A stretch of DNA of 64,000 nucleotides from Eledone cirrhosa. Lineage: Eukaryota. A model generated the notes under the pieces. The model made no database searches, was not told the origin of the DNA, and saw only the letters and a list, made by a program, of their open reading frames with translations. Below, piece after piece: positions 1 through 64,000 of the stretch (position 1 is its first letter; the number at the start of each line of letters is the position of its first letter). A program made the translations under genes and the position numbers. The stretch lies in contig OZ024740.1 of the NCBI GenBank assembly GCA_964016885.1, positions 93,248,001 to 93,312,000 of the forward strand, read 5' to 3'.

Positions 1-186
1 TAAACGCAGAACTGGATATTTCAAAAAACTTTGCAACCGGAGGAAGACAGGAAGACGATACTTTGGTTCGTGGAAACGTTCGCTGGCAAAGAACGGGAAA
101 AAACGAATAATACGTCATTAATAGGAGTAGTGAAAAACAATTATGCGCAAAGACAGAACCACGTTTATGGTATAAAAGAGGTCGTT
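1..186 (-). repeat. Inverted partial pseudo-LTR of the PLE (reverse complement of ~2016-2200)
   Basis: Near-identical reverse complement; an inverted 5' pLTR is typical of PLEs. Confidence 0.85.
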
Positions 187-1294
187 TCCCCAACGCGGAC
201 TGTGGTTTGTACCGTGGCGATGGTTTTAGTCCATGACTAAGTGCGGACCTCGTGCTTGCGACAGGTTCAGAAAAGAACTCACAGCCTTCTTTAAAGGATT
301 CGACCACTCTATACAGTTTGAGGCCAATCTCTCGGTCGTTATTTACCTCGACGTTACCCTCAATTTATTGAATGGGTCGTATTACCCGTAGAGAAAGCCG
401 AATGATACGCTTAATTAGATAAGTAAGCATTCCAACCATCCTGCCAGCATAACCAAGAACCTGGCAAGAAACGTTTCGTTGAGGCTTTCCCGTCTTTCCA
501 CCAACGAGCGTGTTTTCAACGACCATTCCACTTATTACAATGAAGCTCTTGCTCGAAGTGGATTTGTCGATAAGGTAGCATATACAGAGTACGAAAGTAG
601 ACCGAGAAGAAATAGATCCCGTCGCATTTGTTGGTATAACACACCATATATTATGGAGGTTGCCACACCATTAGCTAAGATCTTTCTTTCCCTTATTACG
701 AAGCATTTTCCACCTACGCATAAATATAGTAACATTTTTGATAGAAATACTATTAAAATGTCTTACTCTACGACTCCTATCCTTGCACATAACATCACAG
801 CTTCAAATTTAGCTAAACTACCTAGCCGTAGGAACACGTGCAACCCTGTAGTTAGTACTAACTGTAATTGTAGGAATTGGGCTGATTTCCCCCTATCCGT
901 GAAATGCCTCTCTAGTAACGCTGTCTACAAATGTAAGGTTGTAACACCCACGTCCCGTAGGGCCTACATAGGGTTAACCGCCAATAGCTTCAAGCAGCGT
1001 CATTACATGCATATCCATTCTTTTCGTTACCCTCTAAGAAGTAATATGACGTCACTTTCAGCTTATATCTGGAGTCTAAAAGACAACCACACCCAATATA
1101 AGTTACACTGGGAGATCCTAGCTAGGGCTAGATCGTATAACGTTAATAAAAGACCATGAGACGCTGAGGCCCTGGAAATACTCTACGCCACAGACCACAT
1201 CATGAACAAAAAATCTGAGACAATTTCGGCTTGTAAACATAAATTGCACAAAACTTTCCTGTATTACAGCCCCACGTTATACCCTAACGGATAG
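187..1294 (+). mobile_element. Penelope-like element, 5'-truncated: RT C-terminus plus GIY-YIG endonuclease (degenerate)
   Basis: Translation gives LDVTLNL..SNHP (RT thumb), CNCRN..PL..KCL, NAVYKCKV..AYIGLTANSFKQR (GIY-YIG) and a C-terminal MNKKSETISACKH; several stops. Confidence 0.9.
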
Positions 1295-1869
1295 TACGAT
1301 CTATACGTGGATATTTTACGTCTTGATGTGGGAGCTAAGTATATGTTTTGTTTATTTCTTTGCTTATTTGCATAGGTAAGTATATATTACCCGTATGTTT
1401 TGTGAAGGTACGTATAACTTCTCGTACCTATATTTGATTGTTATGGCATATAATTTTATATTTTCTGGTACATAGGGTTTGGCTATGTGTATATGGGAGT
1501 TTTGCGTCTGTGTGAGTATGTAGGTTCGTACGTATGGTGGGTGTGTGTATATGTGTACTTCTTGTTTTATTTGACTTACGTCTCCGAACATTCGTGTATT
1601 TATATGTAGGTATGTGTGTGCGCTTGTTATATACGTATTTATTTATTTATATACGTTTATATAATTTTTTATTTGTATACACGCATACACACACACACAT
1701 TTATATGTGCGTGGTTTTGTATACCTATGGTAAGGTTTTGCGTATGCTTGTGTATGTACGTATTTGTTTGCGTGTATGCATTTATTTATTTCTATTACTT
1801 CTGTATTAGATTTATTTACTCTGTTCTTAACTCTGTAGCGGAGATTCATTTGGTCTCCTAGGTAGAATT

Positions 1870-2282
1870 TTAGTCTACGACTTCTGCTATACCATTTGCG
1901 TGGTTTTGTCTTTGCTTGTTATTGTTCTCCACGATCCACATATGACGTATTATCTTCGTTGTTTCGTTCATTGCCAGAGAACGTCTCTATGCACCACCTA
2001 AGAGAACATTAGTCTACGACCTCTTTTATACCATAAACGTGGTTCTGTCTTTGCGCGTAATTGTTTTTCAGCGCTCCTATTAATGACGTATTATTCGTTT
2101 TTTCCCGTTCTTTGCCAGCGAACGTTTCCACGAACCAAAGTATCGTCTTCTTGTCTTCCTCCGCTTGCAACGTTTTTTGAAATATGCAGTTCTGCGTTTA
2201 CAGATTGACTTTGTTAGTTTCAGAAGATCCCGTTAAGGGTGAAAGCAGCGATTCTTTGCTTAAACTTTAATCTGTTATTTTA
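1870..2282 (+). repeat. 3' pseudo-LTR of the PLE with a diverged internal duplication; another copy at ~39767-40030
   Basis: 1870-1995 resembles 2010-2140; ~2027-2280 matches ~39767-40022; ends at (TA)n. Confidence 0.8.
2200..2275 (+). ncRNA. Type I hammerhead-like motif, core CAGAAGA
   Basis: AGTTT-CAGAAGA-T-CCC gttaa GGG-T-GAAA-GCAG..TTGC-T-T-AAACT; distal stem I ACAGATTGA/TTAATCTGT beyond a bulge. Confidence 0.7.
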
Positions 2283-2307
2283 ATAAATATATATATATAT
2301 ATATATA

Positions 2308-4420
2308 ACTTTGTCAATTTTGATTGGTTTCTGCCAGTATTGGCCCAGGGCATGTCTAACTTAATAGCACAACCTCGCGAAGTCTTTGGACACCAGCAGT
2401 TGGGCACCATGGCCCACAAATGTAGGGTGTAGGAGGTTTATCCGGAATTCCTTGAAGGAATCTGTCCAAAGACTTCTTGAACTTTCTGGGCTCTGTTTCT
2501 GTATTAATGTGTTTTGGTGTAATGTTAAAGAGAGCGGTCCAATTGAGGAGAAATAATTGTGCGGTATTGTTTGTTGAGATGCGAGTGAGATTTGTGTAGT
2601 GGGCGGATAGCACGAGGTTCTAGCCTTGCGAGAACTTTAAAGGTGATGGCAACATCATTTTGGCAATGGTAATGAAATATTTTTCACATCATGCAGATAA
2701 GGTAGGCTCACGGTTACGCTGGAGAGAATAAAGATTCAGCTTTTCTAAACGACTCCAATAGTCATGGCCTGTCATGTGAGGTTTGAGGTGCTTCGACTTT
2801 CATAAAACTTTGTTACGTGTGGGGAGACCACACTGGCCAACAGTATTCAAAGTGGGGTCGGGCAAAAGTGGACAAGAGAAGGATAACAGTATGGATATCT
2901 CTCGACATGTTGCGTGTCATGTCTACTTTGCTGCTTATATGTGTGGCTCAGCTTATGTTGTTGTCCACAAGTACTCCCAAGACTGATGTTGCTGGATGCT
3001 ATGAGAGTTACACCCGAAGGAAGAGAGGAGTATGACAGCTTCAGGCATTCTCTTTACCAAAGTGGATTAACTCGAATTTATCCTCATTCAGCAGCATATT
3101 TTTCATTTCTGCCCATTGGTTAAGAGCAAGTAGGTCCTAATGAAGTCAAGTCTGGCCACCCACCTAATTGATGACCTTCTGCAGCTTGGAATAATCTTCA
3201 AACATTCTTATGTTGCTGTACTTGATGATGTCAATAATGTCATTAATGTAGATGATGAAATGAAGAGGGTCCTGCAGAGTGCCTTGCGGGATGCCACTGC
3301 TGACTTTGGCTGAACATGCTGTTACTCCTTCGACTATAACATGTTGGGCTCTGTCTGTCAGGAAACACTTGATCATATGTAGCAACTTTCCAGAGGCACC
3401 AATGTTGGATAGCTTTTTGAATATAGCCTTATGATCAACCCTGTGAATTGCTTTGTTGAAATGATGGTAGATGACATCAGTGTTGGAGCCACCCAACAAA
3501 CCCACCTCCCAGCTCTCAATATATCATCAAAGTGATGCACGACGTGCGTTAGGCAGTCCCTTCCATTACGGAACACATGTTGCTTGGAGTTCAGCAGCCT
3601 GTTGTTTCGAGAATCTTATTCTTGATCTCTCCACTCACTCAAATACCTTGATGATATGAGAGGTAAGTGAGATCGGACTGTAACACACTGCAAGAAAGCT
3701 TTCAGGAATTTAGCCAGCTTTCTGTAAGTTCCTCCACTGATTAGCAAGAGGCGATGCAAGTTGTTGTCGACAGACCATCAGGACATAAGCAGGGAACCTA
3801 TCGGTGTCTACTGCATGATTGTGTTTAATTTCGTTTATTGCCGTTAAGATATCAGGGGCGCCGAACGTTATGTCCGATAGAGGGTGTTGGGGATTAACAT
3901 CACTGACAACAGCCACGATTGGCCATATCAGTATTCCTGAAAACAGTAGTATTGTTTCTGCATTATCTCTGCCATGGCATTGGCATGAACTTGGAGTGTG
4001 CCATGTTCATCAATTTGAGGGCCAGCAGCAGAGACAGAGACCTTGTCGCTTTTTCTCAAATGTAAAGAACACTTTGGGGTTGCGCTTGATTTTCTCAATG
4101 GCCAATTTCTCCTCAGCTGTGATTTAGTTATTCATGATGGTCTTCGTGCAATTTTGGAGGTTATATTGCTTTGATTTAAGCAGTGCGATAGACATCAAAT
4201 GTGTGTATTACTGTTGGCAATATTTTAGATCTTTTTATTTTTCTGATAATAGATTTTTCTATTTTGGAGGTTGCTGCACTTAGTTTTCTTCACTGGTGTT
4301 GGTGGGGTGTGTTATGCACATATATTTGTGACATGTTGGTAAAAATGAGTGTGTGTGTAAAGGACCAGTCAACATGTGATAGCTCGTTCATGATTGCATC
4401 CCACGTGGGGCATGATAGAA
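2308..4420 (-). mobile_element. Degenerate CR1-group LINE (RT region and 3' end)
   Basis: KVSSGIPQGTLQDPLHFIIYINDI..IRMFEDYSKL and FKKSLDRFLQGIPDKP; 3' end shared with the 50740-52118 copy. Confidence 0.8.
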
Positions 4421-4458
4421 ATCCATGTTATCAAATATATATATATATATATATATAT

Positions 4459-4638
4459 ATAGGAACCAGTAAGACCCCGACAGCTGAGCTCAAGCCGTTT
4501 CGACGGCTAATTCGCCGTCGAAACGGCTTGAGCTCAGCTGTCGGGGTCTTACTGGTTCCTATTACCCACTCTACTACCTCAAGTATTGAGTACTTTGGTG
4601 CGTTATGGTCCACCTGGTTCCTTACCACATTTCCTTCG

Positions 4639-4640
<2 letters not shown>
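4459..4640 (+). mobile_element. Short fold-back element in (TA)n, with the 3' half of an HHR-like motif
   Basis: Palindrome 4459-4562 (about 49 bp arms, 6 nt spacer); (TA)n on both sides; related copies at 58416-58620 and 60822-60965. Confidence 0.75.
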
Positions 4641-4689
<49 letters not shown>

Positions 4690-4752
4690 CATATATGTAT
4701 ATGTATGTATGTGTGTGTGCATGTGTATGTGCCTGTGTGTGTGACTCTGGGT

Positions 4753-4805
<53 letters not shown>

Positions 4806-7599
4806 AATAATTTTGAAATGGATATAGATACCACTGCTACTTATAACTAAAACATAACGGAGACGCAAGTGAATGTAAACCAGGAAATATTAGACGGGAT
4901 CTGGATAAGCTAATAGGAACACTCACGGAAATAATCCATTTCTAATCTCTGATGTAGATAATGATATATGAAGCATCGTTCCTTCTCAATGTGTAATATA
5001 TACAAAGAACAAAAGATCGATGGAAGAATATTATGACTACGTATATTCGCAAAAATAGGGAGATTAATGTGTATCATCCTAAGGTTTCGATTTTCTAACA
5101 TAAGTATTGATTTGAATTATTTCCAGATGCTGCAAACTGTAAAGTTATTCAAAATCTGATTAACAAGGATATGCGTTGCTGGTTGTGTAAAGCTATGTAC
5201 AAGCAAACAGTTAACTGGCCAGATAATTCTATGAAGCACAATTATAAAAACCATGAGCATTTCTCGGAGGAGAAAATATTTTAAGAAATACACATTGAAA
5301 TCAGTAATACAGCACATATATACCGTACGCATATGTCAACAGTATAAAGCATTTCAAACAAACGACGACACAGTAAAACCTAAGGAGATTAGGCAACATA
5401 GATTTTACATAAACAGAAAATAATTTTGAAAACAAATTAAGCACACTGTTGTATATGAAGAATTGGCAGAATCCGTTGCATTGGGTAAAATAAATGGAAT
5501 AATAAAATGTCGACGACGAAAATAAATTCACGTATTTCAGGCTGAGTGCGCAATTTTCGAGAAGTAATATAAGGATGCAGCCGGTAATTGTCTTTATTTT
5601 ATTGTGACCAGTGATATAAACATGTCTCAACTTACCTGAGATTTGAAAACAACACGTATAGACATGATACTAAATACTATTACATATTCAGTCTTGCACT
5701 TTAAAACTAATTCTTAACCAGCAAAAGGAAGAAAACAGTAAAATATTGAGAAAAGAGAAAAGTAAAAAAAAATATATATATATTTGTCTCTAGAACTTGA
5801 TTGGTGAGAGAAAAAAAATATCCAAATACCTCGAAATGAATAATACATAATAAAATACAAATTGGATATACCCATCCAAAATTTAATCAATTTGATTTGT
5901 GTTTACTAAGAGGAATGGAAAAAAAAAATTTGTTCTGATATATTCTATATCTATGACAGCAGAAGCAGGCAAATCGTTAGATAATTAAACATCCAAAATA
6001 GTGATCACACATGCACACACACATGCATATACACATGTATCTATCTATCTACCTATATATATATGATGCCCCCCCCCCCCCCCCCCACCCACCCCTTGCC
6101 AAAAGCCCCTTAACCGTGTCCTGCTAAAAGGATTCCCTCCCTCCCCAACACCACCAATCTCGACATGGAGGTGGAAAAGGAAACTAAAAGGTAAGTGTTC
6201 CTGCCTTTTCTCTCATTAACTCTTCTTCAACAACATGGCGAGTATATTAGTGGGATGTTTGAATGTACGTGGCCTGGGAATGTCCTGGAAACAGGGCCAG
6301 CTTTTAAATGATCTCAGATCACATTGTATAGATGTGATAGGCATCACCGAGTCAATGATTCACGACAAGCAGCAGCTAACCCACATGTTCGATGATTCTG
6401 AGATCTACGCATCTTGCTGTCAGCCAGGTGGTGGATGGGGAGTTGGCGTACTCTTTCGAAAAAACTTGGATGTCAACATACAGACGATTCACTTGGAACC
6501 GGAGGGCAGCCTGGTGGTCCTGGACGTGAATGGTAGTGAAGGTCGAGCTTTCGGACTGGTTGCCCTATATTTCCCGACTGGAACATCACGACCAGAGTTC
6601 TTCAAGCCTGTGCAGCGATTCCTGGGAACGTCTCGCTTCTTAGTGTTAGCGGGGGACTGGAATGGCATCTTAGACGCACGTTGGGACTATGTAGGTACTT
6701 GTGATAATAGAGGAGGGAGGAATAGCCTCAAAAATCTCATCAGCCAATTCCATCTGGCTGATAGATATTGACTAGACTTCCCAAGTGCACCACTGTGGAC
6801 GTGGAACAACCGCACTCGGTCTTCTAGATCGTATTTAGATATATCTTTAATTAGACAGAATGATAAGGAAACATTAAGCTGTCCACAAATGCACATGGTT
6901 GCCTATTGAGACCACAAATTAGTCACCTACGTAGTCAACCTTGATAGAACACATAGACAGGCACCCGGATACTGGAAGCTAAACATGTCGCTCCCGGCGC
7001 GTAAGACCTACTGTAAATGGATCAGCACCTTAGTTAAGTGCCAGTTGACGGGGGTGAACGATAACAACAGGTGGTGAAGCGCTCTGAAGAGATAAATTAG
7101 AATAGAATCGATAGCATTTAGCAAGGATGTAGCTTTAGAAAAAAACAAAACTGTAAAGGAACTGGTAGTTAAAATAGAAGAGGAATTTAGGAATGGCAGT
7201 ACAGCTGACGTGATAGCGGCGAGAACGGCACTAGACCAGTTCTTCAACGTGAAACACGAAGGTTGTATTGTCAGAAGTAGAACAGGTGCTCTAAGAAACG
7301 AGGGAGCCAAAGCTGTTAGCTGGGTCCGAGTGACAGGGGCGAAAAGTGGCAAGACATCCACAATTCGGTCTTTGCAAGACAATGATGGTGCATTATACTT
7401 GAATCCAAGCAGATATGCACGGCCTTCCAGCAGCATTTTACACAACTGTTTGGGCAAAGCAGTAGGTCGAGCGAGGTGATGGACTTCAGCACCTAATTCG
7501 ACGGCGTACCACGACTCTCGAACACGGATGCAGGGGCTGCGAAAGGCCGATCTCAAGCGAGCGGAATAGAATATGCACTAGGCCGCTGCGGGAAACGCA

Positions 7600-9140
7600 T
7601 AAAGGAAAGGAATGTTTCTCTTTGTTGAATATAAGTGACGAATGTGGTTGAGGTATATAAGTACCAATTTAGCGGAGAAGTATTTAGAGAGTTGTAATGT
7701 CGCCACGAGGAACCAGGTTTGGTAGAAAGATATGATAGGGATTTCGACAACGACTTTAGCTTGTTTTTACATTGTTTATTAACCAAGGTTAAGAAGTGAA
7801 TTAGGCTGGCATGCCAAGAGAAATGAAACAAATCAATTAAGATGACAAGAGAAAATACGGGCGACTGGCTGAAGGCGTTTGGCCAGGCTCGTAGGTAATC
7901 TTTTGTCGTTACATATTGTTTGTGCTTACGGAGCAAAAGAACAAGCGTGTTTTACCTTAGCATGGTCCAGCTGCGAGTGATAGCATCCTCAAATCTTTGC
8001 GGGCTATTTCTCCATCAGAACGCGTAGGGATACATCCTCTTCTACTGGCGCTGATTGGCTGACCTGAGCCAAATCACGCACAGAGAATGTATGTCAGACC
8101 GCGGAATGTAGGTCACTACATCACCTCCGAGCAGATTTTTAGCCGAAAATCGTTAACGATGAAGCCGAGGACCCACAGAATATTGAATCAGTAAGAACAA
8201 ATGCTAAAAGAGCACATCAGTGAAAAGATAATTGAGCAGAAAGATGCTTACAAGGAAAGAAAATGAAGCGCGACGGGCCGTGTTGAGCCGCAGTCAAATG
8301 ACTAGCTGTTTTGTAGTTTATACGTGACCACCAAAGGTCTACCAGAAAACAGATAAAGTTTGACATGGGCGAAGTTGCTGTTCTTGCATTAAATGTTAAT
8401 GGTAAGTGTTGTACCAGTAGCTGTGAACGAAGCTATTATGGTAGTTTACCAGTACTGGCAACAAGATGATGGATAGTCGAGAAAATGTTGGCCTACCAGA
8501 TGTATTGCCGAATGTGCTAGGGAGCCAGGAAAAAATGGCTGGTTGCTTTGAAAATAAAAAAAGCAAGTTTAATCTGTAGGTGGGTTGCAGTTCCATGTAA
8601 TACAGCAAAGAAAATGTGTGCGTGCGGTCAATATACAATGATAGAGAGAAATGAATGTTCATATAATACAGTATAAAAAAAATAAATGTCCAAAATAAAT
8701 GCCTGAAAAAAAAAGGAAGAAATAAATAATTGTTTCTTTTCTTTTAACAAAAAGTTCGCTTCATTTTTCTTTGGTAACGCTCTTACTAGGGAGCTAATAG
8801 AGTTGCTGTTGCAAAGTCACAATGAATCTTCTGTGGAGTAGAAGTCGAACGTTGAAGAAACCAGTGTCACCAAATATGGCAGCCACGTCTGACGCCATAA
8901 TGGTGAGAAAACTAATGTCTTAATTTCTCGAGTCCTTGTGGTAACGACACAGAATGTATGGTGGTTGCGTCGGTAAAGTTACAAGCCGTTTCCTGGTGTT
9001 GGTTAATAGTTAGCCATGTGATGCTGCTGAAGGCTGGTACTTGGTAGGGATACATCCTCTTCTACTGGCGCTGATTGGCTGAGCTGAGCCAAATCACGCA
9101 CAGAGAATATATGTGAGCCCGCGGAATGTAGGTCACTACA
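7600..9140 (-). mobile_element. Internally deleted LTR-retrotransposon remnant inserted in the Tx1
   Basis: Direct repeats 8024-8120 and 9044-9140, both starting TGTAGTGACC on the minus strand; purine-rich tract before the LTR at 8121-8130; 7661-8120 matches the solo copy at 62108-62554. Left boundary approximate. Confidence 0.6.
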
Positions 9141-11079
9141 TGCAAATCACTCGGTTTAGATGGTCTACCTTATAAGTTTTGCATAGGCATACCAGACTTG
9201 TTCTCTGGCATCCTCAAAGCGGCCTACTGCAACTGGGAGCAAAACGGGGGGATTCCCAGTTCTTTAGGCAGAGGCGTAGTAACGTTAATCAGGAAAGATG
9301 AGATCAAGAGAGATGAGATAAGCAATTTCTGGCCCATAACTCTGCTCAACACAGAGTTAAAGATTTTGGCCAAGGCGTTAGCAGCAAGGCTGGCGCCTGT
9401 CGTCGAGAACATGGTAGGGGAAGCGCAAACGTGTGCAATCCCAAACAGGTGCATACACGGAAACCTCCACCTCATGCGATACATCATAGCGAGGGTAGGG
9501 TGTAAACCTGTCTTCGGTGGGGCTCTGATCAATTTACATCATTCTTAGGCATTTGATAGGGTCGACCATCAATATTTGGAAGCAGTTCTCAAGGCAGCCG
9601 GCTTCGGTCCCGCCGTCTTCAGAGGCTGGATTGCTGCCATGCACACCAGCATCTGCTCGGCAGTCAAGGTGAATGACTACGTATCAGAGGCATTCTAAAT
9701 CATGCGTTCCATCTTTCAGGGATGCCATCTCTCTTCAATTCTATATGTAGTGACTCTCGAGCCGTTACTGTGGAATTTGGAGCTGTTGCAGGGCGTCCCG
9801 ATCGAACCAGTACTGCGGAAAGCAGCGTCAGGACTATGCCGGCGACATAAACGTAATGGTCTCGAAAACCTCGGAAATCGGAGTAATTGTCAATATATGA
9901 CAGGAATACGAAACGTTGACATGATCAAGACTAAACCCAACCAGGTCTGTAGGTTTGCAACTCGGCACATTGAGAGGCAAACCCATGCTTTCCGACAGTG
10001 TCATTGCGCGCTTGACGGAAGGACCGGTGAAGTTGCTCGGGGTCTGTTTGGTCCGGATCTCCAGGGGGACAGGAACTGGAACGAGGTCACGGCGAAGGTG
10101 TTTGCACTCACACAGAAGTGGGCTGAGTGCAAACTCTCCTTGAAACGTCGAGCGAAGGTGGTGAACACTTACATAGTATCCGTAATCTACTATCGCTTGA
10201 CAGTCGTGCCTTGACCCCGCGAATACCTTAGCAAAGTGGAACACGTACTTTTCAAGTTCCTCTGGAAAAAAACACGCTCCATTGGTGAGGAGATCCATCT
10301 GCTGTCAACACCCTTCTAAGGGATGGCTAGGCATGCCGTGACTGATGATCCGAAACACGCGCTGGGGCTACGTCATCTCCAGGTATTCCTGACCGGTAAA
10401 CCGGTATGGCAGTCGTTTGTAAGACAAGCTCTTCCACAGCTCCTTTCACTAACAGAGCTTCTGTCGTGGGTCACGCAGCGAAGACCGAAAATGGGTGCCT
10501 GGAACACCGAGTGTCTACAGGCGCTCACAGTCCTCTGCCAAGCGGAAACAGCAATCAGCGGAGACTCCACTTCAGCATTCTATAGGGGATTAGTGGAGGA
10601 TAAGCGTGACGACGTTCTCGGGAGCTATAGGCATCGAGGAGGACGAGCAGAACACTCTGTTCGGGAGGACTTTCCGCCCACGGCCTATGGATAACATCAA
10701 GAGTTTTCTGGCCTGGCAGTGCTACATATGAGCTCCACCAGTCCAAGACAAAATCTACAGGCACGGACGCCCTGGCAGAGATCCTCCCAAAAGCAAATGT
10801 CCAAGATGCGAGCAAGCAGGACATCGAAACCATTCTCCACGCAATTGTTCAGTGCCCAGGGGTGACCGAACTGTGGAATGATGTCGACCACCTACTGTCA
10901 CGTGTGGGACGCATCCAGTTGTCAGCCGAGACTATCGTGATGATCACCCCGCTGCCTTCATTTAATAACGGAGGAAAGGCGGTTTTTCTCTGCCTGGTGG
11001 CTATGGCGAAAGAGGAAATATGGTGGACGAGGTTAAAAGGAATGAGGGCAAACACCTTTCTCTCCGGACAGCAACTTAT

Positions 11080-12828
11080 GAACAACAACAACAACAGGGA
11101 CTGAGAAGATGTGTGTCTGCGAGCTGTGTGAGTTGGTTATTTGTTTAAGTTTTGCATTGAAATAATTGTATTTTTTTTGACAAAGGGGTAATAAGACACC
11201 CATATTTCCCCTGCGTAACGGCGACCCCATAATATCTGGGCATTTGGGCCCAAATATTATAACTTTATTTTTTTGGAAAATCCCAACCTGAAAAAAAAAA
11301 AATGAACGAGACACACCATCCAACATTAGGTCTGCCGTGTCAGGATAGCGATTTGAAGGTTGAAAGGAGAGACACAATAACCACAATTCTGGACACAGAG
11401 AAATTAATTACAGACCGAACTTGCAAAATGAAATTACCAACACTACCACGGGCAGCATGAATAAGGACAGAAACAACAGCAACCTCTGTACTCGTTGTTG
11501 TTATAGTCACTTCGAAGAGTGCGACAAACATGTTTGACAGTCAGCAATTGAAGATAAACAGGCGGTAAAAACAGAAATCACAACGGTACCAGCAGCACAA
11601 CTAGTGGACTTTGAAAGAAAACTTGCATTATGACTACTTTCTCGATTGGGAATCAGTGAATTAGTGTTTGATAGCAAGTACAGCAACAAACTGACACAAC
11701 ATCACCGGCAGCAGCAACAACGGCGACGACGACGACGGAAACAGCAGTGTATACATGGCAGAGAGATGGGTTTTTTTAATGACGCCATTTTTCTTGGGGG
11801 CATATTTGTTCAATGCAAAGTTCAAATTGGAATTTCACCTAGGAAGGGTAATTAACAATTAATGTCGACCACTTCAAGAGAAACGGGGTGTGTTTAGAAA
11901 CAAAACAATATAATTTTTTCAAAATACGTTCGCAATTGAACTGTACAAATATCGCAAACAAGCGGCAAAAGAATTCCTGCGACATGTATATTTCCACAAT
12001 AATAATCCAGCTGTCAGCGACGAGTCTCGCTTTCCTTTTCGTCCTTTTCCTCTTCCTTTTTCGTTTCGTCATCGCCACACAGTACATGTCAGGCAAAAAC
12101 CATTTCGTTCACTTCGTCATCAAGCAGCGGTTGAGAAGTGGATGATGTTGTTGCGGTCTTGACAATAACACCTGTGGTGACAAAGCACAAACCAGAATGC
12201 GGAACCTTCTCGTGTGGCGGCCTTCGTGGACGTCCGGTCTGCTCGGTCGGATGCCCGAAAGGATATGTCAAATTCGAATCTGTATACACCCAGAGTTGCG
12301 ACGTGGGAGACACATCGTTTTTTTTTCTTTTTTCTTTATCAACAACCGGAGCTGTAAGACCCGTCCTACATCTCCGGAAGTTACTTCTCATTGCGGGTGA
12401 TGTCAAATCCTATGCGGGTAGTTCCAGGACGATCCGACAAGACTTCGTGCCATTTCCTGCTCAACTTGCCGACGTATCTTCCACAGGATCTGCAGCGGCC
12501 TGACTCGAATACAGAAAAAGAGTCTTCAAGGCTTCGTGTGTGGCTTCTGTCGGAGAATAATGTCGTGCCTACCATCCTCCCTGCAGCGATCTCCATTCGC
12601 CGATGTCAAATCTGCCATGCAAAAATTCGTTCAGACAAACCCCCCTCTTTTGATCTACATATACTCTGCGGTGAAGAGGCGAAGTCATCTTTGAAACATC
12701 TGGCTACGATGCCCTGCATTGGCGATCGAGAGATGCCATCACCAACTCTCACAGTCGCATTTCTAGAGCTTCTGAGGAGTATTCTCAGACGCCTGAGCTG
12801 AATAAAAAACAAAACAAAAAAAAAACAA
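11080..12828 (+). mobile_element. Unclassified 1.75 kb insertion with AATAAA, A-rich tail and TSD
   Basis: CAACTTAT at 11072-11079 and 12829-12836; AATAAA at 12801 followed by an A-rich tail; removing it rejoins the Tx1 frame. Confidence 0.7.
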
Positions 12829-13256
12829 CAACTTATCCCCTTCTTTAAGTATCATTTCAGGAGGAAGGTGAGAGTGGAGAGAGAGGTGCTACACCCTAGT
12901 AAATTCGCTGAAAGGTGGGTGAATGTGGCGAAAATGAACCGAATGAATGGGCCTCCTCTGTATATAAACTTGTAGGTTGAGGAAGATAAACAGAGGGAAG
13001 AGAGGAACACCTACAAAACGTGTTCCTGGTGGTGAGGGTTGTTCTATCCACGGGGTGTAAACAACCCTGCAGTAACGTCCCTCCTATTGGAGATTTCAAT
13101 TGTTGTTTTATTATATATAGTTTATTGTTATTTATTAATGTTAAATATATTTTCATGTAAAACCCCCGTAGTCACGTCTTGTAATGTCCCACTGTTGTAC
13201 GCCTCTGTGGCAAATAAAGAAATATATCTATCTATCTATCTATATATTTATCTATA

Positions 13257-13301
<45 letters not shown>

Positions 13302-13310
13302 CTGTCTCTG

Positions 13311-13407
<97 letters not shown>

Positions 13408-14387
13408 ATCCATCTCTCACTCTCTCCCTATATATATATATATATTTATATATGGCACTAATGATTCAGAATGTTTGATGGATAAAAATATTGGCATTAA
13501 CCTGACGGTCCACTGACATTTCGAGGGGTTCTGATTCCAAACGTAGATAACTAATGTTTTAAATTCATGAATAATGTGGCGTAGATCATTTAACGGTAAA
13601 TGCAATTGAACTAATATATGAACAGCACGAGCCAAGAGGACCACCCATTGGACAAAGCCTCCATTTTCATTATTTTTGCCGGCATACTATAGGGTGATAT
13701 TTTAACTCCATTTTGTTAATGGTTTGGAATATTTATTTAAATAATTATTTAGAATACTGGAGTTTGTGGAGTTACTATTGAAGCATGTACGATGACAACA
13801 TTTCAAGAGATAAGACTAAATGATTTGGCTTATAAATATGAGGGCGCAATCATCAGTGAATACCTCTAGTTAGCTGATAATGTATCACATTGTGGTAAAC
13901 ATGATGCAAATGTATTTCGATTTACGTCTTAATACAAGAAAAAAAACAGAAATTGTACTAGATTGAATCAAAGATGTTTATCATGTATTCATTTTAAATT
14001 ATCAAATCAATATTCAGGTGGGAGAAATTAAAATGCTGGGGCGGATATATCCCTTGAATAAGGATGATAATAGTCTAAAGAAATGACTGCCATTGGGCTG
14101 TAATAAATAAGTTCGTGAAATGAGGGAAATCTAACATAGATATTGAAAAGAAAGTTAGATTTGTCATGGTCTGTGTAGAAGGAAGTTAACTATATATCTC
14201 AGGAAATTGGATGTAACACGAAATATAGAGGTAAATATAGAGGATAATATACAAAATTATTAAGGAGAAAGTTTAACATCAGCTGATGAGATGTTATTAC
14301 CACATTCGTCTGATAAGTTTACGCTTTGCTTTTCTGTGTCAAATAAACTGAGCAACATCCGGTTTCTAAGATTATATTTTGTTCACA

Positions 14388-14460
<73 letters not shown>

Positions 14461-14464
<4 letters not shown>

Positions 14465-15145
14465 AAAGTATAGAGGTGTAACACACAAGTTATGATATAT
14501 TGGTAAACGGAAAAGAAAATGCTGACAAATTGTTCACAGTGAAAATTAGTTTAATTAGGGATAAGTGAGAATTAGTAATAGTATTGGTTAGTATTCAGTT
14601 TTGGTTTTAAGTTTTACCGGTTGCGCATTTCTAATGCTTTTCAAAAATAATTTTGAGATAGAGCGTCCGTGATGTTTGCTCTGATCTGATTAGTTTTGGG
14701 AATTCTACCTGTTTTTATGTGAAGAAAGTGGCTCCAGCGGTATTAAAATAAGTTTCGCGCCAATTCGTGTTGCAAAAATTCTTGTGGTCAAAACAATTTT
14801 GATTGGTCGGTAGAGGTCATATGAATGTTAAAAATTGATTTTGCGCCAAATGTAGGTTTGTGTCGGTTGATTGAGAAGTCACTGAAAAACAAGTCTTTCA
14901 AAACAAATATATGTGTAGTAGTAGTAGTAAAGTGTTTATTTGTTGTGATATTGGTCAGCAGGGATGTGTGTGCGAACCGCAGCCTGTTGACAGTTCAAAT
15001 GCCTATTAAGACAAGTGTGTGTATGTGTGTGTGTGTAGCAGAGTAATTCGTGGTAGAGGGATGGTCAGTAGGAATGTGTCTGTAAGTGTGTGGGTGATAT
15101 TTTAACATGTTAAAATATATTTTTCAGCTCTTGTCTTATACGGAG

Positions 15146-15184
<39 letters not shown>

Positions 15185-15979
15185 TCTTTGTATGTTAATG
15201 TACGCGTGTGTATGTGTGTGTGTATATATGTGTGTGTGTGTGTGAGAATGGGTGTGTAGGGTGGGGTGGGGGGACCAGTATTTATTTCTGGAAAATGGTG
15301 TACATTATTCGATATTTTCAGTAAAAACGATTCTCTCAATAGAACATCAAAAACCTTAATAATAAAAGGTGTGAAATGATATAGGGTATTGGCATAATAA
15401 CAAGGTGTGTGTGAGTTTCCAGATTGTACGTACTGCAAGGGGAATCCGTTAGACCTTGCCGTATTGGAATACTTGTGTATACATATATATGTGCTCATCA
15501 GTGTGCAATGCATGTGTGCGTTTATGTATGTGTGTGTGTCGGCACGTTTATATCTATAGACATCAAAAGGTATGCACATGTGTGTATGTTTGTGTTGCAC
15601 CATAGAACATGTGTGTTTACGTATGTCATTGTGTTTATATGTGGATAGAGATGTATGCTGATGTAGGTATGTATCTTGACGTGTGTATGTTGTGGGTATG
15701 TCTTAGGGAGAATTGTTTAGACGGGGTCCGTATTTGTTAATAAAGTACGATTCCTTGCTGATGCGCTGGGTGTGGGTGGCATTATCTTTAAATAGAATTC
15801 CCATAACTAATCAGATCAGAGCGAAATTCACGGACGCTCTATCTCAAAATTATATTTGAAAAGCATTAGAAATGCGCAACCGGTAAAACTTAAAACCAAA
15901 ACTGAATACTAACCAATATAATTCCTAATTAAACTATTTTTCACTGTGAACAATTTGTCGGCATTTTCTTTTCCATTTA

Positions 15980-15987
<8 letters not shown>
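14461..15987. mobile_element. Non-coding inverted-repeat element in (TA)n, PLE pLTR-like
   Basis: Arms ~14496-14707 and ~15793-15987 are reverse complements; (TA)n at both ends; HHR-like motif in each arm. Confidence 0.75.
15853..15889 (+). ncRNA. Minimal HHR-like motif, UUGAAAA/GCAA variant (mirror copy 14612-14647 on minus)
   Basis: TTGAAAA-GCATT aga AATGC-GCAA-CCGG-TA; palindromic ACCGGT stem III; weak stem I. Confidence 0.5.
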
Positions 15988-16052
<65 letters not shown>

Positions 16053-16057
<5 letters not shown>

Positions 16058-19000
16058 TTAGTTATGCAAAACAAGACCACAAATTTAACAGGGAAGACAT
16101 TATCAAAAGATTGTCAACATATTGTTGTTTGATGTAAGGAATGTTGAGAATAATACTAACATTTTAATAATAATAATTGTTTCGACTTTAGGCACAAGGC
16201 CAGCAATTATCCGTTTACAATTATTTCGCTACTCCATATATTATTTCTGGATCAGATGACTATATATCATAATTGATCTGGTTCAGTTGAAAATAATTAA
16301 CATATTTAAAAAACAGAGTGGCTTATCGGAACTTCAAAGGAATATAAATTAAAATAGTTTTTTCTACTCTAGGCACAATGACAACAAATAACCAGTACAT
16401 TACTAGTACTTTATTTTATCGATCCCGTAAGAATATTAAAATAATGGGCTAATGTTATATAATATAATGTTCCATATATTGGTTTTTACAATGGTGTCTT
16501 GGTTGCATCAGTTGTCAGCCATAATCAAGCAGTATTCATCTGTCGAGGCTGCATTGTGTGAGATCTTCCTATGGGTAACAAGATGGCTGCCAAAGGGCAT
16601 ATTTACCTTACTAATTAGAGGGTGGTTTCAAGGGAAGTAACTTCTCGAGAGATTATAAATTGTGAGTGTTTATATTTAAGTGCTAATTATTAATTTTTTT
16701 AATTGGGAGACAATGTAGGGGAGGTAAATTATAATTATCAAGTTGTTCATAGCAATTTAACTTATTTGCTACAAGTAAAAATGGGGCTACATGACTAAGT
16801 TGGGTCAAATATTCTATTGGCGAAGGAATTAGCCCTTCGATGTTCACAGCTAATAGTTACCTCCGTTCTATCGATAATCGGTAGAGGTCGTGATATTTTT
16901 TTCGTCCATTGAACGGTTAGGTCCTAGCCACGATATCCCATTTTAGTGAGTGTTGAACGTTTTATAATATACGGTTTTTAATGAGCCTAGCTAGCGATGC
17001 CGAACATCTGTTGCTAGGGTCTCCGAAGGAAAAAGAGAGCGCGTTATAGCGTACCTTAAAAGGGTTAGATGTAGATCCGATATAAAAGCTGGTATTCGAA
17101 GCAGTCTCAACCGTGCACCTATAGACTATGTTGGGCGTCAGGCAGTGTCCATTTAATGGGCATGCATTGGGGTAACGGCAATTGCAGTTGCTTCTGCGGT
17201 TAGTGAGAGTAGTGTTGTTTAACCTAAGCGGTAGGTCCGTGCTAGAAGGATTAGAATGGAGAGGTGTGCTACTAGAGTAATTATTGGTGTAGTGGCGTGG
17301 TGTATTTGATAGGGGTGGTGGTACCGCGGTGTGAGAGTTATACTGTCTTAGCTTATGATAGTTACTGAACGCGATGTGGCAAGCTAGGTTATTTTTATTA
17401 AAGAGTTTGTCATATCTATGGGTGGGGGGAGTGTTTGGATATGGTAGAGAAGAAGCGTTTAGGGCTATTAGTGGCTAGATTAGATGAGAATGGAAGGTTG
17501 AGCCAGGTGATATTTCTATGTCTATTCCTTCTAGGGGTTCTAGTGAAGTTGGTAGGGGCCTTCCTAAGGTTATTATTACCTGGGGATTTGTTATTTGTCA
17601 TCCCATTTCTCATTCCTATTCTAGGGTTGATTTTTAGTTTAGTACTTGGAGTGGGGAGCAGGCCGCTGCCACCCTTAAAGTTCCCTGTATAGGTGGTGTT
17701 ACTGCTAAAATTCCGGCGAATCTGGCTATATGCTAAGGTATTTCTAGTTATAGTGTTAAGTTTATTATGGTGAGTTGCTGTATCATGGCATTTAGTTATG
17801 TAATAAATTGATTGTTTATAACCAGATTCAGAGAGAGCCTTATTATAATATTGTGCGTGGTTTATAAATATCTCCTCATTTGCTGATAGCATTGAGATCC
17901 TATAGGAGATAGATTTGATTACTGCTCTGATGACTGCGGGTGGGTGGTTAGAGTTTGGGCTAATATATGTGAGTATTTCACCTGGTTTATGGTATGGGTT
18001 ATAAATGTTATTGTTGAGATCAAGGGTGACGTCTAGGAAGTTTACTACTTTATGATTCGGCTCGATGGTGATAGAGAGACCGTTATTTTTGAAGAATCTA
18101 TGTAATTGTTTCTTTAGCAAATCGATTCCCCGATTAGTGCAATTGTGGACCGCAAATATGGCGTCGTCCCTGTATATTCCGCCTTGCATGAGTTGGATTT
18201 CGGCTGTGATGTTACGTCATAGGTAAATCCCAACTAAATCGTTGATTTGCGTGGAGTCATTTGAGCCCATCTTAATGTCAAAGTTGTCTGTTCTATCTTT
18301 TCTAGTCCAGAGTGCTCCGTTGAATTCATTGATAGTCTGCCTAGCCATAAGTATGATGTTAATATCATTATTGGTTATGTCTGAGTTGGTGGTGGCAAGG
18401 GCTAGTGCTTTGTTGAGCAGTTCCGGGGTTATTGACGCGTAATAGCTGTCTATGTCAAATTGGATGAACCTCATAGATTGCTTGGACCTTAGATCGGAGA
18501 ACCATCTGATGATTTGGCCGGTGTTGGACCACAACTTGTAGTTGGTATCATCCCGTAGCCCAGGGATTATCCTATCAAGGATGTTCTTACTGATGCGGCC
18601 CAGGTCAGATGTGGTTGGGCTTATGAGTGTAATGGATGGGTTCTCTATAAAGTTTGGCTTGTGATCCTTGAGAGAGAAACTTGGGGTTGTTGGTACATAA
18701 GGGTGGGTAAATCTATCCAGATGCAAGTCCTTAACCAAAGCCTGGGCTTTTCGGTTAAGTACGTTTACACAGGAGGGTGTAGTTTTTTATAGTTTTTATT
18801 GAGTTCTTTAAGAAGGAAAGAGTTATAATTTTTAGGAGTCATGGTGTATAGATTTTTAGTTTTGTCAGACATAACATGAAAGAGGTTGCTATCTTTAAAT
18901 GTTTTCATAGTAGTTGCTAATGTAGTGAGGAAGTTATTCTTGTGTCTATAATGATTTCTGAAGTTAATGCTCCTGACGAAGTTGAATAGATCTTTTTGAA

Positions 19001-19560
19001 AAGCGTCCAGCAGGATGATGTGTGGGGGGTTCTTGCATGTGGCAAATCAATATCTATTTGCTGTACTTCCAGCGTGAGCAACAACTGCACGGTCAAAGTG
19101 GTACGCTTTCCATCTTAATCCTCGGATGAAGGAGTTGGCACTCTGTATTAAAAGTTTAAGGTATGTCTTTCTGTCCGGGATAGGTATGGACTTAAATGAG
19201 ATTCTGAGTTCCTGTTTGCTCAACATGGTGACTTCTAACATTAAATAGCTCGACTACGGGAGCTCACGTATACACAGTTCAAGAGTAACCAATCTTAAAA
19301 AGAGAGATGGAGATAGTAGAGGAGATATGAGATGAGAGATTGGTGAGTTAGCTAGAAGCCAAAGCTTAAAGGCATGTGCTCAATGTGCAATATGCAGTAG
19401 AAAGCAGCTAGGTGGCTGGGTTCATGCAGAAGTTAGGTGCGCAGAGATGGAAATATTCATTAGTTAAGCAAAACAAGACCGCACATTTTACAAGGAAGAC
19501 ATTATTAAAAGATTGTCAACCTCTTTTAGTTTGATGTAAGAAAAGTAGAGAATAATAATA
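16053..19560 (-). mobile_element. Near full-length Penelope-like element with direct pLTR segments
   Basis: RGLRWKAYHF, FIQFDIDSYYASI, KMGSNDS, GIYRDD, VNFLDVTLDL, SNHPP, NIVYRCTV..FYIGSTSNPFKVRY; 16053-16170 repeated at 19453-19560. Confidence 0.92.
16213..16332 (-). ncRNA. HHR-like motif with ~95 nt stem II in the PLE 3' pLTR
   Basis: GTT-CCGATAA-GCCACTC...GAGTAGC-GAAA-TAATTG-TA-AAC; the sister copy at 57889-58007 has CCGATGA and ACAATTGT. Confidence 0.65.
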
Positions 19561-19585
19561 ATAATAATAATATTAATAATAATAA

Positions 19586-19768
19586 TTGTTTCTACTTTAG
19601 GCACAAGGTCAGCAATTACCCAGTACATTACTGGTACTTTATTTTATCGACCCCGTAAGGATGAAAGGCAAAGTTAACCTAGGCAGGATTTGAACTCAGA
19701 ATGTAAAGGGACGTAACTATTCTAGAAAGCATGGCGTCCAACCCTCTACCGATACTGCCAATTCACCT
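19586..19768 (-). mobile_element. tRNA-derived SINE
   Basis: A box TGGCAGTATCGG, B box GAGTTCAAATCC, central CTTTGCCTTTCATCCTTACGGGGTCGATAAAAT; multiple copies in the window. Confidence 0.85.
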
Positions 19769-19825
19769 ATTAAAATCTCTACCCTCATTATAGAATAAAA
19801 ATACCTTATGTGCATGAATAAATAA

Positions 19826-20011
19826 TTGTTTCTACTTTAGGCACAAGGCCAGCAATTACCCAGTGCATTACTGATACTTTATTTTATCGATCCCGTAAGG
19901 ATGAAAGGAAAAGTCAACCTCGGCGGGAATTGAATTCAGATCGTAAAGGGACGTAACTATGCTGGAAAGCATGACGTCCGACCCACTACCGATACTGCCA
20001 ATCCACCGCCC
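19826..20011 (-). mobile_element. tRNA-derived SINE with TSD
   Basis: Same family; TGTGCATGAATAAATAA duplicated on both flanks. Confidence 0.88.
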
Positions 20012-20339
20012 TTGTGCATGAATAAATAAGGTCGTGTTATATGCTGTGCCCTCACCTCTTTGATTATGTTATATACATGAATATACCTTAAATTTATACT
20101 ATATTTATACATTATGTTGATCAATGTAATGACGATAATAATTTGTATTAATTATACTATTGATATAATTTGTCACGCAGTTTCTAGGTCAAATTTGACG
20201 GAGTGTTTGGTCATTTGTCAAGTCACATAACAGTCTTCTAATAGATAATATTTCTGATAATATGCGCGGTTTCTAGCAATTCTGAACTATTAAACTGCTC
20301 AAAATGTTTGGCTCTCTCATTACATTAGCCCCAAATATT

Positions 20340-22400
20340 CAATCATCAGCATTCTCATATTACAGAAGACACTTGGAAGCCCAGCAAATTTGAAATTCCA
20401 GCTTGAATGTGACAGATTCGATGATTTTTCTCAAATATTGTAATCACTATTTTGGCTATATTTGTTAAGATTGCCTCAAATATCTCCCATGCTCATACGA
20501 GAATATCAACTAGGCTATGCTCAGTTACTCTTAATATTCAGAATTCTTAATCCCAGAATATCATCGCATTGACATATTTCTGCATTACTTTTAAACTACA
20601 ATATAATACTATATTTCTATCTTTTTACATTCATATTTACTATTAATATACAGTCACGGTTTACATAGATTTGTATTATAGCATTTGTATTCATTTTCTG
20701 GAAGGCTCCAACATACACAAGTATTTATATTTCCTATATTACTATTTTGTAGATGCCGCATTTCATTGAATTGATAGCAAGTGCTTGGTCTTGTACTGAA
20801 TCTACAATTCCTTCATTGACCTGGTTCACATCGTCTTCCTGCAGCCAATGATACGGTGTTTACCCTTGGTATCCTGTGTAACTCTGTCAAATGGACCTCG
20901 CATTCTTTTTCCATGTGGAAATTTGTTTTCAATATTTGCTTGAGTCTATTCCTTTTCTAATATTGTACCTGCATGTTTACCACTATCTACTGGTGTATAT
21001 TGAAATAAGACTCCATCAATATTTACCTAATCTACTGGAAAATTTCTCTTTTCATTTATTATAATTTAATCTACACTGATAATAAATTTACCATTAATAA
21101 TAAGCCCTATATAGAAACTATTCATATTTATTTATGGTGCAACATTTCTGAAATGTCACTAAACTTTTTGTAATTTTTACCAAGAATGGAGAAGTCTTTT
21201 TTAATCCCCCTCATGATGTACGCAATACAGGAAACCACTACATATTCAAAAGTATTCACTGCAGTGGCAAAATTTCGGACATTCAGGTTCGATCGCAATC
21301 TATATACACTTCAGTTAAATATCGCTCTCAAAACATTCCACTCATTTCTGCATGCAAATTAGTAACCAGTTGTAATATTGCGAGATGTTTGTATCCAATA
21401 TCTACTAGTGTTTTCCCCTCTTTTAATATTGATAATAGTGCATATCGAAGTCCCATATCTCATATCGATACTAATGCCATATGATTAAACACTTTTAGCC
21501 AATGGGATTATGTGGCTTTCATTCTATACAAACAATTTCATATCATCCATAAACAGAAGTTGTTTAATTTATGACACTTTTTAAAGCATTTTTCAGACTC
21601 ACTAAGATTCTGCCAATCCACGCCCGTGATATAACAATTAACAAACCGTGAAATTGTGACACGTTTTAGATACCCCTTTTTAATATCTAACTCGCCAAGA
21701 AATACATTGTACAATACAACATCGTCATTTAATAAGGCATAATATTTAGAACAAAATTAATGATTTTGTCTGGAGTTATAATTATCTACAGTTATTTAAC
21801 TTTAAAGTAATGTGGCAATTTATCATAGATTCTAAATGTAAATGTTGCCCATACACATGATTGCATGATGTCAGTTACTATTCCACAAATCTAGCTTGCT
21901 GTTTCTCACACAACTTTCCTTACTTGGAAAAGAAAATATGTCTTTGTTGCAAATATCCGAGTAAATACTGACCATATTAAAGCATGCGATAAGCCGATTT
22001 TTTCCTACTTACATTTATAGTTTATCATGAATATTGTCGTACACTTCGAAATAAGATACCATTATTGTAGAAAATCAATTCTTTCGTAGTTTATATTTCG
22101 TGTCTATGGCTTCCGACCATCTTTTTTTATTTCACTTTACCTCTAAACTATTGTTTGATTTTACTTAAAACTTAACTTGACCGCATTATGTCATTGCCAA
22201 GGCATACTCTCCACCAACGATGCTTTGCAATCATCTACATACTTCTGGACAGTTATGATTTCTTCTCGACAAGCAAGTCAACCATATGCATGATATTATT
22301 TGATTGGGCTATGTCCTCTATTTGGTTGCATGATACATATTTTGAACATCGTTTTGTATATTCATTTAACATACACTGCTTTTAATGTTGTAATGCAGCA
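20340..22400 (-). mobile_element. Very old Dong/R4-like LINE remnant
   Basis: Minus-strand LLFMDDM motif near 21545-21560 and scattered similarity to the 35339-38780 element; no long ORFs; boundaries approximate. Confidence 0.5.
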
Positions 22401-25400
22401 TCATTCTCAGATGTTGTAATGCAGCATCATTCTCAGAAATAAACTTGTTCGATGAATGAATAACATCCATCTGAAACAGCCATAACAATTACATTTCAAT
22501 TTTACTATTCATGTTGCCTGCTTGCAATAATAGTAACATCTTCAGTTCCTTCCCTCAATGATTTGTATAAAAAGCTGTAAAAAGGGAAGGCAGGTATTAG
22601 TTAATAATAAATAGTACACAACAATTTCCAGAATAGAGGAGGCATCAACCACTGGTCATTTTGGAACTCCACAGATTGGAGAGCATTCGAATCACCAAAA
22701 AGCAACATAAGGAGGTGCTCCATCCTCTCTAATGTCTCCAGCCTACAGCTCATGCACAGATTTGGTTGATTCACTCGTGCATTCTCGCTACATCAGATTT
22801 CAATAATTTAATCAGATTTCAATAAAAGTACTGGGCTGGGCATTTGTCTCTCTTTTCACTCCAACATTCCCCTTTACTTTTCCAAGGAATGCTTGAAAGA
22901 GTTGGTATATTTGACTTCAGGTTTTTCAGTCACACAAACCACACAACATTTTCACCACACCAAACCAATAGAGGAAAATTACTTTCCCATCGTTTCATAA
23001 AGAGCGGCGTAGCGAAAGTCTTGGTGGATTTGTCTGCTAGGTGGGGCTGTCCTACGCATGGCAATATATGTCTCAAAAAGTTCCACAATTCAGCAATGTT
23101 GGTAACTGGAGGAGTTTATACTGAACGATATTGTCATTCTACGCGCATCTGAGACAGATCTGTCTGAGAGTTATTACCCCGTTCACGCTGTTAGAACGTT
23201 AGATCGCCATATAAATGGTATCATGCATTTGCCCCAACTATACTGTAAGCTACTCCCCATACAATCGGTATTGTGAAGGTTCAGAGGCAACTTCATTCGT
23301 GCCACAAAACGCAGTACCCAGCTAAATGTAAATTGCAATTTGTTCCAAGAAAATATTCGCTACACTTAAATATATGCGGCTGTCCTCTCTCAGTTGACAA
23401 TATAGGCCCCACCTTCATTATTGCTCATATCCAGAACGCCAAACGTACTATTAGTGATTAGGAAAGATGAACGGTACCATGAGATATAGGACTGTTCTAA
23501 AGGACACCCTCATCTCTACTTCCATTCCGGCCAAGCAGAGTGACACATAGGTCAAGATGTAGGATAGCTCCTCCGTGTCAAAATTCCTGTTCTCAGAAAT
23601 AACTGTCACAACTATACCTAAGTAACTGAGGTCATTGAATAGTGGGCCTTAATTTCAGGGCGAAACCTTTTCATATATATTTATGATATGTTTAGAATCA
23701 CAGTGGACGGAAAGAGTTAATAAATAGAAAAAGATGAATAAGTTGCCCTACTGGTTCTGTTGGAGTTAGGGTGGTGTGACATCCAGAGTTCGATGGGGTT
23801 CTTGGAAATATATTTAATATCATAATTGTGCACTTCGCAATAGATTTCCGACATTGTAGGGGAAGCTATAACTAATGTTGATTTATGATACCAGAGACAT
23901 GCTAGTGCGCAAAATCTCCCATTCTCTCCCAATATCATCAATTCCTGATATAGGAACTACCAAATATTTGGCAGCCCTCAAACAAGGCATGAAACACCAC
24001 ACCATCAGGCAAGGCAATTAGATAAGGTGTCGTATCCATCGTATTAAGTTTTATGTGGAAGAGCTCCAACAGCAGAACCTAGAGCACTTTTCTCGACACA
24101 TATTTCTGGCGTTGAGGTCGGGTTCAATGACAACAGGTCCACGAAGGCCAGGTTATACAAGACATCAATCTCCGGTGGTTGTTCCCAAATCCTGCCCCAA
24201 TGGTCCTTCTACCCACTTACGCCTGATAATTTATGAATTGTTTGCTCTAAAAATGGATAACATAAGATTATTTTGCCTGGTGGTAGCAAAATGCTTAATA
24301 TACTAAAATCCCGGCAATACTTCTGTCATGTATATTTCTAATTCTTTTGGAGGTGCTGAAATTGGCGGTCAGGCTTTTGCCGAAATACAACAAAGGAAAA
24401 AGAAGAGGTTGGGGGAGAGAAGGAAATATAAATAAAAATTTGAAAATAAGTTAACTTGCTGACATTTTTTGCCCGGGTCGGCTATAAATAAATAGGATAA
24501 CCCGACGAAGTATGCTTCATTTTTCAGTCCCGGTTTTGACACTTTGTGCTATTCCTGTCTAGAATGTTTCCTTCTGAAGTTAGATGTATGTACGAGGTTT
24601 TCCGATTTTTCTTGGATTGAATGAATCCACATATACTAGACTTCCATGGTATTTTTTTCTGTCGTAATTTATTTATAAAAGGGAATGTTGTGGGACGAAA
24701 CAATTGTATCGTAATATTGTGAGATGATACGAAATTTTAGTTTGTAGTGTGAGGATAATACTAGGATATAGCGCTGGGTTTATGTGGAATTTGGCGTCAA
24801 CATGATCCGGGTAATGTGGATTGAACATTTTCCACATGAGAAATGATATTTCGCTCACAGCCGCGTTGGAGAGAACAGTTTCATTGTTTCTATTCGAACT
24901 ACACTAATCGTATTAGTTGAGACGTTCTATGTCCGTAAAACTTTGTAGGTTTTCATATTCATTGAATAGTGAATAACAATTTGCATATTGCCTGCTAATA
25001 CATGTGGTAGCAGACAGGTTCAAATATGGTTTTCTTTCGACATTTACTGAATAAAACATTATACTATTAAATAAAAAAGAAACTATGCAAAAAAGCATAG
25101 ACGTTTTTGTAATAAAAGAACACAGACGCGTTAAATGAAAAAAAAATAGTACCTTTGTAGTAGTTTAAAAGTATAAGTGTTTACAGTTTAACTATGTTGT
25201 TAGGCATTGATTACAGATAAAGGTCAGCGGTTCTTGAAAGTATAGATAAAATAACAAATGGCTTAGAAATGCCTTTTTACATTTCCCTGTGAAGTTAATG
25301 TAAACATATATCATTAAAAAATAAATGACTACAAAATTGCTAGAAGATAATCAATTTCAGAAAACCTTTTCCTTTGTTGCTTTTACATTCTCACCTAACA

Positions 25401-25813
25401 TAGCAAATATATTCATGAAGGTGAACATGTTATTTTCATCCATACCAACACTACGCAGATATAGATTTAGATAAGTATTGCTAAATCTGAATATGTGATA
25501 AACCAAGTTTTCCATTAACTAAATGTCGATATTATTACTGCTTTAGATAAGAAAAAATAACAAAGTGTGGGATCAATACAATACGTATACTTTTGTTTGC
25601 TACTTAACTTTTCAATCATATAATAAATAACTTTTGTATTACCAACTTATTTCATTAAATCAATTGAGGACGTGTCTGGAGGAAATCAATCAATATAAGG
25701 TATGACAGGAAACATTGTTATGCATGCATACATATACAATGTCTCTAGATTCATGTTCTAGGGAGATGTTCATAGAAGTTGTAGGCATCGTTGTATGAAA
25801 TATATTTAGTGGG

Positions 25814-25849
<36 letters not shown>

Positions 25850-26098
25850 ATATATATAAATATATGTATACATGTGTGTGTATATTCTTGAAGAGATACA
25901 GGGAGAGCTAGCTATTTCATTTAGTTAGTATGGAATCTTATTCATATTCACAGGCACAAAGATATTCTACATAGTCAAGTTGTTATAGTGTTCACACGTC
26001 TTGGAAACACATACCCACATACATGCACACACACACATACACACACATACACACGCATCACACACGCACATATATATATAAATGCACAATATATATAA

Positions 26099-26171
<73 letters not shown>

Positions 26172-27339
26172 TATAAATTAGTTTTCTTTTTGTGTCAACT
26201 ATTATCAATATTTTTCATTAGAAATGTATCCACACGAAGCGTTTCTTCATATGTTCGTCTCCATTGGTAAATAACACTAAAAAAACATAAAATATATGAT
26301 TTTTATCAAAGTATTGCTGTTATCATCCAAAAGATGTTAAATGTGTGTAAAAGTGCATGTATAATATCATATTGCATGTATAATAGCTTTTAATCTGTTT
26401 TGTAAATTAACAGAATTGTATTAATTACATGGGAAGTATCTTAATTCAAATTAAATATACATAATTGTAATAGATTTACGCAATCAACAAAAATATCCTA
26501 ATACATTTGTAGGACGTTATATGAATGAAGATATTATAATGGCGGTATCAATGATTTCATTTGTGATTAAAAGTATGAAAAAAATAAGTAAAGAAAGACT
26601 CATTGTCGAATACATTGAGAATGTTGTAGCCAGTATTAATCAACATTGTGTATTCGAAAACCAAAACAAGACGCAGGTGCTAATACGATTTAGAATTGAA
26701 ATATTAATCACATATATTTTCATAATTATACATTTTAAATATTACGCAAACATATACCAAATATGTTGTATTTAACTAGGGAATGTTTAATGTGACATAA
26801 ATATAACGCCAAACAACATTTAGTTTCAAATTAATTGTTGTTTGTAGATGGAGAAGTAAAAATTAGAAATATGTCCCGGAAATCATCACAATCATCGAAA
26901 ATAATGCTAGAAACGAGCCAATCAGCGAAAAGGAAACTAAATCCAGGAAAAGTATATAGGAATTGAAGGCAGGAAAACTTTAGAGGTTTACAGACATTTT
27001 ATATTAGCCCACAAAAATAATACACCTACTATAAAGAGATATCTCCCCAGTAGAATATCTTAAGTCGTATATAGTAGTTAAGCAATCACGTATACATCCC
27101 CCACCCACACGTGCACGCGCATTGACACTTACACACACACATACTTACACAAACATACACACACACACACTTACACACACACATATATATATGAGTTAAA
27201 AACAAAACAAAAAACAATAACAAAGAGTGCAGTACAAACAGTGTTGGTATTAGGTTCACGCATGAGAGTGGGTGCTGGGGTACCGATTTTTAGGGCATAA
27301 AGTGGGAAGGAAATTAGTTCCGAGGTGTGAGGGGAGTGG

Positions 27340-27380
<41 letters not shown>

Positions 27381-27644
27381 TTGTAGATACAAATTTACCG
27401 GGTGTCCCAAAAAATGTATTCATCTTTCAACATAATTCTAATAAATACTACTGCCTGCATAGGTAAAGTTGAAATATACCGGGGCCGTTTTCACGGCTGA
27501 TGGAAGGTAACAGGCTGAATTAAGTGCAAGACGTGCTGTAGCGTCTGCAGTAATGCGCCAGCTTCAGCAATCGGGAATGGGAAGAACGGGGGTAAGTGTA
27601 AAACCCAAATCGCTATCTTCAATTCGTTATTCCTGCCTACCCTT

Positions 27645-27730
27645 ACCGGTCGTCATAAATCTTGGGTATTGACAGAAAGAATAGAATCGCGAATACAAGC
27701 GCACACAATGAAGTTCCTTCGAATGGTCTT
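27645..27730 (+). mobile_element. Small RTE-like RT C-terminal fragment
   Basis: Translates as HKSWVLTERIESRIQAHTMKFLR, resembling the YG.E.W......RI...EM.FLR motif. Confidence 0.45.
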
Positions 27731-28070
27731 TAGCGACTGTTTAACTATCGTGCTCAACGCAGGGACGACGAAAATGCATGCTGTACTGTCGATAGGGGTT
27801 AGAATATGTACATGATGTCGTGCACCACCCCGTAAGCATATATATATTGTTTGTCGGTTGCCTCGAATCCGAAGTCATATGGAATGTTGGTTTAATACAT
27901 AACAACATAAAATGAAGCATATTATGTATATTTCTTCCTAGTGTGTTGGTGAAGAGTTTTCATTAAGATATCTAATTAAATATTTATACGAAATATTTCG
28001 CAAATGTTTCCTTCTATGATTTAAGAGTTAACTTGATTGATTTCGACTTTTCCTAGGTATCATATATAGA

Positions 28071-28455
28071 TTTAACAGACATTTGGAAATCCTAATCCCG
28101 AAACAGGTTAGTTCAAAATCTAATTTGATAATCTTAACAACTAATGTAATCGAGCTACATTTATTTGCGTATTAATTAATTTGTATTTCGACCTCTATTG
28201 TGAAAGTTGTATTCTTATAAAAATATGTTCATATAAATTGGGCGCTCTTTTAAATATTTCTTTATTTAGGGAAACTAATAATAAAGATAGGAATATGAAC
28301 ATATTTTTATAAGAATACAACTTTCACAATAGAGGTCGAAATACAAATTAATTAATACGCAAATAAATGTAGCTCGATTACATTAGTTGTTAAGATTATC
28401 AAATTAGATTTTGAACTAACCTGTTTCGGGATTAGGATTTCCAAATTTCTGTTAA
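28071..28455. repeat. Near-perfect inverted repeat (~163 bp arms, ~58 bp spacer) close to (TA)n
   Basis: 28071-28234 is the reverse complement of 28293-28455. Confidence 0.9.
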
Positions 28456-28503
28456 AATGCATCAGTTTACATTTTATAATAAATGTTAAATTCTGTGTTT
28501 AAA

Positions 28504-28750
<247 letters not shown>

Positions 28751-28757
28751 ATAATGA

Positions 28758-31700
28758 TTTCTTTATTAACCACAAAGGTTTACATAAAGTAGACATTAAG
28801 GACAGTGCAGGACAATACATGACGGTACAAATGGCCATTTCTGCGTGTAAGAAACAAAAACAGACGATGTAACAGAAAAATAACAATGAAAAATTCCCCA
28901 ATTGGGGGAGACTTCGGAGGGACATTTGTGGAGAAAGCACAGTAAAAGGCCACAGTGACCCTGAACACCAGGGCAAGTGCCCTCTCCCAGTTTTCCACCT
29001 TTAATTTACAGATATATACTCAGAGTAGGCCCATTCACTCGGGCCATTCTTGCTTCTCTCACCCATCTTTCAACAAAATGCTGGGAAGAGAGCACTTCCC
29101 TCTCTACTCTGATTTTCCTTTTGAAATAAAATTTGAAAAAGTCAATCAGAGCATCACCGAAGAGGTAATGCTCGTCTTCAGCCCTTTCAAACGTGTCCAC
29201 CATACTATCTTTTTCGCCATGGCCAACAGACAGATAAACACTGCCTGCCCTTCCCGGCTAAAGAAGAAGGGCGGGGCAATCCTCACGATGGACTCAGGTG
29301 ATAGCCGGATCCGTCCTACACGCGACAGCAGGTGTTCGACATAAACCCACAAGTCAAACATTTTCGGACACTGGACGAGTCCGTGCAGGACGGTTTCGTC
29401 GCCCTGCACGCATCTCGGACATGCCCGGCTGACGGCACCTCCATGCCTGTAGAGTTTATCCCGAATTGGCAAGGCTCCTCGGTAGCACTGCCAGGCCAGA
29501 TATTTCTGGAAGTTGTCCATAGGCCCTGGCCCGAAAGTTCTACCGAAGAGATTGGCTAGTTCATTTTTGTCGACGCCTAGAATTTCCCCAAGTACGTCGT
29601 CGCTCTTCCCCCTCCACTAATCCTCTATAGAACGCCGAGGTGGAGTTTCCACCGATCACATTGCCCGATTGGTCGAGGGCTGTGAGCGCCTGAAGACATT
29701 CCAGTCTCCAAGCGCTCCCTCTCGGTCTTCGCTTGACCCAGGACTGCAGCTCCGTCAAGGAAACGAGCTGGGGAAATACGTGTCTAGCAAACAGCGACCA
29801 CACCTGATCACCGTCGAGGAAGAGGTGGAGATGTCGTAGCCTGAGCGCGTGCCTGCGCATCGTCAGCCACGTCATGCCAGCCCTCCACGTAGCGGGTGTT
29901 GACAACAGATGGACCGCCTGAACATCGCCTCAACGTCTCCAGTTTGTGCAGTAATGGCTCGAGAGTTAATACGTACAAGAGGGACGAGAGGGGACATCCT
30001 TGGCGGACCGAGCGCATGATGTTAAACGGTTCCGACTGGTGACCGTTCACTCTCACCACAGAGCAGATGTCGCTGTGCATGGCAGCGATCCAGCCTCTGA
30101 AGACGGGCTCAAAGCCAGCCGCCCTCAGGACTGCCGCTAGGTAACGATGGTCGACCCTATCGAAAGCTGTCGACTGATCTAAATTGATCAAGGACCCACC
30201 CGTGCCAGGTTTCCTAGCTACCCTTTCTACGATGTATCGCATGAGGTGGAGGTTGTCGTGGATGGATCTGTCGGGAATGGCGCATGCCTGCGCCTCTCCC
30301 ACCAGACCACCAACGACAAGCGCCAACCTCTTTACTAGCACCTTGGCCAAAATCTTGAACTCTGTGTTTGGCCTAAAATTATCTATGTTATCCCCCTTGT
30401 TCGGATACTTTCTCTGCAGCGCCACCGCTCCTCGGCTCACAGAGTGGGTATTCTCCCGTTCTGTTGCCAGTTGCAGTAGACGTCCGCCAAGAGGCCTCCG
30501 AACAAGTCTGGCATCTGTACGTACAATCATAGGGCAGACCATCCAAACCAGGCGATTTACCCCTTCTGCAGCCAGTCATTGTCTCCCGTACTTCAGCGTC
30601 TGTAACCGGCTTTTTGCAACATCCCGCCTCAGTGGTCAAGAACCGCGGCAGCCCGTCGAGGTAGACACTAAAGTCCATCCCTCGATCCGGCCCGCCGCTG
30701 CCCCCGATGAGTTGAGCGAAGTGTCGCTGAAAAGCTTCACACATTTGCCCGTGATCGAGTAGCATGCGCCGGTCGTGGTCCACTAAAGACCGGGTCGTAG
30801 CTTTGTTGCCACGACGCGCCTCCGTCACTCGGGCCCATTCAACGGCTTTCGTCCCCTCGTGTCTGAGAGCACGCACTCTAGCTCTGACAACGCAGCCTTC
30901 GTGCTTTGCATTGAAGTATTGGTCAAGCGCCAATTTCGCCGCAAGTACGTCGGTCGCGATGCCTTTGCAAAACGCCTCGTCTAATTTTCTAACTAATTCT
31001 CCCTCTGCTCTATTTTTCTCTATTGCTAAAGCCTTACTACACCTAATGGACTCTATTCTAATTGCTCTTTTCACAGCAAACCACCATTTGTTGTTGAGGA
31101 TGGCCCCCGTCAACGCCCGCTTAACTAGTACGCTAATCCGGTCTCTGTAGGCCTTGCGCGCTGGTAAGGAGGCATTTAGCTTCCAGTAGCCGGGTCCTCG
31201 TCTATGAAGCCTATCTAAGTAAAGCACACAGATCACGAATTGTGGACAGCCTATGCTAGACCTATCTATTTTCCTACAAAATACTCTATCTAGATATTAT
31301 CTGGATGACCCTATGCGATTTGTCCAAGTCCACATTGGTTCATTCGTGAAATCCAATCGGTACCTGTCAGACAGTTCAAAACGCCTGAGCAGGTTGGTGA
31401 GACTCTTGCACCCTCCTCCCCTATGCACTAATCCCACACAGTCCCAGCGTGTATCTAAGATCCCGTTCCAGTCGCCCACTAACACTAAAGAGCGGGATGT
31501 TCCAAGAAAGGTCCCCAGACGCCGGAAGAAATCTGGCCGCCCTGCTCCGATCGGAGTATAGACGGCCACTAACGTGAAAGCTTGCCCGTCTCCGCTGGTC
31601 ATGTCCAGCACCACCAACTTACCTTCTCGGTCAAGGAAGATGGCCCGTACGTCGAAATCCAAACCTCTCCGAAAAAGCACAGCAATCCTCCCCACAATCC

Positions 31701-34081
31701 CGGACGGCTGTGAGATGCGTACACATCGTAGCCGCCGAAGATCGGTGCGAAGGCCCGTGCTTCGGTGATTCTGGTCTCGTTGATGGCCACTACATCTATG
31801 TTTAGTGACCTGAGGTCGTTGAGCAGGTGGCCCTGCTTCCATGACGAACCCAAGCCAAGCGCATTTATGCTGTCTATTCTGAGTGAGGTCATGTTGAAAT
31901 GGAGTGGGAAAGATGGGAAACACCACTTACCTTACTTCTCGTAGAGGAAGGACGGTTCTTCTATCCTTTTCGCTGCTTGTGGCCTCCTCAGGAGGGATGT
32001 CCTTATAAATATTCCTGGAGAGTGCTTGTCGGAAGTCTCTCGATGTGTTTGGGGAATTTTTGTTTTAGAGTCATGTACGTTTTCTGTGTGATGCGAGTGA
32101 TTTGTATGTGTGGAGGTGGTGTGAATTTTTGCGTTATGTTGTAGTCTTTTTCTGTGATGCTGGTGTTGTGTTGGATGTAGTGTAATAATTGCTGGTTGTT
32201 CAAATTTAATGCTGTGTAGTGTGTATCGTTTTGGTTGTTTTGTTTTGTTTGCGTTTGTTGTGGGTTTGTTCCTGTTTCGCATTTTGGTGACTTTTGTGGT
32301 GTAGGTGATGGTGGTGTTGGGGTTAATGATGGTGATGGTGTTGGTGTTTGGGGTGATAGGGTTGGTCATCCTGGTGTGGATGGTGGCATATCTGTCCTAA
32401 CATTTTTGTTTGTTAATTTATTTGTTTCCCTCTGTATTTTGTTTTTTGGGGGGGAAGGAAGAGAATTTTTTCTTTTTTGGTTTCTTTTTTTTTTTTTTCC
32501 TGATACCATTTCCCACTCCTCGTCGTCACATTCTATCTCCAGTTTTTATAGGCATGGGAGTGGAAAATCCTCCACAGACGTTAGTTTTGGTTGTGGCGTA
32601 GTGTATGGTGTAGGCGCTGGTGCTAATTCTGAAGCGTAGGGTGGTGGTGGTGTTAGTTTTGCTGGTGGTGTTGGTGTTGGTTTTGCTACTGTTGCTGGGG
32701 TTGTTGCTGTTATAGTTGCTTCTGTTGTTGCTGCTACAGTTGTTTCTGCCATCTCTGCTACTGGTGGTCTTGATGGTTGAGTCACTGGGGTGGGTAGGAG
32801 AGGTGGCCTCAACCTTTTAGCTTGAGGGCAGAAATCCCTTAGGTGGGTTCCTTCACCACAAACGACACACCTAGGCTTTCTGCCCTCGACAATTACGGTG
32901 AGATGGCTGCCGTCAGTGAGGTCTATTACCTCCGGCATCTCCCCAATGCTTTTTTGGTCCGCTTGGATCAAGAGCTCCATCCCAGATCCGGACCAGTTCT
33001 CCTGCTCTTCTTTTGCTATTACTATTATCTTGGTATTGGCTTCGATGCCGGTGAGGACGGCCGCTATTAGCAAAGGAATTTCGATGGCTGGTGGAACGTG
33101 GGTCACCCTGATATTTACGAGTCTCTGGCCACAATAGCTTGGGACGAGTGTGAAGTCGTCACTTCATAATGGGGCCATGGAGTGTGCTCTAGCCTGCTCT
33201 GGTGTTTCAAAGAACACGTCCACGGTTCCATACTTCTGCCCACGTCTGATGTGGGTTTTTCTTGCCCACACATGTCCCAAAGCTTTTTGGATCTGGGACT
33301 CGGATGCCCGTTCCACTCGGCTCGATTTTACATTAATTGTTCGATACGACACGGTGCATAGGCGCCGATGCTCCATTTTATTAGGTGTGTGTATGGGGGG
33401 GGGGGGCGACCCTGTACCCATCATTCTTCACCATTTTTTTGGCATTTTCTAATTCCTCCTGAGTTACCGTAAATGCTTCGCACTTTTTTGCTACTCTGGC
33501 AAAACTCAGGGTGTTTTTTTTAATGTCATTGTTGCTGTTGTTGTTATCGTTATTTTTGTTATTATTAATTTTAGATTCAGTTGTGGTGGTGGTGACGTCA
33601 GTGGTGTTCGGTGTGGAAGAGTCCATTTTGGTTGAAAACATTTCGACATCACGAGTTGATTTATTTTTTCCTTTTGTTTCAGATGTCGCGGTGGTGGTGG
33701 GGGTGGCGGCTTCAACACCTGCAGTCATTGGTAATGGCGGGAAATCAATGTCTGCCTGAGACAAATTAAAAATATTGCTACTGATTAAATGTATAGTGTT
33801 GGCAATCGTAGTAATATTTACACTGGTGGTGTCGGTGTGAGGTGTTAGTTCATGAGGAAGGTTGTCAGCTTCGTGTGGCTGTGAGACTTCCATGTTTTCT
33901 TTTCAAAGAAATTTTTGGGATAATTATAAATGTTTAAATTTTGGGCACAAGTCCCCAATCTTTTTGGGTGTCCTTTTCGGAAAACAATGTATGTGCGCTT
34001 ATAATCAGTTAACAATAAAATTTTCCATAATTGGCAAGCTTTGCGGAGCTCACGATGATACGATTTACTACGTAGGTCGCC
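28758..34081 (-). mobile_element. Near full-length Tx1/L1-like LINE: ORF1 ~33893-32546 with CCHC knuckle, ORF2 ~31892-29006; frameshifted, with an internal RT deletion
   Basis: CVVCGEGTHLRDFC; SINALGL, LVGDWNGIL, PGYWKLN, KSPGLDGLP, DQSTAFDRVDH, VRQGCPLS, CPRCVQGDETVLHGLVQC; flanked by (AAT)n. Confidence 0.93.
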
Positions 34082-34122
<41 letters not shown>

Positions 34123-34126
<4 letters not shown>

Positions 34127-34256
34127 GGCATGCTTGCTTGGAACAGCAAGAACCCTCCGATACGTCCTGAATATCTGAGGCTGCAGGTAGTGGCTTGACA
34201 TTCAATCCAACGGACTTTCCAGTTAACCAACATCAATGACTGAGATTCAAGGAATA
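34123..34256 (+). mobile_element. Dong/R4 LINE 3'-end fragment in (AAT)n
   Basis: KACLLGTARTLRYVLNI plus 3' UTR; reverse complement of ~34322-34455. Confidence 0.85.
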
Positions 34257-34283
34257 ACAACAATAATAATAATAATAATAATA

Positions 34284-34316
<33 letters not shown>

Positions 34317-34321
34317 GTTGT

Positions 34322-35257
34322 TATTCCTTGAATCTCAATCATTGATGTTGGTTAACTTGAAAGTCCGTTGGAATGAATATCAAGCCAATACCTGCAGCCT
34401 CAGATATTCAGGACGTATCGGAGTGTTCTTGCTGTTCCAAGAAAGCATGCCTTTTGAAGCGTTCCAAAAAGCGTGAAGGGGCCGATTTTCTTTAACCATC
34501 CCTGAAAGCTTTTGGAGATAGTGCGCCTATGACAATCGGGATCAGTTTGACTTCATGGCAGTTCCAAATCCTCTTCACCTCCCACTTTAGGTCCTGGTAT
34601 CGGTTAATTTTCTCCCTCTCCTTCTCTTGCACTCTCGTGTCGAAAGGGCAGGCCACATCCACAATCAGACACGATCTTTTTTCTTTGTCCACAACCACCA
34701 GGTCAGGTCTATTGTGTTCCAGTTTTTTGTCCGTCTGTATCCTAAAATCCCACAGCACCTTCATCTGATTGTTCTCCATCACCGCCTCTGGCTTATGCTC
34801 ATACCATTTCTCAGAATGTGGTAAATTGTTTACTTTGCACAGGTGCCAGTGGATCACCCTGCCCATCACATCGTGTCTCCAGCCCTTATAGTGGGTCTGG
34901 GCTAGGTGTTTACACTCGGACACAATGTGAGCCACAGTCTCCTCTCTCTCTCCACAGATCCTGCACAGTGGGCTAGCCTCCTCCTTGTAAATATGGTGCT
35001 TCAACCACTTCGTTTTGAGGGCCTGCTCCTGCGCAGCCATTAGCATTCCTTCTGTAGCCTTTTTGAGGTCTCCTCTTCTCAACCAGTTCCATGACTGTGG
35101 ATCTCTAAATTCAGTTTTCTCAAAGAAGGTACTATAAAGGGATTTTCCCTCAAGGCTGCTCTTCTTCCTTGATGTTATTTCCTCCTTGGACATCCCCTGG
35201 CCTACTGTCCCCCTCCTTCAGTACAGTTCTGAGCATTGGCTCCTTACTATAGGTCAC

Positions 35258-35258
<1 letters not shown>
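34322..35258 (-). mobile_element. 5'-truncated Dong/R4 LINE (zinc knuckle plus restriction-like endonuclease)
   Basis: CRICGEREETVAHIVSEC and RPDLVVVDKEKRSCLIVDVACP; (ATT)n on both sides. Confidence 0.92.
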
Positions 35259-35337
<79 letters not shown>

Positions 35338-35338
35338 G

Positions 35339-38300
35339 TTCTTTGAGTCTCAGTCATTGATTTTAGTTAACTGGAAAGTTTGTTGAAATGAATATCAAGC
35401 CACTACCTGCATCCTCACATATTCAGGACGTATCGGAGGGTTCTTGCTGTTCCCAGCAAGCATGCCTTTTGAAGCGTTCCAAAAAGCGTGGCGGCGCCAA
35501 TTTTCTTTAACCATCCCTGGAAACTTTTTGAGATAGTGCCTAGTGCGCCTATGACAATCGGGACCACTTTGAGTTCATGGCAGTTCCAAATCCTTTTTAC
35601 CTCCCACTTTAAGTCCTGGTATCGGTTAATTTTCTCCCTCTCCTTCTCTTGCACTCTCGTCTCGAATGGGCAGGCGACATCCACAATCAGGCACGATCTG
35701 TTTTCTTTGTCCAAAACCACCAGGTCGGGTCTATTGCGTTCCAGTTTCTTGTCCGTCTGTATCCTAATATCCCATAGCACCTTCACCTGATCGTTTTCTA
35801 TCACCGAATCTGGCTTATGCTCATACCACTTCTCAGAATGTGGTAAATTGTTTACTTTGCATAGGTGCCAGTTGATCACCCTGCCCATCACATCAAGTCT
35901 CCAGCCCTTATAGTGAGTCTGGGCTAGGTATTTACACTCGGATAATATGTGAGCCACAGTCTCCTCTCTCTCTCCACAGATCCTGCACAGTGGGCTAGCC
36001 TCCTCCTTGTAAATATGGTGTTTCAACCACTTCTTTTTGAGGGCCTGCTCCTGCGCGGCCATTAATATTCCTTCTGTAGCCTTTTTAATGTCTCCTCTTT
36101 TCAACCAGTTCCATGTCTGTGGATCTCTGAATTCAGTTTTCTCAAAGAAGGTACTATGATGGGATTTTTCCTGAAGGCTGCTCTTTCTCCTTGATGTTAT
36201 TTCCTCCTTGGACATCCCCTGGTCTATTGTCCCCTCCTTCAGTACAGTTCTGAGCATTGGCTCCTTACTATCATTCACGTATTTGTGTAGGTTGTTTTTC
36301 TCAATCTGGACACAGTCCTCTATGCTGATAAGACTTATTCCACCTTCAGATCTCCTTAAGGATAGTCTATCGACATCACTCCTCTTGTGGAACATGTTGT
36401 AGAAAGTCAATAGCTTCCTAGTCTTCCTATCCATTTCTTTTTGTTCAGCAACATTCCATCTCAGAATTCCCGCACTGTACGTAGTAATAGACACGGTTCG
36501 GGAATTTACTGCACTTATGGCATTACTACTGTTCAGATGTGACTTCAATACGCTCCTTACTTTCCGAATGTATTCAGTTCTTATCAATTCCTTCATTTTT
36601 TTGTTCTTGATGTCATGAGCCACCAGAACACACACATACATGTATCCTTTTTCAGAGTCAATTTCCTTTATCATCTCACTTGTCGGTACCTGTATTCCGT
36701 TACTTCTTCTCAATTTACCCCTCCTCATCACAAGGACTCCACACTTACTAATACCAAATTGCATACATATATCATTGCGGAAAATACGGACAGTGTCAAC
36801 AAGCACATCCAACTCCTACTCACACTTCCCGAAGAGCTTAAGATCGTCCATGAAGAGAAGGTGATTGATGGTAAGCCCTCCCTTTCCCAACCTGTATCCA
36901 GATCTCATTTTCGCAGTACACTGGTCAGGGGCTTCAGGGCAAGGACAAACAACAGAGGGGACAGACTATCTCCCTGGAAGATACCCCTCTTGATCTTCAC
37001 GCTTCCCAAGGATTCTCCAGTTGATGTTAACTCTCTTTCCCAGGACTTCATACGTTTCCCCAACAACTGTCTGATGTTATCTGCCACCTTGAAGATCTCC
37101 AGGCTTTTGGTGATCCAAGAATGAGGCACCATGTCAAATGCCTTTTTGTAGTCTATCCATCGCATGGCAAGACCAGTGTGTCTCCTCTTGCAATTCCTCA
37201 TTACCATCTTATCAATAAGTAGCTGGTCCTTTGTACCACGTGACTTCTTTCGGCAACCTTTCTGTTCGTCCGGCAACAAGTTGTTTGTGTGGAGGTGATG
37301 GTAGATTTCCTCAGCCATAATGCTCGTCAACAGTTTCCACATTACGGACAGACATGTGATAGGTCTATAGTTGGTAACATGATTACCCTTGATTCGGTCT
37401 TTCATTATCAGAACTGTGGTACCTTGTGTCAACCACTCTGGTACCTCACCTGACATCAAGCAGTCATTGAACATGGTTGTCAGTTTCGGGTGGAGGGATG
37501 TTATATTTTTAATCCAATACGCCTGCACACCATCTGCGCCTGGTGATTTCCAATTGGTTAGTTTTTTGGCCTGCCCCTTAAGAGTTTCAACTGTGATACT
37601 CAAATCAGTTTGTTAGTGTGCCTATTCACTAATCTCCTTCTGTACTGTCTCAATCCATACTGCCTGGTCATTATGTTTAACATCCTGCTCCCATATTCCA
37701 CTCCAGAATGTTTTAGTTTGTTCCGCCTCAGGAATCAAATCGTTGCCTCTTCCTTTCCCTTCAAGCTGTCCAAACAGCATCTTCTGGTTGTTGTCGAACA
37801 TGCGGTTCTGACTATACTGGCTGACTCTGTTGTATCGCCTGATTTTTGCACTCTTTGCTACAATGCGTTGCTTCAGTTCCTCTATGGTAATATTTAGCTT
37901 TTTCCTCCTAGTTTTGTACTTTATTTCCAGTCTATTTTTAGTGTCTATGTTTTTTAGTGTCCCATTCAGTAGGGACTCAAGCTTTCCAATGTCATTTCTC
38001 ATTTCCCTGATTTGACCATTCTGTCGTTTCTTTCACCAAGGCTCTGCTCTTTCTTGTATGTTGTTTCCTCTCGATTTTATACCAAGTAGTTTCCTCACCG
38101 TATTTGCTGTTGCTTTGAAGATATTGTTGCACTGGTGAAGGCTCCTCGCCTCAAGGTATGCTGTTGTTTCTTTTTACTTGTTCCTGTCTACAAATCTTAG
38201 GTTCATAGGTCTCCCACTATCATTGTTCAATTCATCTACCACTAAGTTTAGGATATCACAATATCTTGTCCTAGCCCATCAGCATTCATCTCCTCAGTGG

Positions 38301-39215
38301 CCGTATCTCTGTTCCAGGTATTATTTATCTCAGCATTCAGATCATTGTCTGCTTCGGCTGGTTCCTCCGTTCTCTCGACCTCTTCACCTTCATTTCCCAC
38401 TGGCTCGTTTGCCTGGCATAATCCACTCTCCATCTCCAAGCTAATCTATCTGCTCAGTTCCTCCAGTTCCAGCTCACTTATCCACCCATTAGTTATTATT
38501 ACCCGAGCCTGCCCGGCCAATTTTTGTTCATCTAATTTAAATAGACCAATCTCGTTCCAGATGTTATGCATCCGTTTCCTATAGCCTTTATCCTTGGGGT
38601 TACTCTTCAGGCAACATTGCATAACAGTTCTATTCAATTCTTTCGTCCAGTTGGTTCTGGTCCCTTTCCTTCTTCTTCTTCCTCCGACACCAGCAGTATT
38701 TGGTTGACAGCCAGGTCCCTGCTGCTGAGCCAGGGAGCACCTGTTGGGTGAGTGTCTGTCACATGACATTCTATTCTACATTTCACAGTTATTTGAACTG
38801 TTTAGGTTCGATATTTAAACACTCTTATCGAGGATTGGCGAATGTATGGTTACATAACCACCGGTGAATTTCATCGTCTCCGGTAGTTCCGTCCCACCAC
38901 GTGATTTCTGTGTGGCATTATCACGCTGTAGACGAACATAAATAAACAAACAAACAAACAGGCAAACAAAACCCCAAAAATGAATAAGTATAAGTTTCAT
39001 TGTAATGTAGTGTTTGAATGTCTGACTTAGTTTTTCCCTTCCCTTCTCTGTCCGTCTGTTTGTTTTTCTCTTCATCTTTTATTTTCTTTACGTTTTTCGT
39101 TGTTGCTTTGCTGTTTTGATATTGATTTTTGTTTTTTTGATTTTGACCTGGTCATCAATTCAGGCTATTTATATATTTTGATGCCTTCCTTTTTTAGTGG
39201 GGATTCTACGATTCT
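35339..39215 (-). mobile_element. Near full-length Dong/R4-clade LINE (RT plus RLE), frameshifted; putative 5' UTR 38780-39215
   Basis: NWKSPGADGV, NYRPITCL, WIDYKKAFDMVPH, RGIFQGDSLSPLLF, LFMDD, CCHC and PD..D motifs; (ATT)n flanks fit TAA-repeat targeting by Dong elements. Confidence 0.93.
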
Positions 39216-39222
39216 ATTATTA

Positions 39223-39260
<38 letters not shown>

Positions 39261-39407
39261 ATTATTATTATTATTATTATTATTATTCTCTATACTCCTT
39301 ACATCAAACTAAAATATGTTGACAATCTTTTAATAATGTCTTCCTTGTGAAATTTGTGGTCTTGTATATTTTTGGTCATATATATTATATAATAATAATA
39401 TATAATA

Positions 39408-39481
<74 letters not shown>

Positions 39482-39664
39482 TATTATATATTATTATATA
39501 TATATATATATATATATGTGTGTATTAGAAAGTGCGGTTTTTTTTACAAAAAGGAAAAAGAACCTAGGTGTCCTACACTAGTGAAAGTGTAAAGAAAAAA
39601 ATATGAAAGCTAAAATGCAACTGGAGTCTTATTTTTAAAAATATATATATATTTATTTGGTTCG

Positions 39665-39698
39665 TTTACCAGTTTCGCAGTTCTTCTGCTTTTCAAAA
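39665..39698 (-). ncRNA. Minimal HHR-like motif, core UUGAAAA, in a ~210 bp TA-flanked segment
   Basis: TT-TTGAAAA-GCAG aagaa CTGC-GAAA-CTGG-TA-AA; stem I is only 2 bp. Confidence 0.55.
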
Positions 39699-39737
39699 GT
39701 ATAGTTGAGCTGGAGAGTCTATGGTTTTTCTCACATC

Positions 39738-39766
<29 letters not shown>

Positions 39767-39770
<4 letters not shown>

Positions 39771-40030
39771 CCATAAACGTGGTTCTGTCTTTGCGCGTAT
39801 TTGTTTTTCGCCGCTCCTATTAATGACGTATTATATTCGTTTTTTCCCGTTCTTTGCCAGGGAACGTTTCCACGAATCAAAGTATCGTCTTCCTGTCCTA
39901 CACCGGCTGCAACGTTTTTTGAAATATCCACTTCTGCGTTTAGAGATTGACTTTGTTAGTTTCAGAAGATCCCGTTAAGTGTGAAAACAGCGATTTTTTG
40001 CTTAAACTTTAATCTGTTATTTTATTAAAT
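39767..40030 (+). repeat. Solo pLTR of the PLE at 187-2282, with HHR-like motif at 39944-40017
   Basis: Matches ~2027-2280 and retains the CAGAAGA core and AGTTT/AAACT stem. Confidence 0.85.
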
Positions 40031-40115
40031 ATTTGCTCTACGGTTCTTATATATTTGATATATATTTATCCTTATCGAGCCTTCTTTGGATTATAGTCTT
40101 CAAATTTATTATTAT

Positions 40116-40167
<52 letters not shown>

Positions 40168-40724
40168 TTATACATATATATATAATATATATATATATAT
40201 TTCTAGCAACAAGCCTTGAGAAGTTTTACCAGTTGCATGAAATCACACTTGCTTTCCAGTTCATATAAACTTAACTCACTTTCAGATACATATCCTCCAT
40301 AAACGCTTGTTCTTCACTTTCCTTAACTTAACTTCTCTTGCTGATTTATTTATATTGTTATTTGTACTTCACATCCTCTAATGAACCCCCCCCCCCCCGT
40401 TCTTTGTTTCAATTATTTTATATCTTCACAATTTTACGTATTTTACTTCTCCCTTTTCTTTTAATACCTGATATCTTATGTCACTTGTGTTTTTAACTCC
40501 AGACATATCCTGTTTTCCATCAGCCGTTTTTAAGTATGTTTACTTGCGTATATCTTGTTCCCATTTATTCATACGGCTGTTTTTTTATATATGTATGTAT
40601 GAGTAGATGTGTGCATATATGTGTATACGTGTTTGCATATGTATACGAATGCGTTCGTATGGACGCGTGTATGTGTATATGTGTGTGTGTTTGTGGGCTT
40701 TTGCGTCTATGTTTTTTCCATAAG

Positions 40725-42409
40725 GAATAACAGATATGCCTTCAGCCTTGATGTAGTCGCTCTCTACACCTCGGGCCCGGCACTCCCGGCCGTCAATATA
40801 CTGATGGAACGCGTCCAATCCACCGACCTACACTGCTTCGGGCTCAACACCACTGACATCCACCAACTCCTATCCATTGTCGTCGACAACACCTACTTCG
40901 GATTCCTTGACCAAACATACCAAAAATCCTCGGGATTGCCCATGGGATCAATCCTGTCCGGTGTGCTAACGATCTCTTACATGGACAATCTCGAGCGCAA
41001 GGCACTCAACGCCTGCCACACCAACGCCGTAGCCTTTTTCTCAAGGTACGTGGACGATATCCACATCCTCAAATCTTCCCAAGACAAGGCGAACAGAATA
41101 TATGAGACGTTCAACAACACGGACGAGAACATTGACTTCAGTGTTGAACACCCTCCTCGACTTGCCCTCCTCGACTTCCCAATTAACATCACGGAACAGG
41201 GAAGGATCCACTGCAACTTCTACCGAAAGGCAGCCTGCAGAGACCTGTTCGTTCACTACAAGTCCGCCCTCCCTAACAGCGCCAAAAGAGGATACATCAC
41301 GAACGAGATCGCGCGAATCAAAAACAGATGCAGCGATCCCGCGAGTGGTGTCACTCATACCACGCGATTCCTCGAGGTGGTGGAGACGAACGAGTACCTT
41401 ACCTCGTTCACAGACAGAATAGGAGACACCAGACACAAGAGACAGAGAGGCACCCAAGGCAAGTGCCTCCTTAAAATCCACCACCAACGCTATCCGCAAG
41501 GCTATACGGAGGGAGGGCCTCGACATCCACCTGGCCCATTCGGGCCCCTCCCTGCGAAGATGCCTCTCCAGAAAACCCGGGAAATCTACTGACGCATGCT
41601 CCCTCAGACACTGCCCGATACGCGATGCGAACTGCTGCCTACGCACATACGTCGTGTATAAGATATAATGTGACAGGTGCAACCAATACTACATAGGTAG
41701 CACAATCCGACCTTTGCACATCCGGATCAAGGAACACACTAAAAGCAGGGCCTCATCTTCCCGTAAACACATAGACAAATGCCGAAACAAAGACGGAAGG
41801 CCCATTGTCACAATTCTAGCGACTGAAAGAAACGTCGGTACGTAACGTATCAAGGAAGCGCTTTTTATCAAACGTCCGCAACCGCAAATAAACAATTGAT
41901 CCGAGAGAAGCGAAATTAGATGGCTGGTTTAAGTTAACAAACGATGCAACAACACACGCACACGCACACACAGTAAAATTTAACAAACAGGCAGAGAATG
42001 GACTGACAGCTAGCGCCACCCCACTCCCTCATTCGGCAGCTGACCTCTGCCCGATCGACCCCATTTCACGCGCACGCGAGCTCTGCTGAATACCTCAGAT
42101 ATTCAAAACAACAAACAGCGGAGGACGCGTTTCGCACCTTTCCCCCACCCCGGAAAAAAACCCAGTTGATGGATGTGAATCCGAAATGTATAGGGACAGT
42201 TAAATCTCTCCCAAGGTAACTCTATCTCGTGTTGTTATTCTAATTGTTTTTATTTCATCCTTTATACTCTTTCCTTCATTCTTCTACACGTCTTATACAC
42301 ACCACGCAACTTAACGTACACCCACTTACATCTCTCTCTCCACCACCGGATCTTGTTACCCGGAGATTTACCCATTTGCATTGTCGAGGCTTCCAAACCA
42401 CTTAAAGAT

Positions 42410-42410
<1 letters not shown>
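40725..42410 (+). mobile_element. Penelope-like element (RT plus GIY-YIG), 5'-truncated, with a degenerate minimal HHR at 42161-42195
   Basis: FSLDVVALYTS, GLPMGSILS, RYVDDI, FYRK, VVYKI*CDRCNQYYIGSTIRPLHIRIKEH; downstream CC-CAGTTGA-T-GGAT gtga ATCC-GAAA-TGTA-TA-GG. Confidence 0.9.
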
Positions 42411-42484
<74 letters not shown>

Positions 42485-42516
42485 AAATTAAATTAAATTA
42501 AGGGTCGTGATTGTGA

Positions 42517-42635
42517 AGGCGTGTGACTGAGTGGTCAGAGAATTGGATTCACAATCTTGAGGTTGTGAGTTCGAGTCCTGGACCGGTCGAGGCGTTATGT
42601 CCTTGAGCAAGACATTTTATTTCATGTTGCTCCTC
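42517..42635 (+). mobile_element. tRNA-derived SINE, second family (CORE-like)
   Basis: A box TGACTGAGTGG, B box GAGTTCGAGTCC, then GTCCTTGAGCAAGACA. Confidence 0.65.
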
Positions 42636-42788
42636 TCTACCTGGAGTTGCGACCGATAGATAGTACTAGAAACTGGAAAGACCGATGGAAACATTGTTTC
42701 CTCGGTTCGATTTGACGAAACATGATCGATTTAAAAATTGTTCCATATGTTTATTTTATATATATATATGTCAATCTATTTCTAGTTG

Positions 42789-42829
<41 letters not shown>

Positions 42830-42830
<1 letters not shown>

Positions 42831-43844
42831 CGGCGATGAATTAGTTTTGCGAGGTTTGTTTATATGAAATCGTGTGTCGAAACAAATATTGTTTTACTTG
42901 GGGAAGGTTATACTTGTGTAATATTGCCAGAATCAATAACAAAACACACTCACTGTTTGGTTGGTTTTCGCTTCTCGCTTCTGTGTCTTTTATATCGGTA
43001 ATCTAACTTACTCGGTCCTCAATGTTGCCATTGACTGACCGACGGTCAAACATAATACAGATACAATATAGACACAAACACATATATATAGTTTATCATA
43101 AATCTTTCGTTGCACATCTTGCAACATCCTCAGTGGTGTTATCGTTTCCTCCTGTTGTATTATATGTCTACGCAATTTTTATTCAGTCTGTCTATATATT
43201 TATTTATTTATTTGCTTGTTTGTTTATTTTATTTTGTCTTCTTTGCGCATGCGTTTGCGTGTGTGTAGTGTTTTGTTTGCTGTGTGATGGGTGACTAGTG
43301 TGTGTTTATGTGCTTGTTGTTATTGTGTTTGTCTATTTATTTATTTATTTATTTATTTTTTTAATTTTTTTTATTTACTTAGGTCAGTGTTGTTTGTTTG
43401 GGTGTTGTTGTTATTCCATTCATTCTTTCTGTTTAGTCTTGGCCTTCCAATTTCTATTTCACTGGCCTCTCTGATTTGCCTATCTGCTGGTTCATTTCTA
43501 TGTTTAGATATTATTCTAATTTCTATGTTGTCTATGTTACCGTCATGTTGTTGTCTAGCATGTTTGTATAGTACTGACCTATTTTTTTGTCCTTTTAATT
43601 CCCCCCAGTATTGGTCTATCCTTTCACCTATGCTACGAGCTGTCTCACCTATGTATGTTGTTGTCTTGTTTCTGCAAGTATCCTCTGTACACCTTATGCT
43701 ATAGACTATGTTTCTAATTTTACAGTTTATCCGGGGGTTTACCTTACATATGATACACTTCCTATTGGTAGAGTGGGTTTTCTTAAAAGTGTGTTCTGTT
43801 ATTAATTCTGGCAATATTACACAAATATGACCCTCCCCAAGTAT

Positions 43845-43845
<1 letters not shown>
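42830..43845 (-). mobile_element. PLE 3' fragment (GIY-YIG plus pLTR) between (TA)n tracts
   Basis: ORF 43371-43814: CIICK..NIVYSIRC..TYIGETARSIGERI..RQIREASEI..LNRKNEW. Confidence 0.88.
43096..43136 (-). ncRNA. Minimal type I hammerhead with canonical core
   Basis: CCA-CTGAGGA-T-GTTGCA agatg TGCAAC-GAAA-GATT-TA-TGA, downstream of the GIY-YIG ORF on the same strand. Confidence 0.75.
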
Positions 43846-43892
<47 letters not shown>

Positions 43893-43895
<3 letters not shown>

Positions 43896-44647
43896 GAAAC
43901 ACACAGATACATGCGGACACACACATATATACATGAATGCATCCGCACCCAACTGTGAGTTAAGGGTGCCAACTTCACCGATGTTGCTCAATGAATGACT
44001 GGGACAGACCAATTCAGTTGAACTAGACTGAACCAGTATCAGAGTTAAAAATACATTATGAAGAGAGAAGAAACATTTAGATATAATTAGTAATAAAATG
44101 TATCATACCTAAACTGCTCCTAAATTCCTCGACTACGTAGTTTCGTGGCATAAACAAAAACAATATATCAAAGATATAGAGTCCTTGCGAGGTCTGCCGA
44201 CTTATCAAGAGGATATCTCATTTTACTAGTCTCAAGAACGCGTCTACACGACGTGAGAAAGAATCCCAAAAGGCGGAGGGGGAGATAGTCACGCGATACT
44301 TCTCGCCTTCTTCACTACCTCTTCTACGGCCTCGATATGAATACCCCCTCCGCCTCCGTGGTATTTTCTTCGTGGTTATAAGAGGCTTAGCTCTGTTTCT
44401 CGACTGTTATATCGCGTGACTATCTCCCCCTCCGCCTTTTGGGATTCTTTCTCACGTCGTGTAGACGCGTTCTTGAGACTAGTAAAATGAGGTATCCTCT
44501 TGATAAGTCGGCAGACCTCGCAAGGACTCTATATCTTTGATATATTGTTTTGTTTATGCCACGAAACTACGTAGTCGAGGAATTTAGGAGCAGTTTAGGT
44601 ATGATACATTTTATTACTAATTATATCTAAATGTTTCTTCTCTCTTC

Positions 44648-44652
<5 letters not shown>
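43893..44652. mobile_element. Fold-back HHR element in (TA)n (same family as 58787-59765)
   Basis: Arms ~44055-44297 and ~44410-44652 are nearly identical inverted copies; each carries an HHR. Confidence 0.88.
44495..44581 (+). ncRNA. Type I HHR, U3-A8 core, long stem II (mirror copy 44126-44213 on minus)
   Basis: TCCTC-TTGATAA-GTcGGCA...TGCCAC-GAAA-CTACGTAG-TC-GAGGA. Confidence 0.8.
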
Positions 44653-44691
<39 letters not shown>

Positions 44692-44694
44692 ACA

Positions 44695-45482
44695 ATAGGG
44701 AGAAAAAGACGAATTTTAGGAAGAAAAATATTGTTTCCTTTTATTGTTTTCTCTTTTTTCTGGGTTAGAAAATGTTTAGAACAAAATATTTTAATTTGTG
44801 TGAAGTGTTAAGATATTAGGTAATTTATTTATTATTTAACAATAGCATTTATTTATTTATTTATACATTTAATAATTGTCTATTACCGGTTTCATCATTT
44901 GATGCACTATCAAAGGAGGGGGGGGGGTATTGGTGTGAAATGTTGGTGATGTTGAACATGTTCGGGAAATGGGGAAGAAAGAATAATATTATTTACAAAC
45001 AAGGTTTTTGAAGTGAAAAAAAAAGAGGGGGTGATGTGGAACATGATAAGGTAATGGGAACGGATAATATTATTTGCAGGCATAGGTCTTGAGGAACTAT
45101 GCATGTAAATAATATTATTCTTTTCCATTACCTTATCATGTTCCACATAACCCTCTTTTTTTTTTTTTTCTTTTCACTTCAAAAACCTTGTTTGTAAATA
45201 ATATTATTCTTTCTTCCCCATTTTCTTAACATCACCAACATTTCACACCAATACAAATTCCCCCCTTTGATAATGCATAACATGCTGAAACCGGTAATAG
45301 ACAATTATTAAATATATAAATAAATAAATAAATACCATTGTTAATTCATAAATAAATTAACTAATACCCTTCACACAAAGTAAAATATTTTGTTTGAAAC
45401 ATGTTCTAACCCAGAAAAAAGAGAAAAAATAAAAGGAAAAACAAATATTTTTCTTCCTAATAATCGTCTTTTTCTCCCTATT
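44695..45482. mobile_element. ~790 bp diverged palindrome in (TA)n with a minimal HHR-like motif (45263-45300 on plus; mirror ~44881-44917)
   Basis: Arms of ~390 bp centred near 45090; TTGATAA-T-GCAT aac ATGC-T-GAAA-CCGG-TA, with a poor stem I. Confidence 0.8.
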
Positions 45483-45536
45483 CTCATATATATATATATA
45501 TTCCAACTCGTGTGCTCCTACTCCATATGTTGTAAT

Positions 45537-45625
<89 letters not shown>

Positions 45626-46097
45626 TATGGGTGTATGCGCGTGTGTGTGTGTGGGGGTGTGTGGGTGTGTGTGTGTGTGTGTAAATAGAATTTGCTTGAT
45701 TAAAATAACAGGAGGTCGGACTGGTAAAGTTCCTTTAATATTTTATTCTTGCAAAAACACTATATACATATTCCAATGTGCGTGTTAATTAATATCCTGG
45801 CGACATCATCAGGTTAGTTTGCATAATTAATCAATCAATGGACGAATTACGCCAAACAGAAACAGAAATAGTACAAATAGAGAAAATATTTCATACGGAG
45901 ATGGAATGTGTCAATAAAAGCACCTTGTTTGTTAGCCATCTCCGAATCATCTATGTTTGTATTATCTCTGTTTGTTTTGCCGTTATTACTGTATTGATTA
46001 GCTGAATATGCCATACATGCCTCATGATTTCAGCAGGACCTTACGTAACCCAGACATTGAAATATGTATAGTGTTTACAACAATAAATATTTAAGGG

Positions 46098-47011
<914 letters not shown>

Positions 47012-47380
47012 TTGTGTGTTTGCGTGTGTATGTATATGTGTGTGTGTGTGTGCGTGTGTTTTTCTTGTGCGTGTTTTGGAGGCATTCTATACAATTTATA
47101 TATTGAATTATTACGACATGTGTTTAGCCGAATATTGAATGATACTCTCATATGCTACATTCGATGTCCTGAAATGTACTATTTCGAATTGAGTAGCGAA
47201 TAGTTTTTCAGAAACGTACATTTGATTTGGTACTCAATTTCATTTGTTCTGTTATAACGGATGTTAATAGTTCCATCGTATGCCAAATCTAAACATCGAT
47301 TACACAATGTTTACTACATGATGATATCATTATATATATAAAAACAGAGAGAGTGGGAGAGATAGCGAGAAAGAGAGATA

Positions 47381-47495
<115 letters not shown>

Positions 47496-50043
47496 AGCGA
47501 AAGTAGGTGAGAGAGAAGGGTAAAAGGTTAGAGAGAAACTAAAAGCTGTTTAGACACCAACTTAATGTGTAGAATATAAAAAAAAATTACTTTTACAAAC
47601 TAAATCAGAAACCAGGATTTCTTTTTTTTCGAGGGTAAATATGTTTACTCTAAAAGTGAGCAAAAAAAAAAAATATATATTTGCCAAGAATGTTGCCCTT
47701 ACCATTATTATATTATGTTTTTAACTTATAATGATTTTCTACATATTTTGCTTTTGGTATTTTTCTCGGGAAATGAAAATGAATTGAACGAAAACATCGA
47801 ATGTCTTACTGTGCACTAGTATTGAATTTGATATTGACTTATTTTAAAATAACTGAAATAAAAACAGGAAATCTTGCTCTTGGGCAATATTATCGAGCGA
47901 GAAATTGAACCTAACTTTGCGTTAACAAGTAAAAAGGTAAACAAAAAATAATTGTGTGTGCGATTTTCGCTCATTATTCAATTGAGTTCCAGTTATCCTG
48001 TTTTGAAACTCTTAAAATCAGTGCTATGCAATGCAGTGCAACTTTAATGAGGAACATATCACTCCCCACTCCATTATTGTCATAAAAAATAAGCATAATC
48101 ATTATATTCATGATCAGCTCCACAGTCGCCACCAACACCGATTAATTCCTACAACCACCACTACTGCAACATCTAACCTAATCATCACCATTGTTATCAT
48201 AATAATCATTATCAACAACAACATCAATACATCATCAGTATTCCCATTCCGGGGTAATAAGCTTTCACGCCCCTACATTCAAAACGTAAATAAGTGTTTT
48301 TTTGATCACAATGATTTCTTTTTCTGGCAAAATGTTTACGTTATTTTAAGTTGATAACAGAGCCTTTTATAAATAAAAGTGTGTGCCACGGGTTACTTAC
48401 ATAAATGTTTCATACGAATTCAGTAACTGCATCAGTATGTACATAACATTTGTTAGTTGCATTACGTAACTGATGCATTACTAATATTCTCACATATATG
48501 AGAAGGAAAATGAATATATTCATTTCCAGCCATGATATTTACATTACAATAAAGAATAACAAACATCGATACTGTTTTAGCATAAATACATATCAATAAT
48601 TATTTTCATTATTACATATAACCCAAGCGCAATATACACTTACATATGTATATCAGTGACCACTATATGGTCATTTTAGTCCCCTCCCACTCAGTTTTAT
48701 ATGATGATGTATATATAATTTCATTATATAAATATACCTCATGTCAATCCTCAACTGACCGGGTGCAAAAAATATACAAAATACAATTATCCAAATTAAT
48801 ACATTACAAATTAGAATACATATGTGTTACCAGGTCAAACTCACTGTCAACAGCATTTCAACAGCCATTCCAAAACATATACCCAGCAAGTGGGCAGTGT
48901 ACACACGCAGAAACAATGATGACTGTACTATTCGACCCACCAACAGCTGCCACCAAATTACACCAAGACAGGCACAAACTTAAACACAACATAATAGAAA
49001 TATAGTAATTTGTACGCATACAGAAGAGGTCATATATAAACACATATAAACACAGAAATAGCACACTCAAAACCTATTATGTACACGCAATCACTCACCA
49101 ATACGCCATTAAAACAGACCAATATAACTGTTGCACAATAACAACAACGCTTACGCGGACAATCCATATACATGTTAATATATATCAAAGAGAGAGGGGG
49201 ATAGATTTTGTGCTAAAGAAATCGCCTGGTGCCGTGGGCGGTATTATGTATATCCCTTTCTTATTCAGTCTTATTTATCTAAATTTCTCACTAACATTAT
49301 TTTCTTCATGGAAGAAGCAAATTATTGGAATAATCCGTAAGGAGACTTTGTAAAAACTAAGTGGCTCTATTGATCATTAATTCAAATTTGATATTTAATA
49401 TTGCTTCTCCGAGTGATATCTTATCTACGTATATATGGTACCTCGTTCAAGCACAAGATATAGCAGCCTGTTCCACTTCATGCGTATGAGTGCGCCCTGG
49501 TGATTGTAGTCCAACGTAGTTGTTAGAAGAAACCATTTTCTCGCAATCGACGGTGTCAAGTCAGTTTCGTTCTATGCTTTAGCTCTCGGTCACGAGAGGT
49601 ATAAATGTGTTGTGTGAATGAAGATTTGGAGGTGTTTGTTGTCATACTATGTATGCGTTTATCGTCATACTATGTATGCTTTTATCATTATACAATGTAT
49701 GCGTTTGTTGTCATACGATGTATGCGGTACTCTACGTGATGTTGGTGACCACACATTTTATGAGACATTGATAGTTTGGCATTTGAAGTCCAGCGGGGAG
49801 TCTACAGAGTGGCGGCAATTGCAGTTTTGAATTATTACGACATGCCTTTAGCTGAATGTTGAGTGATGCGCTCAAATGCTTCATTCGATGTCCCGAAATG
49901 TACCAAATCGAATTGAGTTGGATGGCCTGCGGGATCCGTGACTTTTGCGTTTCCTTCTCTTAGATGCATCGATGCTCTCTGGTATATTTTGTGATTTTGA
50001 GTAGGATAGCTTCAGGCCTGTTTTTATTGAAAATGATATGGTT

Positions 50044-50124
<81 letters not shown>

Positions 50125-50739
50125 TGCATACATACATACATGTACATGTATAGTTTTCAATATGATTGTGAATATATGATTAAACGAAGGTATGTGAATG
50201 TGTATGTATGTGTCTGTGTATTTGTTTGTATGGGTGCACATGGATATATACATGTCCATGTATGAATGTGCTTCTGAATGTTTGTGCATAACTTACCGTC
50301 TCATTTATCCAGTTACTCAATTATTTGCACTTTACATTTTAGCTCCTTTAATGAAAGGAATAATTGATTTATTTAATTATGTATTTGTATGTAAAATCTT
50401 CCAAAGCTCTCCTCTATCAATGCATTTACTGGCCTGCATGTAGTATGCATACACATACTACACTTAATAATATAACTTTATCACAGGTTATCAACCCATA
50501 TTTTCCAATTTATCTATGTTATTACCTTATTATATCGTATGCATTAATATTCTTAATAATGTAATTAACCTTTTGCTACTTTACTTCTATATGACCAATT
50601 TTCTAAAATGATATGCCTTATTCCTAAGTATACTGCTTCTACCACTAAGTTATGTCTAGGCAAAGACTTACGCCGCACCAACTCCACCCCTATCCACATG
50701 TCCATTGTACACATTCTCCTCGTTATCTACTCCTAAAAC

Positions 50740-52118
50740 CATGGGTTAGATACTGCATCAACAAAACTGCTCTGTGTTCAACAATCCTGATATGGCTGAT
50801 CTGGGCCGTATCAGTGATGTTAATTCCCAACACACTATATCGGACATAACGTTTGCCACATCTGCTGTCTTAGCGGCAATAAAGGAAACTAAAGACAATT
50901 CAGCAGTAGTTCCTGCTTGTCGCCTAAAGGTGTGTCGACACCAACTTGTATCACTGCTTGTTAATCTGCGGAGGAATTCACTGGATGCTGGATATATACC
51001 AGAGCATTTACTATCCCAGTATGTTGTCCAGTTTTCAAAGAGGGAAACAAATCCCTTGATGTGAATTACCGTCCCATCTCACTCACCTCTCATGTCATTA
51101 AGATATTTGAGAGGGTGGTGAGATCACGAATACCTCACTTTCCCGAAAGCAGAAATATGCTGAACCCCAACCAAAATGGGTTCTGTATTGGAAGAGATTA
51201 CCTCACGCATCTACTGCTTCACTTTGATCACATTTTGAGAGATTTGTGAGATGGTTCCAACACTGACGTCATCTACCTTGATTTCAGCAAGAGCATACAT
51301 TTAAGTTAATCCACTTGGAAAAGTGGATCCCCTGAAACTGCCATACTCCCTTCTATCTGGTGAAATTCTCATGGCATCCAACAATATCAGAGACTTAGGA
51401 GTTATCGTGGACAACAACATAAGCTGGGCGACTCATATGAACAGCAAATTTGACATGAACCGCAGAATCTGTTCCTGAATTCTCAAGACTTTCCACTCGA
51501 GAGATCCCCACATTTTATCCTTCCCGTCTCCACTTTTGCCCGACTAGACAATGAATAATGTTGTCCAGTGTGGTCTCCACACACGAAACAAAGCATCATG
51601 AAAATGGAAGCTCCTCAAATGTCAATCATGAAAAAGATAGATGGTATTCCAGGCTTTGGCTATTGGGGCCGACTAGAAAAACTCTATTCTCTCTAACGCC
51701 GTCATGATCGCTACATTACCTATATGCTGTGGAAAATATTCCATCATCATTTCTCGAATGTGGTTGGCATCACATTTAAACTACACCCAAGGCTTGAGTC
51801 CTGTGCTAGCCGTCAACAACAAAAATCTTACTCGGCAAATTATTTCACCTCAATGGTCTCGCTCCTCTTCAACATTACACCATAACAAATTAAAATAGAA
51901 ACATACCCCATGACGTTCAATAAGACTTTGGACAAATTACTTCAACAAATCCCGGATAAACCCCCTACACCATGATATGTCTCCGCAAACAATAACTCCG
52001 TTCTTGATTGGGCTAAGTTGTCTAAATCCGTATTTTAAAGATTTCGCCAGGTGGTGCTATTAAGTTAGACATGGCCTGGGGCAGTACTGGCCGAAAACTA
52101 TCAAAGTTATCAAAGTTA
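50740..52118 (+). mobile_element. Degenerate CR1-group LINE, same family as 2308-4420
   Basis: NYRPISLTSHVIKIFERVV, DVIYLDFSK, RDLGVIVD; shared 3' end GCTATTAAGTTAGACATG. Confidence 0.8.
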
Positions 52119-52179
52119 TATTTGTTTATATGATGGCTGCAAACTCGTGTACGAGCATTGCCATCACTTGATAGAATGC

Positions 52180-54730
52180 TCAAAAACGCGAGGCATGAAT
52201 GTGGTTCTTTAAACCAGCCAAAGACTTGCAACGTCTGGCACATATATGGCAAATCTAGGTTCTTCCCAGACTTTCCATTGTTTTGATCTGGCGGTGTGTT
52301 CTCATGTGTCTTTTGAGACCTCACATGCTAACATATCCCTTGCACCTTTTCAGATCATAATCTAAATAAGGTCTACTAATATGACTTTGTTCGTGCCTAG
52401 TCAAAACATCTTTACACAGCCAGACTCGACCATAGTGCTGGGATACCAGATGATGTTCAACAGCAGGCAGTTCAGAACAGTCTTCCTTCCTAACTTCCTT
52501 TTCAGTGTAAGGTGTTCTCTCCTGACGAGTTTCAAAGTGTTCACTACCTGACTTGATCAAACGTCTCCACTTCACTCGCTTCTCAGTCATTTTCTCCCAT
52601 TCGTCAGATGAAATTGCAGCACAAGCCAAGGTGGCCCTGTCACAGTCCCGGTACCACATTTTTGGTTTGTGTGGTGGTCTCCTTCCTTCACACAGTTTTC
52701 CGTAGGTAAATTCCTTTGGAATGCGATCATCAGACATCCGGAACACGTGTCCACACCACATCAACCGGTGCCGAAAGCTCATATTCTCTGTATTCACGAA
52801 CCAACTCCGTTCGAGAACTTCCAAATCACTGTCGAACATTTTCCATCGCACCCCAAGTAAGTTGCGAAGAGATTGTTGATGAAATCTCTCCAGTTTCCTA
52901 AGGTGTTTGTGTATGACTCACGTTTCACAAGCATAAAGCAAAGAGGAGACAACACAAGTTGGATACACTTTCACCTTTGTTTCGATAGTGATACCTCATG
53001 GAGTCTTCCAAAAGCCTCACAGGAATTGTTGATTCGTAAAGATATTTAATCATCCAGTGTGCATGAATTGTTCAGCATATTATCAAGGTATACAAACTTG
53101 CCATCAAATGTTAGCCTCTATCTGTACAGGTATACACTTGGTGTAGTGTACTCTTTTCCAGGTACTTGCTGATACATCAAAACAGTCTTTTCCAAGCTTA
53201 TTCTGAGGCCCAACATGCTTCAAGCCTCAAAAAAAGAGTTCATATCATGCTGCATATCACATTGTGAGTGTGCAAACAGACCGCATACAAAACCTCTCTG
53301 ATTCTAGATGTGCTTGCGCCAAAGCATCTGATGTTGAATAACCTTTCTGAAGTGCGATACCTGATGTAAACGTCATGCGAAAAATTCTTACTGAATGCAT
53401 TGAGAAACACTATCGTAAAATATAGGAAAAACAGTGTTGCAGCCAGAATATCCCCCGCTTCACTCCATTTTAAACAGAAATTGGTTCAGAGATGCTACCA
53501 CCAATACTGACCCAAGCCTTCATTCCATCATGACAACGACGGAGAATATTCACAAGCGTTGAAGACATGCAAGCTTTTTCAAAATTTTCCCCAATACAGG
53601 TCCATTGACGGTGTCAATGTACTTTGTCAAGTGAACAAAGACCTGGTAAATGTCCATACATTGTTCGATACACTTTTCTTGCAGCTGCCTTGCTGAGGAG
53701 TGCATATCCACTTTTCAACATTCGTTTCTGAACCCACACTATGACTTTGGCAACAATCCTGAGCAGCGCTTGATATCAATCTATCCATCAAAATTCGGCA
53801 CATGACTTTAATATCTCCAGAGAGACCGTTGAGATCAAAAGATAGCAAGCAGTTACTGCGCGATCGAAAACACATACTCGACATATGGAGAGATCACTTA
53901 TATGAGCTCTTAAACCAGCCATCCCACCATGATGATGATTTCATTTGCTCCATTACTATTGAACGACTAAAGCATGAGATGGTTGATGTACCTTCTAGTT
54001 AAGAGGCAACTTATGCTGTAAATAAACTGAACGTTGGAAATTCTCCTAGTATGGATAATGTGAGTGCAGACGTGTTGAAGAGCGGTGGTGAAAACAGCGC
54101 CTGACTGACCTCTTGAAAAAGGTGTGGGAAAATGAGGATGTCCCACAAGATTTGAAGGATACACTCATGTATATATGGTGGCTGTCAACTCGTTTTCGAG
54201 TACGGCCACTACTTTATATCCATGTAGGAGAACCACTACCGATGCGCTGAACGAGTGTGACTTTGTAGTCCAGCCAGCAACTTGAAATCTCTGATACAAA
54301 CACTACACTTGTGACAATTATTGACACATAGTGCTGGGCCCATGGTACCATGCGACGACAAGTGCAGAGAGATCTCCAAATATAAATCCACGCCTGTGCC
54401 GTGAAGCTTTTATAGTGAGGAAAATCACTGCACAAAGACAGTCCCACTCTATTAACCAAGATGATATTTACCAAACAGAAGAACAAGTCAACATCATTGG
54501 ATAGCATCAGGGTTGCAGCTATTATATCAGAGTTTTCCTCTAGGATTCTGCCTTCACAAAGGCTAAGGGGTCATCTCTCCCGGTGATTTTGGATGGCCAA
54601 TGACGCTTAAGAGCTATTTTGACCTTTTACAGGTTTTGTTTTTAGTCCTGCAGCATGTCCAAAGTCACCCTCCTCACCAAGAAACCTTGGTAGGGTTGCG
54701 GATTTAGTCGCCAACGACCCGACCATGGGA
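52180..54730 (-). mobile_element. Degenerate RTE-clade LINE with an internal inverted segment (~53805-54170 on plus)
   Basis: RLMWCGHVFRMSDDRIPKEFTYGKLCEGRRPPHKPK on minus; ILDIWRDHLYELLNQPS on plus; endonuclease-like remnants at 54200-54500. Confidence 0.75.
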
Positions 54731-54870
54731 TAGGTTGTACTGTGATACATGTTACCAGTAGCACCAACTGGTGACCTGACAACATATATACATACTCACA
54801 CACACACACGCGCACGCGCACACTGGCATATATATATTTATATATATATATTGACTTATGTTTCGTACAC

Positions 54871-54951
<81 letters not shown>

Positions 54952-55601
54952 AGTTTATATATCTAGTTTATATAATTATTACATAATTATTGGAAAACGC
55001 AATACACGGACGAAAGCATGGTAGAGGTATTTAAATGTATTCTATTTTCTCCTAGTTTATTTTAAACCTAATTCTGCTTAGTTGACTGTATCTAGGCGAT
55101 TACGCTGTCGAAATATTCGATAAATATCCCGCTACGGCCGACGCGAAGCGCTAGTTTTGGTTATTTGTCGGAGATTCCTTCATAGAAGCCTCATTTGTAT
55201 AGCCCGGTCTATTCGATTTCATATATAGTTACTTATGCTAATTGGGAGAGGAAATAGTATATATTTTATCTCGTGATTCTATAGACATATTTTATGATAT
55301 ATAGCTCTGATTGTTTAATTTATTAATTTTTCATTGAGCCAAAAAGTGATCAGTTGCAAAACACGTATATGTATGTGTATGTATATATATATATGTAAAC
55401 TTTTATATGTAATAATCTCCCACTAGGTTGAGATACAAATTTGGCTGTATTGTGCTGTGCTTTCTATCAAAAATGCCACCAGTCGTAAGCAACTACCACA
55501 CCCCTTCCAACTTGACCGCGACTACGTCACGATTTTTAGCCATTTTGAAATGAATACTTGGCGCGATCGTTTTGGAAAATTTAATGTCTAGATATGAGCG
55601 A

Positions 55602-55689
55602 GCTTCCTGAAGAATCCGGCGCTCGAGTTTATATAGTTATTACATAATTATTGGAAAACTAAAAACACGGACGAAACCATAGTAGAGGT
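55602..55689 (+). ncRNA. Type I HHR with canonical CUGAAGA core and ~59 nt stem II
   Basis: GCTTC-CTGAAGA-ATCCG...CGGAC-GAAA-CCATAG-TA-GAGGT. Confidence 0.75.
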
Positions 55690-56259
55690 ATTTAAATGTA
55701 TTCTATTTTCTCCTAGTTTATTTTAAACCTAATTCTACTTAGTTGACTGTATGTAGGCGATTACGCTGTCGAAATATTCGATAAATTTCCCGCTACGGCC
55801 GACGCGAAGCGCTAGTTTTGGTTATTTGTCGGAGATTCCTTCATAGAAGCCTCATTCGTATAGCCTGGTCTATTCGATGTCATATATAGTTAATTATGCT
55901 AATTGGGAGAGGAAATAGTATATATTTTATCTTGTGATTCTATAGACATGTTTATGATATATAGCTCTGATTGTTTAATTTATTAATTTTTCATTGAGCC
56001 AAAAAGTGACCAGTTGCAAAACACGTATATGTATGTGTATGTATATATATATGTAAACTTTTATATGTAATAATCTCCCACTAGGTTGAGATACAAATTT
56101 GGCTGTATTGTGCTGTGCTTTCTATCAAAAATGCCACCAGTCGTAAGCAACTACCACACCCCTTCCAACTTGACCGCGACTACGTCACGATTTTTAGCCA
56201 TTTTGAAATGAATACTTGGCGCGATCGTTTTGGAAAATTTTATGTCTAGATATGAGCGA

Positions 56260-56347
56260 GCTTCCTGAAGAATCCGGCGCTCGAGTTTATATAATTATTA
56301 CATAATTATTGGAAAACTCAAAACACAGACGAAACCATAGTAGAGGT
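56260..56347 (+). ncRNA. Second HHR copy of the 660 bp repeat
   Basis: Same fold; inner GAGTTT/AAACTC and ATAATTAT/ATAATTAT hairpin. Confidence 0.7.
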
Positions 56348-56613
56348 ATTTAAATGTATTCTATTTTCTCCTAGTTTATTTTAAACCTAGTTCTACTTTC
56401 TTGACTGTATCTAGGCGATTACGCTCTCGAAATATTCGATAAATATCCCGCTACGGCCGACGCGATGCGCTAGTTTTGGTTATTTGTCGGAGATTCCTTC
56501 ATAGAAGCCTCATTCGTATAGCCTGGTCTATTCGATTTCATATATAGTTAATTATGCTCATTGGGAGAGGAAATAGTATATATTTTATCTTGTGATTCTA
56601 TAGACATGTTTTA

Positions 56614-56831
<218 letters not shown>

Positions 56832-57323
56832 TCCAGTAAAATGATAGTCGGCTGGACTGGTGAAATTCCTTCGAAGAATAAAGTAAACACAATTTAAATA
56901 AAGGAATAAAGTTAAGCACAATTCAAAAGGCTATAACGTGAGGGAACAGAGAAATATGTTTTTGACTCGAAGGCGATCAAGATGGCCAGTTGTTGACAAT
57001 TTGGCTGACCGCCTTCGGGTGGCAATTCTCATCAACTTTGCCTTACCGGTTTACAGTAGGGTGTAGGCTTAGTTTGGCTATGAGAAACGTCTAGAGGCTC
57101 ATTCTCCACGTGAATAGAGCGTCAGTACAGGTGGTCGGTGAAGTAACGTATGCCAGGTACTTATTAATTACAAATTCTAGTCATGTTAATGATCCTAATG
57201 ATAGGGTTGTGTTAAGGTAAACGTAATACGCAAAATAATATTAAATTAAAGTGTACTACATATTGTTTTGTGTTTTTTGGTTTGCTCGATATTACATTCC
57301 TACGCGGTGTGAGGCTATATTTA

Positions 57324-57371
<48 letters not shown>

Positions 57372-57376
<5 letters not shown>

Positions 57377-58228
57377 TTCAAAAGTAACCAGTTTTAAAGA
57401 GAGAGATGGAGATAGTAGATGAGATATGAGAGGAGAGATTGGTGAGTTAGTTAGAAGCCAAAGCGTAAAGGCATGTGCTCAATGTGCAATATGCAGTAGA
57501 ATGCAGCTATGTGGCTGGGTTCATGCAGAGGTTAGGTGCGCTGAGCTGGAAATATTCATTAGTTAAGCAAAACAAGGCCACAAACATCACAAGGAAGACA
57601 TTATTAAAAGATTGTCAACATATTTTAGTTTGATGTAAGGCATGTAGAGAATAATAATAATAATTGTTTCTATTTTAGGCACAAGGCCAACAATTACCCA
57701 GTGCATTACTGGTACTTTATTTTATAGACCCCGTAAGGATGAAAGGCAAAGTCAAACTCGGCGGGATTTGAACTCAGATCGTAAAGGGACGTAACTATGC
57801 TGGAAAGCATGGCGTCCGACGCTCTACCGATACTGCCAATCCACCGCCCTAGAGAATAATAATAATAATATTAATAATAATAATGTCCGTTTACAATTGT
57901 TTCGCTACTCCATATCATATTTCTGGATCAGATGATTATATATCATAATTGATCTGGTTCAGTTGAAAATAATTAACATATTTAAAAAACAGAGTGGCTC
58001 ATCGGAATGTTAATTATTTTCAATTGAACCTGATCAATTATGATATATAATCATCTGATCCAGAAATATTATATGGAGTAGCGAAACAATTGTAAACGGA
58101 CATTATTATTATTAATATTATTATTATTGTTCTATACATTCCTTACATCAATCTAAAATATGTTGACAATTTTTTAATAATGACTTCCTTGTGAAGGTTG
58201 TGGCCTTGATTTGCTTAACTAATGAATA
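57372..58228. mobile_element. Solo fold-back pLTR of the 16053-19560 PLE family in (TA)n, with HHR at 57889-58007 (minus)
   Basis: 57372-57660 matches ~19270-19560; 58007-58228 is an inverted copy of ~57555-57980 without the SINE. Confidence 0.85.
57664..57849 (-). mobile_element. tRNA-derived SINE with TSD
   Basis: Same family; TAGAGAATAATAATAATAAT duplicated. Confidence 0.9.
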
Positions 58229-58230
58229 TA

Positions 58231-58353
<123 letters not shown>

Positions 58354-58357
58354 GTAC

Positions 58358-58415
<58 letters not shown>

Positions 58416-58417
<2 letters not shown>

Positions 58418-58620
58418 CGAAGGAGGTGTGGTAACGAAGCAGTTTGTGGCCTTGATTTGCTTAACTAATGAATATTAACGGAGCAGATGGACAATAACGC
58501 ACCATACTACTCAATACATATGGTAGTAGAATGGGTAATAGGGAAATGTTTAACCCCGACGGCAGAGCTCAAGCTGTTTCGAAACGTCTTGAGCTCTGTC
58601 GTTTGGGCTAAACTTTTTCT
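58416..58620 (-). mobile_element. Short fold-back element, family of 4459-4640
   Basis: Reverse-complement similarity to 4520-4640; palindrome centred on TTTCGAAA at ~58580; (TA)n flanks. Confidence 0.7.
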
Positions 58621-58626
58621 TATATA

Positions 58627-58759
<133 letters not shown>

Positions 58760-58786
58760 TGGCAGAGAGAAACTCACAGATATTTG

Positions 58787-59765
58787 CGAGTAACCTTTGA
58801 AGTGTAGTGACCGCTGGATAGCTACCATTACTCATACATCTCGCCTCCTCAAACCACCTCTTCTATGTCTTTGATATGAATACCCCTCCGCCTCCATCGT
58901 ATTTTTTCAGGGTTATAAGGGTCTTAGCTCTGTTTCTTGACGGCTGTATCACGTGATTGATTCTCCCTTCACCTTTTCGAGATTCTATCTCGCGCATTAC
59001 ACACGTTTTTTTGAAATCCTTAATGAGGTATCCCCTTGATAAGTCGGCAGAACCTCACAAAACTCTATATCTCTATGATCTAGTGTTTTTGCATAATATT
59101 CACGAAATTACGTAGTCGGGGACTATAGAAGCAGCTAGGTATGATATATCTTATTACTAATTATATCTAATGTTTCTACTCTCTTCATAATGTACTATAT
59201 AGGTCTGATACTGAATCAGTCTAATCCATTCGGATTGTTTTGTCCCAGCTATTCATAGAGCAACATCGGTTGAGGTTGGCACCACTAACGCAGGGATATA
59301 TGTGGATATATTCATGTATATGTATATGTCCGCATGTATCTGTGTGTTTCTCTCTATATATTGTTTATAACTCCATTTGGTCGAGTAACCTTTGAAGTGT
59401 AGTGACTGCTGGATAGCCACCATTACTCATACTTCTCGCCTCCTCAAACCACCTCTTCTCCGGCTTTGATATGAATACTCCCTCCGCCTCCGTGGTATTC
59501 TTTTCAGGGTTATAAGGGCCTTAGCTCTGTTTCTTGACGGCTGTATCACGTGATTGACTCTCCCTCCGCCTTTTCAAGATTCTATCTCGCGCATTACAGA
59601 CGGGTTTGAAATCCTTAATGAGGTATCCCCTTGATAAGTAGGCAGAACCTCACAAAAACTCTATATCTCTATGATCTAGTGTTTTTGCATAATATGCCAC
59701 GAAACTACGTAGTCGGGGACCATAGAAGCAGCTAGGTATGATATATCTTATTACTAATTATATAT
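58787..59765 (+). repeat. ORF-less tandem repeat, ~595 bp x 1.6, with HHRs at 59031-59122 and 59626-59719 (retrozyme-like)
   Basis: Units start at 58787 and 59382; TCCCC-TTGATAA-GTnGGCA...TGCCAC-GAAA-CTACGTAG-TC-GGGGA. Confidence 0.88.
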
Positions 59766-59782
59766 TTATATATATAAATAAA

Positions 59783-59852
<70 letters not shown>

Positions 59853-59894
59853 TAATAACAGGTATACACCATAAAAAAGTTGATTTATTCCGAG

Positions 59895-60017
59895 TGCTTA
59901 CAAATGTTTCAACAATAGTTATACAGCCTAGTTATGCTATGTGCAAATTGGTAATTATTTTTAATTATTTGCAGTAACTGAATTTTCAAATGCTGCTTCT
60001 ACCGTTTCCGCAGAGCA
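59895..60017 (-). ncRNA. Type I HHR-like motif, core CUGCGGA, ~96 nt stem II, within TA-flanked element ~59850-60240
   Basis: TGCT-CTGCGGA-AACGGTAG...CTATTGTT-GAAA-CATTTG-TA-AGCA. Confidence 0.65.
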
Positions 60018-60821
60018 GAACGTAAGCACTCGGAATAAATTACCTTTTTTTATGATGAATACCTGTTTTCAATCATTCTTTGTTGATACTTCGGAATGCA
60101 GAAGGACCAGAAACTGAGTTTCTCCAACTATACTTCCGGAGCTCGTTGACTAACCCCTAACCGTACGTCAACTCTATCTAGTGTAGTAATTAACCATTAC
60201 AGCATTCAGGATGATCGTAAGTATTCCTTCCATAACCTAATATATATATATATATATGTATAAACTTTGCAACTTTCATGTATCTTAAGCCAGTGTTGAT
60301 GCCATGTGGCTAAAAAACTTCCTTTTAAAAAAAAGCAACTCGACAAAATATCCCCTCCACCTACATGCCGCCCTACCCGAGCCCCAATATCGACCCGCCT
60401 CACGTCACTATGCTTATGTAAGTACCTCATACCTATCTGCTTTTCCACATGTGTATATATGTATAAACACACACACACACATATATATTTATTTAATATC
60501 AGTGTATATATGTATATATATACAAAGATATTAAATAAATGGAAACTATATTTATAAAACTATATTTATTTTATTATATATATTTCACGCGTACCAGGAC
60601 AACACTTGAACGGTTTCATCAGATAACATACAAAATTTGTTTCATAAATAGAGACGTGTACATGAAAATCATTATTTATCGGTTGGAAATTCACTGGATA
60701 GTCATAGTATCATTGAATATTTACTGCAGTAAACTGTTGCGTGTTCTAAATCAGTTATAAACATATATATTTGTCGGATTCCAACAAATTAAATACCCCA
60801 TCTACTTATATATATATATAT

Positions 60822-60965
60822 ATAGGAATGAGTAGGACCCCGACGGTGAGTTCAAGCCGGTTCGACGGCTAATTCTGGACTCCAGAATTAGCCGTCGAAA
60901 CGGCTTGAGGTCAGCCGTCGGGGTCCTACTCATTCCTATTACCCACTCTACTACACTAAGTATTT
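60822..60965 (+). mobile_element. Short fold-back element, family of 4459-4640
   Basis: Palindrome 60822-60939; GAAA-CGGCT..AGCCG-TC-GGGG. Confidence 0.75.
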
Positions 60966-60977
60966 CGAACTAATAAT

Positions 60978-61459
60978 ATGGTTAATATACATTATAATAA
61001 TAATAAATCGAAATGTAATTGTAGAAATAAACCAGATTTCCCTCTTCAAAATAATTGTCTGGATAGAAATGTGGTGTATAAATACCCCGTAAAAGCAAAT
61101 AACATCACATACAACTACATAGGGGCAACTTCCTCGACATTAAAATCGAGATTTGGGAATCACAAATGCTCTTTTCGAATCCTAATAGGAAGTCTTCGAC
61201 TTCTTTATCACAGCTTATATGGTCATTAAAGGACATAAATGTAAAATACTCGATTTTCTGGACGAAGCATTGTAATAGTAGAATCTACTCGAATTCGTCA
61301 ATATCACTTACCTGCAACCTCTGTACTATGGAGACCATATTAATAATGATTAATTATGAAATCTTAATTAACCAAAAAAGTGAATTATTCTCAAACTGCC
61401 TTCATAAAGCTTTGTCTACATTCAAAGCCTCGCAAAAAGTCTGGAAAAACACTAAATGA
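60978..61459 (+). mobile_element. PLE GIY-YIG endonuclease fragment (frameshifted)
   Basis: CNCRNK..PL..NCL..NVVYK..NYIGATSSTLKSRFGNH; CNLCTMETILI..LINQKSELFSNCLH. Confidence 0.85.
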
Positions 61460-62107
61460 ACTGGTTTTAATGTTTGACATTGCTTATCAACTGTGTACCT
61501 AAAACGTTATAAGAGATTATAAAACTTTAATAATGTTTTATTTTGAATTCATTTATGATAGAATTAATGTTAGACTGAAGGGTCCTGTTTAGGTATATAA
61601 ACATATATGTTAACTTGTTCTCTTGATGAATATGCACATATTTGGATTATTTTAGATGTATATAATTTAAATTTGGATCCTTATATATTTATTTTTGTTT
61701 TTGTTTTAAATATATAATTTGGATATATAACTTGTAAGATTACCGGTTATAATTGAACTGTAAATCATTAATATATTTATATATTTTACTCATTTTGAGT
61801 ATGTTTTGGGATTCAGAAAGTTAGATTTGTACATATATATTTTTTTATATATATTTAGGTATAAATGTCACAAATTAAACTAGTCGAAAAATATTAGTCT
61901 TTCTTTCAACTGAACTGGATGTAAAATTGCAATTATAACATTACTAATAATGATTCTAATTATTTATTTATTATATGTATATCGTTTCACTAATACCTAT
62001 AATACTCTCTCTATATATTTGAACAAATGTGTTTATCTAATATAATAACATGCTCTTAGTTACATTTATAAGTAAATTGGATACTCAAATGACTCTTTAG
62101 CAGAAAG

Positions 62108-62554
62108 TGTACCAATTTAGCAGAGAGTTTATTTTAGAAGGTTGTAATGTTGCCACGAGGAACCACCTTTGGTAGAAAGATATGATATTTATATCGACAA
62201 CGACTTTAGCTTGTTTTTACATAATTTGTTAACAAAGGTTAAGAAGTGAATTAAGTTGGCATGCCAAGAATAATGTAATAATTCAATTAAGATTCCAAGA
62301 GAAAATACGGTCGACTGACTGAGGCGTTTGGCCAGGTCCGTAGTAAAATTGTTGTGTCGTTACATATTGTTTGTGCTTACGGAGCAAAAGAACAAGTGGT
62401 CGAGCTGCAAGAGTTAGATTCCCCAAATCTTCGTGGGCTATCTCTCCCTCAGGACGCGTAGGCATACATTCTCTTCTCCTGGCGCTGATTGGCTGAGCTG
62501 AGCCAAATCACGCACAGAGAATGTATGTGAGCCCGCGGTTTGTAGGTCACTACA
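62108..62554 (-). mobile_element. Putative solo LTR
   Basis: TGTA...TACA termini; homologous to 7661-8120; no clear TSD. Confidence 0.6.
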
Positions 62555-64000
62555 ACTCTCTATTGTTATTATTGTTAGATATTTCCTTAATAGTCTACAT
62601 TATATAACGATTATTACTTAATTTAATTTAACTTATTTTAATTAAATTCGGGTTACGTTCGGGTCATTCAAATCCTTAGGTCCTATTTCTATCATCTTCG
62701 TACAGACTTTAGAAGTGTTGTTAGTCTACTATTAAAAAAAAACTCTCTTGCATTTTAAACTATATTTGTTTGATATTGGGCACTTTTGTGATCGCAAACA
62801 ATTCATTATTTTTACATTTTTTCACTTTTTATTTTGAATCTAGTCCTTATCCTTAGGACTCATGAAGTTTTAACTTGTATATTTATAGTATCTATCTATT
62901 AAATGATCCTATTAAAAATAATTGATCTAGAACATTAATTTGAACATTATTTTCAGTAACTTATTTATTGTATTGTAATATGTTATGTCTAATTGAGAGG
63001 TATCATCTTAAGTCTTTAGACAATGAAATATTTGTGTATTTTTTGATAAACGCGTATATATAATTTAATAATCCAGCTTTTTTAAGTTTAATTATGAGGC
63101 ATGTTGATCCTTTAGGCATTCAAATTGTTAATCTTAAAATTCTTTAAAAAATATAACTAATTATTTTCTAAATTATATAATATAAACTATTTTCAATATA
63201 ATATAAATAATTTAATATTATATAATACACTTAGCAAAGTTTACCTTCGCGAGATTGTAAAAACATTATGTTTTGTTTCTCGTGTTTGTAAACCCATTAA
63301 ATTTGATTTCATAAAATTTGATTTTATGAATTAAATATGATAGTATACTTTAATATTAATACAGATATTTATTAACTTTTATTACCAGAAATATTATCCA
63401 TTACTCTGGACTAACACGAATTAAATGATTTGAATGTTAACGGTCAATCAGATATGTTTGGATATATATTGCATATATAGATAATTGTCTAAGAACTTGG
63501 TATTAACCTTCATATGAATACACCCTATTATATTTAAAATTCCGATTGTTGAATATTTTTAGATATTTCAATAATTCAATGAATTGAGTTTTTTCCTTTT
63601 TTCCTAAAGCTAAGTCCAAATGTTGTTCTGATTTAATATCTCCCTATATTATTACATTATAAAAGTTATTCCTCTTTATCTCTCTCTCTGTAATCAACTC
63701 TCTTTTGTTTTCTAGGCTCCTACTAGCTACATTATCCCCTCATCTGTGTCTTCCTCTATGCCTTTCTTTTCTTTCCTCTTTCTTCAGTAATTTAAATTAT
63801 TTGAATCATTAACAGTTATATTGCTGCCATGTATTTTTTTTAGCTTTCTCACACGCACCCTCTCTATTATATGTATTATATGTATTTTCTTTTTGTTTTT
63901 CATGTTTTCAATATTAAGGTATATAACTATTGAGTTATGTCATACATTACTCAATACCATAACTGAATCTTAACCATCTACTATGTCAGGGTATGTCATG

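What the first reader, a model, noticed from the sequence alone, without database searches (positions are those of the whole stretch)
16213..16332. Recurrent very long stem II plus palindromic stem III architecture
Seen: stem II spans ~95 nt here and at 57889, ~96 nt at 59895, and 56-63 nt in the 44/59 kb and 55 kb families, usually with internal hairpins. Stem III is a self-complementary 6-10-mer (ACAATTGT, ACTACGTAGT, ACCATGGT, ACCGGT). This copy belongs to a nearly complete PLE. Known: minimal PLE HHRs have short stems and palindromic stem III thought to allow dimeric cleavage. Inference: this is a distinct long-arm subclass, and the arm might bind RT or regulate cleavage.
Basis: partly seen in the sequence, partly recalled or inferred. 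Interest (0 to 1): 0.7.

Follow-up and report, generated by a model that had tools for sequence, protein, structure and literature searches.

The report
Long-armed hammerhead ribozymes in Penelope retrotransposons
Several jumping-gene families in this animal genome carry a self-cutting RNA motif with an unusually long side arm; in two families the arm seems to fold back and brace the catalytic core, a variant that standard searches miss, although the flagged copy itself is mutated and probably dead.

Summary
The motif is real and lies on the minus strand: a type I hammerhead (HHR) in the 3' pseudo-LTR of a decayed Hydra-clade Penelope-like element (PLE). Four repeat families (A, B, C, E) have 56-96 nt between the two halves of the core. 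The same search on 12 other Hydra-PLE loci gave 20 perfect-core HHRs with 11-24 nt.

The 'long stem II' is a 4-10 bp basal helix plus a 43-80 nt AU-rich insert. The 6-10 nt AC..GT stem III is ordinary for Hydra HHRs.

New here: in families B and C the strand after basal stem II is complementary (6 bp) to the strand 1 nt upstream of stem I. The register is the same, two pairs differ compensatorily between families, and chance is 0.3-0.6% per family. This predicts a stem I-stem II pseudoknot capped by a fast-evolving hairpin.

The flagged copy (family A) is the weakest case. Its core is mutated (U4C, G8A), its insert folds no better than shuffles, and it shows no pseudoknot. RT binding by the arm has no support.

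Verdict: new variant of a known kind, activity untested; interest 0.55.

The parts
16213..16332 (-). Family A long-arm type I HHR, the flagged copy: stem I 3 bp, core CCGATAA (U4C, G8A), 95-nt arm, stem III ATAATTGT, site GUA at 16216; predicted inactive
16228..16322 (-). The 95-nt arm: 9 of 10 basal pairs (one C.A mismatch shared with the 57.9 kb copy) plus a 75-nt, 79% AU insert; whole arm z -0.58 against shuffles
16055..16212 (-). Downstream part of the family A pseudo-LTR: about 40 nt of a SINE-like repeat's 3' end, (TTA)n, then a tail ending at (TA)n 162 nt after the cleavage site
16773..19235 (-). Decayed Hydra-clade PLE ORF (RT plus C-terminal GIY-YIG; RWK, DKT, CxCX5C); stops and frameshifts; 45% identity to two Argonauta hians proteins over the RT
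   Evidence: motifs defined in PMC8557442
19341..19767 (-). 5' pseudo-LTR remnant (SINE-like insert, tail, 5' leader) of the same element; 87% identical to 57440-57845; no HHR retained here
57890..58007 (-). Family A second copy: core CCGATGA (U4C only), 95-nt arm, ACAATTGT; 5' flank cut by an inversion junction, leaving 2 bp of stem I
58008..58225 (+). Inverted, 5'-truncated family A copy that starts inside the arm and ends at (TA)n
44488..44581 (+). Family B HHR: pseudoknot strand TGAGGT (44488-44493), stem I TCCTC/GAGGA, core TTGATAA (U3-A8), 56-nt arm with partner ACCTCG (44515-44520), stem III ACTACGTAGT, site GUC
44126..44220 (-). Family B inverted copy, 57-nt arm; pseudoknot strand mutated (TGAGAT)
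59024..59122 (+). Family B copy, first of a 593-nt tandem pair; 61-nt arm; stem I TCCCC/GGGGA; pseudoknot TGAGGT/ACCTCA
59619..59719 (+). Family B copy, second of the tandem pair; 63-nt arm; best-folding insert (z -4.4)
54962..55028 (+). Family C first unit, 5'-truncated inside the arm; stem III AGCATGGT
55595..55689 (+). Family C HHR in a ~660-nt tandem array: pseudoknot strand TGAGCG (55595-55600), stem I GCTTC/GAGGT, core CTGAAGA, 59-nt arm with partner CGCTCG (55620-55625), stem III ACCATAGT
56253..56347 (+). Family C third unit, 59-nt arm, one basal pair broken, pseudoknot strands intact
59895..60017 (-). Family E HHR: core CTGCGGA (A6C), 8-bp basal stem II, 96-nt arm, stem III ACATTTGT; single copy, 5' flank cut by an inversion junction

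Best explanation
These are type I hammerhead ribozymes from pseudo-LTRs of (TA)n-targeting Penelope-like elements: Hydra clade shown for family A, inferred for B, C and E. Their loop 2 has expanded into an internal loop plus a distal hairpin.

Shown in sequence: core boxes, stems I-III, position in the pseudo-LTR, and purifying selection on the HHR part of family B.

Inferred: in B and C the 5' strand of the internal loop pairs with the strand just upstream of stem I. This pseudoknot would hold stems I and II side by side, as in pseudoknotted hammerheads of other origins. The distal AU-rich hairpin only closes the loop and is free in sequence. The palindromic stem III completes the fold in a dimer of two tandem copies, so cleavage would process tandem PLE transcripts upstream of the tail and ORF leader.

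The flagged family A copy is a dead relic (G8A). In A the arm shows only the basal helix, so its extra length may be a tolerated expansion.
For: Family B: 55 of 55 cells paired over 14 pairs in 4 copies; one two-sided change in stem I and two one-sided changes; slid controls 30-58% paired. Between B subfamilies, HHR plus pseudoknot strands are 54/59 identical against 53/81 upstream (Fisher p 2.6e-4) and 26/42 in the distal hairpin (p 4.2e-4).

Pseudoknot: top-ranked helix between the 30-nt 5' flank and the arm in 5 of 6 B and C copies, always 1 nt from stem I. GAGGU/ACCUC in B and GAGCG/CGCUC in C differ by two compensatory pairs. Chance at that register is 0.3-0.6% per family; B defined the register, so C (0.3%) is the independent test.

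HHR-compatible folds lie 1.3-2.7 kcal/mol above the MFE for B and C before counting the pseudoknot or dimer helix. Stem III dimers give -12.9 (B) and -6.4 (A, 57.9 kb) kcal/mol, while all monomer hairpins are unfavourable.

Literature: pseudoknots between stems I and II raise hammerhead rates by orders of magnitude and occur in about 40% of examples (PMC3088659 section 7).
Against: No experiment. Only 4+2 full copies in B and C, and they are not independent. The letter-shuffle control is not significant (99/500). No pseudoknot in A (one copy with a flank of uncertain origin), and E is untestable. One B copy has lost a pseudoknot pair. With 30-nt flanks, the MFE of most copies is an alternative fold. 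B and C have no linked ORF in the window. The present C copies have a broken palindrome (dimer +1.4 kcal/mol) and an A.C mismatch at 10.1-11.1. In the one reconstituted PLE, HHR cleavage needed protein and was dispensable for insertion (PMC11167929).
Confidence: 0.55

Rival explanations
1. Neutral expansion. PLE hammerheads lack loop-loop contacts, so loop 2 tolerates AU-rich insertions and duplications; hairpins arise from duplicated palindromes, and the B/C complementarity is chance or inherited without function.
For: Inserts are 67-79% AU and do not align between families (one of 18 cross-family comparisons at p 0.013, reverse strand). A and E inserts fold no better than shuffles. The C hairpin is a directly repeated palindrome. 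The distal hairpin of B drifts like flank (p 0.70). Short-arm HHR-like motifs coexist in the window.
Against: Same-register 6-bp complementarity with two compensatory differences in two families. The strands involved are nearly invariant between B subfamilies. The B insert keeps its hairpin in both subfamilies.
Confidence: 0.25
2. The arm is a binding site for the element's RT/EN protein or a host factor, which chaperones or gates cleavage.
For: The Anolis PLE hammerhead cleaves only with the element's protein (PMC11167929). B and C share a shape: basal helix, asymmetric loop, two stacked distal helices.
Against: No conserved sequence in the distal arm within B or between families. Hydra elements elsewhere manage with 11-24 nt spacers. 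In Anolis the protein-engaged RT start site lies downstream of the HHR, not in stem II.
Confidence: 0.1
3. The B/C pairing is an off-switch or alternative fold that keeps the ribozyme from cutting. In family A, core nucleotides can likewise slip into a UCCG/CGGA pairing, or five bases at the stem I/core junction were lost in the master copy.
For: Both A copies share TTCCGAT, complementary to CGGA just after the cleavage site. All copies include sequence upstream of the site, so uncleaved RNA was the template, as in Anolis. Alternative folds win in most context MFEs.
Against: In B and C the pairing leaves core, stem I and stem III free and matches the activating topology described for type II hammerheads (PMC3088659). 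The B core and stems are under purifying selection.
Confidence: 0.07
4. The insert is a retained spliceosomal intron whose removal restores a short stem II (PLEs keep introns; in D. virilis one abuts the HHR).
For: Known PLE intron/HHR overlap (PMC4209133). The A arm has a GT..CAG pair about 67 nt apart.
Against: No good donor in A (GTTTTT, GTTAAT). No shared GT..AG frame in B, C or E; B and C inserts are only 43-50 nt. I inspected the dinucleotides only and ran no splice-site model.
Confidence: 0.03

Closest known systems
Hydra-clade PLE hammerheads (Craig et al. 2021, PMC8557442, File S2; includes Hydra-1_Obim of Octopus bimaculoides)
   Same: Type I, in the 3' pseudo-LTR of a (TA)n-targeting RT-EN element; stem III starts AC and ends GT with 3-4 bp, sometimes a full 10-nt palindrome (Penelope-1_SK); stem I 3-7 bp.
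   Different: Loop 2 is 3-10 nt in the published Hydra rows, against a 43-80 nt insert here. No pseudoknot is noted there. Core variants U3-A8 (B), U4C (A) and A6C (E) occur here.
Minimal/dimeric metazoan PLE hammerheads (Cervera and de la Pena 2014, PMC4209133)
   Same: Pseudo-LTR location, palindromic helix III for dimer cleavage (up to 10 nt in Aedes and Saccoglossus), U3-A8 covariation, bulged base in helix II, copies in opposite strands 100-700 bp apart.
   Different: The Fig. S3 rows I read show loops of about 3-9 nt; loop 1 is called poorly defined and no stem I-stem II pseudoknot is proposed.
PLE-X1_sMoe and PLE-X1_sTam hammerheads of spike mosses (PMC8557442 File S2, marked as deviating from canonical)
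   Same: Long loop 2 (35 and 29 nt; spacer about 54 nt for sMoe) with hairpin potential. By eye, the start of the sMoe loop is complementary over 5 nt to a strand upstream of stem I.
   Different: EN-less Chlamys-related plant elements. The arm was tabulated but not analysed. Arms here reach 96 nt.
Pseudoknotted hammerheads (Perreault et al. 2011, PMC3088659)
   Same: Watson-Crick pairing between the strand leaving stem II and nucleotides at the end of stem I holds the stems parallel; shown there to raise rates more than 20- to 100-fold.
   Different: The tested example is a metagenome-derived type II ribozyme with an open stem II. Here the topology is type I, the strand is part of an internal loop capped by a hairpin, and stem III needs a dimer.
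Non-LTR retrozymes (PMC7229834, listing only; bioRxiv 10.64898/2026.07.22.740005)
   Same: Families B (593 nt) and C (~660 nt) are ORF-less tandem units with one type I HHR each, in the reported 51-972 bp range; proposed to be non-autonomous PLE derivatives.
   Different: Those were found with canonical or minimal descriptors. Transcription and circular RNA are untested here.

Membership tests
Type I hammerhead ribozyme | Core C3-G8 (or U3-A8), U4, G5, A6, A9 and GAAA | tested here: met
   Met in 4 of 4 B and 2 of 2 complete C copies
Type I hammerhead ribozyme | Intact core in the flagged copy (family A) and in E | tested here: not met
   16.3 kb: U4C and G8A; 57.9 kb: U4C; E: A6C. U4C and A6C are natural low-activity variants (PMC3088659); an unpaired 3-8 position abolishes activity (PMC11167929)
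Type I hammerhead ribozyme | Three helices around the core and an NUH site | tested here: met
   B: 55/55 cells paired with one compensatory change. A: stem I 3 bp, stem II 9 of 10 bp, site GUA. C has an A.C mismatch at 10.1-11.1
Type I hammerhead ribozyme | Match to an Rfam hammerhead model | tested here: not met
   No hammerhead family among 51 matches at E<=1; probably because of the insert (inference)
Type I hammerhead ribozyme | Self-cleavage at the predicted site | not testable with these tools
   Needs an in vitro assay or 5'-OH / cyclic-phosphate end mapping
Hydra-clade PLE (family A element) | C-terminal GIY-YIG after RT, single ORF, under about 3 kb | tested here: met
   tblastn tiles RT then EN over 19235-16773, with stops and frameshifts
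Hydra-clade PLE (family A element) | RWK, DKT and CxCX5C motifs | tested here: met
   LRWKAY, SDKTKN and CNCRYPNAC in the frame translations; definitions
Hydra-clade PLE (family A element) | C-terminal CxxC and CxH motifs, CCHH absent | tested here: inconclusive
   That part is decayed in this copy; present in the closest named relative P0005
Hydra-clade PLE (family A element) | (TA)n target, pseudo-LTRs, inverted 5'-truncated partner | tested here: met
   Three copies end at the same base before (TA)n; direct repeat at both ends; inversion at 58.0 kb
Hydra-clade PLE (family A element) | Placement in an RT phylogeny with reference clades | not tested
   Reference proteins from the paper were only read, not run
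Hydra-clade PLE (families B, C, E) | Linkage to a Hydra ORF | tested here: inconclusive
   No tblastn match near them. (TA)n ends, AC..GT stem III and, for C, a Hydra-1_Obim-like upstream motif are only suggestive
Pseudoknotted hammerheads | Helix of 4 or more bp between a stem II extension and the stem I end, with covariation | tested here: inconclusive
   6 bp in 5 of 6 B/C copies and cross-family compensation; too few independent sequences; absent in A
Non-LTR retrozyme (B, C) | Tandem ORF-less units each with a type I HHR | tested here: met
   B: 2 units, 593-nt period; C: 3 units, 658-661 nt
Non-LTR retrozyme (B, C) | Transcription, self-cleavage and circular RNA | not testable with these tools
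   No RNA data available

The most novel reading that the evidence does not exclude
Animal Penelope-like elements hold an overlooked, possibly widespread class of long-arm hammerheads in which an internal loop of stem II forms a pseudoknot with the strand before stem I. This would give a tertiary-stabilised, protein-independent dimeric ribozyme. Short-spacer descriptors miss it, so some elements reported to lack hammerheads or to have only 'half cores' 35-50 nt apart (8 Naiad families, one from Octopus) may carry ribozymes of this kind.
Probability: 0.3. Interest if true: 0.75.

Novelty: new variant of a known kind. Interest (0 to 1): 0.55.

Why it matters
Why PLEs keep hammerheads that barely cleave in vitro is an open question: activity is low even as dimers (PMC4209133), and cleavage is protein-dependent and dispensable in the one reconstituted element (PMC11167929). 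A natural PLE hammerhead with a predicted Watson-Crick tertiary contact offers a clean break-and-rescue test of whether selection acts on cleavage rate. Counts of ribozymes in invertebrate genomes, and claims that some PLE clades lack them, may need revisiting. If the arm is only tolerated junk, the result is a modest addition to PLE annotation.

Tried and rejected
Rfam scan: only microsatellite-driven miRNA-like matches, all below gathering scores. Pfam did not recognise the three main ORF pieces at its cut-offs; homology came.

My first guess of the Nematis clade (recalled) was dropped once the Hydra motifs were read.

Common origin of the inserts: not detectable. Only B vs B aligned; one of 18 cross-family comparisons reached p 0.013.

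Pseudoknot in A and E: none at the B/C register. A weak all-AU pairing in A, seen by eye, was not counted. Pseudoknot in short-arm HHRs of other hosts: 14 of the 20 were tested; 13 had runs of 4 or fewer, and one had 5 using the stem II strand itself.

Chance-like descriptor hits were dropped because they lie in no repeat family with a PLE layout: 11101, 12123, 21585, 25658, 60622, 63237 and 61812, 63196, 20349.

A nearer, short-arm core inside the A arm (CTGATCC) was rejected because it has no stem I. Equal-length small ORFs over B and C were judged coincidence, since the 59.6 kb copy has an early stop.

Lunse et al. 2017 and Arkhipova et al. 2017 were not held; either may describe long-arm variants. 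No eukaryotic genome collection was available and the viral and metagenome contig collections stayed unchecked, so copy numbers and wider covariation are unknown. Supplements of bioRxiv preprints could not be seen.
Full report
Setting. The window is repeat-rich animal DNA, 37.8% GC, full of (TA)n and decayed retrotransposons. The best named relatives of the local reverse transcriptase are from Argonauta hians (45% identity, E 6e-77), so the host is probably an octopod (inference).

The flagged motif. On the minus strand, 16332-16213 reads as a type I hammerhead: stem I GTT/AAC, core CCGATAA, a 95-nt spacer, GAA, ATAATTGT and site GUA. A second copy at 58007-57890 is 96% identical over 122 nt and has CCGATGA and ACAATTGT. 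The spacer is not a long helix. Its ends pair over 9 of 10 positions, with probabilities of 0.9 or more when folded alone, apart from one C.A mismatch. The 75-nt insert is 79% AU and folds no better than shuffles (z -0.6 and +0.4). The flagged copy has lost the 3-8 pair (G8A) on top of U4C, so it should be inactive: single changes at 3 or 8 abolish cleavage in the Anolis element (PMC11167929), and U4C lowers activity (PMC3088659). Both copies share TTCCGAT, which can pair with CGGA after the site. Either the master carried U4C with a competing pairing, or it had lost five bases at the stem I/core junction; I cannot decide between these.

Which element. An RT-EN frame runs from about 19235 to 16773 with stops and frameshifts. 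It has RWK, DKT and CxCX5C motifs and a (TA)n target, the marks of the Hydra clade (PMC8557442 section 11). The HHR lies about 440 nt after the last matched codon and 162 nt before the (TA)n end. The stretch after the HHR recurs at the element's 5' end. In the 57.9 kb copy the HHR, that tail and the same 5' leader are contiguous, and three copies stop at the same base before (TA)n.

Recurrence. Three more families have long spacers. B has four copies (56-63 nt, core U3-A8, palindrome ACTACGTAGT; one inverted pair, one 593-nt tandem pair). C has three ~660-nt tandem units, two complete (59 nt). E has one copy (96 nt, A6C). Long hits exceed block shuffles: 8 against a mean of 1.45 in 40 shuffles, and 5 perfect-core hits against 0.39 in 100. 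With a stricter filter chosen afterwards it is 4 against 0. Several loose hits are noise, and family copies are not independent. Short-arm motifs also occur, read by eye: 2221 and 39963 (+, after a Hydra fragment, 13 nt), 45267/44.9 kb (the ACCGGT motif, 13 nt, stem I broken) and 43133 (-, 18 nt).

Outside control. One scan of the prokaryotic genome collection returned 12 loci encoding Hydra-type proteins, evidently animal DNA inside such assemblies (inference). The descriptor allowing up to 150 nt found 21 hits in 7 of the 12 loci. Twenty have perfect cores and spacers of 11-24 nt; one has an imperfect core and 94 nt, and I take it as chance. In 6 loci the HHR lies within about 220 nt after the protein match. 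Their stems III are mostly AC..GT, 4-10 nt, several palindromic. Published Hydra HHRs agree (loop 2 of 3-10 nt; File S2). The palindrome is therefore ordinary and the long arm unusual. The nearest precedent is two spike-moss PLE-X motifs with 29-35 nt loops in the same table.

Selection. In B, 55 of 55 cells over 14 pairs are paired, including a U-A to C-G change in stem I between the 44 and 59 kb subfamilies. The letter-shuffle control is not significant with four sequences (99/500), while slid registers give 30-58%. Identity between subfamilies is 54/59 in the HHR elements, 53/81 upstream, 26/42 in the distal hairpin and 32/40 downstream (Fisher p 2.6e-4 and 4.2e-4). The distal hairpin keeps its shape (z -1.7 to -4.4) but not its sequence. 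Inserts of different families do not align.

A predicted pseudoknot. In B the strand right after basal stem II (ACCUCG/A) is complementary to UGAGGU, which ends 1 nt before stem I. In C, CGCUCG is complementary to UGAGCG at the same place. The two differ by two compensatory pairs. This helix ranks first among flank-arm helices in 5 of 6 copies; the sixth has a point mutation. Random flanks give it in 0.3-0.6% of trials at that register. Since B suggested the register, C (0.3%) is the fair test. The topology, a strand leaving stem II pairing with nucleotides at the end of stem I, is the one described for pseudoknotted hammerheads, where breaking it cuts rates 20- to over 100-fold (PMC3088659). 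It was not found in A, whose only informative flank follows a SINE remnant, and E is truncated.

Mechanism, most likely. A tandem PLE or retrozyme-like transcript brings two hammerheads together. Palindromic stems III pair across copies (-12.9 kcal/mol for B, while monomer hairpins are unfavourable). In B and C the pseudoknot aligns stems I and II and the distal hairpin caps the loop. Cleavage frees a unit upstream of tail and ORF leader. Shown: anatomy, linkage in A, selection in B, complementarity in B and C. Inferred: folding, dimer cleavage, any rate effect. Against: alternative folds win in most 30-nt-flank MFEs, although HHR-compatible folds of the bare motifs are within 1.3-5.0 kcal/mol; the present C copies are damaged; and cleavage was dispensable for insertion in the Anolis system. 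Rivals are neutral expansion (0.25; the likelier reading for A alone), protein binding (0.10), an off-switch (0.07) and an intron (0.03).

Literature seen. PMC4209133: parts 1-2 of 4 of the text and parts 1-2 of 3 of the supplement. PMC8557442: passages, section 11, supplement parts 2 and 52, and search hits. PMC11167929: passages and the second half of the main text. PMC3088659: passages and section 7. PMC6765202, PMC10085705 and PMC13725137: passages ('long helix II' in the last means 6-8 bp). bioRxiv 10.64898/2026.07.22.740005: parts 1-2 of 5. PMC7229834: listing only. Eight searches surfaced no description of 56-96 nt arms or of this pseudoknot in animal PLEs. Two key papers were not held, so absence from print is not established. 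Hammerhead numbering is from established knowledge. The label 'SINE-like' for the 200-nt repeat rests on its layout and a B-box-like motif (recalled), not on a call.

Verdict. Observation partly confirmed and interpretation partly supported. This is a new variant of a known kind: long-arm Hydra-type PLE hammerheads, with a testable pseudoknot in two families. The flagged copy is a dead and least informative member. Interest 0.55.

Noticed in passing
window 55570-55597 and 56228-56255 (+): Just upstream of the family C HHR lies ATGTCTAGATATGA, the two stem II strands of the published Hydra-1_Obim hammerhead with the loop missing (2 matches, 0.02 expected). ATCGTTT also precedes it in both, by eye. 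Family C may be a chimera of a decayed short-arm HHR and a long-arm HHR. Found after the fact.
   Followed up: partly
window 2221-2266 (+) and 39963-40008 (+): Short-arm hammerhead-like motif at the 3' end of another Hydra element (ORF piece 233-1264), with U4A in both copies, a 3-bp stem II and a 4-bp stem III with a 9-nt loop. Position 4 is thus altered in two Hydra families here.
   Followed up: partly
window 45267-45300 (+) and about 44880-44913 (-): Inverted pair with a Hydra-style short motif (TTGATAA, 13-nt spacer, ACCGGT), but stem I is unpaired in both copies; the sequence after the site is instead complementary over 8 nt to a strand about 95 nt upstream.
   Followed up: partly
window 43133-43100 (-), element 42830-43892: Short-arm HHR-like motif (CTGAGGA, 6-bp stem II, 18-nt spacer) after a GIY-YIG fragment with a CxxC linker, i.e. 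a non-Hydra PLE (clade not tested).
   Followed up: partly
window 57659-57862, 19587-19767, 16173-16209: A 200-nt SINE-like repeat sits in the (TTA)n tract of the family A pseudo-LTR in three copies, so a SINE-carrying subfamily kept transposing; other copies of the repeat at 19817-20013 and 46218-46417.
   Followed up: partly
window 58007/58008, 60021/60022, 54962: 5' truncation or inversion junctions fall within a few bases of the HHR core or cleavage site, or inside the arm, in families A, E and C; possibly RT stalling at the structure.
   Followed up: no
window 4462-4624, 58476-58617, 60822-60990: Another (TA)n-flanked family with long fold-back ends; one copy runs into a third Hydra EN fragment (61005-61426). 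No hammerhead was found for it by my descriptors.
   Followed up: partly
L001-L012: Twelve prokaryotic genome records hold Hydra-type PLEs, seven with hammerheads, most likely animal host DNA left in the assemblies. One L009 hammerhead (2902) matches the published Hydra-2_aMil motif by eye.
   Followed up: partly
window 6220-11104 (+), 29146-33902 (-), 34123-38600: Decayed non-LTR retrotransposons: two related endonuclease-RT elements, and a duplicated element with a C-terminal restriction-like nuclease (families judged from motifs by eye, not tested).
   Followed up: no
PMC8557442 supplement, end of Naiad_Obim: By eye, the 3' end of this published Octopus Naiad has GAAAC followed about 25 nt later by CTGATGA, the order of a type III hammerhead. 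Not analysed.
   Followed up: no

Follow-up and report, generated by a model that had tools for sequence, protein, structure and literature searches.

Non-LTR retrozymes of metazoans, as defined in PMC7229834, are built from units of 170-400 nt, and a later preprint (bioRxiv 10.64898/2026.07.22.740005) ties them to the pLTRs of Penelope-like elements (PLEs) and gives a unit range of 51-972 bp. For the PLEs, PMC8557442 describes tandem and inverted pLTRs, tails, (TA)n targeting and non-autonomous PLE tandems, and states as open how the tandem and inverted insertions are made. Trans mobilisation between pLTRs is shown in PMC3846280, where self-priming is also proposed for PLEs. In vitro, the purified anole PLE nicks and extends both strands, accepts uncut RNA as template and begins reverse transcription at two internal stem-loop sites (PMC11167929). 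According to PMC8557442, nearly all Hydra PLEs target (TA)n and carry hammerhead ribozymes (HHRs) with a 3-4 bp AC..GU helix III; loop II is ~30-35 nt in the HHRs of PLE-X1, and the split cores of the Naiads lie 35-50 nt apart. Schistosoma PLEs with U3-A8 cores and with opposite-strand HHR pairs 100-700 bp apart are described in PMC4209133. The element class, the tandem and fold-back architectures, the U3-A8 core variant, the opposite-strand HHR pairs and PLE-derived retrozymes are all already published.

The stretch of DNA analysed here, the window, is 64 kb of AT-rich, eukaryote-like DNA dense in microsatellites, LINE remnants and PLE remnants. It holds a 597-nt unit with a type I hammerhead at two loci only, one a tandem and the other a fold-back. 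With the metazoan non-LTR retrozymes, as the cited accounts present them, it shares non-coding head-to-tail units with one type I HHR each, a GC content below 45% and a proposed PLE origin and mobilisation. Its length lies inside the range of the 2026 preprint and above that of 2020. Unlike those retrozymes, it has a U3-A8 core with 56-63 nt between the core halves instead of the canonical compact HHR, comprises only 1.65 units in tandem and occurs also as a head-to-head fold-back. With the insertions of EN+ PLEs (PMC8557442, PMC3846280) it shares direct and inverted repeats, head-to-head orientation, a one-end extension, a microsatellite target and a sense HHR near the 3' end. It differs from them, as described there, in the lack of an RT/GIY-YIG ORF, in an extension of 160-190 nt as against 30-40, and in arms that are not nested. 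The discovery is a modest one, and its weight rests on the non-nested fold-back and the long-helix-II hammerhead; the lopsided fold-back hints at how PLE-type elements insert.

The unit and its two loci

The tandem locus has the following features, with unit positions counted from the cleavage site (C17).

58633..58754: left flank, (TA)40 then (GA)21
58764..58788, minus strand: probable short inverted piece at the tandem 5' end, reverse complement of unit +214 to +238, 22/25 identical, overlapping the T1 start by 2 nt
58787..59374, plus strand: T1, the first unit, beginning 330 nt upstream of its own cleavage site
59118..59186, plus strand: hairpin H1, directly 3' of the cleavage site; the two subfamilies retain it, with z -3.0 and -4.7
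59287..59348, plus strand: hairpin H2, retained by the two subfamilies (z -5.7 and -5.0) and followed closely, on its 3' side, by the end of each inverted segment
59375..59763, plus strand: T2, the second, partial unit, ending 49 nt past its own cleavage site in an AT patch
59764..59848: right flank, an AT-only run with (TA)30

Positions 58782-59166 match 59375-59763 in 363 of 391 columns (93% identical), and therefore the tandem amounts to 1.65 units with the unit-to-unit junction seen once. An earlier note on this DNA had described a direct tandem with 597 nt from GUC to GUC; the spacing is exact (59714 - 59117 = 597) and the head-to-tail order is confirmed, over the 1.65 units only. T1 and T2 differ by 7%, with polarised derived substitutions split 12 to 4 (p 0.077) and nine further differences that could not be polarised. 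The 25-bp inverted piece scores above 2000/2000 shuffles. It is called probable because it is of low complexity and because its score is equalled in 5/2690 random windows and 2/65 microsatellite-adjacent windows. It stops at the unit site where the left arm of the fold-back stops, and so the two loci may share one architecture.

The fold-back locus, 43895..44651, is composed as follows.

43849..43892: left flank, (TA)22, common to a GIY-YIG PLE fragment
43895..44299, minus strand: left arm, unit positions -168 to +236
44296..44299: head-to-head inversion junction, 3-4 nt overlap
44296..44651, plus strand: right arm, unit positions -280 to +75
44651..44688: right flank, (TA)19, common to another fold-back element

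The arms match in 245 of 248 columns (44051-44298 against 44410-44656), or 241/244 without the TA ends (99%), and differ at 2-3 positions. They are orientated head-to-head with 445 bp between the two cleavage sites. They are not nested: the left arm has ~160 nt extra at its 3' side and the right arm 112 nt extra at its 5' side. Each arm thus has unit sequence absent from its partner, and each halts at an element-(TA)n boundary. The inverted repeat with ~242-bp arms that had been placed at 43893-44652 is right in arm length (~244 bp), but the arms are not at the ends of that span, the left having the ~160 nt more of unit. Likewise the two loci carry the same hammerhead unit, as the phrase "one HHR family" implied, but as two subfamilies, since the tandem and fold-back copies are 75-79% identical. 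Fold-backs are not peculiar to this unit; the window has 20 local inverted matches compared to none in 3 shuffles, and 13 of 19 fold-backs (a window-edge row left out) stop, on at least one side, no more than 7 nt from a (TA)n or (TAA)n run. Arm identity in the other fold-backs is 68-98%.

The unit has 40.5% GC and, folded as a circle, a predicted stability of z -3.2 (30 shuffles). It is non-coding. The longest stop-free frame is 63 aa in the tandem and 79 aa in the fold-back, and the two subfamilies are separated by frame-breaking indels. A set of 150 GIY-YIG PLE-like proteins gave no tblastn match to the unit at E<=1e-3; the same set does match three PLE remnants elsewhere in the window. A search for a coding remnant within the unit found none, and on either side of the junction there is no ORF start or PLE protein similarity. 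The stability of H2 is kept better than with re-dealt substitutions (1/300; H1 13/300), as is that of the stretch between them (1/300), in a test that re-deals substitutions and leaves indels in place. Pair-breaking counts are not significant (H1 P 0.20, H2 P 0.12), and H2 is GT/AT-rich sequence that pairs easily. Donor-like GTATGA, branch-like CTAAT and acceptor-like CAG motifs, unscored, are present at 59139-59219 (plus strand) and in the left-arm counterpart, thus in both subfamilies; their spacing is similar in a second family of 658-661 bp described below, and the motifs may be chance in AT-rich DNA.

The ends of the unit vary from copy to copy. The 3' ends are at +49 (T2), +75 (right arm) and +236 (left arm), and the 5' ends at -330, -280 and -168. 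Every outer end of both loci enters (TA)n, with (TA)19-40 flanks on both sides; of 1000 positions drawn at random, 8.4% lie within 60 nt of such a run. TATA patches, which make up 29/597 unit positions, coincide with two of the three 3' end sites, with boundaries against (TA)n that are ambiguous. No target-site duplication (TSD) is visible at either locus, only 5-6 nt chance matches outside the arrays; a TA duplication would be invisible inside (TA)n. Both loci have a tail at one end, +75 against +236 in the fold-back and +49 against +238 in the tandem, and the forward piece begins, on the 597-nt map, 81 and 27 nt 3' of the +236/+238 site. If the 25-bp piece is real, each locus combines an inverted segment that stops just past H2 with a forward segment that stops at H1 or beyond it, a pattern of two cases that was noticed after the fact.

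These features define the class of the element. The unit is not a MITE because it is non-coding, lies in (TA)n, has ragged ends and shows neither terminal inverted repeats (TIRs) nor a visible TSD; its arms are internal and asymmetric. The fixed TIR ends that the earlier note had named, together with TSDs, as the mark of a MITE are absent, and the ends are variable. A plant LTR retrozyme was rejected since it needs a type III HHR and helix I is open in all four copies, and an autonomous PLE since the unit has no RT and GIY-YIG ORF. The consecutive head-to-tail units with type I HHRs (1.65 units, helix II of T1 partly decayed), the absence of protein coding, the size of a few hundred bases and the GC below 45% are those of a non-LTR retrozyme, or non-autonomous PLE derivative. 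The hammerhead has a core and three helices, but helix II is extended relative to the canonical compact type I HHR and Rfam does not report it. Integration at both loci was very probably of the PLE type, because each of the following points that way: the head-to-head inverted, 5'-truncated copy, the one-end tail, the AT-rich (TA)n microsatellite target, the sense HHR near the 3' end, and the ragged ends with no TIR or visible TSD.

A hammerhead with a long helix II

A type I hammerhead descriptor that allows 3-8 covariation found four strong copies in the window, all with the core UUGAUAA; 20 shuffles gave 4 strong matches in total.

59031..59122, plus strand: hammerhead of T1, core at 59036, C17 at 59117; helix II partly decayed; HHR fold predicted 4.0 kcal/mol above the free MFE
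59626..59719, plus strand: hammerhead of T2, core UUGAUAA at 59631, C17 at 59714; HHR fold 1.3 kcal/mol above the free MFE
44126..44213, minus strand: hammerhead of the fold-back left arm, core at 44208, C17 at 44131; HHR fold 1.1 kcal/mol above the free MFE
44495..44581, plus strand: hammerhead of the fold-back right arm, core at 44500, C17 at 44576; HHR fold 3.4 kcal/mol above the free MFE

A stricter descriptor returned the same four copies and one other site, with 3 matches in 30 block-shuffled windows. A covariance model built from the four copies found no fifth in the window (next score 15.9 bits, E 0.49). The earlier note had proposed gathering all copies and classifying their junctions; within the window this gives four hammerheads at two loci, with the 597-nt junction only once. 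These hammerheads were missed by a strict CUGANGA scan, and an Rfam scan of the window gave no hammerhead at gathering level or at E<=10. Weak Rfam miRNA matches stem from H2 and (TA)n and were discarded.

The hammerhead is of type I with a U3-A8 core. Helix I is 5 bp. Helix II, which occupies the 56-63 nt between the core halves, starts from a 6-bp base with a bulge and continues through an internal loop into a distal hairpin. A full 10-nt palindrome makes up helix III; it is predicted to form a self-dimer of -12.9 kcal/mol and no hairpin on its own. In a structure derived from the same four sequences, 14/14 pairs are kept in all four copies (55/55 cells), the core does not vary and one change is two-sided; slid controls are 30-59% paired. 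Covariation against a shuffle control (79/500) and a pair-breaking test (P 0.27) were not significant. The palindromic helix III suggests, from the predicted pairing, that cleavage would occur mainly in dimers and would be slow enough to leave uncut templates; dimer cleavage is proposed by analogy with the hammerheads of PMC4209133.

In design the hammerhead resembles two published groups. The unit shares with the Hydra-clade PLEs of PMC8557442 the (TA)n target, a helix I of 4-7 bp and an AC..GU helix III, as compared by eye. Penelope-13_HM of that clade has an inverted 5' copy with an opposite-strand HHR, as in the fold-back, and Penelope-1_NV has by eye the same helix I and helix II base (PMC8557442). 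The Hydra HHRs listed there differ in having a C3-G8 core and a loop II of 3-10 nt. A comparison of the unit with the consensus supplement of PMC8557442, where line breaks can hide matches, gave no relevant motif match. Second, the unit is like the Cercyon min-HHRs of Schistosoma mansoni (PMC4209133) in its U3-A8 core, opposite-strand pairs, short helix I and palindromic helix III region. It is unlike them, as they are described, in the full 10-nt palindrome of helix III and in the internal loop and distal hairpin of helix II.

Proposed two-primer insertion and its alternatives

On balance we lean towards a PLE-derived retrozyme of ~597 nt, mobilised in trans and inserted into (TA)n from two primers. 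The non-coding unit would derive from a PLE terminal repeat, and an autonomous PLE would supply the RT/GIY-YIG protein that copies it into (TA)n microsatellites. It would be transcribed as a multimer or a circle. The PLE enzyme would cut both strands of (TA)n, and each target 3' end would prime reverse transcription inside the RNA, one near H1 (+49/+75) and the other just 3' of H2 (+236/+238). The two cDNAs would stop at variable points, and a complementarity of 2-4 nt would serve to join them 3' to 3'. If the first cDNA were long and the second very short, the result would be the tandem with an inverted head of 25 bp; two cDNAs of medium length, both crossing a hammerhead, would give the fold-back.

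Several observations are consistent with this scheme. The non-nested arms fit two cDNAs, each primed on a different strand of the target, that annealed through the 3-4 nt overlap. The inverted segments ending at +236/+238 and the forward starts 81 and 27 nt downstream are as twin priming predicts. The scheme agrees with the activity of the purified anole enzyme as reported in PMC11167929, and applies to a repeated template the twin priming described for L1 in PMC2912911. The L1 5' inversions likewise show two target-strand primings, a head-to-head join and junction microhomology; their pieces, in contrast, derive from a single RNA without repeats and show no overlap, whereas copies of a repeated template would overlap into a palindrome. 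Against the scheme, the initiation site of PAc is not homologous to its target, whereas two of the three end sites of the unit are on TATA patches. As to the template, a monomer circle is disfavoured since the first cDNA would meet the second primer in its first round, and the uneven 7% divergence of T1 and T2 does not agree with a single circle copied in one round, unless the insertion happened long ago. The second, unrelated 2.5-mer tandem with a long-helix-II hammerhead (54962-56622) counts for the retrozyme reading. Against two-primer insertion in trans are the single 597-nt-closing junction, the two loci and the absence of a partner in the window. As to the partner enzyme, the target and ribozyme design prompt a guess at the Hydra-clade PLEs as most likely.

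Tentatively, both loci may represent one twin-primed architecture with two hairpin-marked priming sites on a repeated ribozyme RNA, its carrier belonging to a group of ~600-660 nt long-helix-II retrozymes, represented in these 64 kb by two unrelated families; it is part of the same doubtful joint reading that long-helix-II hammerheads are missed by Rfam and short-spacer descriptors. If so, the genome would preserve in the non-nested fold-back a trace that distinguishes two-primer insertion from self-priming, and twin priming would explain why PLE tails occur at one end only. With an element that is short, abundant and non-coding and whose ends can be counted, the two routes would be testable from the genome alone; it would show, too, that searches for ribozymes find too few of the animal retrozymes that have a long helix II. 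A literature search, with subscription journals mostly outside its coverage, found no account of PLE inversions by twin priming, which weakly suggests that the two-primer reading has not been published before.

The main alternative, which we consider possible though less probable, is that both loci are cis products of an autonomous PLE and that no free 597-nt element moved in trans. The fold-back would be a doubly 5'-truncated pLTR with tail, and the tandem a pLTR-tail-pLTR that lost its ORF in one internal deletion. The junction seen once agrees with this, 1.65 units are exactly pLTR-internal-pLTR, and two direct pLTRs with one inverted are the standard PLE layout in PMC3846280. In addition, the entire fold-back sequence falls within -280 to +236, and the unscored GT..branch-like..AG pattern 3' of the ribozyme in both subfamilies is what a PLE 5' UTR intron might show. 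However, the flanks of the junction carry no trace of an ORF start or PLE protein, and the 240 nt 3' of the ribozyme are non-coding and structured in two subfamilies, whereas published tails are 30-40 bp. Moreover, a true multimer of the same design lies 2 kb away. Mobilisation in trans by a PLE enzyme is likely, as judged from sequence features. The earlier note's attribution to PLEs thus agrees with published PLE structures as regards integration; its trans component stays inferential, and the cis reading keeps its weight, because none of the five GIY-YIG PLE remnants in the window (0/5) shares sequence with the unit; truncated pLTR-and-tail products of an internally deleted autonomous PLE would also have the same appearance.

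Self-priming, in which a strand folded back, copied itself and had one arm trimmed during or after integration, appears improbable for the fold-back. The 99% identity of the arms and the junction microhomology are as it predicts, and nested arms do occur in the inverted piece of the tandem, in three small CGAAAC fold-backs ("family X") and in the PLE at 42830-43852. One self-copied hairpin, however, cannot give non-nested arms without later loss; of the two arms, the one that is shorter on the 3' side is longer on the 5' side, and a further loss of ~160 nt from a young insertion would be needed.

Sequencing fold-back artefacts typically give near-identical arms, and fold-backs are dense in the window, one of them a LINE; but a DNA-level inversion, MITE or assembly chimera unrelated to retrotransposition is very improbable, given repeats that are internal and asymmetric, ends that differ between copies, no TSD past the chance matches, arms that each carry private sequence up to the (TA)n boundary, 2-3 differences between them and identities of 68-98% in the other fold-backs.

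Other elements in the window

The unrelated unit of 658-661 bp is present in 2.5 head-to-tail copies, ~95-97% identical, at 54962-56622 (plus strand) within (TA)n, and is a clearer retrozyme tandem than the locus of the 597-nt unit. Its hammerhead is also of type I, and the CUGAAGA cores lie at 55607 and 56265; the core halves are 59 nt apart, helix III is near-palindromic and there is A-C at 10.1-11.1. The covariance model from the 597-nt unit did not detect this family in the window.

A family of small fold-backs lies in (TA)n at 4435-4660, 58338-58647 and 60807-60964. The arms are nested, and close to their start is a CGAAAC motif, perhaps the 3' half of a hammerhead; the short-arm end is the same in 3/3 copies and the long-arm end is common to two. 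The copy at 60807-60964 runs into a GIY-YIG fragment at 60984-61226.

PLE remnants are of several kinds. The remnant at 1-2290 (plus strand) has an inverted 5' copy of its own 3' UTR (1-185 against 2016-2200), ends in (TA)n and carries a candidate hammerhead with a U4A core at 2221-2261; a solo 3' piece of it is at 39767-40032 (plus strand). A broken PLE at 16962-18786 (minus strand) has RT motifs that by eye match Hydra-clade elements, and hammerhead scans of its 3' region found none. The 5'-truncated PLE at 42830-43852 comprises a GIY-YIG fragment (43422-43826, minus strand), a 65-bp inverted piece and a ~60-nt tail, and has one (TA)n in common with the fold-back of the 597-nt unit. At 40741-41926 (plus strand) is a PLE RT/GIY-YIG remnant, with a GAAAC-palindrome-GUC motif on the opposite strand at 42134 for which no matching 5' core was found. 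Of nine window ORFs, Pfam recognised domains in three, and these were RT and zf-RVT only. With two PLE fragments as queries, word-based protein searches gave no match; an exhaustive search with one fragment gave 869 relatives at E<=0.001, the long ones with a C-terminal GIY-YIG region.

A SINE-like dispersed repeat of ~200 bp (19574-20027, 46218-46432 and 57652-57865) is 85-94% identical among copies, with no tRNA called by ARAGORN. A LINE RT in the window has organism-named matches in cnidarians only, at 56-59% identity, and a LINE remnant at 34123-36815 forms a 1-kb tail-to-tail inverted repeat (91% identical) round (TAT)n with a nested palindrome. Further fold-backs, mostly beside (TA)n, are at 28071-28456, 44691-45485, 45696-46952 and 57885-58101, the last with an outward-facing GAAAC-palindrome-GUA motif in each arm.
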